Below are positions 1 through 64,000 of a stretch of DNA of 64,000 bases, piece after piece (positions within the stretch are counted from its first letter, which is position 1; each line of letters opens with the position of its first letter). The notes under the pieces are model-generated. The model ran no database searches, was not told where the DNA came from, and saw nothing but the letters and a program-made list of their open reading frames with translations. The stretch comes from Opitutales bacterium (lineage in GTDB: Bacteria > Verrucomicrobiota > Verrucomicrobiia > Opitutales > UBA2987). Both the position numbers and the translations under genes were made by a program. The stretch is from contig CBDDEL010000015.1 of NCBI GenBank assembly GCA_965226885.1, forward strand, positions 640,001 to 704,000, read 5' to 3'.

Positions 1-933
1 TCCGATGCGCCAGTATTTACAGGCAACTTTCCAGAAGGCCGGGTAGGCCAGGGTGTCTAGGAGTTCCGGCAGGTTCAGATCGGTTTTAAAATAACCTTCC
101 CGTCCGAATGCGAGAACGGCGTTGGGACCACACTCGAAGGAACCGTCGATCATGCGGGTGAAATGGACCCCGAGAAAGGGGAAAGCGGGATCGGGGACGG
201 GATAGATGAGGTTTTTGCAAAGGTGGTGGGCCTCGGGTTTAATCTCGAAATACTCCCCGCGGAAAGGCACGATGCGCATTTCCCTTTTCTGGCTCATGGC
301 GGTCACTTTGTCCGAATAAAGACCGGCGCAGTTGATGAGGTAATCGGCCTCGAATTCTCCTGCCGTGGTTTCCACGACCACACCTGTGGGCTGTCTGCGG
401 TTGACCAGACCGGTAACTTTCGCGCCTGTTCTGACCTCTCCGCCCCATCCGGAAATGATTTCGGCCAACCGGCGGCAAACCTGCCGGTAGTTTACAATTC
501 CGGCCTCCGGCACATGGATGGCCTTCAATCCGTGGCAATGCGGCTCAAGCTCCCGCAGTCTTTCCGGGCCGATCATCTGGCATTTAACGCCATTAGCCTG
601 TCCCCTTTCAAGGATCGCTTCCAGGCGCGGAACTTCGAAATATTCCGTCGCCACGATCACTTTGCCGCAGATATCGAAATCGATGCCTTCCTCCGCGCAA
701 AAAAGCTCCATCTTTTTTCTGCCTTCGCGGCAATTGCGGGCTTTTAAAGATCCTGGTTTATAATAGATGCCCGAATGCAGGACGCCGGAATTGCGGCCTG
801 TTTGATGCAGGGCCAGCTTATCCTCTTTTTCCAGCAGAAGAACCTTCAAATCCGGCTGTTCCCGGAGGAGGTTCCAGGCGCTTGATAGACCGATGATGCC
901 CCCTCCCACGATAATGACGTTGCAGTTTTCCAT
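1..933 (-). CDS. lhgO: L-2-hydroxyglutarate oxidase (FAD-dependent), runs off the window start
   Basis: Not in the ORF track. Manual translation from ATG 933: MENCNVIIVGGGIIGLSSAW...LLEKEDKLALHQTGRNSGVLHSGIYYKPGSLKA, i.e. a GxGxxG FAD motif plus the LhgO HQTGxNSGVxHSGIYY signature. Confidence 0.88.
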   Translation of the reverse strand, partial: MENCNVIIVGGGIIGLSSAWNLLREQPDLKVLLLEKEDKLALHQTGRNSGVLHSGIYYKPGSLKARNCREGRKKMELFCAEEGIDFDICGKVIVATEYFEVPRLEAILERGQANGVKCQMIGPERLRELEPHCHGLKAIHVPEAGIVNYRQVCRRLAEIISGWGGEVRTGAKVTGLVNRRQPTGVVVETTAGEFEADYLINCAGLYSDKVTAMSQKREMRIVPFRGEYFEIKPEAHHLCKNLIYPVPDPAFPFLGVHFTRMIDGSFECGPNAVLAFGREGYFKTDLNLPELLDTLAYPAFWKVACKYWRIG

Positions 934-1020
934 GCGCCGGAAACGATGTCTGTATTGACGGCCAGCATCAAGCTCCAATACATTGCATCCATCGTTTGTG
1001 AATCCTCAACGCTCCTGCCC

Positions 1021-2124
1021 GTGCGAAAAAATCTCCTTCCCCTTCTGGCCCTGGCGGCTCTTTTCAACTTGTTGGCGGGTTGCCAACCGGCACAGCAAAA
1101 AAACGATTCCGCCAACGCCAATCCATCCGATCAGCCTATATTGATCAAACTGACCTCCTTGTTCAACCAGAGCGCGCCGATTCACGGACCTACCATAAAG
1201 CACCTGTCCAACCTGGTGGAAACGGCCAGTGGAGGAAGCATCCGTTTTAAAATTTACGATCCGGGCAAGCTGGTGGCTTCAATGGAAGTGCTCGACGCCG
1301 TAGCGGCGGGCAAAGTGGACGCGGGCTTTTCTTCGGCCGGCTTCTGGATGGGTAAAATCCCGGCCTCTCCTTTTTTCACGGCGGTTCCCTTTGGCCCCGA
1401 TTCGAGCGAGTTTCTTTCCTGGCTCTTAGCCGGAAACGGAGAAACGCTTTTTCAGGAGATGTACGACCGTTATGGATTCGAGGTAAAGGCCATGATCTGC
1501 GGTATGACTCCGCCGGAAACTTCCGGCTGGTTTGCCCAGGAAATTGAATCCCCAGAGGATCTTGATGGGCTAAAAATGCGTTTTTACGGTTTGGGGGGCA
1601 GCGTTATGGCCAAACTCGGAGTGTCCGTCACTCTTCTCCCACCGGGGGAGATTTTCCCTGCGCTTGAAAAGGGGGTTATCGACGCCACCGAATACGCCAT
1701 GCCGAGCATGGATGAGGATTTAGGCCTCTACAAGATCGTCAGTTTCAACTACTTCCCCGGCTGGCACCAGCAATCATCCGCCTTTGAATTACTCATCAAT
1801 AAAGAAACCTGGGGAGAACTTTCCTCTACCCAACAAACCATTATCGAAATGGCCTGCCGGGACACCATCGTTTTTTCCATTGCACTCGGAGAGGCTACCC
1901 AGTCGGACGTCATGCTGCGCAACGAACGGGAGCGGGGGGTGAAAAACGTCACCTGGTCGCCGGAGATGCTCCGTTTACTGAAACAAACCTGGGAGGAAGT
2001 GGCCGCAGAGCAGTCCGCAGCCGATCCATTCTTCAAAAGGGTATATGATGACTATTCCGAATTTCGCAAAAACTACGCCGTTTGGGGAAGCAAGGCCTAT
2101 TTGCCCAGATCCGCCGTGAATTGA
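1021..2124 (+). CDS. dctP: TRAP transporter substrate-binding lipoprotein (DctP/TakP-like), copy 1
   Basis: Lipobox LLAGC; motifs EVLDAVAAGKVD, KMRFYG, GEIFPALEKGVIDATE, YFPGWHQ; GTG start at 1021 inferred. Confidence 0.9.
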   Translation: MRKNLLPLLALAALFNLLAGCQPAQQKNDSANANPSDQPILIKLTSLFNQSAPIHGPTIKHLSNLVETASGGSIRFKIYDPGKLVASMEVLDAVAAGKVDAGFSSAGFWMGKIPASPFFTAVPFGPDSSEFLSWLLAGNGETLFQEMYDRYGFEVKAMICGMTPPETSGWFAQEIESPEDLDGLKMRFYGLGGSVMAKLGVSVTLLPPGEIFPALEKGVIDATEYAMPSMDEDLGLYKIVSFNYFPGWHQQSSAFELLINKETWGELSSTQQTIIEMACRDTIVFSIALGEATQSDVMLRNERERGVKNVTWSPEMLRLLKQTWEEVAAEQSAADPFFKRVYDDYSEFRKNYAVWGSKAYLPRSAVN

Positions 2125-2132
2125 GATCAGGG

Positions 2133-3248
2133 ATGAAGAATACTGCCGTTTTAATCCTCACTCTGGCGGCTATTGCGATGATTGCCTCACTCGTCGGCTG
2201 CCAGGACCAAGGCAGGGTGAACGGCAATAATGAGGCGTTCAGTAAAGAAGAGCGGTCCTGGCAACTAAAGCTGGCTTCTTCTTTCAACTCTCATTCGCTT
2301 ATCCATGGCGAAAGCATCCGGCATCTGGTAGATCGGCTCGAAACGGCCAGCAATGGCACGATTAAAATAAAGGTTTACGATCCGGGCAAACTGGTGGCCG
2401 CGTTCAAGGTGCTCGATGCCGTTTCCGCCGGAAAAGTAGAAGCTGGATTTTCAACACCCGGCTACTGGATGGGGAAAATTCCTGCTGCACCGCTGTTTTC
2501 AGCCACTCCCTTCGGCCCGGATGCGAGCGAATACCTGTCCTGGTTTTTGGCCGGCAATGGCATGAAACTTTATCAGGAAATGTATGACCGTTATGGGTTC
2601 AATGTGAAGGTTATTCTCTGCGCCATAATTCCACCCGACACCTCCGGTTGGTTCGCCCAGGAAATACTATCTGTGGATGACCTCAAAGGGCTGAAAATCC
2701 GTTATTTCGGACTGGGTGGCAATGTTCTGAAAAAATTAGGCGCAACCGTCAACTTGCTGCCGGGCGGGGAGATTTTTCCGGCCCTGGAAAAAGGGGTGAT
2801 CGACGCCACCGAATTCGCCCTGCCCAGCATTGACGAAGACATGGGGTTCTACAAGATTGTCAAATACAACTACTATCCCGGATGGCACCAACAGGCCTCG
2901 GCCCATGAATTGCTCATTAACAAAGATGTTTGGAACCAAATCTCACCCCAACAAAAGAGCCTGATCGAATTGGCTTGCCGAGATACTTTGATTTACTCTC
3001 TGACCCGTGCAGAAGCCTCTCAATCGGAGGTTATGCTGCGCAACGAACGGGAACGGGGGGTGAAAAACGTCAATTGGTCGACTGAGATGCTAAAAATATT
3101 GAAAAAGACCTGGGAGGAAGTGGCCGCTGAACAGTCCGCCGCCGACCCATTTTTTAAAAAGGTTTATGATGACTATTCCGAATTTCGTAAAAACTATGCC
3201 GTTTGGGGGAGCAAGGCATACTTGCCCCGGCCATCGGCGCCGCTTTAA
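2133..3248 (+). CDS. dctP: TRAP substrate-binding lipoprotein, copy 2
   Basis: Paralog of copy 1; lipobox LVGC; KIRYFG, EIFPALEKGVIDATE, YYPGWHQ. Confidence 0.9.
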   Translation: MKNTAVLILTLAAIAMIASLVGCQDQGRVNGNNEAFSKEERSWQLKLASSFNSHSLIHGESIRHLVDRLETASNGTIKIKVYDPGKLVAAFKVLDAVSAGKVEAGFSTPGYWMGKIPAAPLFSATPFGPDASEYLSWFLAGNGMKLYQEMYDRYGFNVKVILCAIIPPDTSGWFAQEILSVDDLKGLKIRYFGLGGNVLKKLGATVNLLPGGEIFPALEKGVIDATEFALPSIDEDMGFYKIVKYNYYPGWHQQASAHELLINKDVWNQISPQQKSLIELACRDTLIYSLTRAEASQSEVMLRNERERGVKNVNWSTEMLKILKKTWEEVAAEQSAADPFFKKVYDDYSEFRKNYAVWGSKAYLPRPSAPL

Positions 3249-3264
3249 TAATTTCCTTAATATT

Positions 3265-4377
3265 ATGAAAAAAAGAATTTTTCTTTATCATGCCGTATCA
3301 GTCGGTCTTATGTTGCTATGTTTTGGCGGCTGCAAAAGACCAAGCGCAAAGACAGAAACTTCAGTTTCAACAGAACGGCCCGTGCAATTGAAGCTGGCCT
3401 CCTCTTTTCAGTCCAGCGCGGTTCTGCACGGGGAGACCATAATGCACTTGGTCAAACGAGTAGAAGAGGCAAGCGGCGGGGATATCATAATCAAAATTTA
3501 CGATCCCGGAAAACTAGTGGCGGCTCTCGAAGTGCTCGATGCCGTCTCGGCCGGGAAAGTAGATGCCGGTTACTCCACACCGGGTTACTGGATGGGGAAA
3601 ATACCCGCAGCCCCGCTATTCTCGGCGGTGCCCTTTGGTCCGGACGGGAGCGAATACATGGCTTGGTTTTTCGCGGGCAACGGGATGAAACTCTACCAGG
3701 AGATGTACGACCGTTACGGGTTCAATGTAAAGGTGTTTGTTTGCGCTGTTTTTCCGCCGGAAACATCAGGATGGTTCGCCCACGAAATTCGCACGAGGGA
3801 CGACTTGAAGGGTCTGAAAATGCGGTTTTTCGGGCTCGGCGGAAACATCATGCAAAAACTCGGGGTAGCTGTGAACCTCTTGCCCGGCGGTGAAATATTC
3901 CCCGCTCTGGAAAAGGGAGTTATCGACGCCACAGAGTTTGCCCTGCCCAGCATCGATGAGGACATGGGGTTCTACAAGATTGTAAAATACAACTATTTCC
4001 CCGGTTGGCACCAGCAATCAACCGCCTTCGAGTTTATCCTTAACAAAGATGTATGGGAAAGCCTTTCACCCAGACGCCAGGCGATCATCGAATTGGCCAC
4101 CCGCGACACCATCGTTTTTTCCATCGCCAAAGCGGAAGCCACCCAAACGGAGGTGATGCGCCGGAATGAAACCAAAAGAGGAGTTAAGAACACTCTCTGG
4201 CCGCCCGAAATGCTCGAAATTTTCAAGCAAAAATGGATTGAGGTGGTCGAAGAGGAGTCCGCCGCCGATCCCTTTTTCAAAAAGGTTTACGACGATTACA
4301 GCCAGTTCCGCAAAAACTACGCCATCTGGGGCGGTAAAGCCTACCTACCGCGGGCCGTGCCCGAGCCCCAACAGTAA
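3265..4377 (+). CDS. dctP: TRAP substrate-binding lipoprotein, copy 3
   Basis: Paralog; lipobox-like FGGC; same conserved motifs. Confidence 0.9.
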   Translation: MKKRIFLYHAVSVGLMLLCFGGCKRPSAKTETSVSTERPVQLKLASSFQSSAVLHGETIMHLVKRVEEASGGDIIIKIYDPGKLVAALEVLDAVSAGKVDAGYSTPGYWMGKIPAAPLFSAVPFGPDGSEYMAWFFAGNGMKLYQEMYDRYGFNVKVFVCAVFPPETSGWFAHEIRTRDDLKGLKMRFFGLGGNIMQKLGVAVNLLPGGEIFPALEKGVIDATEFALPSIDEDMGFYKIVKYNYFPGWHQQSTAFEFILNKDVWESLSPRRQAIIELATRDTIVFSIAKAEATQTEVMRRNETKRGVKNTLWPPEMLEIFKQKWIEVVEEESAADPFFKKVYDDYSQFRKNYAIWGGKAYLPRAVPEPQQ

Positions 4378-4485
4378 GAAGTATAGGCCAATGATTGAAA
4401 TTCATTTTGGGCGCCATGTCAGTCAGCCAAGTTTGACTTGCTCTGTTTCATAAATCCGGCAAGCATTGATGAACAAAAGCTGCTT

Positions 4486-5595
4486 ATGAAATTGCGAAGT
4501 ATTGTTCGGACCTGTTTTAATTTATTACCCTTGTTGGCCATTTTTTCCGGATGCGGAGGGGGTTCATCCTCTCAGGAGGGAACAGAGGTGGTGGAGTCCA
4601 AACCGGTCAATCTCAAGCTGGTATCTCTCTACAACACCAGCGCCCCTATTTTGGGCGATAATATCATAAGGCTGACCGAGCGGGTGGCCGAGGCCAGCGG
4701 AGGGACGGTTAAAATCAAGGTTTTCGATCCCGGCAAGCTGGTCGCCTCGATGGAGGTGCTGGACGCCGTTTCCAGCGGCAAGGTCGATGCCGGTTATGCC
4801 ACGGCGGGTTTCTGGATGGGCAAGATTCCGGCTGCGCCTTTATTCTCAGCGGTGCCTTTCGGACCGGACTCCAGCGAGTATCTATCGTGGTTTTTCGAGG
4901 GCAATGGGAGCAAACTTTACCAAGAGATGTACGACACTTACGGGTTCAATGTCAAAGTGCTCGTCTGCGCCATGATTCCACCGGAAACCTCCGGCTGGTT
5001 TGCCAAGGAAATCAATACCGCGGTGGATCTGAAAGGCATGAAGATGCGATTTTTCGGCTTGGGGGGCGTGGTCATGAAAAAGCTCGGAGTGTCCGTCAAT
5101 GTGCTGCCGCCGGGAGAGATTTTTCCCGCCTTGGAGAAGGGAGTCATCGACGCCACCGAATACGCCATGCCAAGCATCGACGAGGACAAGGGTTTTTACA
5201 AAATCGCCAAGTACAACTATTTTCCCGGCTGGCACCAGCAGGCCTCGGCCTTCGAATTAATCATCAACAAAGATACCTGGAACCAGCTTTCGCTCAGCCA
5301 GCAGACCATCATCGAGATGGCCAGCCGCGAGACCATCGTACTCTCCATCGCCAACGCGGAGGCTACCCAGGCGGAGGTTATGATCCGCAATCAGGAGGAG
5401 CGGGGGGTCACCAATATGAGCTGGTCTCCTGAAATGCTCGACTTGTTTAAGGAGAAATGGGAGGAAGTGGCTATCGAGCAATCCGCCGCCGATCCTTTTT
5501 TCAAAAAAGTGTATGACGATTTTTCGCAGTTCCGGAAAAACTACGCCATTTGGGGCAGCAAGGCCTATCTGCCCCGTGCGGGGAGTGAAGAGTAA
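4486..5595 (+). CDS. dctP: TRAP substrate-binding lipoprotein, copy 4
   Basis: Paralog; lipobox FSGC; same conserved motifs. Confidence 0.9.
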   Translation: MKLRSIVRTCFNLLPLLAIFSGCGGGSSSQEGTEVVESKPVNLKLVSLYNTSAPILGDNIIRLTERVAEASGGTVKIKVFDPGKLVASMEVLDAVSSGKVDAGYATAGFWMGKIPAAPLFSAVPFGPDSSEYLSWFFEGNGSKLYQEMYDTYGFNVKVLVCAMIPPETSGWFAKEINTAVDLKGMKMRFFGLGGVVMKKLGVSVNVLPPGEIFPALEKGVIDATEYAMPSIDEDKGFYKIAKYNYFPGWHQQASAFELIINKDTWNQLSLSQQTIIEMASRETIVLSIANAEATQAEVMIRNQEERGVTNMSWSPEMLDLFKEKWEEVAIEQSAADPFFKKVYDDFSQFRKNYAIWGSKAYLPRAGSEE

Positions 5596-5619
5596 ACCTT
5601 TATTGCCCTTCGTCGCCCC

Positions 5620-6150
5620 ATGCTGAAAAAACTGGATACCCTGGCGGAGCGGATCGAGGCATTCGTTTACCATACCGGACGGGTGTTTTCCTGGGCCGCT
5701 TTGTTCTTGATGATCACCATCTTCGTGCAGGTGGTTCTGCGCTATGTTTTCTCCTCCGACATGGTGTGGCTGGGTGAACTGCAATGGCATTTCTACGCCG
5801 TCATGGTGATGATCAGCCTGGCCTACGCGCAAATCGAGAATGCCCATGTCCGCGTGGATTTGTTTCACCGTCTGTTTTCCCCCAGGGCAAAAAAAATCAT
5901 CGAAGTGATCGGGATTGTCGTTTTTTTCATTCCATTGTTCATCGTGGTTTTTTGGTACGGCTGTGAGTTTATGGCGGCCTCGTTTCGGATCGGTGAAAAA
6001 TCCCCTTCTCCCGGGGGACTTCCCTTGAGGTGGGCGATCAAAGCTTTTATCCCCATCGGGGCGGCATTTCTGCTACTAAGTTCCGTGGCTCGAACCATCC
6101 GGTTGTTAACCGGCAGCGTCAAGGTGGAGAAGGACGCCATCGTCGATTGA
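5620..6150 (+). CDS. dctQ: TRAP transporter small permease
   Basis: About 4 TM segments, ELQWH and HVRVD motifs, lies between the SBPs and dctM. Confidence 0.9.
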   Translation: MLKKLDTLAERIEAFVYHTGRVFSWAALFLMITIFVQVVLRYVFSSDMVWLGELQWHFYAVMVMISLAYAQIENAHVRVDLFHRLFSPRAKKIIEVIGIVVFFIPLFIVVFWYGCEFMAASFRIGEKSPSPGGLPLRWAIKAFIPIGAAFLLLSSVARTIRLLTGSVKVEKDAIVD

Positions 6151-6179
6151 TCAACCCGGCGCGACGTTTATAAAAGCCC

Positions 6180-7565
6180 ATGGAAACAACCACCCTCCTA
6201 ATAATCGCCCTTTTCGTTTCCTTTGTCGGGCTGCTCATGATCGGCGTGCCGGTGGCTTATGCCCTGGGCGGACTGTCGGTCATATTTGTGGGCATCGCCA
6301 TGCTTTGCGACGCCTATGTGGGGACTTTCATTGGGTTGGACTGGCAAACTTTTTCCTTGGTTATCAACCGCATCTTCGCCCTCATGGAAAACTGGGTGCT
6401 GGTGGCTTTGCCCATGTTTATTTTTATGGGCCACATGCTGGACCGCTCCGGAGTGGCGGAAAAATTGATGCATGCCATGCAAAACCTGCTGGGCGGCATC
6501 CATGGCGGCCTGGCCGTCAGTGTAACCGTGATCGGGGTCATGCTGGCGGCGGCAACCGGGATAATCGGGGCTTCCATCGTCCTGCTGGGCATCCTTTCGC
6601 TGCCGGTAATGCTCTCTCAGGGCTATAAAAAAGAGTTGGCCGTGGGGACGGTGTGCGGAGCGGGCACCTTGGGGATACTTATTCCGCCCAGCATCATGCT
6701 CATCATCATGGCCGACCAACTACAGTTGCCGGTGGGCAATCTTTTTATGGGCGCGGTCTTTCCGGGGCTGTTGTTAGCCTCTTTTTATGTAATTTACATT
6801 TTGGTTTATACCAAGATCAATCCATCAGCGGCGCCCCTACCCAAGGACCGGCCCAAACTTACCGCCAAGGTTCTCTCGGAACTGGCCCTGGCTATCGTTC
6901 CAGCCATGTTTCTGATCCTCCTGGTCCTGGGATCGATTTTTTTCGGCATTGCCACGCCCACCGAGTCGAGCGGCATGGGCGCTTTGGGGGCAACCATCCT
7001 GGCGGCTACAAACCGCAAATTGCACCTCAGCGTGCTTAAGGAGGCCATGGCCGAAACCCTCAAAACAACTGGTTTTCTTTTTGCCATCCTTATCGGAGCG
7101 ACTTGTTTTTCCCTCGTGCTTCGATTTCTGGGAGGCGATGAATTGATCGAGGGGATGCTCTTGGGCCTTGATGTCACTCCAAGTAATCTCGTCCTCATCA
7201 TCCTGTTTGTTATTTTCTGTCTCGGCTTCTTTCTCGACTGGATTGAGATCACCCTCATCATCCTTCCCCTGGTGGCTCCGGTGCTGGCCGGGCTGGACTT
7301 AGGGGAAGTATCGGATTCACCATTGGAAAAGGCAGGCCTGGTCTGGTTCTCAATCCTCTATGCGGTCACCCTGCAAACCTCTTTTCTGACGCCACCGGTC
7401 GGTTTCGCCCTGTTTTTCGTAAAGGGGGTCTGCCCGCCGGAAATACAGATCAGCCACATCTACCGTGGGGTAATTCCTTTCGTTATTCTACAATTGTTGG
7501 CCCTTCTATTTGTCTTTCTGTTTCCGCAATTGGTTACCTGGCTACCCCTGGTGGCCTATAAATAA
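6180..7565 (+). CDS. dctM: TRAP transporter large permease
   Basis: 461 aa hydrophobic; ALPMFIFMG, GTLGILIPPS, FLTPPVG motifs. Confidence 0.93.
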   Translation: METTTLLIIALFVSFVGLLMIGVPVAYALGGLSVIFVGIAMLCDAYVGTFIGLDWQTFSLVINRIFALMENWVLVALPMFIFMGHMLDRSGVAEKLMHAMQNLLGGIHGGLAVSVTVIGVMLAAATGIIGASIVLLGILSLPVMLSQGYKKELAVGTVCGAGTLGILIPPSIMLIIMADQLQLPVGNLFMGAVFPGLLLASFYVIYILVYTKINPSAAPLPKDRPKLTAKVLSELALAIVPAMFLILLVLGSIFFGIATPTESSGMGALGATILAATNRKLHLSVLKEAMAETLKTTGFLFAILIGATCFSLVLRFLGGDELIEGMLLGLDVTPSNLVLIILFVIFCLGFFLDWIEITLIILPLVAPVLAGLDLGEVSDSPLEKAGLVWFSILYAVTLQTSFLTPPVGFALFFVKGVCPPEIQISHIYRGVIPFVILQLLALLFVFLFPQLVTWLPLVAYK

Positions 7566-7605
7566 ATGAGAGGGGAACTGGAAACAGTCTCCTGCATCCT
7601 TTTTC

Positions 7606-8499
7606 ATGCTTAAAACCCGAAGAAATGATACGGTTTGGCTGGTCACGCAGCCGGACCATGCCGAAGTCTCTGGATATCTAGCCGCCCATTGGGGTAACGA
7701 CGATTTTGCCCAGCCTGGATATTATGCGAAATCAGGCGATCCCGAGCGGTTGCGGGCGGAGACCGTTTTTGGCATTGCCGAGCACGACAATGGCTGGTGG
7801 GAATGGGAAGCGGATCCGGTTCTTTCAGAGGCCGACGGCCTGCCGCTGGGCCTTTCCGAGTTGTTGCAGGATACGCTGGCGGGCATGGATCGGTGGCGGC
7901 TGTGTATTCCTCGTTTCAGCCAAAATCACCCCTATGCCAGCCTGCTTATCAGCTTCCATGCCTATTGGCTCTATGCCCGAAATGTCCATGCAGAGTCTGA
8001 AGCGGCCTTTTCCCATTCGCTGTTTACCCGGGACCCACAGGCGCTTTTATCCGGAAGCCAATTCGACCATGCGAGTAATTTTATTAACGAGATCGAAGCG
8101 ATGCAGGAGGAGCTAGTCGCCCGCCTACGGAGTGATCCGGTGTCTGCCGCATGGGTCGAACCGGAACACCTGAATCCGCATGTTCGGCTGCTCCAGGTAT
8201 TAGACGGTCTCTCCTTGTCGCTTTCTACGGCATTGGTCAAGCCTTTGGCCGGTGAATCCAGGGGGCTGGGGGAGGACGCCTTCGACCTTTGCGATGTTCC
8301 CCGGCGCAATTGGGATGACCGTGTGAGGATGGAACTACGGCCATCCGGCGAAGGTCGTATCACCTGTCAGCCCTATCCCTTTGATGACGATCCGTTGCCG
8401 GTCTTTATGCCGGCGCGCATACTCGATTTGTCCCGCCAGCCAGTACACTGGCGCAAAGAACCGAGGCGATGGCTCCGCTTTGAATATTGTTCGGCTTAG
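7606..8499 (+). CDS. DUF3891-like hypothetical protein
   Basis: N-terminal LVTQPDHA..SG.LA.HWGN and AEHDNGWWEWE motifs. Confidence 0.7.
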   Translation: MLKTRRNDTVWLVTQPDHAEVSGYLAAHWGNDDFAQPGYYAKSGDPERLRAETVFGIAEHDNGWWEWEADPVLSEADGLPLGLSELLQDTLAGMDRWRLCIPRFSQNHPYASLLISFHAYWLYARNVHAESEAAFSHSLFTRDPQALLSGSQFDHASNFINEIEAMQEELVARLRSDPVSAAWVEPEHLNPHVRLLQVLDGLSLSLSTALVKPLAGESRGLGEDAFDLCDVPRRNWDDRVRMELRPSGEGRITCQPYPFDDDPLPVFMPARILDLSRQPVHWRKEPRRWLRFEYCSA

Positions 8500-8621
8500 A
8501 CCGACCCGTTTGCCGGTGAGAAAAAAAAATGCTTGAAAAGCGCAATAAACAAGCTATCTGGAATATTTGATTTTTGGGGGAACCTTATAGAGATGGAAAT
8601 TTCCAATAGTTCAAAGCAGTT

Positions 8622-9542
8622 ATGATAGAAGCAGAAAACCTGGTTAAAGAATTCGGCTCCATTCGGGCTGTGGATCGTATTTCTTTCGAACTGAAAAAAG
8701 GCGATATTTTGGGATTTTTGGGGCCCAACGGGGCTGGCAAATCCACCTCCATGAAAATGATCACGGGATTCCTGCAGCCCACCTCCGGAACTGCCCGCAT
8801 CGGCGGGCACGACATACAAAAGGAACCCATCAAGGCGAAAAAACTCTTCGGCTATCTCCCTGAAAACGGGCCTCTTTACCAGGAGATGACTCCTCTCGAA
8901 TTCCTCGGATTTATTGCCGATATGCGCGGCATGAATAATCGGGTGGATCGAGAGAAAAATATGCAAAGGGTAATGGAAATCTGCCACCTGGAGGGCGTTC
9001 GGCACCAGCCCATCGAGACGCTCAGCAAGGGATTCCGGCAGCGCGTGGGCATGGCCCATGCCATCCTCCATGACCCCGAGTGTCTCATCATGGACGAGCC
9101 GACAGACGGTCTCGACCCCAACCAGAAGCAGGAGGTGCGCCGCCTCATCGCCTCCATGGCAAGCGACAAGGCCATCCTGCTTTCCACCCACATTCTCGAT
9201 GAGGTTGAATCGATGTGCAACCGCATCATCATCATCGCGGAAGGCTCCATTATTGCCGATGAGACGCCGGAAGACCTGCGACGCCGCCATCCTCGATACA
9301 ATGCGGTGGAATTGGACCTTGATGAAGGAAACCCGGAGCCAATCCGTGAAGCTCTCCAACGGTTGGAACCGATTGGGGAAGTTATTGAGGAAAATGGCAA
9401 AATCATCGCCATCCCGAAAAACAGGGCATCTATCGACGGCCTCGTTTTTGCAACCGCCAGCCGGGAAAACTGGCCTGTCGCGGGGATGGGCCATTACCCC
9501 ATTCGGCTAGAAGAGGTTTTCTGGGAACTGACGCAGCTTTAA
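8622..9542 (+). CDS. ABC transporter ATP-binding protein (GldA-like)
   Basis: Walker A GPNGAGKST, LSKGFRQRVG signature, Walker B IMDEPT. Confidence 0.92.
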   Translation: MIEAENLVKEFGSIRAVDRISFELKKGDILGFLGPNGAGKSTSMKMITGFLQPTSGTARIGGHDIQKEPIKAKKLFGYLPENGPLYQEMTPLEFLGFIADMRGMNNRVDREKNMQRVMEICHLEGVRHQPIETLSKGFRQRVGMAHAILHDPECLIMDEPTDGLDPNQKQEVRRLIASMASDKAILLSTHILDEVESMCNRIIIIAEGSIIADETPEDLRRRHPRYNAVELDLDEGNPEPIREALQRLEPIGEVIEENGKIIAIPKNRASIDGLVFATASRENWPVAGMGHYPIRLEEVFWELTQL

Positions 9543-9581
9543 ACACGGCCCTTAACTATAATCTATAAACAAGAATAATTT

Positions 9582-10307
9582 ATGCAGCCGATAATAACTG
9601 TTTTCAAACGCGAATTCATGGGGTATTTCCGCTCCCCCGTGGCTTATGTTTTCCTCATTGTTTTCATGGTTTCGACCATCGGTTTGACCTGGTTTATCGG
9701 TGGGTTTTTCGATACTGACGATGCCAGCCTGGCCCGTTTTTACACCTTTCTGCCCTGGGTCTATCTGTTCCTCATCCCGGCCGTGGGGATGCGCCTATGG
9801 GCGGAGGAAAAAAGATCGGGCACCTGGGAACTTCTTTTTACCCTGCCTCTTTCCGTAGGGCAGGCGGTTTTCGGAAAATTCCTGGCCGGCTGGGCCTTTA
9901 TTTCGGTCGGCATATTGCTTACTTTTACAATGCCTCTGACGGTGGCCTACCTCGGCGATCCTGACTGGGGCCCCATCTTCAGCGGCTATCTGGGGGGAAT
10001 TTTGATGGCAGGAGCTTTTTTGAGCATCTGCTCGCTTACCTCCTCTTTTACCCAGAACCAGGTCATCAGCTTTGTATTGAGCGTGGTTGTGTGTCTGGTA
10101 CTGGTCCTGCTTGGCTGGAGCGTTTTCAGCGATCTCATGCTGGCCGCCAATTTCCCGGTCTGGCTGGTCGACGGGCTTTCCAATTTCAGCTTCATCACTC
10201 ATTTCACGCCCATGGTGAGAGGCTTGATTACTTTGCGCGACGTTCTCTTTTTCGTCTCCCTGGGAGCGTTTTGCCTCTTTTTCAATGTGCTAACTCTGGA
10301 GCGCTAA
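9582..10307 (+). CDS. ABC-2 permease (GldF-like)
   Basis: 6 TM segments; MRLWAEEKRSGT.ELL.TLP motif. Confidence 0.88.
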   Translation: MQPIITVFKREFMGYFRSPVAYVFLIVFMVSTIGLTWFIGGFFDTDDASLARFYTFLPWVYLFLIPAVGMRLWAEEKRSGTWELLFTLPLSVGQAVFGKFLAGWAFISVGILLTFTMPLTVAYLGDPDWGPIFSGYLGGILMAGAFLSICSLTSSFTQNQVISFVLSVVVCLVLVLLGWSVFSDLMLAANFPVWLVDGLSNFSFITHFTPMVRGLITLRDVLFFVSLGAFCLFFNVLTLER

Positions 10308-10342
10308 ACGGATATTTTTTTGTTTTTTAATCGAATCATATA

Positions 10343-12235
10343 ATGAAGACCACTTCTAAAGGGATCGCTATACTGCTCCTGCTGGCAGGGCTGATAATGG
10401 TGACCATCATCACTAGCTTCATTCCCGGTCAGGTGGATATGACCGCGGAAAATATTTACACCTTGTCCGATGGCAGCAAGGCCCTGCTGAAGAAGATCGA
10501 GGAACCCGTTACGCTCGATTATTACTTTCGGCGCAGCGCGGAGGAGGTGCCTATCCGGTTTAAAAATTTCGCCACCCGTGTGGAAGCCCTCCTGCGCCAG
10601 TATGAAAGCGCCGGAGGGGGTAATATAGTGGTCAATATCATCGATCCGAAGCCGGACACAGAGGAGGAAGAAGAGGCCATCCGCTCCGGCATTTCCAGCC
10701 AGCCGCTTCCTAGTGGGGAAAACTTTTTTTTCGGATTAAAAGCCATACAGGCGGAGCAGGAGAAAATCATTCCCATTTTCGATCTGCAACGGGAATCTTT
10801 TCTCGAATATGACATCTCCCGTACCATCCACCGAGTACAGCAGCTAGACCTGCCCAAATTGGGGGTGGTCTCCTCCCTGCCAGTGATTTCCGGTTATCAA
10901 CCGGGCATGATGCCTCCGGGCCAGCCGCCCCCGGAAGATTGGGTCTTCATCCAGGAATTACGGGAGAGTTTTTCCATTAAGCAAGTGGCAGCTGACGGGA
11001 ACAACCTACCCGATGATCTGGATGTTCTGGCAATCATACACCCGGCCGGGTTGAGCGACCCGTTGCTCTACGAAATCGATCAGTTCGCGCTTTCCGGAAA
11101 ACCGGTTTTTATCGCTGTGGATCCGTCATCCAATATTCAAAAAAGGAGCATGAGCCAACAACAGATGATGATGGGCGGCATGCCCAGCACATCCAGCGAC
11201 CTACCGCGGCTTTTCGATAAATGGGGCATCGATTACGACCCGACCTATTTTGTGGCCGACCTGCAATATGCCGAAAGCGTAGTCGCCGGACCGGGCGGAT
11301 CGAGGGTGCGCTACCCGGCCTGGCTCAATATCGATAGGCTCTCCGGGGAGGCGCCCCCCACGGCGGAACTGAACCGCATGTTTCTGGTTGAGCCAGGTAG
11401 TTTTAACCTGCGGGAGGATAGCGGCCTGACTTTGACTCCACTTCTGGAAAGTTCCGACCAAAGCGGGCTCTTGACTGCCAGTTTGCTCAATTTCACCCCG
11501 CCGGATGCGCTCGCCCGGCAGGTGGACCCCAATGGCGAAACTCATGTCCTGGCGGGAATTTTACACGGCAAACTGACGACCGCTTTTCCCGATGGCAGGC
11601 CAGCGGTTGAAGCAGGGGATGAAGAAGAGGCCGAAGATGAATCGAAAGGCGGTGAATTTCTTTCAGAATCCATTGGTGAAAGCACCTTGGTGTTGATTGC
11701 CGACAGCGATTTTTTGGCCGACAACTTCAGCGTGCGGCGCATCAATTTCCTCGGCATGCGAGGGATGCAGCCCCTCAACGACAACATCGCTTTTATCAGC
11801 AATGTCCTGGAATACCTGGCCGGGAGCGAAGACCTCATTTCCCTGCGGGGCAAAGGAACAGTGGTGCGGCCCTTTCAAGTGGTGCGGGACCTCGAAATGA
11901 TTGCCCAGCAAAAATTCAAAGAGGAGTACGAGGACTTGCAGTCCGAACTCTCCGAGGTGCAGGCAAAACTGCGCCAACTGCAGGAAGAACAAGGCGACCG
12001 GCGTCGCTTGGTGGCGGGTTCGGAAGTTCGCCAACTGATCGAGGATTACCGGGTCGAAGAAGCCGATAAACGGGCGGCCCTGCGCAATATTCGGAAAAAA
12101 CTGCGGGAGGACATCGAGAGCCTGGAACGCAACCTGGCTCTTACGAACCTGCTCACCGTTCCCTGCCTGATCGGCATCGCAGGGGTGGGCTTTTTCTATG
12201 CCCGCCACAAACGGCAGAAAGGCAGCCAAGCATGA
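10343..12235 (+). CDS. GldG-family ABC auxiliary component
   Basis: N-terminal TM, D.T...IYTLS motif, LEYDISR, C-terminal coiled coil plus TM. Confidence 0.85.
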   Translation: MKTTSKGIAILLLLAGLIMVTIITSFIPGQVDMTAENIYTLSDGSKALLKKIEEPVTLDYYFRRSAEEVPIRFKNFATRVEALLRQYESAGGGNIVVNIIDPKPDTEEEEEAIRSGISSQPLPSGENFFFGLKAIQAEQEKIIPIFDLQRESFLEYDISRTIHRVQQLDLPKLGVVSSLPVISGYQPGMMPPGQPPPEDWVFIQELRESFSIKQVAADGNNLPDDLDVLAIIHPAGLSDPLLYEIDQFALSGKPVFIAVDPSSNIQKRSMSQQQMMMGGMPSTSSDLPRLFDKWGIDYDPTYFVADLQYAESVVAGPGGSRVRYPAWLNIDRLSGEAPPTAELNRMFLVEPGSFNLREDSGLTLTPLLESSDQSGLLTASLLNFTPPDALARQVDPNGETHVLAGILHGKLTTAFPDGRPAVEAGDEEEAEDESKGGEFLSESIGESTLVLIADSDFLADNFSVRRINFLGMRGMQPLNDNIAFISNVLEYLAGSEDLISLRGKGTVVRPFQVVRDLEMIAQQKFKEEYEDLQSELSEVQAKLRQLQEEQGDRRRLVAGSEVRQLIEDYRVEEADKRAALRNIRKKLREDIESLERNLALTNLLTVPCLIGIAGVGFFYARHKRQKGSQA

Positions 12236-13323
12236 AATTGAAACCTCTCATTATCGCGATTTTGGTCATCGCCGTTCTCGCCGTGGTGGGCTGGAAGTTG
12301 ACACGTCCAGCCCAGCGAGTGATCGATCCCGACAGCCTGGCGGGTGAAAAACTGCTCTCACCCGACATTTTGGAGAAAGCGGAGGAAATCGTTTTCGAGA
12401 AACCCTCCGAGAATGAAAAAGTGACATTGATAAAGGAAAAAGGGGGCGATTGGGCGCTTCCCGATTATTATGGGTTGCGGGTCGATTTCAGTAAATTGAA
12501 AACCCTCACGGGCAACCTGCTGGATGCCTCCATCACCCGATTGGTCACCCGTAATCCCGAAAGAATGGAACGCCTGGAACTGGGGACCAACCGGGTGACC
12601 TTGAAATCGGCCGATGGTAAATCGCTGTGGGATTTGGAAACCGGTAAAAGAGGCTCCAACTCGGGGTTGTTTATCCAGCTCGACGGCAGAGAGGAAGCCT
12701 ACCTGGCCGACCTGAGCCTTTATCTTGACACCGATAGCAAAAATTGGGCCGATAAAAAGCTGCTCACCTTCGAGCAAAAAGACGTTTCCCGGCTTCGCCT
12801 CGAGTTTCCCGACAAGGAGGAATTGCCGCTCGAAATTTCACGTACCGGGCCGGATGCGCCCTTCGATCTGAGTGGCCCGGTAGAAGGGGAAACCCTCAAG
12901 CAGAACGAAGTAAAAAGTCTTATCTCCACTCTCTTGAGCGCCCGCTTCAATGATGTTCGATCTCCCGGGGAAGAGGACGCCGTGGGCGCCCGCCAGAACA
13001 GCCGCCAAGTAGTCTTGGAGCTTTTCAATGGGGACGTTTACACCCTGAGCATTGGTCGCCGCCTGCCGGAGCCGGTTGTCGCCGAGGTTGAGGTTGTTGC
13101 CGAAGGAGAGGAGGAGGCAGAGACGGAAGAGCCTAAGCCGGGGCCGGTGTTTATATTTTTTGAAATCTCGGATCCGGAAAACTACCTCAACCGAGTCATG
13201 TCCGAGGCGGCCCTGGTTTACTCCGACTACACCTACAACCAAATCCCGGATAGCCGTCTTAAACTGGTTGAGGTAACAGCGACGGAGACGGAAGAAGCGG
13301 AGTCCTCCGCCGATTCAGGATAA
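12232..13323 (+). CDS. DUF4340-like membrane-anchored protein
   Basis: N-terminal anchor; fourth gene of the Gld-like ABC operon; ATGA overlap with the upstream gene. Confidence 0.7.
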   Translation: MKLKPLIIAILVIAVLAVVGWKLTRPAQRVIDPDSLAGEKLLSPDILEKAEEIVFEKPSENEKVTLIKEKGGDWALPDYYGLRVDFSKLKTLTGNLLDASITRLVTRNPERMERLELGTNRVTLKSADGKSLWDLETGKRGSNSGLFIQLDGREEAYLADLSLYLDTDSKNWADKKLLTFEQKDVSRLRLEFPDKEELPLEISRTGPDAPFDLSGPVEGETLKQNEVKSLISTLLSARFNDVRSPGEEDAVGARQNSRQVVLELFNGDVYTLSIGRRLPEPVVAEVEVVAEGEEEAETEEPKPGPVFIFFEISDPENYLNRVMSEAALVYSDYTYNQIPDSRLKLVEVTATETEEAESSADSG

Positions 13324-13887
13324 TTCTGCGTGGCGAAAGCAATCGATGGTGTGATCGTTGACCATGCCCACCGCCTGCATAAAGGCATAGCATATAGTGG
13401 GCCCGACAAATTTGAATCCTCTTCGCTTGAGTTCCCGGCTCATCATTTCGGATTCCTTGGTCGATGCCGGTAGGTCACCGAGGGAACGCCATTGGTTCTG
13501 GATGGTGATGCCATCGGTAAACTGCCAGATGAATTTTTGGAAAGTCCCGAACTCTTCACTGATTCGCAGAAAGGCCCGGGCATTGCCGATGGCGGCGGAA
13601 ATTTTTAACCGGTTTCTAACAATGCCAGCATTTTGCAGCAATGCGGCTTCCTTTTTTTTATCGTAGCGGGCTATTTTTTGCGCATCGAAGGCATCGAAAG
13701 CCATTCTATAATTTTCGCGCTTTTTGAGAATGGTGATCCAACTGAGCCCGGCCTGAGCTCCTTCCAGCAGGAGGAATTCAAAGAGCCTGCCGTCGTCGTG
13801 CAGGGGCCTCCCCCACTCCTCATCGTGATAGCGAATTTAAAGGGGATCGGAAATCGACCAGGCGCAGCGAGTTTTTTTCATCATCAT
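13315..13887 (-). pseudogene. tag: DNA-3-methyladenine glycosylase I with in-frame TAA at 13837-13839
   Basis: Reads MKKTRCAW..SDPL*IRYHDEEWG...LEGAQAGLSW...GFKFVGPTICYAFMQAVGMVNDH; the stop replaces the Tyr expected in DPLY. Confidence 0.88.
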
Positions 13888-14043
13888 CAAATAAACCCTG
13901 AAGGATTGTCGCTTAAGCGTTTTCCAATGAATTCCAGGCGACAAGAAAAAAAACACTGACCCGCTCCAGAGGCGGACGAATTTTTCAAAATTAAATTTTA
14001 TGTTGCTTATTTGCAGGCTGCCCAGCATTTATTTTGCATTGAA

Positions 14044-14833
14044 ATGTTCAGAATGATTTCAGGAAATCGTTTTGCTGGTGCTGTGGGGGTTTTCACATCT
14101 CTTGTTTTCTTGTTTACGCTCCAAACCGGGAGCGGTCAAAACATCGAAAGGGACACCCAAAAGTTAAACACCCGCTTGACCGATATCAACGCCTTCTTTT
14201 CGGCTGTCATGGCCAATCCCCAATCGGCGATCCCGCAAGCGATTCTGGGAAATGCCAAAGGCATCATTATCGTGATGCAAAATAAGGGGGGCCGGTTCGT
14301 GGCTCGCAAAGGCGGGGCGGGCATCGTCATCGTTCGCGACGAAAGGACCAGCAAACTGGGGATGCCGGCCTTTGTCCAGTCGCAGGATGAAAACTGGGGA
14401 TCGCTCGTCAATGGCAAACCTGTGAATACCATCTATCTGTTAATGCAAACCTGTGAATACCATCTATCTGTTAATGGATGCCGATGGGTTGAGCATCCTT
14501 TCCAAAAACCGTTTTCGCATCGGCTCTGGCGTGAAAGCCGCGGTGGGGCCAACCACCGCCCAGCCCGATCTCCAGGTGGACGCATCCATTCTTTTATATT
14601 CCAGTGAATCTGCGGCCGCTCCGGGCACTTTTTATTCGGGCGGCATTCTCTATGGCGAGGTCACCGCCAACCACCTTTATTTCAAGGATGAATCGCTCAC
14701 CATGCAGGATATTCTGTTCAACTATTCGGGCGACCCCACGGCCCAAATAATGAATTTCGTGCAACTGGTGGACAGTCATGTCGGTGATTTCAAGGTCGTT
14801 AAAAAGAAAAGAATCGGCAGTATTCTTTTTTAA
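14044..14833 (+). pseudogene. SYLF/Ysc84 lipid-binding domain exported protein, frameshifted by a 31-bp duplication
   Basis: IP..IL..AKGIII...KGG...GG.G and AAVGP motifs; removing one repeat copy joins ORFs 14011..14607 and 14453..14833. Confidence 0.75.
14414..14475. repeat. Perfect 31-bp tandem duplication GCAAACCTGTGAATACCATCTATCTGTTAAT x2
   Basis: Read directly. Confidence 0.97.
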
Positions 14834-14950
14834 TGTAAAAAGGCACTGCCTGATCGCCCTCTACCCTGAGCCAAGGCCGGAAAACGTATATCCTGTTTTG
14901 CCTTTCCCATCCATCCATCTGCAATATTGCCATTTAAATGGGGCTGTGCA

Positions 14951-16912
14951 ATGGTCGCGGCAATGGACCTGACTGCTGCCTATTGGCGATCCCTTGCTCT
15001 TTTTCTTGCCGGCATGTCCCTGGCCGCACCGTTCCAGGTTCGGGCGGCGGTGGATTTGCTTCCGGTGGAGGCGTTTTTCAGCGGCAATCAATACACCGAG
15101 GTTACCATTTCGCCGGATGGCGAATGCCTGGCTTTTCTCAGCCTGGTGAACGGCAGCCGGAATCTTTTCACTTACTCCATTGAGAAAAAACAATACAAAA
15201 GCCTGACCGAAGGCGGGAGGGACGCAGTTTTCGATTATGCCTGGGCGGGCAACGAATACCTGGTTTACCAGATAACGCAGGAAGATTATTTGGGTCTGGG
15301 CTTGGCCGCCGTTCGCCGGGACGGCAAAAAACGCAATCGGAAAGTTCTTTTGGAGCCAGCCCGGATGGTCCACAGCATGCCCGCCTACCCCAAACACATC
15401 CTGGTGGTCCTTTATCCCTACGAGGAACAATTTCCAGACCTTCACAGGGTGGGTATCACTTCCAGATACCGCACCACCTTTTTTGAGAATCCGGGCGATG
15501 TCGATTACTGGCTGCTCGATCCCGAGGGCCAGGTGAGGCTGGTGAAAGTCTTTAATCGGGACGGCAGCATTGACGTCTATCGCTACCGGGCCACGGTCAA
15601 AGAGCCCTGGCAGGAAATCCGGCTGCCCGCGGAAACTTACCCGCTGGCCCTTGATTACGACAGCAGTTTGCTGTATGTCGCCACCGGCAAAGACCGGCCC
15701 TTCACGGCCGTTTACAAATACGACCCGCAGTCGCAGGAATTCGCGGGCCTGGTCTGGAAAGATTCCTCATATGATGTCGTCCCCGGCTACGACCTGAACG
15801 GAGCGAGAGATTTCAAGGGCCTCATATTTTCCGATCAATTCCGCACCCTGGCGGGCATCGCCTATGAGCGCAATGGTCCTCAAATTCAATGGTTCCTGCC
15901 TTTTTATGAAGATTTGCAGGAAATGATCGATCAATCCTTGCCCAATACCCAAAATGTTTTCCTGGGCCGCGACAAAAGTGAAGAACACTTTCTCATCTTT
16001 GCCTACAATGACCGCGATCCTGGAAATTATTACCTGCTGGATTACCCTACCCGGCACCTGCAGTGGCTCTTCTCTAAAAATCCAGCCATAAATCCCGAAC
16101 AAATGGCGACCATGAAACCGGTCCAGATGCCATCGCGGGATGGGCGCATCCTGCACGGCTATTTGACCCTTCCGAAGGGCAAAAGACAGAACCTTCCCCT
16201 GGTCCTGAAACCGCATGACGGACCCTTTATGAGGGATAAATGGGGTTTCGACCCGGAAGTGCAATTCCTGGCCAATCGAGGCTATGCCGTTTTGCAGGTG
16301 AACTACCGGGGGTCCACCGGATACGGAAAAAATTTTTTCATGGCCGCTTTCGGAGAGATCGGCAAAAAAATGCAAAATGACATCACCGACGCGGTCCGCT
16401 GGGCAGTCTCGGAAAAAATCGCGGATCCGCAACGCATCGCCATTTACGGTGAAGGCTTCGGGGCCTACCTGGCCATGTCGGGACTGTTATTCACCCCCGA
16501 GCTATTCCAATGCGCCGTGGCCGTGGGCGGCATCTACGATTGGGAGACTTTTCTGGATAGCGACAAAACGTCTGTCATGGAACGCAATATGCCATTAAGC
16601 AGAATCTGGTTCGGGGAAACCGGGGACGAAGATTATGATAATAATACTAACAACAATAACAATGAACTATTAAAAACCGTCTCACCGGCTCACCATGCCG
16701 CACGGACCAAAAATCCCGTATTACTAATTCCAAAAGCCAACAACGGCCTCCCCATCGACCCCCAAACCCGCCTCATGGCGGAAGCCCTCCAAAAAGAGGG
16801 TAAACCGCACGAAATATTCGGCCAAAGCACAAACCCGGTCCACCCCCTGGAAAAATCCACCCCCCTCGACCACTACCACCGCATCGAAACCTTCTTGTCC
16901 GAAAATCTTTAA
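14951..16912 (+). CDS. S9 prolyl-oligopeptidase-family protein with degenerate catalytic residues
   Basis: Signal peptide, ISPDG propeller repeat, LANRGYAVLQVNYRGSTGYG; nucleophile loop is YGEGFGAY rather than GxSxG; start codon uncertain. Confidence 0.85.
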   Translation: MVAAMDLTAAYWRSLALFLAGMSLAAPFQVRAAVDLLPVEAFFSGNQYTEVTISPDGECLAFLSLVNGSRNLFTYSIEKKQYKSLTEGGRDAVFDYAWAGNEYLVYQITQEDYLGLGLAAVRRDGKKRNRKVLLEPARMVHSMPAYPKHILVVLYPYEEQFPDLHRVGITSRYRTTFFENPGDVDYWLLDPEGQVRLVKVFNRDGSIDVYRYRATVKEPWQEIRLPAETYPLALDYDSSLLYVATGKDRPFTAVYKYDPQSQEFAGLVWKDSSYDVVPGYDLNGARDFKGLIFSDQFRTLAGIAYERNGPQIQWFLPFYEDLQEMIDQSLPNTQNVFLGRDKSEEHFLIFAYNDRDPGNYYLLDYPTRHLQWLFSKNPAINPEQMATMKPVQMPSRDGRILHGYLTLPKGKRQNLPLVLKPHDGPFMRDKWGFDPEVQFLANRGYAVLQVNYRGSTGYGKNFFMAAFGEIGKKMQNDITDAVRWAVSEKIADPQRIAIYGEGFGAYLAMSGLLFTPELFQCAVAVGGIYDWETFLDSDKTSVMERNMPLSRIWFGETGDEDYDNNTNNNNNELLKTVSPAHHAARTKNPVLLIPKANNGLPIDPQTRLMAEALQKEGKPHEIFGQSTNPVHPLEKSTPLDHYHRIETFLSENL

Positions 16913-17271
16913 GCCGGTCGTGTTTTCAAAATCCAATGTGTGATAGTACGAAACCAAAACAGTCGCTCCGATAATTTAGCCAGCGGAAAAGACCGACAGT
17001 CCACCCAAAATTATCTCCTCCACAGCCAGAGAGGCTGTTCGATTTTTTATTTGCAATTTGCATATTGATGTTAGGTTGAAAACAGGGAATGGCAAAGAAC
17101 TCACAAGCTCAAATATGTAGGTTAGTATTTGGCTCAATTTCAAGAAACACACCGTGATTCTGTTGGCTATAAAATAAATCAAGAATAGTCTTGTAAATAT
17201 CGGTCGTACGCATACTCTACCTAATTTTCTTGGCGTATTTATCGCCAAAATATTTAGTCTGGTAGAATACT

Positions 17272-18147
17272 ATGATGGAAATCGAAGATTCGCAAAGCCC
17301 TGCTAAGATTTGCATGTATGTTAATGGGCCGCTTTTTCGCGAAGGTATTCCATTGCATGTCATGATCGGGTCTCTGAAGGATTTCCAAGCAATCATCGAC
17401 AAGTCTTATCTTAGTTTTATAAAAGGTAAGAGGATTTCAAAAGATGAAAGAGAAAAATTCTACCTGCGAAGCTACGGCGTAGAACATCACTCCTTAGAGA
17501 CTTGGGTGGAAATCGTTATGGCCGGTTCTCAGACATTGATGCCCTTTTATAGTTACCTCAGCCCGGAGGGAATATGGGAAGTCACGAAACAGTCATGGGA
17601 GATGATTAAGCAGATAATGCCATACCTAAAAAACACAGGAAAGACTCCAGAATTTCACTTTGAGGGACATGGCCATTCTTCATTCACCGTCGTGACTGGC
17701 GACCAATCAAATAATTACTATGGACCGGTTTATAACGCAACGCAAAATTCGCTTCCTTTGTATCAAGATTTGGCACAAAAAATCGATAGCAAAAGTATTG
17801 ATACTATCAAGTTCGGCGACAGAACTGGTAATCCTATATCTATTTCTGAGGACGAAACAAAATTCTTACTTTTACCATCAACGGTTTCCAAGGAAACAGT
17901 TACCTTGGAGTGTGAGATTTTCGAATTCGATAAGCACGTTAACAAAGGAAAACTATCGGTATTTGATGAGCAAGAGATACCTTTGGGAGAATATCGATTC
18001 TCTGTCATCGGCAATCAAAATTTCGTGTTGTATATAGAGGCGATGCTGAGACAAGTCGTTAATATTGTTGCTCTGATAGAATATATACCAGATCCATTTG
18101 TAGGTGAAAAGATTAAAGCCATACAAATCATAGAAATTGTGACCTAA
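17272..18147 (+). CDS. AT-rich hypothetical protein (291 aa), probably horizontally acquired
   Basis: Long open frame with markedly lower GC than its neighbours; no motif recognised. Confidence 0.75.
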   Translation: MMEIEDSQSPAKICMYVNGPLFREGIPLHVMIGSLKDFQAIIDKSYLSFIKGKRISKDEREKFYLRSYGVEHHSLETWVEIVMAGSQTLMPFYSYLSPEGIWEVTKQSWEMIKQIMPYLKNTGKTPEFHFEGHGHSSFTVVTGDQSNNYYGPVYNATQNSLPLYQDLAQKIDSKSIDTIKFGDRTGNPISISEDETKFLLLPSTVSKETVTLECEIFEFDKHVNKGKLSVFDEQEIPLGEYRFSVIGNQNFVLYIEAMLRQVVNIVALIEYIPDPFVGEKIKAIQIIEIVT

Positions 18148-18373
18148 CCGAGCAGCCATTGGGCTTCGATCCATTTACGCAATCAATATGCAAAATTTTA
18201 ACCTGCCCGAATTTCAGAAGAATTTAAATTGAATTAAATTAAAAATCGTAATTTACGGTTTGGCCGCTTTTGGTGGTGACGCTTAACCCGGATATTTCGT
18301 AAAAAAAGTATCGTTGATATGCTTAACTGCTGATATACAGCAGGATAGATCAATAATTAAAGCAATATCAGCG

Positions 18374-19684
18374 ATGACAAAAGGTAAACAATTAAAGCTA
18401 CAGTTGACAAGGGTAAAAGGCCGCCGTGTGCGGGTTGATTTCAAGGGCGGAGAGGTTACTTCGGATGCCGGACTGCTTTTGATCCGGGAAGTGGATCGGC
18501 AGTTGGGCTTGACCGAACGAGCGGCCCGACAGTTAGTGGACAAACGGCAGAAGGGCAAAGTACGCCATGAGGTATTGGGGATGCTGCGGCAGCGCGTTTA
18601 CGGGCTGGTGGCGGGCTATGAGGATTTGAACGACTTTGATACCCTGCGCCACGATCCATTGTTGCAAACGGTAACGGGGCGCATTGAAACGTTGGCCAGC
18701 GCGCCGACTTTGTGTCGTTTTGAAAACGGGCAGGATCGGCGGGCGGCCTTTGCGGTAAACGAGCTGTTGGTCGAACAGTTCATGGGCTCCTTTGCCGAGG
18801 AACCCGAAGAGATCATCCTGGACTTTGACGCCACCGACAATCCGGTGCACGGGCTCCAGGAGGGACGTTTTTTCCACGGTTATTATGATCATTACTGTTT
18901 TCTGCCGCTATATGTTTTTTGCGGTGATCAGCTGCTGGTGGCCTACCTGCGGCCGAGCAAGATCGATGCCAGCAAGCATGCCGGGGCCATCCTCAAATTG
19001 CTGGTTAAACGGATTCGCCAAAGCTGGCCCCGTACGCGGATTATTTGGCGCGCCGACAGTGGATTTTGTCGAGACCGGATACTCTCTTGGTGCGACCGCA
19101 ACGAAGTTAGTTACATCGTGGGGATGGCTCGCAATGCACGCTTGCAGCAAGACGCCCAGCAGTTGCAAAAGCAGGCCAAAGAATGGTTCGAACTAAGGGG
19201 TAAAAAACAACGGTTATTCCAGGACTTCGTCTATGCTGCCGATTCGTGGCGATGGCTGCGGTTGGTCATCCATAAAGCCGAACACACCGCACAGGGGTCC
19301 AACCCGCGCTTCGTGGTGACGAACCTGCCGGGCGATCCCCAGGAGCTTTACGACAAGGTATACTGTGGCCGCGGTGAAATGGAGAACCGAATCAAGGAAC
19401 AGATGCAATTGTTCAGCGAGCGCACCAGCGCCCATCAATGGTGGGCCAATCAGTGGCGATTGCTCTTGTCGGCGCTGGCCTACACCTTGATGGAAGCCAT
19501 GCGCCGGTTAGCCTTAAAAGGGACGAAGTGGGCGCGGGCCCAATGCCACACCCTGCGGCTCAAATTAATCAAGATCGGAGCGGTCATCGTGCGCAACACC
19601 CGAACGATTCACTTTCACCTAAGTGAGAGTTATCCTTGGGCCAGTCTTTTCAACCATGCGCCCCGCCGATTGGTGCCAACCTAA
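18374..19684 (+). CDS. IS1380-family DDE transposase
   Basis: F.GG.VTSDAGLLL, LDFDATD, RADSGF, YCGRGEMENRIKE motifs. Confidence 0.95.
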   Translation: MTKGKQLKLQLTRVKGRRVRVDFKGGEVTSDAGLLLIREVDRQLGLTERAARQLVDKRQKGKVRHEVLGMLRQRVYGLVAGYEDLNDFDTLRHDPLLQTVTGRIETLASAPTLCRFENGQDRRAAFAVNELLVEQFMGSFAEEPEEIILDFDATDNPVHGLQEGRFFHGYYDHYCFLPLYVFCGDQLLVAYLRPSKIDASKHAGAILKLLVKRIRQSWPRTRIIWRADSGFCRDRILSWCDRNEVSYIVGMARNARLQQDAQQLQKQAKEWFELRGKKQRLFQDFVYAADSWRWLRLVIHKAEHTAQGSNPRFVVTNLPGDPQELYDKVYCGRGEMENRIKEQMQLFSERTSAHQWWANQWRLLLSALAYTLMEAMRRLALKGTKWARAQCHTLRLKLIKIGAVIVRNTRTIHFHLSESYPWASLFNHAPRRLVPT

Positions 19685-19800
19685 AGGGTGCATTGGTGCT
19701 GCCCCCGGCACTACCGAACCAATGGGGGAAAGGGGGCAGTGTCTCTACACCCTGAAAAACACCTAAAAATCAAGACGATCTGCTCAAAATACAAAGAAAT

Positions 19801-19816
19801 CCATCTCCCCATCTCC
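19801..19816. repeat. 8-bp tandem duplication CCATCTCC x2, present only in IS1380 copy 1
   Basis: Copies 2 and 3 have a single CCATCTCC at the same position. Confidence 0.95.
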
Positions 19817-19865
19817 AATAGCAATAACGAGCCAAACTTTACCCTTCATGAAATATCCGGGTTAG

Positions 19866-21432
19866 CCCGGATATTTCGTAAAAAAAGTATCGTTGATATG
19901 CTTAACTGCTGATATACAGCAGGATAGATCAATAATTAAAGCAATATCAGCGATGACAAAAGGTAAACAATTAAAGCTACAGTTGACAAGGGTAAAAGGG
20001 CGCCGTGTGCGGGTTGATTTCAAGGGCGGAGAGGTTACTTCGGATGCCGGACTGCTTTTGATCCGGGAAGTGGATCGGCAGTTGGGCTTGACCGAACGAG
20101 CGGCCCGACAGTTAGTGGACAAACGGCAGAAGGGCAAAGTACGCCATGAGGTCTTGGGGATGCTGCGGCAGCGCGTTTACGGGCTGGTGGCGGGCTATGA
20201 GGATTTGAACGACTTTGATACCCTGCGCCACGATCCATTGTTGCAAACGGTAACGGGGCGCATTGAAACGTTGGCCAGCGCGCCGACTTTGTGTCGTTTT
20301 GAAAACGGGCAGGATCGGCGGGCGGCCTTTGCGGTAAACGAGCTGTTGGTCGAACAGTTCATGGGCTCCTTTGCCGAGGAACCCGAAGAGATCATCCTGG
20401 ACTTTGACGCCACCGACAATCCGGTGCACGGGCTCCAGGAGGGACGTTTTTTCCACGGTTATTATGATCATTACTGTTTTCTGCCGCTATATGTTTTTTG
20501 CGGTGATCAGCTGCTGGTGGCCTACCTGCGGCCGAGCAAGATCGATGCCAGCAAGCATGCCGGGGCCATCCTCAAATTGCTGGTTAAACGGATTCGCCAA
20601 AGCTGGCCCCGTACGCGGATTATTTGGCGCGCCGACAGTGGATTTTGTCGAGACCGGATACTCTCTTGGTGCGACCGCAACGAAGTTAGTTACATCGTGG
20701 GGATGGCTCGCAATGCACGCTTGCAGCAAGACGCCCAGCAGTTGCAAAAGCAGGCCAAAGAATGGTTCGAACTAAGGGGTAAAAAACAACGGTTATTCCA
20801 GGACTTCGTCTATGCTGCCGATTCGTGGCGATGGCTGCGGTTGGTCATCCATAAAGCCGAACACACCGCACAGGGGTCCAACCCGCGCTTCGTGGTGACG
20901 AACCTGCCGGGCGATCCCCAGGAGCTTTACGACAAGGTATACTGTGGCCGCGGTGAAATGGAGAACCGAATCAAGGAACAGATGCAATTGTTCAGCGAGC
21001 GCACCAGCGCCCATCAATGGTGGGCCAATCAGTGCCGATTGCTCTTGTCGGCGCTGGCCTACACCTTGATGGAAGCCATGCGCCGGTTAGCCTTAAAAGG
21101 GACGAAGTGGGCGCGGGCCCAATGGCACACCCTGCGGCTCAAATTAATCAAGATCGGAGCGGTCATCGTGCGCAACACCCGAACGATTCACTTTCACCTA
21201 AGTGAGAGTTATCCTTGGGCCAGTCTTTTCAACCATGCGGCCCGCCGATTGGTGCCAACCTAAAGGGTGCATTGGTGCTGCCCCCGGCACTACCGAACCA
21301 ATGGGGGAAAGGGGGCAGTGTCTCTACACCCTGAAAAACACCTAAAAATCAAGACGATCTGCTCAAAATACAAAGAAATCCATCTCCAATAGCAATAACG
21401 AGCCAAACTTTACCCTTCATGAAATATCCGTG
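19866..21432 (+). mobile_element. IS1380-family element, copy 2 (1567 bp), head-to-tail with copy 1
   Basis: Near-identical to copy 1; TTAG on both sides; right IR has one substitution (CCGTG). Confidence 0.95.
19953..21263 (+). CDS. IS1380-family DDE transposase, copy 2
   Basis: Identical to copy 1 except a few substitutions (W>C, C>W, P>A). Confidence 0.95.
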   Translation: MTKGKQLKLQLTRVKGRRVRVDFKGGEVTSDAGLLLIREVDRQLGLTERAARQLVDKRQKGKVRHEVLGMLRQRVYGLVAGYEDLNDFDTLRHDPLLQTVTGRIETLASAPTLCRFENGQDRRAAFAVNELLVEQFMGSFAEEPEEIILDFDATDNPVHGLQEGRFFHGYYDHYCFLPLYVFCGDQLLVAYLRPSKIDASKHAGAILKLLVKRIRQSWPRTRIIWRADSGFCRDRILSWCDRNEVSYIVGMARNARLQQDAQQLQKQAKEWFELRGKKQRLFQDFVYAADSWRWLRLVIHKAEHTAQGSNPRFVVTNLPGDPQELYDKVYCGRGEMENRIKEQMQLFSERTSAHQWWANQCRLLLSALAYTLMEAMRRLALKGTKWARAQWHTLRLKLIKIGAVIVRNTRTIHFHLSESYPWASLFNHAARRLVPT

Positions 21433-22126
21433 TTAGGCGGGTGGTGTCGGTGTGGTATTCGAGTTCTTCATAACTTTCGCCATCGGCGGACTCGATAGTA
21501 ACGATGTATTTCCCTTTTTCAGGCCCGACGATATCATTGTAGCCGACTCTGGTCGATCTGGTCTCGAGTAAATGGAACTGGGCTGCGGCGGCGAATTGCC
21601 GGAGGTTGTTCAAAATGGCTTTTTCGGTGGCCGTGCGTTGTAACTGGTCCATGGCCGCCCCGTAGGAGCTAACGATTCGTTTGTAACGGGTCGAAGCCGC
21701 CGTTTTTTCCTCCTCCGTGGCCGGGGTGAGGGCGATGGTCATTTTTTGCACCGGGGATCCCACCGAACTGCTCAAGAGAATCTTGCTTTCAAGAATGGTG
21801 TACTCGCCCAAAATCAGGGTGTCGTCGAAAATGATCAGCAATCGCTCGCCGGGCAGGAATTCGTAGGTCCCGAGGGCATTGTTGACGGTGTTGACGACCT
21901 TGCCGTTTTCCCCAAAGACAAATACCGAAGTCGGCTCCTGCCCGGTGGCGCTGATCAGCCATTCGCCCTTGAACAATTCCTGCGGGCTCTTTTCATCCTG
22001 GGCCGTGGCCGCAAGTGAAAATCCGGCCAGCCAAAGGGTGAACAGGGCATGAAGATAAGGGGAGATGGGAAACGATTTACTTTTTATTCGCATCGCCATC
22101 GAATCTGGTTTGCCGCTAAGACCGAA

Positions 22127-23437
22127 TCATGTCCTTACCTGGCCTTTGCCGAAGATCTGGTATTTGTAGGTGGTTAATTCACGTAATCCCATCGGTCCGC
22201 GGGCATGCAGCCGGTCCGTGGAAATGCCGATCTCGGCCCCCAGCCCAAATTCAAACCCGTCAGTGAAATAAGTGCTGGCGTTCCAGTAAACGGTGGCCGA
22301 ATCCACTTCCCGCAAAAATTTGCGGGCTGTTTCTTCGTTATCGGTGACAATGGCGTCGCTATGGGCGGAACCGTATCGATTTATATTCCCGATGGCCTCG
22401 TCGATATCTGAAACGATTTTGACGGCCAGGATCAAGTCGAGGTATTCCGTATACAAATCTTCTTCTGTCAAGAGTTTGAAAGAAACGCCTTCCGCTCCCC
22501 GCAAAAAGCCTTCACTGGCGCTATCCGTGCGCAGCTCGACGCCTTTTTTTACCAGTGCCCGGGCTACGCGGGGGAGCAGAGCTCCAGCCGCCTCGACATG
22601 GACGAAGAGGTTTTCAATCGAGTTGCAGACACCCGGACGCTGAACTTTGGCATTTATGGTTATGCTCTCCGCCATGTCCGCATCGGCATCTTTGTCCAAA
22701 TAAAGGCAGCAAACTCCCTTGTAATGTTTAATGACAGGAACGAGGGAATTTTCGACCACAAACCGAATGAGACCCTCTCCGCCGCGGGGAATGATACAGT
22801 GGACATACTCGGCCAGCTTGAGCAAGGCGTTGAGAGCCGCGCGGTCCGTAGTGGGAATCAACTGCACGGCGGTAGCGGGAACTTCGTGCCGTTGCAGGGC
22901 CTCCCCGATAAGGGCCGCCAGGGCCGTGTTGGTGTGAAAGGCTTCCTTCCCCCCGCGTAAAATGCAGGCGTTACCACTTTTGAAACAGAGCACGGCGCAA
23001 TCGATGGTAACGTTAGGGCGGGACTCGTAAATGATGCCGATAACGCCGATGGGCACCCGGATTTTGCGGATATCCAAGCCGTTGGGGCGGACGGTTCGCT
23101 CTATCTCCTCGCCCACCGGATCGGGCAGGGCGGCCACCTGCCGGACGCCTTCGGCCATGCCCCGGATTCTCTCCGGCGTGAAGGTAAGGCGGTCCAGCAA
23201 GGCGTTGGAAAGGCCCGACTGGCGCCCAAACTGAAGATCCTTGCCGTTTGTCTCGATCAGATTTTCGACCCGTTCTTCGATCAAATCAGCCAAGGTGGAA
23301 AGCACTTCGTTCTTCTTTTGGGGAGTCAAAGCGGCCAACGCCCTGGAAGCCGAAAGCGCTTTTTTGCCCAGTGAAAGCACCATCGAATCGATGGATTCGC
23401 TTTCAGGGACGGTATCCGTTGTTGAGATTGCGGTCAT
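22127..23437 (-). CDS. proA: Gamma-glutamyl phosphate reductase
   Basis: VPIGVIGIIYESRPNVT, RPGVCN, FGLGAEIGISTDRLHARGPMGL. Confidence 0.96.
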   Translation of the reverse strand: MTAISTTDTVPESESIDSMVLSLGKKALSASRALAALTPQKKNEVLSTLADLIEERVENLIETNGKDLQFGRQSGLSNALLDRLTFTPERIRGMAEGVRQVAALPDPVGEEIERTVRPNGLDIRKIRVPIGVIGIIYESRPNVTIDCAVLCFKSGNACILRGGKEAFHTNTALAALIGEALQRHEVPATAVQLIPTTDRAALNALLKLAEYVHCIIPRGGEGLIRFVVENSLVPVIKHYKGVCCLYLDKDADADMAESITINAKVQRPGVCNSIENLFVHVEAAGALLPRVARALVKKGVELRTDSASEGFLRGAEGVSFKLLTEEDLYTEYLDLILAVKIVSDIDEAIGNINRYGSAHSDAIVTDNEETARKFLREVDSATVYWNASTYFTDGFEFGLGAEIGISTDRLHARGPMGLRELTTYKYQIFGKGQVRT

Positions 23438-23481
23438 TTCAAAACAAATTTTTATAGGTAAAACCCCGCACGGGGGCAAGC

Positions 23482-24450
23482 TCAAGGAGAGGTGTATTGG
23501 AGAAGCTCGCGGTAACGTTCTTCGACCAGGGCCGGTCCGGCCGTTTCCAGCCGGTCGCAACTGAAAGCCTCGACGGTCAGGCTGGCGATGGCGGTGGCAT
23601 AGACCATGCCTTGTTTGATCGATTTAAAATCGGTTTTGTCCACCGCGGCCAGATAACCGGCCAGCGCTCCCCCGAATGCGTCGCCGGCCCCGGTCGGGTC
23701 CTGCAAATTTACCACCGGATAGGCCGGCAGGGCGAAATAGCCGTCACGGTGAAAGAGGCAGGCACCGTTTTCGCCTTTCTTGACGATGGCCATGCGGGGG
23801 CCGAGTTCGAGGAGCTTCCAACCAGCTGAAACCAAGTTGCGCTCGCCCGTCAGCATGATGGCCTCGCTGTCGTTGATGGCCAGGCAATCGATGCGTTTGA
23901 TCAAGCTGAGCAATTCGTCGAGCTTGTTATTGATCCAAAGGTCCATCGTATCGGCCACCACAAAACACCGGCCCTGAAGCTGGTCGAGCACATGGATTTG
24001 CAGGTCGGGGCCGATATTGGCAAGCATGAGGTAGGGAGACCGGCGATAACTCTGCGGCAGTTCCGGGCGAAAATGCTCGAATACGTTGAGCTGTGTTTCC
24101 AGCGTTTCCCGGCTGTTGTAGTTTTCGTGGTATTTGCCGGTCCAAAAAAAAGTGGGCCCGGAATCATCCACCTGAAGTCCTTCCAGATCGATCCCGCGGT
24201 TGCGGAAACGCTTGATAAAAGAGTCTTCAAAATCGTTTCCGACCACTCCCACCAGGCGGACAGGCGTAAAATAGCTGGCCGCCAGACTGGCAAAGGAAGC
24301 CGCCCCCCCGAGTATGCGCTCTCCCGTCATGACGGGCGTAATGATATTGTCGAAAGCCACCGAACCCACCACGAGAACGGGTGAGGAAACATCGGAGGGG
24401 GTTTGTAGAACCAATTTTTCAGCGATTTTGGGCACAGCTATAGGACTCAA
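23482..24450 (-). CDS. PfkB-family sugar/nucleoside kinase
   Basis: VGSVAFD, LGGAA, DPTGAGDAF PfkB signature. Confidence 0.9.
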   Translation of the reverse strand: MSPIAVPKIAEKLVLQTPSDVSSPVLVVGSVAFDNIITPVMTGERILGGAASFASLAASYFTPVRLVGVVGNDFEDSFIKRFRNRGIDLEGLQVDDSGPTFFWTGKYHENYNSRETLETQLNVFEHFRPELPQSYRRSPYLMLANIGPDLQIHVLDQLQGRCFVVADTMDLWINNKLDELLSLIKRIDCLAINDSEAIMLTGERNLVSAGWKLLELGPRMAIVKKGENGACLFHRDGYFALPAYPVVNLQDPTGAGDAFGGALAGYLAAVDKTDFKSIKQGMVYATAIASLTVEAFSCDRLETAGPALVEERYRELLQYTSP

Positions 24451-24474
24451 ATTATCGGTAAGGATTTTCCAGCC

Positions 24475-24858
24475 TTAATTGGAAACGGTCAAAGATGTAA
24501 CTGTCAGCGGCTCATCGTCAATCTCAATCACCACGCTGTAATCGCCCGGTTTTTCAAAAATGAGGTTCTGGATGTCGTTAATCAAGTTGATCCTATGGAT
24601 AGGGCTTTTCGATTCAAAAGGCCGCTGAACGATGACTTTCAGCTCCTCGGTCAAGATGCCCATGGATATTTTCAAAGAGTGCTTCCCCACAGAAACGTCC
24701 GAAATAGTGAGAAACCAGACCATACGGGGGTGCCTGGCGGGAAACTTGCGAACCCGAATGTTGGAGAAAGTCCCCATGATATAATGCTTCCCCGTGGATG
24801 GGTCGATATGGACGCCATCGCACATCATCCAACAAAGCAGCTGCGGTTTTACATTCAC
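24475..24858 (-). CDS. Small beta-sandwich hypothetical protein (DUF6941-like)
   Basis: CD...D..TGK..I.GTF..I and F..PG.Y...I..D pattern; GTG start inferred. Confidence 0.65.
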   Translation of the reverse strand: MNVKPQLLCWMMCDGVHIDPSTGKHYIMGTFSNIRVRKFPARHPRMVWFLTISDVSVGKHSLKISMGILTEELKVIVQRPFESKSPIHRINLINDIQNLIFEKPGDYSVVIEIDDEPLTVTSLTVSN

Positions 24859-25002
24859 TTCAAACTCAAATCTTGACTCAAAATGGGCCAAACTCTCTTC
24901 AATTACCAACCATTTAATGGAATAAGCTGTTGAAAATTTTTTCCGGTCCCTATTCGAGTATTGCCGGTGGGGGGTTCACATTTAAGGGCCGGCTAATTCT
25001 GA

Positions 25003-26347
25003 TTGCCGATATCCAACGATTCTACCTATATTTCTACCGCTCCCGATAAGAGTTCGTTTGCTTCAGCTCTCCTACAACAACCGGCATACAAGGTGAAACA
25101 CTTGGATCAAGATACCGCCAGCCTGTGGAGGAATGGCGATTTTTTAAAATTCTGGTCTGCTCAGACGATTTCTCTCTTTGGGTGGGTGGTGACAAGGGAT
25201 GCGCTGCCCATGGCCGCCATCCTGGTGCTCTCCGCCAGCCCCATTGAAATTTCTGTTTTAATGGCGGCGAGCGCCATGGCGCCTCTCTCAATCGGGTTTC
25301 TGGCCGGTGTTTGGGTGGACCGGGTCCGGCGCAAACCGATATTGATAACCTGCGATATCGCCCAGGCCATTTTGCTCTTCACCATACCCCTGGCTGCTTA
25401 CAAAGGGACGCTTTCCATTGTGCATCTCATCCTCATCGCCTTTCTCTCCGGTTGCTTCGCGGTGGTTTCCAAAGTTGCCGATCAGTCGCTTTTGCCTTCC
25501 ATTCTGAGAAAGGATGAACTGCTGGAAGGAAACTCCAAACTGGAAATGAGCGGCGCTCTTTCCGAGGTCGGTGGAGCCTCCATGGCCGGAATATTGGTTC
25601 AAATTTTTACCGCGCCAATGGCAATCCTCATCGATGCGTTTTCGTTTCTTGTTTCCGCCGCCACTCTGGCAACCATTAAGAAAAAAGAGAGCCTCATGCG
25701 ACCAAAGCTCCAAAATGTGAAGGCCTCTTTCTGGATGGAATTCAAGCTGGGAATATCCACGGTTTGGGAGAAAGCCCAACTGAGGCACATGCTCGTGGTG
25801 CAAATGGCTTTGGCCTTCTTTGGGGGAATGGTGGGAGCGATTTATTATCTATTCGCTCTCAATGAAGCCGGGCTCAACCCGATGCTATTGGGTTTTCTGG
25901 TCGGGAGTGGCGGTGTCGGTTCACTCATTGGGGCAACCCTCGTAAAGCGGGTCAGGGACCGATTGGGATTTACCCGCGCCGTCAGTTTCGGAATTGCCCT
26001 TAATGCGGCCTTTATAGTATTCCTCTCCATGACCCAGGGAACGTTATTAATTATCATTGCCTTTTTTCTTGCGCAGCAGATTTTTGGCGATGCGGCACGG
26101 ACTTCAGTTTATATTAATTTTACCACAAACCACAAAACTGCAAATCGATAGCCCCGCGAAATTCCTCGGCAGGGTATCATCGATATTTAACGTTCTACCA
26201 TCAATGGCAGGATTGCTGGGGTTATTTGCGGGTGGCCTTTTCGGTGAATTTCTTGGGCTACGATTAACGTTGGTTATGGCGGGAGCCGGTGATTTATTGG
26301 TTGCTTTGATGGCCTATCATTTATTTTCAACGATTGGGAAACGGTGA
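25003..26347 (+). pseudogene. MFS transporter frameshifted near the C-terminus by a 7-bp duplication
   Basis: F.KFW.AQTIS, AGVWVDRVRRK MFS motif; ACCACAA x2 at 26122-26135; removing one copy restores NFTTKLQIDSPAKFLGRV. Confidence 0.85.
26122..26135. repeat. 7-bp tandem duplication ACCACAA x2
   Basis: Read directly; coincides with the frameshift. Confidence 0.9.
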
Positions 26348-26351
26348 GGTA

Positions 26352-29202
26352 ATGGCTTCAAAATATCCCCATAGATTTAGCAATTACATGAATATTCGTG
26401 TGTTTGCAGTGAGTCTTCTTGCTTTGCCATTTATGCCGGTTCTCCTGGGCCAGGAGGGCGATACTTTCCAATCGCTGCTGCAAAAATCAATCCTTGCCTT
26501 TCAGTCGGGCCGGTATGAAGCGGCAGCCGATTTCTTCGATTCACTCGAACTCCAATTTTCCGAGGAGGACGATTATAAATCGGAAAGCCTTCAGAAAATA
26601 CTCCTGCCCATGCGCGGCTATTGCCTCTTGCAAACGGACCGGGCGGGCCAGGCGGCGGAAACTTTCGAATATTTTTTGCAAACTTATGGGGGAAAAAGCC
26701 TGAGGCAGAATTTCGTAATTTACCATCTTGCCCAAGCCTATGAACAAACCGATGAGACGGAAAAAGCGATTCTTTATTTCCAGCAGTTTGAATCGGAAAA
26801 CGCTAAACGGCCCGAAGCCGCCCTGGCCGCCATGAGAAGAGCCGAGTTGCTGAAAAAATCGGGTCGAAACATGGAATCGATTCAGTTGTTCAATCGTATT
26901 TACGACGGCAGGGCGCCTATCGCAGTCAAAAGGCAGGCGCGATTGCGGGCTTTGCAAGTCTCGATAGAGGCCGGCCAACTCGACACCGCGCGGAATATCC
27001 TGCTGACCACCCGGTGGAAAATCGAAACCATGCCGGAATTGGCTGCCCTCGCCTTTGCCGCCCTCCACACCGCCGATCAATTGCTGGCTGAGAATCGTTA
27101 CTCGGAGGCCATTCGCTGCTACCGCCTGGTTCCTCCTCAAAAAGTGTTGCTCAATAAACAAGAGGAGCGATTGAGTGAATCGAGGGCATTGATGAGAAAA
27201 AACGCCCGGTTGTCCGCGGAACCCGCCAAAACGCTCTGGGAGGAGTATTACTCCGGACTCATCCGGCAGTTGGAAACGGACTTCGAGTTTTTACAAAAAT
27301 CGGAGGATTATACGGGCAGCTTTTTGCTGCGTTATGGGCAAAGTCTGCTCCTGGCCAACCGGGGCGAGGAAGCCTGGCTCGTATTCCAGAGGCTGGCGGA
27401 GGATTCCGGCTTTGCCCAAAAAATTCATACCGAGGGGCATTACCGCTGGATGTTGGCCGCGCGCTCCCTGCAAATGTGGGACGAGTTGCTCGATATCGCC
27501 CAATCTTTTCAAAACCGCTACGCAGACTCCCCTCTCATGCCAGAAGTCTTCTACCTGGAGGCGGAAATCCATAAGGAACTTCGCCATTTTGAAAAGGCGG
27601 ACTCTTTGCTGGGCGACCTGTTGGCCCGCTACCCCAACCATGCCCGGCAGCCTCGATGGTTATTCACGCGGGGGCATTGTCGCGTCCTCGGCGGGCGTTA
27701 CCCTGAAGCCAGGGAGGATCTCACCCTGTGCCTTCAAGCCAATGCGGAAACCGGTTTAGGGAACGAAGCCCGTCTCTGGCATGCCTTGTCCCGGTTTTTT
27801 GAGAAAGACTACCCAACTGCCCTGGAGGATTTGGCGGCCCTGGCGGAGGCTCTCCAAAACAGTCCCCTGGAGCCAGAAACCGCCTACTGGATGGCCGCTA
27901 CCCACTATGCGTTGAAAGATTATGGCAAGGCCCTCGAGAGGATCGATTTTTACCTAAAAACATTCTCCGGCCATCGGCGGGAAGGAGAGGCGTCCGTCCT
28001 GAGGGGCGATATTTTAATGGGACAAGGCGAGCTTTTGGGCGCCGCCGTGGCCTTCGCCAAGGTAGGCCCGGAAGCGGAAAACCTCTTTCCCTATGCCGTT
28101 TTCCAGACCGGCAAAATCTACCGCGCGATGGAAGAATACAAGCGCATGGCGGATCATTTCGAACGTTACCTGGGGCGAACGGACCTGCCGGAAAAACTAA
28201 AGAAAAGCGAGGCCCTCTACTGGACTGGCTGGGCTTATGAGCAGATGGGAGAAATAGACCGCGCCTATCCGGTTTTCCGCCAAGCCCTTGATACCTATGG
28301 TAACGATGCGGAGGCTTCTGAAATTCAAATCATATTAAAATCCCTGCACCGCCTCCATAATAAACAAGGATCTCAACCCGCCGAAACCTTCGCCCTATGG
28401 CTGCGGGAAGAGAGAGAAAACCTTGGCTGAAAAAAGGTTGACCTATCACTCGCGCCTGAACCTTTACCAGGCGAATCTCTATCGTGCCGGTAAACTACAT
28501 GATGAGGCCAGGGCCCTCATGTTGGAAACGATCCGCAACACGCCCCTCGACTCTCTGGGGGCTGAATTTCTGGGCCGGGCCGGACTTCTTCTGGTCAAAC
28601 TTGGGTTTCCTTCGGCGGAGGGATACTTCACCGCGCTGGTGGAACGGTTCCCACATCGACAGGAAACGGCCGTCGGCTATTTTGGTTTGGCCCGGTCGCA
28701 TTATAATAGCCATCATCCCGGCCTGGCGCTGCCTTGGCTGGAAAAACTGGCCGAAGAATGGCCGCTGCACCCAATCGCAATGGAGGCGGCTCTTTTGCGG
28801 GGAAAAATCCTCGTTGACCTTGGAAAACCCCGGCTGGCGATTGTGCGATACGAGGAAGTCCTCAAACTGAAATCGGCCCGCGGCCGCCCACATGCCGAGG
28901 CACTGGAAGGGATCGGCCATGCCTACCGGCTCTTGCGCGAACCGGAAAAAGCCATCGGTTATTATCAACGCATTTACACCGTATATCGGGCTTACAATGA
29001 TCTGGTGGCCGCCTCCTATCTGGAAAGCGCGAACCTTTTTGAGGAACTTTCCAACCCACGGGCGGCCCGCGACACCCTGGCCGAATTTCTCGATGATCCC
29101 CAACTAGGGGAACCGGAAACGCGATCCCTGGCCCGCCGGGAACACAACCGCCTCGATTCCATGCTGGCCCTGGATGCGAACCCGGCAGACCCATCGCCAT
29201 AA
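26352..29202 (+). pseudogene. Large exported TPR-repeat protein, apparently frameshifted near 28420
   Basis: TPR-like repeats continue across ORFs 26334..28430 and 28423..29202; two separate genes with a TTG start cannot be excluded. Confidence 0.65.
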
Positions 29203-29215
29203 ACAAAGATCGACC

Positions 29216-30124
29216 ATGAAACTTGGACCCAATCTTATAATTATCCGCATACTCCTTGTAAGCCTCGCTTTTTGCCTGTCGGTAAAAAAGGCAACTTGCC
29301 TGGTGGAATCCGAAATTATGACCCTCCTGTCGGGGCCGGCCACGGCAGTCGTAAAAAACGGCTCCACCTACAAGGGCAAATTTTCTCGAACGAACCAGGG
29401 AGATTTGCAAATTCTGATTGAATCCGGTGAAGGAGAGGCCATTTTGACCTTTGGGCCTGAGGAAATCGAAACTTTGATTTTTCCCGGCGCCGCTTTGATC
29501 TCTCTGGCGCAGGAATGGGTGCGGGACGGCAATTTGGCGGAGGCACAACCCTTGCTCCTGGCCCTCTACCGTCAAAGGCGGAGCTATTTGCCATTTTTAG
29601 CCGATTCCGATGTGCTGCTATTCACCGCTTTGCCGGAGGCTTCGCTACTCGGCGGCCAACCGGAGGATGCCATCGCCATAGCGCAAAATCTACTGCCTTA
29701 TTTAACCAGCGAACCGCTGCGGGAGAAACTCCGGGCGGCCGTGCTCCTGGGTTATTTTCGGATGGGGTTGAAGGAGGAGGCGAAAAACCTGGCCGCCGAC
29801 TGGATTGCCCGGCAAGACCTATATGGCGACTCCGCGCTCGGATGGTGGATTCAGGCCCGGATTGATTTCGAGGCAAAAAACTTCACCAGCGCACTATGGA
29901 CGAGCCTGCACCCCATAGTTTTCTCCGGTCAGATGCCGATGGCCTATTTAAGCGATTGCTATGCCCTCGCCATTGCAGCCAGCCATGAGTTGCAAATAGA
30001 GGAAAAAGCCCATTTGCTCCTCAGTGAAATGCAGACGCGGGGCTTCCATTGGCCCGAGGATGAATTCTTCACTCGTTACCGGCTTTTATATGATGAAAAA
30101 TCCCAAGACTCCACCAACCAATAG
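29216..30124 (+). CDS. Exported hypothetical protein with TPR-like helices
   Basis: Signal-like N-terminus; helical repeats; lies in the TPR-ExbB cluster. Confidence 0.7.
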   Translation: MKLGPNLIIIRILLVSLAFCLSVKKATCLVESEIMTLLSGPATAVVKNGSTYKGKFSRTNQGDLQILIESGEGEAILTFGPEEIETLIFPGAALISLAQEWVRDGNLAEAQPLLLALYRQRRSYLPFLADSDVLLFTALPEASLLGGQPEDAIAIAQNLLPYLTSEPLREKLRAAVLLGYFRMGLKEEAKNLAADWIARQDLYGDSALGWWIQARIDFEAKNFTSALWTSLHPIVFSGQMPMAYLSDCYALAIAASHELQIEEKAHLLLSEMQTRGFHWPEDEFFTRYRLLYDEKSQDSTNQ

Positions 30125-30134
30125 TTTTCCATTA

Positions 30135-30938
30135 ATGGAAGCGCCTTGCGCAAGTTCCGTTTGGCTCCTTTTTGTCGTTATTTCGGGTTTCATAGTGATT
30201 CACAATCAGGCCAACGCGATGAGGACCGCTCCCACGGTTTTTTTTGGTCAGACGGAAGGCAAAAGCCTGTGGGGATTGCTCGAACAGGGAGGCTGAGCCA
30301 TGTATCCCCTCGCTCTATGCTGCCTGGCCCTGTTTTTTTTGATCATCTACGGGTGGCGGGAAACCAGCCGGGCTAAATTTCTTCCCGATTCGATAATCGA
30401 AGAACTCCGAGCCTTGCTGCACGGACGCAACCTAAATGCAGCTGGAAAAATTCTGACACAGCACCCCAGCGTGCTTTCGAGATCCCTGCAAACAGCCCTG
30501 CAAAGGGCTTGCCCGGACATGGTGGACGCCAACAAGGAAAAAGTCGAAGCCTCCTTCGTGGAAGTGATGGAAAGCGAGGAATACAACATCGGACAATGGA
30601 TCCATTACCTCAATGTAGTGGCCGCTGTGTCACCCATGATCGGTTTGCTCGGCACCGTCAGCGGTATGATTGGGGCCTTTTCTACCATATCAAGCGGGGG
30701 CATGGGACGACCCGAAATGCTGGCAGGCGATATCGGCGAAGCCCTCATCACCACCGCCACCGGGTTGGTCATCGGCATTCCCGCCATGATTGCCTATTTC
30801 ATTCTCAAAAACCGCCTCGGCAACCAGATGCTGGCCACCGCCCAAACCGCCAACCGTCTCATCGAACACCTCGCCGACGAAATTGAACCGGTAAAAACCA
30901 GCCACCACCCACAGCAGTCTTCCGAATCAACCCTGTAA
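30135..30938 (+). pseudogene. MotA/TolQ/ExbB proton channel with in-frame TGA at 30294-30296
   Basis: LEQGG*AMYPL (Trp expected); SPMIGLLGTVSGMI and EALITTATGL motifs. An ATG restart at 30300 could yield a truncated product. Confidence 0.8.
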
Positions 30939-30971
30939 TTTAAATTTTTAAAAACTACATTGAGGCAGGGC

Positions 30972-31373
30972 ATGGAAGAAATCACTTTCGAAGAGATATC
31001 GGGGCGCCTCCATGATTGTACATTGCCTCCGGTTAACTGTGTCGTCGGCATTTTGGATGGCGGCCTGGTCCCGGCCTCCCTCCTGGCCCACCAACTAAAA
31101 GTTCCCCTCGCTTTTCTGCGCATCAATTACAGGGATGCGGCCAACCATCCGCGCCACAAACGCCCGATTTTGCTGGCAAAGTGCGATCCGTTACCAAGCG
31201 GAGGGACCTTGCTCCTGGTCGATGATGTATCCGTTTCCGGACAAACATTGCAAACAGCTAAAGAGCAACTGAGCCATTGCCGAGTCATAACCCTCGTCCT
31301 CAAAGGCAAAGCTGACTATGTAATCTTTCCGGAAATCGAAGATTGTATCAACTGGCCCTGGAAAGCGCTTTAA
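30972..31373 (+). CDS. Type I phosphoribosyltransferase-family protein
   Basis: PRPP-binding loop LLVDDVSVSGQT. Confidence 0.85.
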   Translation: MEEITFEEISGRLHDCTLPPVNCVVGILDGGLVPASLLAHQLKVPLAFLRINYRDAANHPRHKRPILLAKCDPLPSGGTLLLVDDVSVSGQTLQTAKEQLSHCRVITLVLKGKADYVIFPEIEDCINWPWKAL

Positions 31374-31401
31374 GTAAGATTAATTTGGAGTAAAATTATC
31401 G

Positions 31402-33042
31402 ATGATTATTTCAAAATTTCTGTATCGCTCAACCATTGTGTTCTTATCGCTACTGTCATTTAGTTTGAACAGCTATTGCGGCCCGGATGAAATTTTTGAT
31501 CGGGCCAGAGAAAACGGCTTGTTGGCTAACGAGGGCTTGCGGCGTTCGCAGAATTATGTCCGCGGTTGGCTGAGACATGCCGATCCGGACTCCGGGTTAA
31601 TCCCGAGAAATCTAGATTGGAAAATTTATTCCCAGAAATCCAGAAAAGGCGGCAGAAATATTTGGAACGCCAAGGATGCCGCAGCCGACAATTATCCTTT
31701 CATGGTTCTGACCTGCGCCTTAACGGATGAGAAACTCTTTGCGGGGCGGATGCTGTCGATGTTGCATAGCGAAATGGAACTGACCTCCCGCATCGATCGT
31801 CTTCCGGACACCTATCATTTTTCAAAAAAACGGTTTCAAAATCGAAAACCGACTCTCGAGGCCATCATTTTCGGCTCGTCCGAATATATAAAAGACGGGC
31901 TTTTGCCGCTCACTGAATGGCTGGGGCCGAGCCCCTGGAGCGAACGCATGATCGGCATGCTCGACGACTTGTGGAAACACGCTCCGGTGCAAACGCCTTA
32001 CGGCAATATCGTTTCCACAAATGTTGAAGTGAATGGCGAGATGCTGCAAGCCCTCTCGCGCATCTACTGGATGACAGGAGAGAAGAAATACCTGGATTGG
32101 GCGCTACGACTGGGAGATTATTACCTGCTCGACCAGCATCATCCGACGCGCGATAGGGATTACCTGAGACTGCGCGATCATGGCTGTGAAATTGTGTCCG
32201 GGCTTTGCGAACTCTACGCCGCCGTCAACTTTGCCCTTCCGGAAAAGAAGCTGGCATACGAAAAACTTGTTCATCAGATGTTAGACCGTATTCTCGAAGT
32301 GGGTAGAAATAAGCACGGTCTTTTTTATGACGCCATAAACCCCATCGAGGGAACCGTTTTAAAAGATCGGGCTGCCGACACCTGGGGCTATACTTACAAT
32401 GGATTTTACACAGTTTATCTGATCGACAGAACCGAGGCCTATCGCACCGCGGCCATTAAGGCTTTGTCCAGCTTGAATGACCACTATCGTAGCTATGACT
32501 AGGAAACTGGAAGCGCCGATGGCTATGCGGACTCGGCTGAAAGCGCGCTTAATCTCTATAACCGGGAACCGGTAGCATCAGCAGCCGATTGGATAGATAG
32601 CGAGATCAAGGTGATGTGGGCCATGCAAAAAGAGGACGGCGTTATCGAGGGTTGGCACGGGGATGGTAATTTTGCCCGCACCACCATCATGTATTGCTTG
32701 TGGAAAACCGGCGGCGTCACTATACAGCCTTGGCGCAAGGATATAATTTTTGGGGCTGTGCTGAGGGAAGAAGAACTATGGTTGAGCATTGAGGCCCAGG
32801 AGGACTGGAGCGGCAAAATCATTTTCGATGTTCCCCGGCATAAAACAATCATGAACTTGCCCCTAGACTGGCCCCGCATCAACCAGTTCCCTGAGTGGTT
32901 CACGGTGGAACCAGGCAAAACCTACCGCTTAAAAGATAATGCAACAAAAAAGGAACAAAGCTTTACCGATCAACAACTCCACGACGGCATTGACCTGATA
33001 CTGGAATCCGGCCAACAGAAGCGATTCCATGTAAGGTTTTAA
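31402..33042 (+). pseudogene. Exported hypothetical protein (possibly alpha/alpha-barrel glycosidase-like) with in-frame TAG at 32500-32502
   Basis: Frame continues through RSYD*ETGSADGYADS into ORF 32611..33042; the fold call is a weak inference. Confidence 0.7.
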
Positions 33043-33071
33043 TCGGAAATATTATTAGTACCCAGCCCCGG

Positions 33072-34076
33072 TTAATAGAGCCAGTCGCGGTAGGGCTCGA
33101 GGCCTTCGGCGTTGGCAACTTCGGCTACTTTGTCGGCGATGGCTTGGCGGTCGCCTTCCGTCAGTTTGGTGAAGCGTTGGGCCATTCCTACGTTTTGACG
33201 GAGGTTGGCCAAGTTGGGCATCCCGCTGATGAGCGAGCAGATGGGGAGGGAGAGGACGAACCAAAAATTTTCCTCTAGCGAGAGGCGATCAGGCACAATG
33301 GATTTGCCGTTGTATTTCTTGAGTACGCGACCGGAACTCATCGCTTTCATGGCCAGGGGCGCGTAGCCTTCTTCGAGCAGCCGGGGCAGGACTTTTAAGG
33401 TAAAACTGTCGCGGGCAATCGTATCAATCGGGCTGATGGGCATGAGGCAGGTTTTCAGCGGGCCGCCTTTGGCCAGTTCCAGCGTCCTTAAATGGGCGGA
33501 GGTAACGGTGTGACCGGAGAAACCGCAATGGCGCACTTTGCCTTCCTCTTGTGCTTTGATCATGACCGGGAGCATTTCGGGGACGCGGTTTTCGGCATCT
33601 TCCGGGCTGCTCACGGTGTGGATCATCCAGAGGTCGAGGTAGTCGGTCTTCATGCGCCGCAGGGCGTCCTCTAGTTGCTGCCGGGGCGACGGGCCTTCGC
33701 GGGAATCGGCCTTGGACATGATGAAGACATGTTCGCGGTATTTCGGGGTCAGGAACTTCCCTAAACGCTCTTCGCTGAGGCCCTTGTTGTATTTCCAGGC
33801 GTTGTCAAAAAAACGGACCCCCATTTCGAGCGCGGTTTCAATGATGCGCTCGCATTCGGCCTCATCGCAAATGCCGATATGATAGCCACCAACGCCCATG
33901 ATGGTCAATTGTTCGCCAGTGTCGGCAAAGGGCCGCCGCGGAAGCAAGGCCCCTAATTTGTCCGACTCGCCTGTGCTGATTTTAGCGGCTTCGGCCAGTT
34001 TGGGGATGAGGAGCGGGGCACCCGCAGCGCCAACCAGGTGGCGTAAAAATTTTCTGCGATCCATGACTCCATTCAT
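33072..34076 (-). CDS. Aldo/keto reductase with Tat signal
   Basis: DRRKFL twin-arginine leader; GVRFFDNAWKY, SEERLG, DYLDLWMIH, GKVRHCGFS. Confidence 0.9.
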   Translation of the reverse strand: MNGVMDRRKFLRHLVGAAGAPLLIPKLAEAAKISTGESDKLGALLPRRPFADTGEQLTIMGVGGYHIGICDEAECERIIETALEMGVRFFDNAWKYNKGLSEERLGKFLTPKYREHVFIMSKADSREGPSPRQQLEDALRRMKTDYLDLWMIHTVSSPEDAENRVPEMLPVMIKAQEEGKVRHCGFSGHTVTSAHLRTLELAKGGPLKTCLMPISPIDTIARDSFTLKVLPRLLEEGYAPLAMKAMSSGRVLKKYNGKSIVPDRLSLEENFWFVLSLPICSLISGMPNLANLRQNVGMAQRFTKLTEGDRQAIADKVAEVANAEGLEPYRDWLY

Positions 34077-34145
34077 AAGCCATTTTTAACGAGACTCAAG
34101 ACACTTCGCAGGTCATAGCCCAAAAACCGCTAATAATCACACCCG

Positions 34146-34409
34146 TCAACCTCCACTCATGGCGGGGAGGAAATGAACTTCACTTGCAGGGGAGACCTTC
34201 TGGCGAATGCCAAGAGAGGATATTTCTCCGTCCACGACAACAGCTATGGTTGGCTTGAGCTTATCATCCTGGCAAAGCCGTTCCCGAAATCCGCTGTGCG
34301 CCCGGTCGAGGTTGGCGATAACTTCGCGGACGGTAGCGCCCTCCACCGAGACCTGCTCACACCCACCGGCAAGACTCAGCATTTGCGAGGGTATCCAGAC
34401 CTTCGCCAT
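34146..34409 (-). CDS. MoaD/ThiS-family sulfur carrier
   Basis: 87 aa with C-terminal PAMSGG. Confidence 0.9.
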   Translation of the reverse strand: MAKVWIPSQMLSLAGGCEQVSVEGATVREVIANLDRAHSGFRERLCQDDKLKPTIAVVVDGEISSLGIRQKVSPASEVHFLPAMSGG

Positions 34410-34418
34410 TTTTCTCCC

Positions 34419-36725
34419 TCAACCGTTGGCGGCCTCGGCCTCGGCATCCCTCTCCAAACAGGCCGCGAGGACGCGGTCGGGCCGCATGGGAAGCTCGTGC
34501 AGGCGAACTCCGACGGCATCGTAAATGGCATTGGCTATGGCGGCGGGCGGCGGGGCAATGGAGGCTTCTCCAACCCCACGCACACCAAAGGGATGATCAG
34601 GATGGGGAACCTCTACAATGACCGTATCGATCATAGGAACATCGAGACAGGTGGGCATTCGGTAATCGAGAAAACTGGCATTTTTCATGCGCCCCTCAGA
34701 ATAAAAATATTCTTCATTGAGAGCCCAGCCGATGCCCTGCACGGAACCTCCCTGCATCTGCCCCTCGACATAACTGGGGTGGATGGCCGTTCCGGCGTCC
34801 TGGATCATGGTAAAACGGAGGATTTTAGTCTTGCCGGTTTCCACATCCACCTCCACATCGGCGATACAGGTGGTAAAAGAACCCCCCACTCCGCTATTCG
34901 GATCAACCGTTCCGGTTCCCACCACCGGCCCGCCTAAATCACTTAAATGACCCGTTAGTTCTTTAAAGGTGAGCCTCTTTTTGGGATCGGTTGAGTGCAC
35001 AAAATCTCCATCTTCAAAACGCACCTCTTCCTCGGACACTTCCCAATATAGGGCTGCTTTGGCCATTAGTTTACTTTTGACTTCCTGAGCGGCATCGTGG
35101 GCTGCCCAACCAGTGGCAAACGTCACCCGGCTACCACCCGTCAATTCGGTATAACCGACCGAGGAGGTATCGCCCACCATGGGGTTGATCGCTTCCGCGG
35201 GCAGTCCCAGAACTTCGGCAAATTGCATGGCGATGGAGGTGCGGCTGCCCCCGATATCGGTCGAACCTTCCATCAGGTTGACGGTGCCGTCTTCGTTGAC
35301 ATTCGCGGTCACGGTGGATTTCAAACCGGCATTCATCCAGAAGCCCGTGGCCACTCCACGGCCTTGATGGGGGCCGCTCAGGGGCGTCCGGTAGTGCTCG
35401 TGCGCCTTCGCCTGTTGCAGGGTCTCGCGACAGCCGATAACTGGATAAACGGCCCCGTCCACCCGCCGCATGCCCTCCTCGGCAGCGTTTAAAAGGCGTA
35501 GCTCAATGGGGTCCATCCCCAGTTTCACCGCAATCTCGTCCATCAAAGTCTCAACAGCGACGTTGACTTGGGTGGAGCCGGGTGCCCGGTAAGCGGCGCT
35601 GCGCGGTTTGTTCAAAACGACATCGTAGCCGTCAATGAGGCCATTGGGAATGGCGTAGCAGGAGAAAACGCAGATCGCTCCGGCTCCCACTGGCGACCCG
35701 GGAAAAGCCCCCGCGGCAAATGCGATGTTGGCTTGGGCGGCGAGGAGTTTTCCGGAATTGTCGGCCCCCAGTTTAACTTTCACACAGGATGACGGGGTGG
35801 GACCGGTAGCCTGGAAAACATCTGCCCTCGTCATGACAATTTTTACCGGACGTCCGGTTTTTTTCGACAGGATGGCCGCCTGCGGGGCCAGGTAGACGGG
35901 AATCTTGCCGCCGAACCCGCCGCCGATTTCCATCGGCACTACCTTCACTTTGGAAACCGGGAGGCCCAGAATAGCGGCGGTTTGCTTCCGCACACCGAAG
36001 GAACCCTGGGTGCTTGTCCAAACGGTCAATTGGCCATCCGTTTTCCATTCCGCAGTGGCATTGTGCGACTCGATATAGCCCTGGTGGACGGAAGCGGTTC
36101 TAAACTCCTCCTCGACGATAATATCGGAATCGGCGAAGCCTTTTTCCAAATCTCCCAGTTTGAATTGAATATGGCTTGCGATATTGCTGTTTTTACCCGT
36201 GTCGTCGCCAAATTCCTTGGTAGTCAAATCTTCGTGAAGAAGGGGCGCGTCCTCCTGCATGGCTGCGACCACATCATCGACGTGGGGCAGGATTTCATAA
36301 TCGACTTCAATCAAACGCAAAGCTTCTTCCGCGATGTGAAGGCTGGTGGCCGCAACCGCCGCAACCGAGTGCCCCTGATAAAGAACTTTTTCACCGGCCA
36401 GGATATTGCTTCGCAGATGTTTCAGGCGAAAAGTTCCCTCCACCAGATTGAGGACTTCATCGGCTCCGGAAGGTGGTAAATCCGCCGCCGTAATGACCGC
36501 GCGGACGCCTTCGAGGGCAGCCGCCTTGCTCGTGTCGATGCTGCGAATCCGGGCATGGGGGTGCGGGCTACGCAGGATCTGCCCATAAAGCATTCCGCCA
36601 AGATGCGTGTCGATGCCGTAAACGGCTCGCCCGGTAACCTTGTCGAGGCCATCGTGACGGATGGGTCGAGTCCCGATTACCTTATATTTTCTATTGCCAT
36701 TTCCGTTGTTTGAAATGTCTGGCAT
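34419..36725 (-). CDS. Xanthine dehydrogenase/aldehyde oxidoreductase-family molybdopterin-binding subunit
   Basis: IGGGFGGK, AYRAPG, VEGQMQGG, GVRGVGE motifs. Confidence 0.93.
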   Translation of the reverse strand: MPDISNNGNGNRKYKVIGTRPIRHDGLDKVTGRAVYGIDTHLGGMLYGQILRSPHPHARIRSIDTSKAAALEGVRAVITAADLPPSGADEVLNLVEGTFRLKHLRSNILAGEKVLYQGHSVAAVAATSLHIAEEALRLIEVDYEILPHVDDVVAAMQEDAPLLHEDLTTKEFGDDTGKNSNIASHIQFKLGDLEKGFADSDIIVEEEFRTASVHQGYIESHNATAEWKTDGQLTVWTSTQGSFGVRKQTAAILGLPVSKVKVVPMEIGGGFGGKIPVYLAPQAAILSKKTGRPVKIVMTRADVFQATGPTPSSCVKVKLGADNSGKLLAAQANIAFAAGAFPGSPVGAGAICVFSCYAIPNGLIDGYDVVLNKPRSAAYRAPGSTQVNVAVETLMDEIAVKLGMDPIELRLLNAAEEGMRRVDGAVYPVIGCRETLQQAKAHEHYRTPLSGPHQGRGVATGFWMNAGLKSTVTANVNEDGTVNLMEGSTDIGGSRTSIAMQFAEVLGLPAEAINPMVGDTSSVGYTELTGGSRVTFATGWAAHDAAQEVKSKLMAKAALYWEVSEEEVRFEDGDFVHSTDPKKRLTFKELTGHLSDLGGPVVGTGTVDPNSGVGGSFTTCIADVEVDVETGKTKILRFTMIQDAGTAIHPSYVEGQMQGGSVQGIGWALNEEYFYSEGRMKNASFLDYRMPTCLDVPMIDTVIVEVPHPDHPFGVRGVGEASIAPPPAAIANAIYDAVGVRLHELPMRPDRVLAACLERDAEAEAANG

Positions 36726-36750
36726 GAGCCTGTCCTCCGATTATTGGGTT

Positions 36751-37254
36751 TCAATTAGTTCCATCTGCGGTCACAGCCGTCGCCCTGCCCACTTCCGCAG
36801 CATCAAGGACGGCCCGCACGATCTTGTCATATCCAGTGCACCGGCAGAGGTTTCCCGCCAGCCAGTGGCGCACTTCGTGCTCGGTGGGGTCGGGATTATG
36901 GTCGAGCAATGCTTTCGCCGCCACGAGGAATCCGGGTGTGCAAACGCCGCATTGCAAACTGGCGTTCTCCAGAAATTTCTGCTGCAAAGGATGCAGGCCC
37001 TCGGGTGAGGCCAATCCCTCAATGGTAGAGACCTTGCGGCCCTGTATCTCGACGGCAAATACCAGACAGGCATTCACCAGCACGTCGTCGATAATTACGC
37101 TGCAAGCGCCGCAATTACCATCGTTGCAACCCTCCTTGGTGCCGATCAGGCCGAGATCGTCGCGCAGCACTTCAAGCAAACTCTGCCGCGGTTCACAGAG
37201 AAATTCGACTTCTTCCCCATTGATGATTGTTTTTACATAGAGCTTTTTGCTCAT
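36751..37254 (-). CDS. 2Fe-2S subunit (CoxS/XdhC-like)
   Basis: GC..G.CGAC, QCGVCTPG, GNLCRCTGY. Confidence 0.95.
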   Translation of the reverse strand: MSKKLYVKTIINGEEVEFLCEPRQSLLEVLRDDLGLIGTKEGCNDGNCGACSVIIDDVLVNACLVFAVEIQGRKVSTIEGLASPEGLHPLQQKFLENASLQCGVCTPGFLVAAKALLDHNPDPTEHEVRHWLAGNLCRCTGYDKIVRAVLDAAEVGRATAVTADGTN

Positions 37255-37328
37255 TAAAAATTATCTCCCTTACCTGGTTAAAATTAAATGGATTTGATTA
37301 CAATTGGTCGGTTAAACAAAGCCCTTTT

Positions 37329-38264
37329 TTATCGACCATTTTCCTGGACTGCGTTGGGAACGAACTCTCCTCTGGCCCGGCCAATCGCTCCCCAAAGGGC
37401 CCGCCGAGTGAGAACCTTGACCAAGTGTTTACGATAATCGGCAGGAGCCCTCATATCGGAGATGGGCCGGGCGATTGACTGGGCGGCTAAGGCGGCTGCT
37501 TCAATCGATTCCTCGGAAACTTCCTTGCCTGTCAATAGTTCCCCTGCCTCCCGGGCAAAGAGCGGGGTCGGAGCCACCGCCGCCAGTCCGATGCGTGCCC
37601 ACTCAATCGATTTACCATCCTCATCCAGTTGCACACAGGCCCCGGCTCCCACCACCGCGATATCCATTTCATAGCGTGGAATGAATCGCAAATAATTAGC
37701 CCCGCTGGATTTTTGCACGGGGGGCAAATGGAGGGCGACGAGGAGTTCGCCTTTTTCCAGGACATTTTTGCCCGGTGCGGTGCAAAAATCCTCCACGGGA
37801 ACGCGGCGATTCCCCTGGGGTCCGGCAATTTCGCACTCGGCCCCGTAAGCAATGAGCATGGGGATGCTGTCCGCGCTGGGGGAGGAGTTGCAGACATTGC
37901 CGCCGAAGGTCGCCCGCCCCTGAATTTGAATCCCCCCGATGATGGCGGCGGCGTCGATCAATCCTGGATAATCATCTAAAATGGCGCTGTCGCTATAAAT
38001 GCGATGGCAGGGAACGGCAGCGCCAATAGTCAAACCATCCGAGGGAGCATAACGAAGGACATTGCATTCGGGCAAATACTTGATATCGAGCACATAATCG
38101 GCCGATAAAGCACCTTGCCGGAGCTGGACAATCAAGTCCGTACCGCCAGCCAAAATTCGTGTCTGACCTTTATTGCTGGCCAATAAATTAACTGTTTCCC
38201 CCAGTGTTTCGGGCACTGTATATTCAAAGTTTTGCAAACGTGATTTCCTTTCCGTTTTTACCAT
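37329..38264 (-). CDS. FAD-binding subunit (CoxM/XdhB-like)
   Basis: LAGGTDL, ATFGGNVCN.SPSAD, PISDMRA..YR. Confidence 0.93.
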   Translation of the reverse strand: MVKTERKSRLQNFEYTVPETLGETVNLLASNKGQTRILAGGTDLIVQLRQGALSADYVLDIKYLPECNVLRYAPSDGLTIGAAVPCHRIYSDSAILDDYPGLIDAAAIIGGIQIQGRATFGGNVCNSSPSADSIPMLIAYGAECEIAGPQGNRRVPVEDFCTAPGKNVLEKGELLVALHLPPVQKSSGANYLRFIPRYEMDIAVVGAGACVQLDEDGKSIEWARIGLAAVAPTPLFAREAGELLTGKEVSEESIEAAALAAQSIARPISDMRAPADYRKHLVKVLTRRALWGAIGRARGEFVPNAVQENGR

Positions 38265-38343
38265 CCTCCGCTCCAACGCAACCGATGGAATTTCTCAAGA
38301 GTTTGGTTTACACGTCCTATGGAATGAGTCAAATGCGTTTTTG

Positions 38344-38385
38344 TTTTAACTTGATGGGCTATTTTAACTTGATGGGCTATTTAAT
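38344..38385. repeat. 18-bp tandem duplication TTTTAACTTGATGGGCTA x2 in a divergent promoter region
   Basis: Read directly. Confidence 0.95.
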
Positions 38386-38450
38386 AGTAAGCGTTCATCC
38401 ATCTTGAAAAAGTATTTTGCGGTAAAATTGATTAAATGGTAAATAAGATC

Positions 38451-39196
38451 ATGACAAAAAATAAAACTTTCGAAAAACAGGCCTCCATTCCACCAATTAT
38501 CCGCAGAGTGGCATGCAATCTCACTTTTTTATTCTGTCTATATGCGGTTCCGGGCGTCATGCGGTTCCGGGCGTCATCACCTCTCTGCTCGCCGCAGGTG
38601 AACATTCCGCGGATGCGCCCCTCGACCCAGCCCCGATTGTCGAAACTCTTGACCTCTACGGGGGCAACGGAGAAATTTTCTCCGAATCCAGTCTGCGCAA
38701 AATAGTCACAACCGGCGCTTATGGAATGATTGAATCTACCTCCCGTCATTTTGCCACTGCCAACCGGGAGGAAAAATTGGCCAGCTTTACTTCCCTCAGC
38801 CGCGACCTGGCTGCATCAAGGCTGCCCCATAAACAAATCATCGGTGTTTACAAAGGGCACCAAACTAATCTCTCCTTTCTGGTCCTGAAGCCGGCAGAAA
38901 TGGATGAGGAAATTTTCAAAAAATTTCTATTTTCTCTCGGAGCCAAATACTTGCAGGAGTCCATCATTTTTTCCGCAAAACTCGAATCCGGCGAAACGGA
39001 AAAGCGCAATTATTTGATTTTTACGACGGGAGAACATGCCGGTTATTCCCGCTCCGGCACCGGTTTTATCGAAAACAACAAGGAAAACTACTCCGAGGTC
39101 ACCACTGTGGAAGGAACAACTATCGTTATCGGCGCCTACAACCTGGAAAAAGAATTCCGGAAACATCCAGAGTTAAATCGTGATGGCGGAGAATGA
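38451..39196 (+). pseudogene. Exported hypothetical protein frameshifted by a 17-bp duplication
   Basis: Removing one repeat copy joins ...FLFCLYAVPGV to ITSLLAAGEHS... Confidence 0.75.
38542..38575. repeat. 17-bp tandem duplication ATGCGGTTCCGGGCGTC x2
   Basis: Read directly. Confidence 0.96.
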
Positions 39197-39268
39197 AAAT
39201 TCACCTTCGTATTTTGCCATTTACATTTCAAAGATCGATCTCATTTTCGTTTGGATACTACTACCTAT

Positions 39269-41401
39269 ATGAATAATCCCTTTCTGGATACATCTTTCCA
39301 TATCCATTGGTCGCAACTAAAACCTGAGCATATTTCCCCGGCAATTAAAGAAGCTCTGGCTGAGGCCCAAAAAAAAATCGATGCCGTGGCTGGTCAAGAG
39401 GAAGCGGACATTACATTTGCAAGCTCTTTTTTGGCCCTGGAAAAAGCGACTGAAGATACCGGCATCGCCTGGGCTAAAGTTTGCCATCTTGACTCGGTTT
39501 GTAATTCACCGGATTTAAGGAAAGCCTACAATGAGATGCTACCCCATGTGGCGGACTTTTTTGCCCGAATACCCGTCAATGAGAAGCTGTGGATGGTTCT
39601 CAAAACCTGCGCCGAAAAAAATATAAGAGATTCCCTCAATCCCGTTCAGCAAAGGTATCTGGGGGAAACTTTGACTGAGTTCAGGGAACATGGGGCCGAC
39701 CTTCCGGCCGGAGAAAAAGAGCGATTGCGAAACCTGGCCCAGGAACTGGCCGAAATCACGCAGAAGTTTTCCGAAAATGTTCTCGATGCCATTAATGCCT
39801 TTGCGCTGGTGGTGCAGGATCGCGAAAAACTGGCTGGATTGCCGGAAAGGGACATCGAACAAGCCCGGCTGGATGCCCTGAGGAAAAGTTGCGGCGACGA
39901 GGAAAACCCCCAGTGGCACTTCACTTTGCGCATGCCGTCCTTACTGCCGGTCATGAAATACGCACACCATGACGGCTTTCGCAAAACCATGTGGGAAGCC
40001 GATACCACTATCGGCCGGAAGGAACCTGAAAACAACCTCGATTTAATTGAAAAAATTCTCGCCCTTCGCCAGGAAAAGGCCGAACTCTTGGGCAAAAAGC
40101 ACTTTGCCGACTTTATTTTAACCCGCAGGATGGCCAAAAACGGCGCTGCCGCGTTGGGATTTGTGGAAAATTTGCGTGAAAAAATCGACAAAGCCTTCGC
40201 CCGCGAAAACAGGGAGCTGGAAGACTTCAGGGGAAGCGCATTAAACAATCAATCCGAGCCTCTGGAACCGTGGGAACTGGTTTATTGGTCGGAATGCATG
40301 CGCCGCCAAAAATACGACTTCGACGAGGAGGATTTGCGGCCCTACTTCCCCATTGAGCCGGTTATCGGTGGGATGTTTCAAATTGCCGAATCCATTTACA
40401 ATATTCAGATCAAGGAGATGCCGGTCAAATATATCGACCCGGGCCAGGACAATTCCCCGGATGATGACACGATCGAAGTATGGCATCCCGAAGTTAAATT
40501 CTACGAAGTGCGGGAACTGGACGGTGAAATGCTGGGCGCTTTTTATGCCGACTGGCATCCGCGGGAATCGAAGCGCGGCGGCGCCTGGATGAATCATATC
40601 ATGACCGGGAGTCCACCCAATGGAGAAGGGAGGGAGCCGCATTTAGGCCTTATTTGCGGAAACCTCACTCCCTCCATTAAAGACCAACCGGCTCTTCTTA
40701 CCCATTACGAGGTACAGACCATTTTTCACGAATTCGGACACCTCCTGCACCATTTGCTGGGAGATGTGGAAATCAAATCCCTCAATGGCATCAATGTGCC
40801 CTGGGACTTTGTCGAATTGCCTTCCCAGATTATGGAAAACTGGTGCTGGCAACGGGAGGGCCTGGACCTCTTTGCCCGCCATTATGAAACCGGCGAAACG
40901 ATACCGGAGAACCTTTTCAGGAAGATGACCGAAGCGAGAAACTTCCAGTCGGCCCGCAAAACCATGCGGCAGCTCTCCTTCGGCAAAATGGACCTGGAGA
41001 TGCACATGGCGTCCCCTCATTTATGGGGCGAAAACCTCGAAGACTGGGTTGATGAAATTTTGCAAGGTTACCAGACTCCAACCAAAACAAAGCCGCCCAC
41101 CATCATCGGCAGGTTCACCCATGTATTTGCCGACAGCACCGGTTATGCAGCCGCTTATTATTCTTATAAATGGGCCGAAGTGCTCGATGCTGACGCCTTT
41201 ACCAGGTTTAAAAAAGAAGGTATCCTCAATCCCGCGGTGGGGCGCGATTTCCGGGAGAAAATACTCTCCCGGGGCAACAGCGCCGACCCGGTCGAATTGT
41301 TTCGCAATTTCATGGGCCGCGACCCCGACCTGCAAGCCTTGCTGGACCGCGAGGGCCTGGGCAATAATCAAACCGACTGTGACAATTCCGGTAAAAGTTG
41401 A
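39269..41401 (+). CDS. prlC: Oligopeptidase A (peptidase M3)
   Basis: HEFGH zinc motif, KRGGAWM, VELPSQIMENW, YYSYKWAEVLDADAF. Confidence 0.92.
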   Translation: MNNPFLDTSFHIHWSQLKPEHISPAIKEALAEAQKKIDAVAGQEEADITFASSFLALEKATEDTGIAWAKVCHLDSVCNSPDLRKAYNEMLPHVADFFARIPVNEKLWMVLKTCAEKNIRDSLNPVQQRYLGETLTEFREHGADLPAGEKERLRNLAQELAEITQKFSENVLDAINAFALVVQDREKLAGLPERDIEQARLDALRKSCGDEENPQWHFTLRMPSLLPVMKYAHHDGFRKTMWEADTTIGRKEPENNLDLIEKILALRQEKAELLGKKHFADFILTRRMAKNGAAALGFVENLREKIDKAFARENRELEDFRGSALNNQSEPLEPWELVYWSECMRRQKYDFDEEDLRPYFPIEPVIGGMFQIAESIYNIQIKEMPVKYIDPGQDNSPDDDTIEVWHPEVKFYEVRELDGEMLGAFYADWHPRESKRGGAWMNHIMTGSPPNGEGREPHLGLICGNLTPSIKDQPALLTHYEVQTIFHEFGHLLHHLLGDVEIKSLNGINVPWDFVELPSQIMENWCWQREGLDLFARHYETGETIPENLFRKMTEARNFQSARKTMRQLSFGKMDLEMHMASPHLWGENLEDWVDEILQGYQTPTKTKPPTIIGRFTHVFADSTGYAAAYYSYKWAEVLDADAFTRFKKEGILNPAVGRDFREKILSRGNSADPVELFRNFMGRDPDLQALLDREGLGNNQTDCDNSGKS

Positions 41402-41579
41402 GCCAATGTTGCCCACTATCAAATGGCTATGGCTATTAGAAATGCGATCAGCGGCCCGGATTTATAACTTGTTCATGGATGATCAGTTGTGCAAAATCGT
41501 GTTTTGCCTTCACTTTTGGAACTGAACCTGCTGAACTCTTGTATTATTAACAATCGCTAAACCTTAAAATACCTTAACA

Positions 41580-42242
41580 ATGAGTTTTTTCCTCTTTATA
41601 TTAGTCCCAATCATCATCGGCTTGTGGGCGCAGGCGAAAATTTCCGGCACATACCGAAAATATTCCAAAATTTCCTCGCGCAACGGCATTACCGGCCGCG
41701 AGGCGGCCGCCTACGTCATGCAAAGCGCGGGCATCAACAATGTGGAAATCGTCCCGGTGCGGGGCCATCTGACGGACCATTACGACCCGGCCAACAAACG
41801 GCTGGCTTTGAGCGAGGAGAATTTCTCGGGGCACAGCCTGGCCGCTCTCGGGGTGGCCGCTCACGAAGCCGGCCACGCCATCCAGCACGCCACCGGCTAT
41901 AAAGCCCTGCAACTGCGCATGAGCTTGATTCCCATTACTAACATCGCTTCCCGACTGCTACCCTTCGTAATCATCGGGGGCTTCTTTTTTCACATGATGG
42001 GTCTGATCAAGTTGGGCATCCTGGTCTATCTGGTTTTGACCGTCTTTCAATTGGTGACCCTGCCGGTCGAATTCGACGCCAGCCGCCGGGCCAAAAAGAT
42101 CCTGCCAAGTCTCGGAATCATCGACCACGATGAATTACCAGGGGTGGAGAAAACCCTCAACGCCGCCGCTTTCACCTATGTGGCCGCCTTCATTGCCTCC
42201 TTGGGCAACCTGCTTTACCTTTTTATGGTTTCCAGGGACTGA
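41580..42242 (+). CDS. YugP-like membrane zinc metallopeptidase
   Basis: LTDHYDP, AAHEAGHAIQ, TLPVEFDAS.RA. Confidence 0.9.
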   Translation: MSFFLFILVPIIIGLWAQAKISGTYRKYSKISSRNGITGREAAAYVMQSAGINNVEIVPVRGHLTDHYDPANKRLALSEENFSGHSLAALGVAAHEAGHAIQHATGYKALQLRMSLIPITNIASRLLPFVIIGGFFFHMMGLIKLGILVYLVLTVFQLVTLPVEFDASRRAKKILPSLGIIDHDELPGVEKTLNAAAFTYVAAFIASLGNLLYLFMVSRD

Positions 42243-42263
42243 TTTATCACGGTCCCGCAACCA

Positions 42264-43049
42264 TCAAACGATTAAGTCCGGGCGGCCCGCGGCCCAGATT
42301 TCATAGGATAGGGATCTGCCCGCAATGGGAACCAGCTTGACGACGCCTCCGGCTGCTTCCACCAGAGCCATCCCGGCGGCGATATCCCAGAGGTTGACGC
42401 CCTCTTCGTAATAAGCATCCAGCCGGCCCGCCGCCACATAGGTCATGGCAATGGCGGCGCTCCCCAGCATACGCACCTTTTTGTAGCGCTGAATCAATCC
42501 ATTGAGCTTCTCCAAGGCGGGGGTGGATCTATCGGCATTGGCCGGGAAACCGGTCGTAATGGCGGCCTTTTTGATAGTCTCTGCCCAGTCCGATTCGTGT
42601 TTTAATCCGTTGATATGCAGTCCATCCCCGGCTCCTGGGATACCCGTAAAAAGTTCATCCCGGTAAAAATCGTAAATGACCCCGAGAAGCGGTTTTTCAC
42701 CACAAAGGAGCCCGATGCTCACACAGGTCAGGGGCAAATCCCGCAGGTAATTATAAGTGCCGTCCAGCGGGTCGATGACCCAATAAGGCTCCCTACGGTT
42801 GATCAATTCCGCGTCGCCGCCCTCCTCCTCGCCGATAATGGGATAGTCCGCCTCCTCGGTAAAAATGTCGCGGATGAGCTTCTCCGACTCCACATCGGCC
42901 TGTAGTTTGACGTCGTGGGCAAATTCGGCATTGACCGTCCGATAATCATCGGTTCCCGCCAACAGGCGCGCTCCGGCCTCCCTGGCTGCTTTTTCCGCTG
43001 TTTTGAGTAGCGATGGAAGGTCTAAGTTTGGATCGGTATCGGTCTTCAT
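42264..43049 (-). CDS. Inositol monophosphatase (SuhB-like)
   Basis: GEE, WVIDPLDGT.NY, WDIAAG. Confidence 0.92.
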   Translation of the reverse strand: MKTDTDPNLDLPSLLKTAEKAAREAGARLLAGTDDYRTVNAEFAHDVKLQADVESEKLIRDIFTEEADYPIIGEEEGGDAELINRREPYWVIDPLDGTYNYLRDLPLTCVSIGLLCGEKPLLGVIYDFYRDELFTGIPGAGDGLHINGLKHESDWAETIKKAAITTGFPANADRSTPALEKLNGLIQRYKKVRMLGSAAIAMTYVAAGRLDAYYEEGVNLWDIAAGMALVEAAGGVVKLVPIAGRSLSYEIWAAGRPDLIV

Positions 43050-43087
43050 CGTTGGTCAATATCAAGGTTACAGATAAAAAAGGTGTC

Positions 43088-43573
43088 TTAATCTTCAAGG
43101 TCTTCATTTTTATCCTCTACAGCCTGGAATCCCCCCGCCATTGCTTTAATTCCCTCGCTGGTCATGTAGATACAGCCCAGACAGACGGCAAAAGTCAAAA
43201 TCAATGCCACCAGGGACATACCCCAACTCACCTTCATGAAAACTTTGGTCAGGTAAACGCCGGCCAGCAAAAAAAGAATGATTCCCAAAGTCGTTTTCAG
43301 CACTATCTGTATTGTTTCCGAGGCGATTTTCTCCACCAGGTAAATGTCATAGGCTGACAAACCCGCGACAATCACCGCAAATGTTAAAATCATGCCCAAA
43401 AATACGAGGATAAATCCCTGCTTGCTCCCCACCACGAAGGAGGCGATGAGCTTGCCGAAAAGCATTATCGAACCTGCTCCAACCAACAGCAAAGTATTGA
43501 AATGAGGCCCGTCCGGTGCCAGGAACAACAACTGTCCAAGCACCGTTTTAACTGTGTCGATCCAGATTTCCAT
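43088..43573 (-). CDS. Hypothetical membrane protein
   Basis: 161 aa, about 4 hydrophobic segments. Confidence 0.7.
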   Translation of the reverse strand: MEIWIDTVKTVLGQLLFLAPDGPHFNTLLLVGAGSIMLFGKLIASFVVGSKQGFILVFLGMILTFAVIVAGLSAYDIYLVEKIASETIQIVLKTTLGIILFLLAGVYLTKVFMKVSWGMSLVALILTFAVCLGCIYMTSEGIKAMAGGFQAVEDKNEDLED

Positions 43574-43708
43574 CTTTGTCTATATTTAAGTTAAGTTTAA
43601 TCGGAGCGGTGCCTGCTGGATAAGCACAAACTCTCGAAAATCGGTCCGTCTTTCAATCCAATTCCAACGCAATGGCAAAGGCAAACATTCCTATCGGCGG
43701 TGGGCATA

Positions 43709-45319
43709 TCAAAGCTCTCGTTTCATGACAGTGGTATTTTTTGCCTCGGGAAGTTTTTTCGTATAATCGAGAGTGTAATGCAAGCCCCGGCTCTCCTTGC
43801 GCTGGAGGGCGCATTGAACAATCAAATCGGCTACCTCTATCATATTTCTCAGTTCCAGCAAACGCGGTTCCACCTTGAAATTCCAGTAATAGTCGTAAAT
43901 TTCGTTTTTCAGGTTCTGAATACGAGCCCGGGCCCGTTCCAGGCGCTTGGTCGTGCGCACGATGCCCACATAATCCCACATCGTGCGTCGCAGTTCATCC
44001 CAGTTATGGGAAAGGACCACCCGCTCATCGCTGTCCTCCGCATCGCCGTCCACCCATTCTGGCGGAACCACTGATTCCAGCTCGTGTTTTTTCAAATAAT
44101 CGACCACCGCGAGGGATCCCCGGTGAGCCATCACGACTGCTTCCAGCAGCGAATTACTGGCCAGCCGATTGGCCCCGTGCAACCCCGTGCAGGCCACCTC
44201 TCCACAGGCATAAAGACCGGGCAGGCTGGTTTCGGAGGACATATTGGTGCTCACCCCGCCGCACAGATAATGGGCCGCTGGCACCACCGGAATCAAATCC
44301 GTCGCCATATTGATTCCGTGCCGGGTGCAGACCTCGAAAATATTCGGAAAACGATCCTGCAGCACCTCTTCCGGATGCCCCGTGATATCCAGCCAGAGAT
44401 GCCGCGCGCCGGACTGCTTCATCTCGCTGTCGATGGCCCGCGCCACGATGTCTCGCGGTGCCAGGTCGGCCCGCGCGTGGTGCTGTTTCATAAACGGCTG
44501 GCGGTCCGCATTGCGCAAAATTGCACCCTCCCCCCGGACCGCTTCGCTGATCAGGAATCGATCGCCGCTGATGCTGTAAAGAGAAGTCGGGTGAAACTGG
44601 ACAAACTCCATATTGGCCACTTTCACTCCGGCCCGGTAGGCCATGGCAATGCCGTCGCCGGTGGCGATATCGGGATTGGTCGTAAATTGGTAAACCTGCC
44701 CCAATCCCCCCGTTGTCAGCATCACAACCGGTGCCCGGAAAACCTCCACCCGCCCCTTGAGGACATCTAGGGCATAGAGGCCAATCACGCCATCGCCCTC
44801 ATCGTGGACGGCAAAACCGCTCTTCGTCAGCCTATTTTGCGTAATCAAGTCGATGGCGAAAAAATGCTCCAGCACGGTAATAAAATTATTGCGCGCAGTC
44901 GCCCTCAAAAGGGCTGATTCGATGGCCTTACCGGTGATATCCTTGACATGGAGGACTCGCCGGTGGGAGTGCCCGCCTTCCCGTCCCAGGGAAGGGGAGC
45001 CATCCTCCAATTGGGAAAAATGCACCCCGATATCGATCAACTCCTTCACCCGGGCCGGCCCCTCCCTGATGATCTCCTCAACCGAAACCGCATCGCACAA
45101 ACCATCCCCGGACTCCAAAGTATCCTCCAGATGGCTCTGAAAATCATCATTCTGAGCGGTCACGCAAGCAATGCCGCCCTGGGCGTAATTGGTATTGGAA
45201 GCGGCCCGATTCTTCTTCGTCAAAATAGCCACACTGCGCCCCGCCGAAGCCACCTGCAAAGCAAAGCTCAACCCGGCAATCCCGCTACCCACCACAATAA
45301 CATCAAAATTTCTGCTCAT
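43709..45319 (-). CDS. nadB: L-aspartate oxidase
   Basis: GSGIAG, NTNYAQGGIA, EGGHSHRR, QFHPT, GLHGANRLASNSLLE, ESRGLHY. Confidence 0.96.
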   Translation of the reverse strand: MSRNFDVIVVGSGIAGLSFALQVASAGRSVAILTKKNRAASNTNYAQGGIACVTAQNDDFQSHLEDTLESGDGLCDAVSVEEIIREGPARVKELIDIGVHFSQLEDGSPSLGREGGHSHRRVLHVKDITGKAIESALLRATARNNFITVLEHFFAIDLITQNRLTKSGFAVHDEGDGVIGLYALDVLKGRVEVFRAPVVMLTTGGLGQVYQFTTNPDIATGDGIAMAYRAGVKVANMEFVQFHPTSLYSISGDRFLISEAVRGEGAILRNADRQPFMKQHHARADLAPRDIVARAIDSEMKQSGARHLWLDITGHPEEVLQDRFPNIFEVCTRHGINMATDLIPVVPAAHYLCGGVSTNMSSETSLPGLYACGEVACTGLHGANRLASNSLLEAVVMAHRGSLAVVDYLKKHELESVVPPEWVDGDAEDSDERVVLSHNWDELRRTMWDYVGIVRTTKRLERARARIQNLKNEIYDYYWNFKVEPRLLELRNMIEVADLIVQCALQRKESRGLHYTLDYTKKLPEAKNTTVMKREL

Positions 45320-45836
45320 CGTTCAAACAATCCATACATTAAAAATTCAGCCATCAACCATCAATCCATCCAAACACTTATTCAATACCAAACCCAAACA
45401 CCCAGCATCCACCATCCAATATCCGTGTAATCCGTTGTAAAAAATATTCTATCCAGCATCATGCATCCAGTATCCAATATCTGTGTTAATAAATCCATAT
45501 TCGGCAGTGACTATACCACAAAATCCAAAAAAACACAATAGATACGTTGGCTCCGTTTGATGCGTTTGAATAAACCTTCAAAAAATCAGAAAATCCCAAA
45601 AAAATGCGCCAAAATGTCCCACCAAAAGCAACTCCAACTCACAATTTCCCGCACAAAACACCCAAAATCCAACATCTCCGTGCCTCAGTACCCCTGAGAG
45701 GAATTATTTCAACATCAACCAACAAATCAGCAGCCAGTAACCTCCCCAACTTCACCCTCGCTTAAACAAATCTTGCTATGACACAAACTTTTGTTAAATT
45801 AGGGCTCTAAATTAAACCCAAACAATTCACCGAACT

Positions 45837-46561
45837 ATGGAATCACATACTAATTTAAGTGTCATTTTTGATAATTCAAACGAACCAGTAAATTCAACTG
45901 ATTTAGCAGACTTCTTATATTTGTCAGGGCGATCTATGGAGTAGCGACAGAACTTTTTCCAGATCAAAAGCTTCAAGACGCACTCGATAAGGATTTTTTG
46001 CTTAAAGATCAATTAATTGCACATTTTAACGAACATTTAAGCGGGCTCGACAACGCATCTAAATCAGAATATTTCTCGTTAGATATTAAATATTATGATT
46101 TGTCGATAGAATCAATAAATAAATAAAGTCCATTTGAAATTATTTTTGTTGGTCTCGCTCTACCACTGGTAATTGCTGTTATTTTATCGGGAGGAGAAAT
46201 CAAAATTCCATTTACAAAAGTTAAATTAAATCCAATCGGTTATGGGATAAAAATGTTGCGTGAGGCATTACAAGTACAACCAGAATTCAAGACTGGCTTC
46301 ACAATTAAGTCGAAAAAAAAACAATTAAATCCGGAGGAATATAAAGAACTTTTTTCTCATGATCCTTCAGAGTATTACAAGGGTGGATTTCAAAAGTTTT
46401 TTGCACGACTTCAACTGAAAACCGATTCTAAATCTAATATTATCTCATTGAATGATAAAGATATTGAATTCATTTCAAAGCACGGGAAGGACCCAAAAAT
46501 AGGAGGTTGGCAGAAATCCCTTCGAAGGATTTTTGATAGACACTTTGATTTTGAAGAATAA
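45837..46561 (+). pseudogene. AT-rich hypothetical gene (one TM plus a small C-terminal domain) with a frameshift near 45922 and an in-frame TAA at 46124-46126
   Basis: Manual translation: MESHTNLSVIFD...DFLYL / RAIYGVATEL...SINK*SPFEIIFVGLALPLVIAVIL... continues in frame into ORF 46253..46561. Confidence 0.55.
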
Positions 46562-46572
46562 GTAAACTGGAT

Positions 46573-46848
46573 ATGCCAAAGGTTCGATTAAACAAAGATG
46601 AAATTGCTTTGGTTTTGGGAATCAAGCTCAATTCCATTAAAGATCAAGATTTTCGAGATCTCATATACAGGATGTTGCTACTCCTTGACGAAGACACAGG
46701 TGAATTCGAAATCCCCGGGGAGATGTGGGACGAAATTCGACAATTCGCATTTTCATCGGGAAACCCCGATTGGGAAAGGTTTCTTGTATCTGTATTCGGT
46801 CGCACATTGGGAAAATATTTGGATCTCGGGTTTTCAGATAATTTATGA
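46573..46848 (+). CDS. Small hypothetical protein resembling the C-terminal domain of the upstream gene
   Basis: Shared pattern LN..E...F...L...D......I...I......W...L..(I/V)F.R. Confidence 0.65.
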   Translation: MPKVRLNKDEIALVLGIKLNSIKDQDFRDLIYRMLLLLDEDTGEFEIPGEMWDEIRQFAFSSGNPDWERFLVSVFGRTLGKYLDLGFSDNL

Positions 46849-46891
46849 TTTTTTTCTTGTACTACGATAATAATTCATTATTTTCGAGGGT

Positions 46892-47767
46892 ATGACTAAA
46901 AAAATATCTAAAAATTCATATAATTTTTTCAATGTTGATTGCCTTGTTGGAATGAAAGATGTTCAACAAAATTCAGTTGATATCGTAGTAACTTCACCAC
47001 CATACAATATTGGTATTGGTTACAGAAGTTACAATGATAGCCTGAGTGCCGAGGAATATCTGGAATGGTCCGATAGCTGGGCAAAGGAAATACATCGATT
47101 ATTGAAAGATGATGGTTCCTTTTTTCTTAATATTGGTGCTCCTCCCTCGAATCCAATGTTACCACATGAAATTGCTATCCGATTTAGTAAATACTTTCAC
47201 CTTCAAAATACATTTCATTGGATAAAATCCATTTCCATTGAAACGAAAGATGGAGAGTTAATTTCTACTGGACATTTTAAACCAATTAATTCCCAAAGGT
47301 ATGTCAGCGATTGCCACGAGTACGTTTTTCATTTTACAAAATCGGGTAATACGCCTCTCCAAAGATTAAATATCGGCGTACCTTACAAAGACAAAAGCAA
47401 TATAAATCGTTGGAAACACACAGATGGACATGATAAACGTTGCCGTGGAAATACATGGTTTATTCCTTATAAGACGATTTATAATAAAAAGCTTCAAAGG
47501 CCACATCCTGCAACTTTTCCTACTCAGTTAGCAAAGTATTGCATATTGCTACATGGAATTGATCGAAAAACTGTTGTTATGGATCCATTCTTAGGATTGG
47601 GAAGTTCGGCAATTGCCGCATTTGAATGCAATGTTAGGTTCTTTTACGGATATGACATTGAGTTAGAATATCTTGAATATGCAGTAGCTGATCTAAAAGA
47701 TAAATGTAATTCCTCATTAATGTTAGAATTAGCAACTCCGAAGGAATTTATTCCTAAAGCTGTCTAA
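46892..47767 (+). CDS. Beta-class N4-cytosine DNA methyltransferase, orphan; resembles M.MjaV/M.RsaI-type enzymes
   Basis: TSPPY motif IV precedes HPATFP and DPFLGLGS motif I; GHFKPINS, IGVPY.DKSNI and RGNTWFIPY segments recalled from the M.MjaV family. Confidence 0.9.
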   Translation: MTKKISKNSYNFFNVDCLVGMKDVQQNSVDIVVTSPPYNIGIGYRSYNDSLSAEEYLEWSDSWAKEIHRLLKDDGSFFLNIGAPPSNPMLPHEIAIRFSKYFHLQNTFHWIKSISIETKDGELISTGHFKPINSQRYVSDCHEYVFHFTKSGNTPLQRLNIGVPYKDKSNINRWKHTDGHDKRCRGNTWFIPYKTIYNKKLQRPHPATFPTQLAKYCILLHGIDRKTVVMDPFLGLGSSAIAAFECNVRFFYGYDIELEYLEYAVADLKDKCNSSLMLELATPKEFIPKAV

Positions 47768-47907
47768 GTCTTTTACTTTTTTGCCGGATTAAAATCGATT
47801 TGTGCTTGCCCTGGCGGGTGTCGGTGTCTGTGCCTTTTTAGGACGATACTTGAATTTTTTGATAAATAAGCTTGAATAACTGTGCTTGAAAGGAGTGTTT
47901 CTTCCCC

Positions 47908-49128
47908 GTGATCCGAATTAATGATAACTACCTGAAGTTGAAAGCTTCCTATTTGTTTGCCGATATTGCCCGGCGGGTGCAGGCCCATCAGGAGGCGCAT
48001 CCGCAGACGGAAATCATAAAACTGGGCATCGGCGATGTGACCGAGCCGCTCCCGCTGGCTTGCCGGGAGGCTTTCCACAAGGCCGTTGACGATTTGGGCC
48101 GCCGGGAATCTTTCCACGGCTACGGACCGGAACAGGGCTACTCGTTTTTGCGAGAAGCCATTGCCGAAAATGATTACCAAAGCCGCGGGACCGACATTTC
48201 GGCGGACGAAATTTTTATCAGCGACGGAGCGAAATGCGACTCCGGCAACATCCAGGAAATTTTTGCCCAGGACACCACCATAGCCGTAACGGATCCGGTC
48301 TATCCGGTCTATGTAGATACCAACGTCATGGCGGGCCGCACCGGTTCCTGCGTCAAGGGCCATTATGAAAACCTCGTTTACCTAGAATCTACCTCGGAAA
48401 ACGACTACATGCCCAGCCTACCCGAGCGGCCGGTGGACCTCATTTACCTCTGTTTTCCCAACAACCCGACCGGTACCACCGCCACGGCGCAGCAATTGCA
48501 GCAATGGGTCGATTACGCGCGCGAAAACAACGCTGTCATCCTCTTCGATGCCGCCTATGAATCCTTTATTCGGGACGACTCCCTGCCCCACTCCATTTAC
48601 GAGATCGAAGGGGCGCGGCAAACGGCAATCGAGTTCCGCAGTTTCTCCAAAAACGCCGGATTCACCGGTACCCGATGCGCCTTCACTGTGGTCCCAAAAG
48701 AATTGACGGCCAAAGATTCCCAAGGAATTGAGCAATCCCTGCACTCCATGTGGTCGCGCCGCCAATCGACCAAAACCAACGGCGTCTCCTACCCCGTGCA
48801 AAAAGCGGCCGCGGCCGCTTATACGAAAGAGGGTCGCCGGGAAATAACGCAATTGGTCGATTATTATCTGGGCAACGCGCGAATGATTCTGGAAAAGATG
48901 ACCTCGCGCGGTTTCACTTGCGCGGGGGGAGAAAATTCACCCTATATCTGGATCAACACGGGCGGAGATTCGTGGGATTTTTTCGATTTGCTGCTCAACA
49001 AAGCGGGCGTTGTCTGCACGCCGGGCGTCGGCTTCGGCAATTGCGGGCAAGGACACATCCGGCTGAGCGCCTTTAACAAAAAGGAAAGCATTGCCGAGGC
49101 ATTGGAGCGCATCTCCTCGGTTTTATAA
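47908..49128 (+). CDS. dapL: LL-diaminopimelate aminotransferase
   Basis: [45 protein letters not shown]. Confidence 0.95.
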
Positions 49129-49155
49129 TCCGCCAAAAATTGGTCCACCGACTTG

Positions 49156-49434
49156 CTATTCCGTTTTTTCGGTAATCTTGGAAGAGCACTTTCCCACCAG
49201 GCAATTATAAAGCCAGGCAAAGATCGCTCCTCCAACTAGGCCATCGACCAAACCGTAGCCCAACCCGATCAGGCTGCCCACCGGACTCACGCAATAACCG
49301 GGATAAATACGCCCGATAAAAGTGATATCGCCGGTCGAGCCTTCCCGCAAGATGAGCCACCAAGTAGTCATGAACAAACTGAGGCCCCAAAATATTCCGG
49401 CCGCCAGCGCAAATGCTTTAAGGTTTAATTTCAT
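49156..49434 (-). CDS. Small two-TM membrane protein (holin-like family)
   Basis: KAFALAAGIFWG...IYPGY..SP.GS.IG...DG..GG..FAWLYN; no phage context. Confidence 0.65.
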   Translation of the reverse strand: MKLNLKAFALAAGIFWGLSLFMTTWWLILREGSTGDITFIGRIYPGYCVSPVGSLIGLGYGLVDGLVGGAIFAWLYNCLVGKCSSKITEKTE

Positions 49435-49562
49435 TACAGCTGCCTTTCGATATTTGAATCCATTTGTCGTCAACCGGAAAACGCTTTTCCCGATTAAACC
49501 GCTTGCCCTAACATAATGGAGGTTTTACGACCCGTCAAACCGGGAAAAAAACAATCAATCAA

Positions 49563-50612
49563 TCAAATCCGCTCGATGATGCGTTCAGTAAGGCTTTCCG
49601 TCGTTTCGCTGCCACCGATATCCGGTGTGCCCAATTCCGCCGCCAGGGTTTGCTCGACAGCGCGTTTAACAGTCTCCGCGGCAGCCTCCTGCCCCAGCCA
49701 TTCGAGCATCATGGCCCCGCTTAAGATGGCCCCCACGGGATTGGCGATACCCTTGCCGGCAATATCGGGAGCCGAACCGTGAACCGGCTCGAAAAGCGAT
49801 GGAAAGCGCCGCTCGGGGTCGAGATTGGCCGATGGGTTGATGCCCAGACTACCCGTGATCGCCCCGGTCAGGTCCGTTAATATATCGCCGAACAGATTGC
49901 TCGCCACCACCACATCGAATTCGGACGGACGGAGTACAAATTTCATGGTTGAGGCATCCACATGCAGTTTTTCAACCTCCACCTCGGAGAATTGAGGGCT
50001 AATTTCCTCCAGAATCTCATCCCACAGCACATACCCGTAAGCCAGGGCGTTGGACTTGGTAACTAGAGTCAATTTCTTGCCCCGCGTCAAAGCCAGATCG
50101 AACGAAAATCGCAGGATGCGCTCAATCCCCCTACGGGTGTGCAATGCCGTCTGCAATGCGGTTTCCTCCGGTTTTCCACGGTGGAACCGGCCGCCAAGAT
50201 TGACGTATTCGCCTTCCGAGTTTTCCCGAACCACCACCATATCAATCGGTTTATCGTCACGCAACGGGCTGGAAATACCGGCAAAGGTGCGCGCCGGCCG
50301 CACACAGGCGTAGAGATCGAATTGCTGCCGGATTTGAATTATCGGAACCAAGGTAACATGATCCGGCAGTCGCTCCGGCCAGCCGATTGCACCCAGAAAA
50401 ATAGCGTCAAAAGGCCGCAGGCGCTCGATAAAATCCTCGGGAACAATGTATCCATGAGTTTCATAATATTTCACACTCCAGTCGAACCGCTCATATTCCA
50501 GGGCAAAGCCGCCCATTTTACCCTGCGCGGCATCCAGCACCCGGATGGCAGCCTCTGAAACATCGACCCCGATCCCGTCCCCGGGATAATGAGCAATCCT
50601 AAAAGTATCCAT
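49563..50612 (-). CDS. Tartrate/isopropylmalate dehydrogenase-family protein
   Basis: PGDGIG, VRENSEGEY, NLFGDILTD, FEPVHGSAPDIAGKG.ANP. Confidence 0.9.
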   Translation of the reverse strand: MDTFRIAHYPGDGIGVDVSEAAIRVLDAAQGKMGGFALEYERFDWSVKYYETHGYIVPEDFIERLRPFDAIFLGAIGWPERLPDHVTLVPIIQIRQQFDLYACVRPARTFAGISSPLRDDKPIDMVVVRENSEGEYVNLGGRFHRGKPEETALQTALHTRRGIERILRFSFDLALTRGKKLTLVTKSNALAYGYVLWDEILEEISPQFSEVEVEKLHVDASTMKFVLRPSEFDVVVASNLFGDILTDLTGAITGSLGINPSANLDPERRFPSLFEPVHGSAPDIAGKGIANPVGAILSGAMMLEWLGQEAAAETVKRAVEQTLAAELGTPDIGGSETTESLTERIIERI

Positions 50613-51533
50613 AACCAACCATTGAATAAAAAAATCCGCCCTCGGCAATACAAGATTCGAAGACTGTGATTCGACCTCTTAACTCCTTTCGCAACACCCG
50701 TGAAGAAATAAGGGTTGTTCGACGTTTGTGGATTCGGTTGCGTGTAAATATATTCTTTGCCGTTTGGCGATAGTCATCAATTTTCAATTTCGGATTGCCT
50801 GGTCTTCGGACTCGCGGCTATGGTGGCCGCCTCATCCTGCCAGGAGGTTCACTCATATTGAATATTTCTATGATGCCCACTTTTTCCAGTGCACATCACA
50901 CGATGCAGGATGCATGATTCTATATGTTTGATGGGTAGGTAGAGGTACAGTCAGGACATCGTTTACGGAAATAGATCAAGACATGGTACTTGCACCGGTC
51001 CTAAAAAAGTTGTTCAAACCTCATTGCAAAACCTATCAGGTCTGTTATCAAATTATTTTTCCATAGTAATTATCTGATATCAAAATAACCGATGAAACCG
51101 TTACCCAAAGACCTACAAACGTCAAAAAAATGCCTTGATGAATTTTTCGAAGTAACCGAAAGAGTTTTGGGTTATTTGCCTAACCCGGATATTTCGTAAA
51201 AAAAGTATCGTTGATATGCTTAACTGCTGATATACAGCAGGATAGATCAATAATTAAAGCAATATCAGCGATGACAAAAGGTAAACAATTAAAGCTACAG
51301 TTGACAAGGGTAAAAGGCCGCCGTGTGCGGGTTGATTTCAAGGGCGGAGAGGTTACTTCGGATGCCGGACTGCTTTTGATCCGGGAAGTGGATCGGCAGT
51401 TGGGCTTGACCGAACGAGCGGCCCGACAGTTAGTGGACAAACGGCAGAAGGGCAAAGTACGCCATGAGGTATTGGGGATGCTGCGGCAGCGCGTTTACGG
51501 GCTGGTGGCGGGCTATGAGGATTTGAACGACTT

Positions 51534-52818
51534 TGATGTGACCGCCGAAAACACTACCATTGCCAGTGAGAGTCTTTCTGGAGAAATTACCGGAAAGACC
51601 TATGAAGCAAAAAAGATACACCCCTGAACAAATCATAACGATACTGCGCGAAGTAGACGCAGGCAAAGGCATTCAGGATGTCTGTCGGTCCCACAATATC
51701 AGTCCTCAAAGCTACCATCGTTGGCGTAAAAAGTATGGCCGCATGGAGCTGCGTGGCGCCAAGCGGCTGAAGGAGCTGGAGCGCGAAAACACGCAGCTTA
51801 AGAAGATAGTAGCCGAGCAGATGCTGGAGAACCGTGTGCTCAAGGAGGTGAACGCAAAAAAATGGTAGGCCCGAAGCAGAAAAAGGAAGCGGTGAAGCAT
51901 GTATTGGCCCAAGGGTCGTGCTCGCTGCGTCGGGCCTGTCAGTATTTTGGGTTGCACCGCTCAACCTACCTGTATGAACCCAAGAAAGCTACTGAGTATA
52001 GGCATAAACTGGTGGCACGCATCATTGCCTTTTCGAAGAAGCATCCGCGCTATGGCTATCGTCGGATCCGCGCTTTGTTGGCCCATGAAGGTTGGCCCGT
52101 GAGTCGCAAATTCGTCCAAAAAGTGCGTCGTTTCGAAGGACTGGGTGTGCGCCCGTCTGGCAAGCGCCGTCGCCGGCAGGGCCAATCCACGGCTACCCCG
52201 ACCCGAGCAGTGCAGCCCAACCATGTGTGGAGTTGGGACTTCGTGGCGGATCGCACCGACCGGGGCGGTCCGCTCAGGCTCTTGACACTGATCGATGAAC
52301 ATACCCGTCAATGCCTGGCCATTAAGGTTGCGCGCTCACTGAAAAGTGCCGATGTGGTAGAGGTATTGAACGATGCCATAAGAGAGAACGGCAAACCTCA
52401 GTGCATCCGCTCGGACAACGGATCGGAGTTTATAGCCCACCAAGTCAAAGAAGAACTGCAGCGACAGGAAATTGCCATCGCATACATTGATCCAGGAAGC
52501 CCTTGGCAGAATGGACATATAGAATCCTTTCATAATCGTTTGCGCGATGAATGCCTTAACCAGGAACTGTTCCTGAGCGTGACCGAAGCGCGTGTGGTGG
52601 TCGAACAATGGCGACACAAATACAACGCGAAACACCCCCACAGCCGATTAGGCTTTCTCTCCCCAAATACATTTGCCAGACTCTGGCGAACAATCAACAA
52701 AGCAGCGGCTGGCTCCATTCGGCCTACGGCCTCATTGCGCCACCCGCTGCAAAACCTACAATACCAAACCTACGGAAATACTCTCACTTAAAGTGGTAGC
52801 AAAGATGGGGTCCGATCA
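51534..52818 (+). mobile_element. IS3-family element (IS407-group-like, 1285 bp) nested in IS1380
   Basis: Ends TGATGTGACC / GGTCCGATCA; TSD ACTT. Confidence 0.92.
51602..52791 (+). CDS. IS3 transposase OrfA/OrfB with a -1 frameshift at AAAAAAATGG near 51856-51865
   Basis: OrfA HTH (RYTPEQII.ILRE); OrfB WSWDF, SDNGSEF, PWQNGHIESF. Confidence 0.9.
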
Positions 52819-54348
52819 ACTTTGATACCCTGCGCCACGATCCATTGTTGCAAACGGTAACGGGGCGCATTGAAACGTTGGCCAGCGCGCCGACTTTGTG
52901 TCGTTTTGAAAACGGGCAGGATCGGCGGGCGGCCTTTGCGGTAAACGAGCTGTTGGTCGAACAGTTCATGGGCTCTTTTGCCGAGGAACCCGAAGAGATC
53001 ATCCTGGACTTTGACGCCACCGACAATCCGGTGCACGGGCTCCAGGAGGGACGTTTTTTCCACGGTTATTATGATCATTACTGTTTTCTGCCGCTATATG
53101 TTTTTTGCGGTGATCAGCTGCTGGTGGCCTACCTGCGGCCGAGCAAGATCGATGCCAGCAAGCATGCCGGGGCCATCCTCAAATTGCTGGTTAAACGGAT
53201 TCGCCAAAGCTGGCCCCGTAAGCGGATTATTTGGCGCGCCGACAGTGGATTTTGTCGAGACCGGATACTCTCTTGGTGCGACCGCAACGAAGTTAGTTAC
53301 ATCGTGGGGATGGCTCGCAATGCACGCTTGCAGCAAGACGCCCAGCAGTTGCAAAAGCAGGCCAAAGAATGGTTCGAACTAAGGGGTAAAAAACAACGGT
53401 TATTCCAGGACTTCGTCTATGCTGCCGATTCGTGGCGATGGCTGCGGTTGGTCATCCATAAAGCCGAACACACCGCACAGGGGTCCAACCCGCGCTTCGT
53501 GGTGACGAACCTGCCGGGCGATCCCCAGGAGCTTTACGACAAGGTATACTGTGGCCGCGGTGAAATGGAGAACCGAATCAAGGAACAGATGCAATTGTTC
53601 AGCGAGCGCACCAGCGCCCATCAATGGTGGGCCAATCAGTGGCGATTGCTCTTGTCGGCGCTGGCCTACACCTTGATGGAAGCCATGCGCCGGTTAGCCT
53701 TAAAAGGGACGAAGTGGGCGCGGGCCCAATGCCACACCCTGCGGCTCAAATTAATCAAGATCGGAGCGGTCATCGTGCGCAACACCCGAACGATTCACTT
53801 TCACCTAAGTGAGAGTTATCCTTGGGCCAGTCTTTTCAACCATGCGGCCCGCCGATTGGTGCCAACCTAAAGGGTGCATTGGTGCTGCCCCCGGCACTAC
53901 CGAACCAATGGGGGAAAGGGGGCAGTGTCTCTACACCCTGAAAAACACCTAAAAATCAAGACGATCTGCTCAAAATACAAAGAAATCCATCTCCAATAGC
54001 AATAACGAGCCAAACTTTACCCTTCATGAAATATCCGGGCTAATATTGTTTCCCATGAAGAAAGAGCCAAAGATTATATAATCTTATCTTCTGAAATGGC
54101 TGGGACAGTGAAGTACGCCCGTCCAATAAATAATAATTTATTCATCTTTGACCGCTTGGTTTTCAACAAACAATCCAAAAGATTTCTCTCTATCATCAAT
54201 AAAATCAAGCGGAAAAAAACGATTGGAAAAGAAGAACACAAAACCATTAATTCAGTTGTTTATACGATCCAACAGTCTCTGGGCGTCGGTATGGATATTC
54301 TATGCAATCCAAACAGTTCAAGAAAACATGTTGGCAATAGATTTGAAG

Positions 54349-54374
54349 AATTAATTCGCCTAATTAATTCGCCT
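54349..54374. repeat. 13-bp tandem duplication AATTAATTCGCCT x2 frameshifting the REase gene
   Basis: Read directly; removal restores EELIRLIVTKLGVNNDK. Confidence 0.95.
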
Positions 54375-54819
54375 TATTGTCACAAAATTGGGCGTAAATA
54401 ATGACAAGGTAGTTTTCAAAATCCCTTATCCATCAGAGCAGGGAGAAAAACTGTATTCATGCGAAATTGACGTTATTATTTCTCCCCATAAAGCCGTAAG
54501 ATCTGGAACAAAATCAATAGACAAAGAAGAGATTGTTATTTCACTTAAAACATCATCAAAAGACCGCATGGGGAAGATATTTCTTGACAAACTTCTCATG
54601 CAAAAATTCGCTAAACACCCTGTCAAAGTTGTCGGCATCTTCCTCATGTAAACGCCGGGATGAAACCGGTACGGGGGTCGGGGTAAAACCGGTACGCTTG
54701 GAATAAGGTTTAGGTTAGTAATTGCAGGTACGTCAAGGTTTAGGGTTTGGGAGTTGGTTTTGGGGATTGGCTTGGGGTCGGTGAGGAGGCCGGAGGCCGA
54801 CGAGCCGGGCCCAAGGCGT

Positions 54820-55587
54820 CTATTGTTTTGTGCCACGGCGACGGCGTCGAGCATCGCGCAAGCGGTAGCTTTGCCCGTTGGCTTCGAGGATATGCACCCG
54901 ATGGGTGAGTCGGTCCAGCAGAGCTCCGGTGAGCCGTTCGGAACCGAGCACTTCGATCCAGTTCTCAAAGGGCAGGTTGGTGGTGACGATGAGACTGGTG
55001 CGCTCGTAAGCGCGGCTGACCACGTCGAAGAGCAGTTCGGAACCGGTCTTGGAAAAAGGGACGTAACCGAGTTCGTCGAGGATGAGTAGGTCGAGCCTTT
55101 CGAGTTGCTTCATGAAGCGCTGCAGGTCGTGGTTGTCGCGTTGCTCGAGCATATGGGTAACCAGGGCGGTGACCCCGAAGAAACGGATCCGCCGGCCCTG
55201 GGCACAGGCGGCAAAGCCCAGGGCGGTGGCCAGGTGCGTTTTACCGGTACCGGCGTTACCGAGGAGCAGCACGTTTTCGCGCTGGTCGACATACTCCCCG
55301 CGCATGAGCTCTCGGATGAGCGCTTCGTTGATCGAGGGCTGCGCTTCAAAGGCGAAGCTCTCGAGGGTCTTGAGCACGGGGAAACGGGCGTTTTTGATCC
55401 GCCGCTGGGCGGCCCGCTGTTCGCGTTCAATGAGCTCCCGTTCGACCAGATGCAACAAAAAGGCGGCGTAATCGAGCCGGTCCCGGGAACAAGCCGCGGC
55501 CACCGCCGGCCATTCGCGCAGGATGGTGGGCAACTTCAGTTTCTTGAGGTGATGGTGTAACAGCAGCTGGTTTTTTTCTTCCTTCAT
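54820..55587 (-). CDS. istB: IS21 helper AAA+ ATPase
   Basis: GNAGTGKT, LILDELGY, TTNL, LLDRL.H. Confidence 0.95.
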   Translation of the reverse strand: MKEEKNQLLLHHHLKKLKLPTILREWPAVAAACSRDRLDYAAFLLHLVERELIEREQRAAQRRIKNARFPVLKTLESFAFEAQPSINEALIRELMRGEYVDQRENVLLLGNAGTGKTHLATALGFAACAQGRRIRFFGVTALVTHMLEQRDNHDLQRFMKQLERLDLLILDELGYVPFSKTGSELLFDVVSRAYERTSLIVTTNLPFENWIEVLGSERLTGALLDRLTHRVHILEANGQSYRLRDARRRRRGTKQ

Positions 55588-57089
55588 AAAGCCCCTCCTG
55601 GAATCTTGAGCAGTTCGCTGTAGGCACCGAGGTCAGGGGCGGCCACACGGACGTGACGCAGGTGTGGATGGCCGTCCAGCCGGAAGGTTCTGCTCCCGTA
55701 GTCTTCCTGAGGATAGAGATACTGGGCGATGGCCTCACGAGTCAGTCCCCCCACCCGCAGGGCCGAGACGACGGCCTGCTGCAAGGCCGCCATGGGGTGT
55801 TTCTCCAACAGCCGCAGCACCCGGATATACTCCCGGGTGCCTTCGCCCCCGCATTGGCTTTCGAGCCGGCGTCTGAGGACCTGCAGGCACTGCGGCAACT
55901 GCCAGCCCGAGAGTGGGCGGGCGAAGTCCAAAGCGCCCGGTTTTTTCTCCAGCAAAGCCAGGTAGTGCACCGGCTCGAAAGAGACTTGCTCTTTATCCCA
56001 AATGCGGCGGTGCCGGGCCACCTCTTGGCCCCCACAGAAGATCACCACCTGCCGACAGGACCCTTCCACCACCACCGGATGGTGGGCGCAGCGCACCGGC
56101 ACCGAATAGTCGTTGCACTCGAAGCGCACCAGCGAGAGGCTGCTGACGCAGGTCGAGCGTTTGCGGCTCGCTTCAAAGGGTATGGGCGGCAACGCCAGCA
56201 TGACGGCGCGCTCCTCGGCCAGCAGTTCCTTTTTCACCGCCCTTTTCCCGCGTAATTTACGCTCCATGTCCCGCTCACATGCCTCCAACAGCTTTGCGTT
56301 GAGTTCCTCCAGGTCCCGAACCTGCGGTACCGGTACCAGGAAGTTGGCCCGGGCATAACGCACGATCCCCTCGACCACGCCCTTCTCGTTGGGCCGGGCG
56401 GGCAGACAGAAGTGTTCCTCGAACAGGTAATGGCTCTGTAGCTGCAGAAACCCGTCGGTCAGCTTGCGTTCACGCGAACCGATAATCTTACCCACCGCCA
56501 CCTTCGAGTTGTCATAGCTGATGCGCCGGGGCACCGCCCCGAAAAACTCAAAAGCTCGCAGGTGCCCCTCCCAGAAGCTCTCCGTGCACTCCCGTTCGAA
56601 CACCTGCACGAAAAAGGCATCGCTGTAGGGCAGGCTCATGGCAAAAAATGGCCGCCTACGCAATTGCCCCGCCTCCTTCACCAGGGCATGACCGAAGTCC
56701 ACCTGTCCCTCCCCGGGGCGGTGCTCCAGCGGCACGAACACTTCCCGCCGCCTCGCTCGCAGCTCGGCCACCACCTCCTTGACCGCCGTGTAGCCCCCTT
56801 GGTAGCCCTTCTTCCGACCCAAACGCTGGTAGATCCGTTTGGCCGTATGGCGCTGCTTCTTGGGCACGTTCCGGTCCGCTTTGAGCACCTCCTCGATCCA
56901 GCCCACATACGGATCGATCTTGCGCTCTCGCCTCTTCTTGCGCCGGTATCCCGGCGGCTGGGAATAGGCCAGCATCTTTCCCAGGGTCTCCCAGTGCAGT
57001 CCCTCTTCTCGCATTACAGAGCGCTTGCTCTGCTTGTCCCGCAGCACTTTGTGCCGCACTCTTGTCCATTGCTTCATATCTCGATACAC
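55584..57089 (-). CDS. istA: IS21 DDE transposase
   Basis: QVDFG, YDN, NEKGVVE. Confidence 0.95.
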   Translation of the reverse strand: MYRDMKQWTRVRHKVLRDKQSKRSVMREEGLHWETLGKMLAYSQPPGYRRKKRRERKIDPYVGWIEEVLKADRNVPKKQRHTAKRIYQRLGRKKGYQGGYTAVKEVVAELRARRREVFVPLEHRPGEGQVDFGHALVKEAGQLRRRPFFAMSLPYSDAFFVQVFERECTESFWEGHLRAFEFFGAVPRRISYDNSKVAVGKIIGSRERKLTDGFLQLQSHYLFEEHFCLPARPNEKGVVEGIVRYARANFLVPVPQVRDLEELNAKLLEACERDMERKLRGKRAVKKELLAEERAVMLALPPIPFEASRKRSTCVSSLSLVRFECNDYSVPVRCAHHPVVVEGSCRQVVIFCGGQEVARHRRIWDKEQVSFEPVHYLALLEKKPGALDFARPLSGWQLPQCLQVLRRRLESQCGGEGTREYIRVLRLLEKHPMAALQQAVVSALRVGGLTREAIAQYLYPQEDYGSRTFRLDGHPHLRHVRVAAPDLGAYSELLKIPGGAL

Positions 57090-57415
57090 TCCTCCTTTCT
57101 AGGATAAGCGTACCGGTTTTAAAGCGCCCTCTTTACCGTACCGGTTTTTCCCCGGCGTTTACACTCAATGACGTTCAGAGAAAGGAAACAAAACAAATCA
57201 GTTACACCTTTGTTTCTGGTCTGTTTATGGTATACACAAAATTTTTAACCGAACTTGAAGGCGTCTATTTCATTGATACACCACCTCTCACTAAAGAGGC
57301 ACCATACAATCAACATATTTTTTCTTTTTCTAAGTTTATAGCCGAGGACATCTGACGTGTACTGGATTTGTTGGACACGGGATTCTCTTATATTCATTGT
57401 TTATTGATTAGTGTG

Positions 57416-58333
57416 TCAGGCGGCTTGTTTTGGTAAAGGGTTTTGCTTTCTCGTTGCCCCCCATGGGGGGCAAATATTTTCCTCGAATTGGACTGGGCTT
57501 TGGTAACTCAGAGAGGAATGTTTGCGATATCGGTTGTAGAAGATTTCCACGTATTCGAAGACAGTTGATCGCAGTTCGCGCTCGTCGGCAAAGTGGCGGC
57601 CTCGAATCGTGCTGGTCTTGAAGCGGCCGTAGAACGATTCCATGGCCGCGTTGTCGTAGCAGTTGCCTTGGGCGCTCATGCTCGGCTTCATGCCTAGTTC
57701 AGAGACCAGCCTCTGATAGTCGTCGCTGGCGTAGGGGCTGCCCCGATCGCTGTGATGAATAATCCCGGTGCGCAGTGTGCCGCGGGTCATGGCCGCGGCT
57801 TTGAGGGCCTTGCCAACCAGCTTCGCGTCGTTGTGGTTGGAAACGCTCCAGCCCAGCAGGCGTCGGCTGAACAGGTCCATCACCGTGGCCAAGTACATCC
57901 AACCGGCCAGGGTCCGTAGGTAGGTCGTGTCCGCCACCCAGACCTCGTCGATATGGGTCGGCTGGCCATGCTTTCTAAGCACATTGGGGCTGTAACCATA
58001 GGGATGGTTACTGTTGGTTTTTAATGGCTTAAAGCGTTTACTCTGGGTGCTTTTGATTCCCATTTCACGCATCAGACGCAGAGCCCGGTCACGGCCGCAA
58101 TCGATGCCCTCATCATCCTTCAGATGGCGGTGCATTGGCCGATGCCCATAGCGGCCCTTGGCCTCTTTGTGTACCTTCAGGATCGCCCCCTTGATTCCCT
58201 CGTCCTCGATCCGCCGGGCCGAGGGCGCTCGGTGCCTCCAGCAGTAATAGCCACTGCGACAAATCCCCATCGCCGAGCATATCTCCTCGATCTTGAAGCG
58301 CCCCTCGTTGTCTTTGACAAACTGGTACTTCAT
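57416..58333 (-). CDS. IS3 element A OrfB (DDE integrase domain)
   Basis: WVADTTY, HSDRGS, CYDNAAMESF. Confidence 0.9.
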   Translation of the reverse strand: MKYQFVKDNEGRFKIEEICSAMGICRSGYYCWRHRAPSARRIEDEGIKGAILKVHKEAKGRYGHRPMHRHLKDDEGIDCGRDRALRLMREMGIKSTQSKRFKPLKTNSNHPYGYSPNVLRKHGQPTHIDEVWVADTTYLRTLAGWMYLATVMDLFSRRLLGWSVSNHNDAKLVGKALKAAAMTRGTLRTGIIHHSDRGSPYASDDYQRLVSELGMKPSMSAQGNCYDNAAMESFYGRFKTSTIRGRHFADERELRSTVFEYVEIFYNRYRKHSSLSYQSPVQFEENICPPWGATRKQNPLPKQAA

Positions 58334-58580
58334 TGTTCGTCCTTGGCAAAGTAGCCCACCGTTTTTTTTAGTATCTGGTTGATCCGCTCCGAGCGGCGCA
58401 GCTCTTTGCGAAGACGATCTATCTCGGCCGCCATCTCCTTCGGACTGCTCTGTCGCTTTGAGGTGGCTTCGCCCTGCTGATCGTCCAGATAGAGCCTCTT
58501 CCACCTATACAATTGGTTGGTGTTGACCCCAAGTTTGGTCGATACCTCGGTGGCGCTCAGACCATCGAGTATCATCAGTT

Positions 58581-59913
58581 TGAAATGGACGGGGAAAACT
58601 GGACAGTGGAATAAGGTGGTCTTGAACCACTAAATCCGCTAACCTATGAATGTTATTAAATCACGAAAGAGAAGACAATACAGTGCTGAGTTTAAAGCCC
58701 GAGTGGCCCTGGAAGCCATCAGGGGCGCTCATACCATCAACGAGATCGCCGGTCGTTTTGAGGTGCATCCCAACCAGGTGACCCAATGGAAGAAGCAGCT
58801 TTTGCAGGGAGCAACGGAGCTGTTTTCGCGCCAGCGGCAGACTCTCAGCAAGGACAACGAGACGGAAAAAGATCACCTTTACCAGGAGATTGGAAAGCTG
58901 AAAGTAGAATGCGATTGGCTAAAAAAAAAGTCTGAACAATTCGGTTGGTGAGAGGCGCAAGATGGTGCAACCACTTCAAGGAAAAATCAGTATCGGCAGG
59001 CAATGTCAGTTGCTGGGGCTGGCCCGCGGCAGCTATTACTATCGGGCCCGTGCCCAGTGCGAGCAGAACGTTCTCTACATGCATCGCATGGATGAGCTCT
59101 ACACCCAATATCCGTTTTTTGGTTCTCGCCGGATGACCCAGTGGCTGCGTCGAGAGGGCCATGCAGTGGGACGAGGCCGCATCCAGCGGCTCATGCGCCA
59201 AATGGGCCTGGAGGCTATTTATCCGCGTCGAAACTTGAGCCAGGGGCACCGGCAGCACCGCATTTTCCCTTATCTGCTGCGGGGTTTGGCGGTCGAGCGG
59301 CCCGACCAGGTATGGTGCAGCGACATCACTTACCTGCGGCTGAGCCGAGGATTCCTTTTCTTGACCGTGGTGTTGGACTGGTTCAGCCGCTACGTGTTGA
59401 GCTGGCAGCTTTCCAACACCCTGGAGAGCCGCTTCTGTGTGCTCGCCCTGGAGGAAGCTCTGAGGCGGGCCCAACCTCAAATCTTCAACACCGATCAAGG
59501 CAGCCAGTTTACCGGCAGCGAGTTCACCTCGGTGCTGGGGCAAGCCGGGGTGCGCATCAGCATGGACGGGCGTGGCCGCTACCTGGACAACATATTTGTT
59601 GAACGCTTTTGGAGAACCCTCAAGTATGAAGACATTTACCTGCGCGAATACGCCACGGCAAAGGAAGCCAGCGAAGGGATAGCCCGCTACCTGGACTTCT
59701 ACAACCACCTGCGCCCCCACCAAGCCCTGGGCTACCGGACCCCGGCCGAAGTCCATGCAATCGGAGCAAAACCAACCTCCCCGCCAATACAGCTTGCGGG
59801 CACCTGCGTGCCCGTCTTTGGCTAAGGACAAAATATATTTTTAAAAAATAATATGAACACGATTTCCACCTTAATCCCACGTCAAAATTGTCCAAACAAC
59901 CCCGTCCACTTCA
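58581..59913 (+). mobile_element. IS3-family element B (1333 bp) nested in orfA of element A
   Basis: IRs TGAAATGGACGGGG / CCCCGTCCACTTCA; TSD GTT; orfA 58646-58951, slippery A-run plus G near 58920-58930, orfB to 59825 (WCSDITY, NTDQGSQF, DNIFVER). Confidence 0.93.
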
Positions 59914-60025
59914 GTTGAACTGCCTCATTTTTGAACTCTATACTGCGTCTTCTTCCCATGCTTCGATTCTCCATTTAGGAGAATCTCGTGTCCACTTTTT
60001 CCAGTGCACATCAATCTGGAAATTA

Positions 60026-61090
60026 TTATCCCCTTAACTTTCTCCGTCGTTCAAGGACATCTGCCTCCTCCCTATTGTCGGCAATTCTTCCAATGTGAGC
60101 CTTGTCCTGAAGTCTTCTTTTTATCGATTTACAATATTCTATATTTGTTTCTGTACCATACCAGTTACGACCAAACGCCTCAGCCACAGCATAAGTTGTC
60201 CCTGAACCACCAAAAGGATCAACCACCAAGCCATCAATATTTGAGGAGGCAAGTATACACTTTTTCACTAACTCTATAGGTTTTTGAGTCGGGTGCTTTT
60301 CCCTTTCCCATGAATTATTGGTTAATGTTGGTATCTCAAAAACATCTTTCGGCTTTGCGCCTTTGTGATGAGGAGTCCAAACATATTCTTTTCCATTCCC
60401 ATACTGAGAACTCTTTGCTTGTGGATGGTGTGGATATTTTAGAGTGTGGGCATTGTATGGAACTCTTACTTCATCAACATTAAAAATTATTTTGTTACTA
60501 TTCCTAAAATGCAACAAACTTTCGTGCGACCGCCCCCAGTCATTAGCAAAGTTAGCCTTATTTCGGTAATACCAAACCAACCATTTACACCCCTTAAAGA
60601 GACTGCTAGCCGCCCATTTAAGATCAGCTAATATTTCCGAAAAACCACAAATATATAAACTTCCATTAGGTTCCAGCACTCTTTGCGCCTCTTTTATCCA
60701 TTCAATGCTCCAATGTACATATTCTTGTTGGGATTCAAAAGTATCCCATTCAGCTTTTTTGATATTGTATGGAGGATCAGCAAAAATAAGTTGAACGGAA
60801 GACGTTTTTACTGTTTTAAAAAAGGTTATAACATCTGCATTATACAATCTACCAAGGGTTGTAGTGAATAATGGGACTATCTGGTGTTGTAGAGAATTTG
60901 CATAATCAGTTAAGTATTTTTGTTCATGCTCTTTCAACACTAACTCAATTTGATCATCACTATAAACACGGTAATTATTAAAGGGGTTTCTCTGTGATGG
61001 GAATTTTCCTGTTTTATCCCACCTTCTAAGTGTTTCAGAGCTCACCCCGATTTTTTTTGCAGCCTGGCTAATTTTAAGGTAATTTTCCAT
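60026..61090 (-). CDS. Beta-class amino-DNA methyltransferase with an N-terminal MerR-type HTH
   Basis: LKISQAAKKIGVSSETLRRWD...NNYRVY HTH; ADPPY, HPTQKP, DPFGGSGT; frame intact. Confidence 0.93.
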   Translation of the reverse strand: MENYLKISQAAKKIGVSSETLRRWDKTGKFPSQRNPFNNYRVYSDDQIELVLKEHEQKYLTDYANSLQHQIVPLFTTTLGRLYNADVITFFKTVKTSSVQLIFADPPYNIKKAEWDTFESQQEYVHWSIEWIKEAQRVLEPNGSLYICGFSEILADLKWAASSLFKGCKWLVWYYRNKANFANDWGRSHESLLHFRNSNKIIFNVDEVRVPYNAHTLKYPHHPQAKSSQYGNGKEYVWTPHHKGAKPKDVFEIPTLTNNSWEREKHPTQKPIELVKKCILASSNIDGLVVDPFGGSGTTYAVAEAFGRNWYGTETNIEYCKSIKRRLQDKAHIGRIADNREEADVLERRRKLRG

Positions 61091-61217
61091 AGTTTTTCCC
61101 TAATGTTTAAATGTTCATGATGTGCACTGGAAAAAGTGGACACGAGATTCTCCTAAATGGAGAATCGAAGCATGGGAAGAAGACGCAGTATAGAGTTCAA
61201 AAATGAGGCAGTTCAAC

Positions 61218-62550
61218 TGAAGTGGACGGGGTTGTTTGGACAATTTTGACGTGGGATTAAGGTGGAAATCGTGTTCATATTATTTTTTAAAAATATATTT
61301 TGTCCTTAGCCAAAGACGGGCACGCAGGTGCCCGCAAGCTGTATTGGCGGGGAGGTTGGTTTTGCTCCGATTGCATGGACTTCGGCCGGGGTCCGGTAGC
61401 CCAGGGCTTGGTGGGGGCGCAGGTGGTTGTAGAAGTCCAGGTAGCGGGCTATCCCTTCGCTGGCTTCCTTTGCCGTGGCGTATTCGCGCAGGTAAATGTC
61501 TTCATACTTGAGGGTTCTCCAAAAGCGTTCAACAAATATGTTGTCCAGGTAGCGGCCACGCCCGTCCATGCTGATGCGCACCCCGGCTTGCCCCAGCACC
61601 GAGGTGAACTCGCTGCCGGTAAACTGGCTGCCTTGATCGGTGTTGAAGATTTGAGGTTGGGCCCGCCTCAGAGCTTCCTCCAGGGCGAGCACACAGAAGC
61701 GGCTCTCCAGGGTGTTGGAAAGCTGCCAGCTCAACACGTAGCGGCTGAACCAGTCCAACACCACGGTCAAGAAAAGGAATCCTCGGCTCAGCCGCAGGTA
61801 AGTGATGTCGCTGCACCATACCTGGTCGGGCCGCTCGACCGCCAAACCCCGCAGCAGATAAGGGAAAATGCGGTGCTGCCGGTGCCCCTGGCTCAAGTTT
61901 CGACGCGGATAAATAGCCTCCAGGCCCATTTGGCGCATGAGCCGCTGGATGCGGCCTCGTCCCACTGCATGGCCCTCTCGACGCAGCCACTGGGTCATCC
62001 GGCGAGAACCAAAAAACGGATATTGGGTGTAGAGCTCATCCATGCGATGCATGTAGAGAACGTTCTGCTCGCACTGGGCACGGGCCCGATAGTAATAGCT
62101 GCCGCGGGCCAGCCCCAGCAACTGACATTGCCTGCCGATACTGATTTTTCCTTGAAGTGGTTGCACCATCTTGCGCCTCTCACCAACCGAATTGTTCAGA
62201 CTTTTTTTTTAGCCAATCGCATTCTACTTTCAGCTTTCCAATCTCCTGGTAAAGGTGATCTTTTTCCGTCTCGTTGTCCTTGCTGAGAGTCTGCCGCTGG
62301 CGCGAAAACAGCTCCGTTGCTCCCTGCAAAAGCTGCTTCTTCCATTGGGTCACCTGGTTGGGATGCACCTCAAAACGACCGGCGATCTCGTTGATGGTAT
62401 GAGCGCCCCTGATGGCTTCCAGGGCCACTCGGGCTTTAAACTCAGCACTGTATTGTCTTCTCTTTCGTGATTTAATAACATTCATAGGTTAGCGGATTTA
62501 GTGGTTCAAGACCACCTTATTCCACTGTCCAGTTTTCCCCGTCCATTTCA
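61218..62550 (-). mobile_element. IS3-family element B, second copy
   Basis: Identical ORFs 62180..62485 and 61306..62169; same IRs. Confidence 0.93.
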
Positions 62551-62787
62551 ACTCGATGGTCTGAGCGCCACCGAGGTATCGACCAAACTTGGGGTCAACA
62601 CCAACCAATTGTATAGGTGGAAGAGGCTCTATCTGGACGATCAGCAGGGCGAAGCCACCTCAAAGCGACAGAGCAGTCCGAAGGAGATGGCGGCCGAGAT
62701 AGATCGTCTTCGCAAAGAGCTGCGCCGCTCGGAGCGGATCAACCAGATACTAAAAAAAACGGTGGGCTACTTTGCCAAGGACGAACA

Positions 62788-63705
62788 ATGAAGTACCAGT
62801 TTGTCAAAGACAGCGAGGGGCGCTTCAAGATCGAGGAAATATGCTCGGCGATGGGGATTTGTCGCAGTGGCTATTACTGCTGGAGGCACCGAGCGCCCTC
62901 GGCCCGGCGGATCGAGGACGAGGGAATCAAGGGGGCGATCCTGAAGGTACACAAAGAGGCCAAGGGCCGCTATGGGCATCGGCCAATGCACCGCCATCTG
63001 AAGGATGATGAGGGCATCGATTGCGGCCGTGACCGGGCTCTGCGTCTGATGCGTGAAATGGGAATCAAAAGCACCCAGAGTAAACGCTTTAAGCCATTAA
63101 AAACCAACAGTAACCATCCCTATGGTTACAGCCCCAATGTGCTTAGAAAGCATGGCCAGCCGACCCATATCGACGAGGTCTGGGTGGCGGACACGACCTA
63201 CCTACGGACCCTGGCCGGTTGGATGTACTTGGCCACGGTGATGGACCTGTTCAGCCGACGCCTGCTGGGCTGGAGCGTTTCCAACCACAACGACGCGAAG
63301 CTGGTTGGCAAGGCCCTCAAAGCCGCGGCCATGACCCGCGGCACACTGCGCACCGGGATTATTCATCACAGCGATCGGGGCAGCCCCTACGCCAGCGACG
63401 ACTATCAGAGGCTGGTCTCTGAACTAGGCATGAAGCCGAGCATGAGCGCCCAAGGCAACTGCTACGACAACGCGGCCATGGAATCGTTCTACGGCCGCTT
63501 CAAGACCAGCACGATTCGAGGCCGCCACTTTGCCGACGAGCGCGAACTGCGATCAACTTTCTTCGAATACGTGGAAATCTTCTACAACCGATATCGCAAA
63601 CATTCCTCTCTGAGTTACCAAAGCCCAGTCCAATTCGAGGAAAATATTTGCCCCCCATGGGGGGCAACGAGAAAACAAAACCCTTTACCAAAACAAGCCG
63701 CCTGA
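62788..63705 (+). CDS. IS3 element A OrfB, second copy
   Basis: Matches the left copy except N>S and V>F. Confidence 0.9.
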   Translation: MKYQFVKDSEGRFKIEEICSAMGICRSGYYCWRHRAPSARRIEDEGIKGAILKVHKEAKGRYGHRPMHRHLKDDEGIDCGRDRALRLMREMGIKSTQSKRFKPLKTNSNHPYGYSPNVLRKHGQPTHIDEVWVADTTYLRTLAGWMYLATVMDLFSRRLLGWSVSNHNDAKLVGKALKAAAMTRGTLRTGIIHHSDRGSPYASDDYQRLVSELGMKPSMSAQGNCYDNAAMESFYGRFKTSTIRGRHFADERELRSTFFEYVEIFYNRYRKHSSLSYQSPVQFEENICPPWGATRKQNPLPKQAA

Positions 63706-64000
63706 CACACTAATCAATAAACAATGAATATAAGAGAATCCCGTGTCCAACAAATCCAGTACACGTCATTCACAAAACATTAGACAACATTGAACACAAA
63801 CCTTATACAAATAATTATTAAACTTGGTCAATATCTTTATCGCAATATTGTTCCATATTTGCAGAAAACACTGTATCTAACTGATGATAAAGATATTACG
63901 AATAATTATATACTTGTATAAAAGAAAGACTGGATTTTTTAAGATTTTTCCGTAAAAATTATTCGGAATACTATTGTTTTCTTTTCCTTACTTTTTAATC

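Follow-up and report, generated by a model that had tools for sequence, protein, structure and literature searches.

The nadB-dapL interval of a marine Opitutales bacterium (genome G000, 5.48 Mb, GC 0.52) holds a small methyltransferase island, and the DNA beside it is nearly devoid of G on the plus strand. This raises the question of whether the depletion is a scar left by exchange of the island, as the first-pass annotation of the window (the whole 64,000-nt stretch of DNA analysed) proposed, or a property of the neighbouring genes. The base counts behind that proposal are all exact on recount: 26 C and 8 G at 45061-45120, a single G in the 60 nt of 45361-45420, 30 G+T and one A in the 40 nt of 47801-47840, and C83 A77 G45 T56 at 50440-50700. 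The reading placed on them is a different matter.

The G-depleted tract

The depletion is exceptional. GC skew is below -0.5 in 49 and above +0.5 in 37 of the 273,834 200-nt windows of the genome, and 45201-45820 is the longest of the 39 merged extreme GC-skew tracts. The 200 nt upstream of nadB rank first in skew among 1,060 upstream regions. An assembly artefact is excluded, because the tract and the island recur in contigs from runs of two studies, at 0 and 1 differences.

Four parts make up the tract: codons 1-120 of nadB (minus strand), its predicted leader, a promoter cassette and the decayed relic of a PIN toxin gene (Table 1). It combines the zone close to the nadB promoter with the 3'-end relic of a neighbouring gene, and is not a scar of island exchange. 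The PIN toxin gene is intact, stop codon included, in the congeners G003 and G004 (Pfam PIN on both ORFs), and this intact counterpart is likewise C/A-rich at the same place, with GC skews of -0.47 and -0.44, respectively.

Table 1. Features of the window discussed in the text.
Feature	Position	Strand	Basis or remark
S9 peptidase gene (14927-16912), last ~77 codons (site 1)	16681..16912	+	C/A-rich on own coding strand
nadB (L-aspartate oxidase), intact	43709..45319	-	Pfam FAD_binding_2 7.6e-91 and Succ_DH_flav_C
Predicted nadB leader (5' UTR), ~184 nt	45320..45503	-	composition; start inferred from -10 box
Dispersed sigma-70-type promoter cassette, ~115 nt	45504..45627	-	BLAST copies, alignment, consensus
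PIN toxin gene 3'-end relic, decayed	45637..45775	+	alignment with G003 and G004
Low-GC island (34% GC, skew +0.05; site 2)	45838..47812	+	composition, junctions
Small ORF, frameshifted, in island	45838-46127	+	three-frame translation
ORF of island pair (102 or 91 aa)	46253-46561	+	no family match
ORF of island pair (102 or 91 aa)	46573-46848	+	no family match
Type II N6/N4 DNA methyltransferase	46892-47767	+	Pfam N6_N4_Mtase 1e-41; PADLOC MTase_II 5.7e-88; PHROGs phrog_67
Native dapL upstream region	47813-47907	+	alignment with G004, G003 and G001; contains most of the G/T-rich 40-mer
dapL-type aminotransferase	47908-49128	+	Pfam Aminotran_1_2
Isocitrate/isopropylmalate dehydrogenase-family gene (49563-50648), 5' end	50440..50648	-	Pfam Iso_dh

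Within nadB, the coding strand starts with a third-position G+T excess of 0.50 in the first windows, which declines to about 0.1 deeper in the gene; the first 90 codons rank fifth among 2,370 genes, and the skew has a strong T-over-A component (0.42). The protein is 95, 93 and 87% identical to those of three congeners. The change in nadB is largely synonymous and its motifs are kept, as first suggested, given that the FAD_binding_2 match is full-length and the skew is located at third codon positions. The predicted leader has the plus-strand composition A69 C54 G13 T48 (GC skew -0.61), leaving the sense strand C-poor. It carries short tandem duplications (TCAACCA x3.3 and ATCCGTTGTA x2.1, detected by TRF) and large indels between genomes, even where nadB is 88-90% identical.

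A dispersed promoter cassette

In the alignment of the cassette copies, the consensus runs from a conserved block to TTGACg, a 17-nt spacer and TGgTATAgT. Along the minus strand, the copy at nadB has a -10 box TATAGT at 45515-45510, preceded by TGG, a -35 box TTGTGT at 45538-45533 with a 17-nt spacer between them, and a near-invariant block upstream of the -35 box (pattern match at 45543-45561). This -35 box has only three of six consensus matches and was not flagged by a consensus scanner; TTGnnn-N17-TAnnnT is found in 20 of the 24 copies. BLAST places these 24 copies in G000; two congeners have 27 and 14, and the rest of the order has next to none. Of the 24, 21 point toward a gene that starts 13-484 nt downstream. 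Judged by its sequence, the cassette probably fires as a promoter, with a predicted transcription start near 45503. It has no Rfam match and no transposase attached, and no terminal inverted repeats or target-site duplication of the MITE or Correia-like kind were noticed in the alignment. In public runs the cassette shows a depth spike and contig breaks.

The skew follows the cassette and the direction of the gene

The 18 genes behind a cassette have a third-position G+T excess of 0.325 in their first 90 codons, compared with 0.023 in the other genes of the genome (p=1.5e-9), and of 0.135 against -0.024 in the remainder of the gene (p=1.5e-7). On the plus strand of the element, successive 300-nt bins from the cassette have skews of -0.335, -0.298, -0.204, -0.160 and -0.159, then about 0, so that the effect fades over about 1.5 kb (300-500 codons); on the opposite side of the cassette there is nothing. 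The same gradient is seen in G004 (0.39, 0.28, 0.25, 0.20, 0.18; 20 of 27 cassettes with a downstream ORF) and in G003 (0.43, 0.32, 0.14, 0.11, 0.15; nine of ten). The upstream arm of the cassette, which is non-coding and lies before the predicted start, carries the same skew.

Among orthologues the skew mostly tracks the presence of the cassette, in comparisons that are not independent since the genomes are kin. For nadB the excess is 0.53, 0.56 and 0.44 with the cassette and 0.16 without it, and for sucA it is +0.42 in G002, where the cassette is sense-oriented, against -0.29, -0.47 and -0.09 in cassette-free genomes. Ten gene families are informative, with the cassette-bearing member higher in seven, equal in one, lower in one and ambiguous in one; the contrary family, C14_605, reaches 0.64 in G004, where the cassette was not found.

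The skew is gene-oriented: at about 20 loci it goes with the cassette and with the direction in which the downstream gene is read. The switch had been described as orientation-independent, because nadB and the equivalent flank at site 1 lie on opposite strands. This does not hold: the minus-strand gene at site 2 is skewed at its 5' end and the plus-strand gene at site 1 at its 3' end, and both fit the genome-wide third-position gradient, whose value is +0.08 close to starts and -0.13 close to stops. In 282 divergent gene pairs, the 5' ends that face each other have no shared-strand skew. At site 1 the third-position G+T excess is -0.67, and the last 80 codons of the S9 peptidase gene, at -0.60, fall in the 0.7th percentile of 2,360 genes. 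The C/A-rich stretch at 50440-50700, supposed to precede a restriction-modification (R-M) locus, has the stated composition; its part 50440-50648 is the 5' end of a minus-strand gene of the Iso_dh family, whose first-90-codon excess of 0.40 lies at the 98.9th percentile. The R-M locus near 51 kb was rejected, as this is IS DNA with DDE and rve transposases. The "flip" after the island is weak and of a common kind: the skew in 200-nt windows there is only +0.14 to +0.17, 40-mers of the 47801-47840 kind form 466 runs genome-wide, and from 47813 the DNA is the dapL upstream region common to G004.

Substitution pattern and probable cause

Substitutions were assigned to the G000 and G004 branches for six cassette genes, with G003 as outgroup, by three-taxon parsimony, which can mislead on skewed composition. 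On the coding strand, the C>T rate exceeds the G>A rate with an odds ratio of 3.0 in codons 1-150 (p=3e-4) and 1.8 in codons 150-400 (p=0.008); beyond codon 400 the ratio in the six genes is 1.1 and not significant, and neither are their A>G versus T>C and C>G versus G>C asymmetries. The suggestion of a strand-asymmetric, deamination-type bias is supported for nadB and similar genes, through polarised C>T over G>A.

Transcription from the cassette, with deamination of the non-template strand, is in our judgement the most likely cause of the skew in the nadB tract (probability roughly 0.6). Transcription would leave the non-template, coding strand single-stranded more often, in open complexes or in R-loops over the long untranslated leader. 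Cytosines of the exposed strand could then deaminate, C>T would build up on that strand only, and synonymous sites in the first ~120 codons of nadB would drift to G and T. That single-stranded DNA is the substrate is our inference. Expression alone does not produce the skew, as the most expressed gene set is not G/T-rich: EF-Tu, ribosomal protein and rpoB/C genes have third-position G/T values between -0.28 and 0.0, apart from a single gene at +0.12. Deamination behind the cassette leaves the C/A-rich 3' ends, as at site 1, and the sucA locus unexplained. Further points against it are the skewed upstream arm of the cassette, the poor -35 match at nadB, the family C14_605 and the lack of significance of the other two asymmetries.

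RNase HI (PF00075) is matched in none of the five genomes of the genus and in nine of 14 control genomes, which is counted here as circumstantial support for the proposed cause.

Alternative explanations

Selection on RNA or codons is a less probable explanation. It would keep 5' regions and leaders C-poor and 3' ends C/A-rich, possibly through a ramp of non-preferred codons or through Rho loading sites avoided early or favoured at the ends of transcription units. The start-to-stop gradient is indeed present in all genes, and highly expressed genes use C/A-ending codons, which makes G/T-ending codons the non-preferred ones. Rho is present in all five genomes of the genus, and the last 60 codons are more negative in genes that end a transcription unit than in operon-internal ones (-0.12 versus -0.074, p=1.4e-10), with extreme 3' ends in 2.9% and 0.6%, respectively. 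However, the Rho-specific prediction of C over G does not separate terminal from internal genes (p=0.95). Moreover, selection does not readily account for the T-over-A component in nadB, for a span of 300-500 codons, far past the usual ramp, for equally skewed non-coding DNA upstream of the predicted start, or for a skew that tracks gain and loss of the cassette among orthologues.

Another explanation, judged improbable, is that the skew was brought in ready-made by the mobile repeats and short tandem duplications from which the intergenic DNA is built, and that no strand-biased substitution took place at the site. Dispersed words and repeats do make up the intergenic tract as a mosaic (GGATRYTGGAT has 48 occurrences and its reversed control five), IS-end repeats account for several of the other extreme tracts, and the duplications and large indels of the nadB leader, despite the conservation of nadB itself, fit this origin. 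Repeats cannot, however, explain why synonymous sites are skewed in nadB and in 17 further unrelated genes, why this skew weakens with distance, or why the polarised changes show a C>T excess.

The first-pass annotation held that such slots swap defence cargo by recombination in the flanks, with single-stranded DNA or error-prone or reverse-transcribed synthesis leaving strand-asymmetric mutation; this we consider very unlikely. The slot is variable among congeners, and several genome-wide associations point the same way: a low-GC island is found no more than 1 kb from 18 of 39 extreme tracts (4.8 expected), ten of 24 tracts are near low-GC genes under an intergenic null (12.2% expected, p=3e-4), and seven of 23 cassette loci have a low-GC3 gene at a distance of 1 kb or less (11.6%, p=0.013). 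The tract enrichment is, however, partly circular, because low-GC DNA reaches extreme ratios more easily, and it includes repeated IS ends. Around 229 low-GC islands, the outer flanks show no more skew than random DNA does (p=0.21). G004 contradicts the scar at both sites: it has the same skew in the 5' part of nadB (0.50-0.57) with other cargo at site 2, and the same skew at the site-1 3' end (-0.67) without any island there. G003, on the other hand, has the start of the site-1 island and yet a weaker skew. The skew is also one-sided and follows gene direction rather than island swapping. No reverse transcriptase or deaminase was found among the 14 window ORFs scanned against Pfam.

A switch tied to replication (at an origin, a terminus or the breakpoint of an inversion) is refuted for practical purposes, as is an artefact of assembly or sequencing: the 10-kb bin of the locus, at -0.08, is among the more negative of the contig, but skew on the replication scale is weak in this genome (mostly within +/-0.05 per 10 kb), the 10-kb profile of the contig has no chromosome-scale sign change here, the tract is only 0.6 kb long, contigs are identical in runs from two studies, and separately assembled congeners have the skew in common.

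The nadB-dapL slot and its cargo

The slot holds panC in distant relatives, MazE/PIN with an FkbM methyltransferase and a GT8 glycosyltransferase in G001, MazE and PIN with ExbD and more in G003 and G004, and a type II methyltransferase with small ORFs lacking a family match in G000. The left junction of the island corresponds to the exbD start codon of G003 and G004, and BLAST homology to G004 resumes at 47813. With conserved flanks, variable content and a GC of 0.34 against 0.52 for the genome, the slot has the properties of a genomic island or hotspot. The proposal of a variable slot is supported by its differing content among congeners, without the link to strand skew. As had been observed, there is no tRNA within the 64 kb and no integrase among the island ORFs (Pfam, PADLOC, PHROGs); no direct repeats flanking the island were seen by eye. 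The island is ordinary variable cargo between two conserved genes; homologous recombination within these flanks would be the simplest route of exchange.

Comparison with known systems

Variable hotspots (islets) between conserved core genes house defence and toxin-antitoxin cargo. The nadB-dapL slot resembles them in its flanks, conserved across the order, its content, different in each congener, its 34% GC and the lack of integrase and tRNA; nothing about it is unusual, the G000 cargo being a lone methyltransferase, small ORFs and a toxin-gene relic. With respect to type II R-M systems, the methyltransferase is clear, and for the two ORFs beside it (102 and 91 aa) Pfam, PADLOC and PHROGs gave no match.

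Francino and Ochman reportedly described transcription-associated strand asymmetry in enterobacterial genes, through deamination of the non-transcribed strand. The cassette genes share the coding-strand G+T excess, the C>T over G>A bias (odds ratio 3.0 in codons 1-150 of six genes) and a maximum near the predicted start of the transcription unit. They differ in a much greater amplitude (third-position G+T excess as high as 0.5-0.7), in a limitation to the genes of one promoter family, the most expressed genes being unaffected, and in a decay within ~1.5 kb. Such asymmetry through deamination of the non-transcribed strand is reportedly treated in PMC2031905, and strand asymmetries near human transcription starts in PMC2817419 and PMC2927911.

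The short head-to-tail duplications of the nadB leader resemble the repeat-independent short tandem duplications of the Escherichia coli topA R168C mutator (PMC6954433). An effect close to the promoter would be consistent with a link to topoisomerase I or R-loops; connecting the duplications to the strand skew is speculation.

The cassette itself is closest to the putative mobile promoters (PMPs) of Nijveen, Matus-Garcia and van Passel (2012; PMC3575422), which are highly similar non-coding sequences upstream of unrelated genes in one genome, most families being pairs. Like PMPs, it is highly similar non-coding DNA before unrelated genes, without a transposase. By the similarity that defines PMPs, 18 of the 23 non-self copies qualify, matching the nadB copy at 80% identity or more across 50 nt or more (BLAST). 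The 18 genes analysed downstream of cassettes differ in length and N-terminus, as non-paralogues do (nadB alone was checked by Pfam). Unlike PMPs, the cassette forms a large family in each of three congeners and has a clear -35/-10 architecture. What it adds to the description in PMC3575422, where it is absent, is the strand-skew gradient in the genes behind the element.

The G-poor tract beside the methyltransferase island

It is clear that the G-poor tract on the 5' side of nadB (site 2) is a real feature of the sequence. The base counts quoted in the first-pass annotation, which had taken the skew for a possible scar of cargo exchange, were all exact on recount. Contigs from public runs in two studies span 44937-45517 and 45546-48069 and show 0 and 1 differences, stopping only at a repeat, at a depth spike. 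The genome under study (G000) has 5.48 Mb in 17 contigs and 52% GC, and the window corresponds to C15:640001-704000. Its GC skew (+ strand, 200-nt windows, n=273,834) has a standard deviation of 0.129, with 49 windows below -0.5 and 37 above +0.5, and the segment 45201-45820 is the longest among 39 merged extreme tracts. Skew on the scale of replication is weak (10-kb values mostly within +/-0.05), which means that the tract is not an origin or terminus and that replication can be dismissed as its cause. The flip of skew reported after the island shrinks to +0.14 to +0.17 in 200-nt windows. G000 has 466 runs of 40-mers in which G+T is 30 or more and A is one or none, and the DNA from 47813 on is the native upstream DNA of dapL, alignable with the congeners G004, G003, and G001.

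Features of the window that are discussed in the text
Feature	Position	Strand	Remarks
Four tandem paralogous genes	946-5595		~385-400 aa; DNA identity 64-80%; spacing 1121-1224 nt
S9 peptidase, 3' end (site 1)	16681-16912
Site-1 island ORF	17272-18147		291 aa, low GC; phrog_33593 match (4.8e-17), function not known; no match in Pfam or PADLOC
Relic of IS-cut convergent gene	~18232-18283
DDE_Tnp_1_4 IS, three copies in the window	18283-21441 and 51180-54048		the latter beyond the Iso_dh-family gene; third copy split by an rve-type IS
nadB	43709-45319	minus	Pfam-checked
nadB leader (predicted)	45320-45503	minus	184 nt
G-poor non-coding stretch	between nadB and island		0.5 kb
Cassette (nadB copy)	45513-45627	minus
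Relic of PIN toxin gene 3' end	45637-45775	plus
Low-GC island			2 kb; three or four small plus-strand ORFs, methyltransferase last
Type II N6/N4 DNA methyltransferase (island)	46892-47767	plus
dapL-type aminotransferase	47908-49128	plus
Iso_dh-family gene	49563-50648	minus
rve-type IS	51862-52791		inside third DDE_Tnp_1_4 copy
Perfect inverted-repeat arms	57353-58570 with 62551-63768; 58573-60013 with 61118-62558		ORFs of 362 and 328 aa per arm
Second type II methyltransferase gene	60026-61090		low GC; flanked by the arms

The tract consists of the 5' zone of a minus-strand gene abutting a 3'-end relic of a plus-strand gene. G003 and G004 have an intact PIN toxin gene, and the relic aligns with its final ~140 nt, up to and including the stop codon. 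In these two congeners the 3' end of the toxin gene is also C/A-rich (GC skew of -0.44 and -0.47). Given that the 5' zone and the 3' relic are each C/A-rich on the + strand, their juxtaposition produces a tract of record length. The left edge of the island falls exactly at the exbD start-codon position of the same two congeners, and Rfam has no match to 45200-48000, even with E allowed up to 1.

IS DNA is found elsewhere in the window. In G004, G001, and G002, the S9 peptidase faces a convergent gene; in G000, the first DDE_Tnp_1_4 copy sits in the 3' end of that gene, of which a relic remains. What had been called an R-M locus near 51 kb is DNA of the same IS. The layout of 57353-63768, with a second methyltransferase between repeat arms, resembles a composite transposon.

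Skew along genes

The skew had been described as orientation-independent. Site 2 is the 5' end of a gene and site 1 the 3' end of another, the S9 peptidase, indicating that the skew tracks genes and not strands. Among genes of at least 360 codons, the G+T excess (third codon positions, coding strand) drops genome-wide from approximately +0.08 near the start to -0.13 in the last 30 codons. The first 90 codons of nadB have an excess of 0.53 (rank 5 of 2,370) and the last 80 codons of the S9 peptidase one of -0.60 (0.7th percentile of 2,360), while the third stretch singled out in the annotation (50440-50648) is again the 5' end of a minus-strand gene, with 0.40. A process acting on a shared strand is expected to give a positive correlation between the facing 5' ends of divergent genes, and none was found for the + strand skews of 282 such pairs (r=-0.07 for G+T excess; r=-0.14, p=0.018 for GC3 skew).

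In one class of genes, the third positions of the last 80 codons are extremely rich in C and A (15 genes at or below -0.625, e.g., C16:852545-853639, C17:780286-781473, and C11:106174-107418, on three contigs of G000). Extreme 3' ends of this kind are commoner at transcription-unit ends (2.9% versus 0.6%); a Rho-site model was rejected, given that terminal and internal genes show no C-over-G difference. At the sucA locus (C17:551000-570000, ~19 kb, IS-rich), genes on both strands are skewed to C/A on the + strand: sucA, with -0.67, is the genome minimum and a minus-strand neighbor, with +0.51, is near the maximum. These extremes are common to G000 and G004 and absent from G001 and G002.

A dispersed, putative promoter cassette

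BLAST of the intergenic DNA showed that the element next to nadB is dispersed, with 24 matches in the genome including itself. Aligned in gene direction, the copies contain a near-invariant block of ~36 nt followed immediately by TTGACg, a 17-nt T-rich spacer, and TGgTATAgT, and TTGnnn-N17-TAnnnT occurs at that position in 20 of the 24. From this alignment, the cassette is read as a putative sigma-70-type promoter with an extended -10; an ECF-type reading of the conserved block was dropped once the -35/-10 pair was found just downstream. A scan for consensus promoters and terminators left the cassette unflagged and placed no terminator in the G/T-rich 40-mer. The nadB copy was missed because its -35, TTGTGT, matches only 3 of 6 consensus positions. 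Most copies (21/24) point toward a gene that starts 13-484 nt downstream; the N-termini of these genes suggest a mixed set of housekeeping functions, nadB being the one checked in Pfam.

For nadB, a transcript start is predicted near 45503, and the resulting leader would have 13 C in 184 nt on its sense strand (counted as + strand G). The leader also contains short tandem duplications and the motif GGATRYTGGAT (CATCCA-type on the other strand), found here and at ~30 other loci (48 times in the genome versus 5 for the reversed control). This motif is mostly non-coding and of mixed orientation, with 20 copies toward a gene and 15 away. Binding of CsrA to the GGA-rich leader is unlikely: PF02599 is present in G001 and G003 and was not found in G000, G002, and G004, and the mixed orientation further weakens this reading.

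In the first 90 codons, the G+T excess is 0.325 for the 18 genes downstream of a cassette, versus 0.023 for all others (p=1.5e-9); in the remainder of the gene, it is 0.135 versus -0.024. Measured from the cassette, the skew peaks in the first 300 nt and is gone by ~1.8 kb, and on the opposite side there is no such skew. The gradient recurs in G004 (20 cassettes) and G003 (9 cassettes). A 19-nt pattern of the conserved block, with at most one mismatch, matched 24 times in G000, 27 in G004, 14 in G003, 4 in G002, and 0 in G001, and its reversed control 0 times; this search was used in place of BLAST with a 96-nt cassette query, which gave only 2 matches in G001 and G002. In a sample of 61 genomes of the order, G000 and G001 among them, the matches outside these two were confined to one of the 59 further genomes, where two lie side by side at a single locus.

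Orthologues with and without the cassette were compared, leaving out rows truncated at the 5' end. The G+T excess of nadB is 0.53, 0.56, and 0.44 with the cassette and 0.16 without. The corresponding values are 0.31 versus 0.13, 0.22, and 0.04 for metH-like, 0.18-0.42 versus 0.09 for valS-like, 0.71 and 0.64 versus 0.40 and 0.44 for rodA-like, 0.47, 0.58, and 0.16 versus 0.20 and 0.20 for a 332-aa gene, and 0.29 and 0.07 versus 0.16 and 0.09 for an 813-aa gene. The value of sucA is +0.42 in the sole genome with a sense cassette and -0.29, -0.47, and -0.09 elsewhere. One family is equal (0.47 versus 0.47), one is reversed (0.41 with, 0.64 without), and one is ambiguous, its available upstream DNA being limited to 283 nt; the genomes are kin, so these counts are not independent. 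For dapL, a cassette-free control, a clade difference of that kind was not seen.

Direction of substitution

Comparing G001 with the three skewed congeners on the coding strand of nadB gave C>T counts of 47-51 versus 16-28 for T>C, and 31-42 for C>G versus 9-10 for G>C. Synonymous third-position changes were polarised on the G000 and G004 branches for six cassette genes, with G003 as outgroup. The odds ratio of C>T versus G>A is 3.0 in codons 1-150 (30/302 versus 17/482, p=3e-4), 1.8 in codons 150-400 (p=0.008), and 1.1 beyond; A>G versus T>C leans the same way without being significant. The deamination-like, strand-asymmetric bias that had been proposed thus exists, as a C>T excess near the start that fades along the gene. 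An enzyme-type deaminase was rejected on the context of C>T, which peaks at ApC (0.25) and CpT (0.31), with TpC at 0.13. We infer that the pattern fits more deamination of the non-template strand near the start of the transcription unit.

An open frame of 550 aa runs antisense to the whole of nadB in G004 (locus L013), and one of 386 aa in G003. The simplest account is that it arises from the use of G/T-ending codons, which removes antisense stop codons.

The variable slot

The adjacency of nadB and dapL is kept across the order, with panC between them in distant relatives, and each genome of the genus has different cargo there, confirming that this is a variable slot. Recombination in the conserved flanks is the simplest account of the exchange. 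A contig of the public run X1 joins the cassette core (45574) to the dapL upstream DNA (47816) with ~2 kb of different sequence separating them. This contig, which has a depth of 9.6 and is ~10% diverged over dapL, would be explained by a co-occurring relative that has other cargo in the same slot.

That the skew is a by-product of exchange is contradicted by G004, where nadB has its 5' skew beside other cargo. The site-1 value of -0.67 also recurs in G004 with no island, just the convergent neighbor gene that is IS-cut in G000, and G003 has the site-1 island start yet a weaker skew. The genome-wide check suggested in the annotation came out mixed. Extreme tracts are enriched near low-GC DNA (18/39 versus 4.8 expected; 10/24 versus 12% with an intergenic null), an enrichment weakened by the fact that low-GC DNA inflates skew ratios and that several tracts are copies of IS-end repeats, but the outer flanks of 229 islands are not skewed above random (p=0.21). 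Cassette loci are modestly enriched near low-GC3 genes (7/23 versus 11.6%, p=0.013). Of the model advanced in the first-pass annotation, the variable slot and the deamination-like bias stand, while the causal link to cargo exchange is not supported, and there is no sign of a new exchange mechanism.

A promoter that may shape the genes behind it

Tentatively, with a probability of roughly 0.3, we propose that a mobile promoter cassette restricted to this genus imposes a local mutation gradient on any gene it lands before. Long untranslated leaders would be transcribed and prone to R-loops in a genus where RNase HI went undetected, the non-template strand would be deaminated during this transcription, and synonymous sites would be rewritten across ~1.5 kb within the divergence time of the congeners. 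Long untranslated leaders prone to R-loops would fit the skew, as would the finding that RNase HI (PF00075) went unmatched in all five genomes of the genus (81-96% complete). UDG-family matches number 2 in G000, 1 in G004, and 3 each in G001-G003, a difference that is suggestive but, with incomplete genomes, no more than a lead. A plain rule of more transcription, more skew has against it that genes of the type expected to be most expressed (EF-Tu, ribosomal proteins, rpoB/C) are mildly C/A-rich at third positions, and that the upstream arm of the cassette is skewed as well.

If the cassette does act in this way, the ~65 copies in three congeners are a natural repeated experiment, in which one promoter placed before unrelated genes leads to the same one-sided, distance-decaying C>T bias. 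Comparative evidence as direct as this that a promoter can set the local mutation spectrum of the downstream gene would be unusual in a bacterium. Promoter mobility would then reshape coding sequence besides regulation, and the repeated cassettes might double as portable homology arms at variable slots. Strong local skew beside islands, for its part, need not bear on island movement. The case described here combines, in a new form, mobile promoters with strand asymmetry linked to transcription, each of which is already known.
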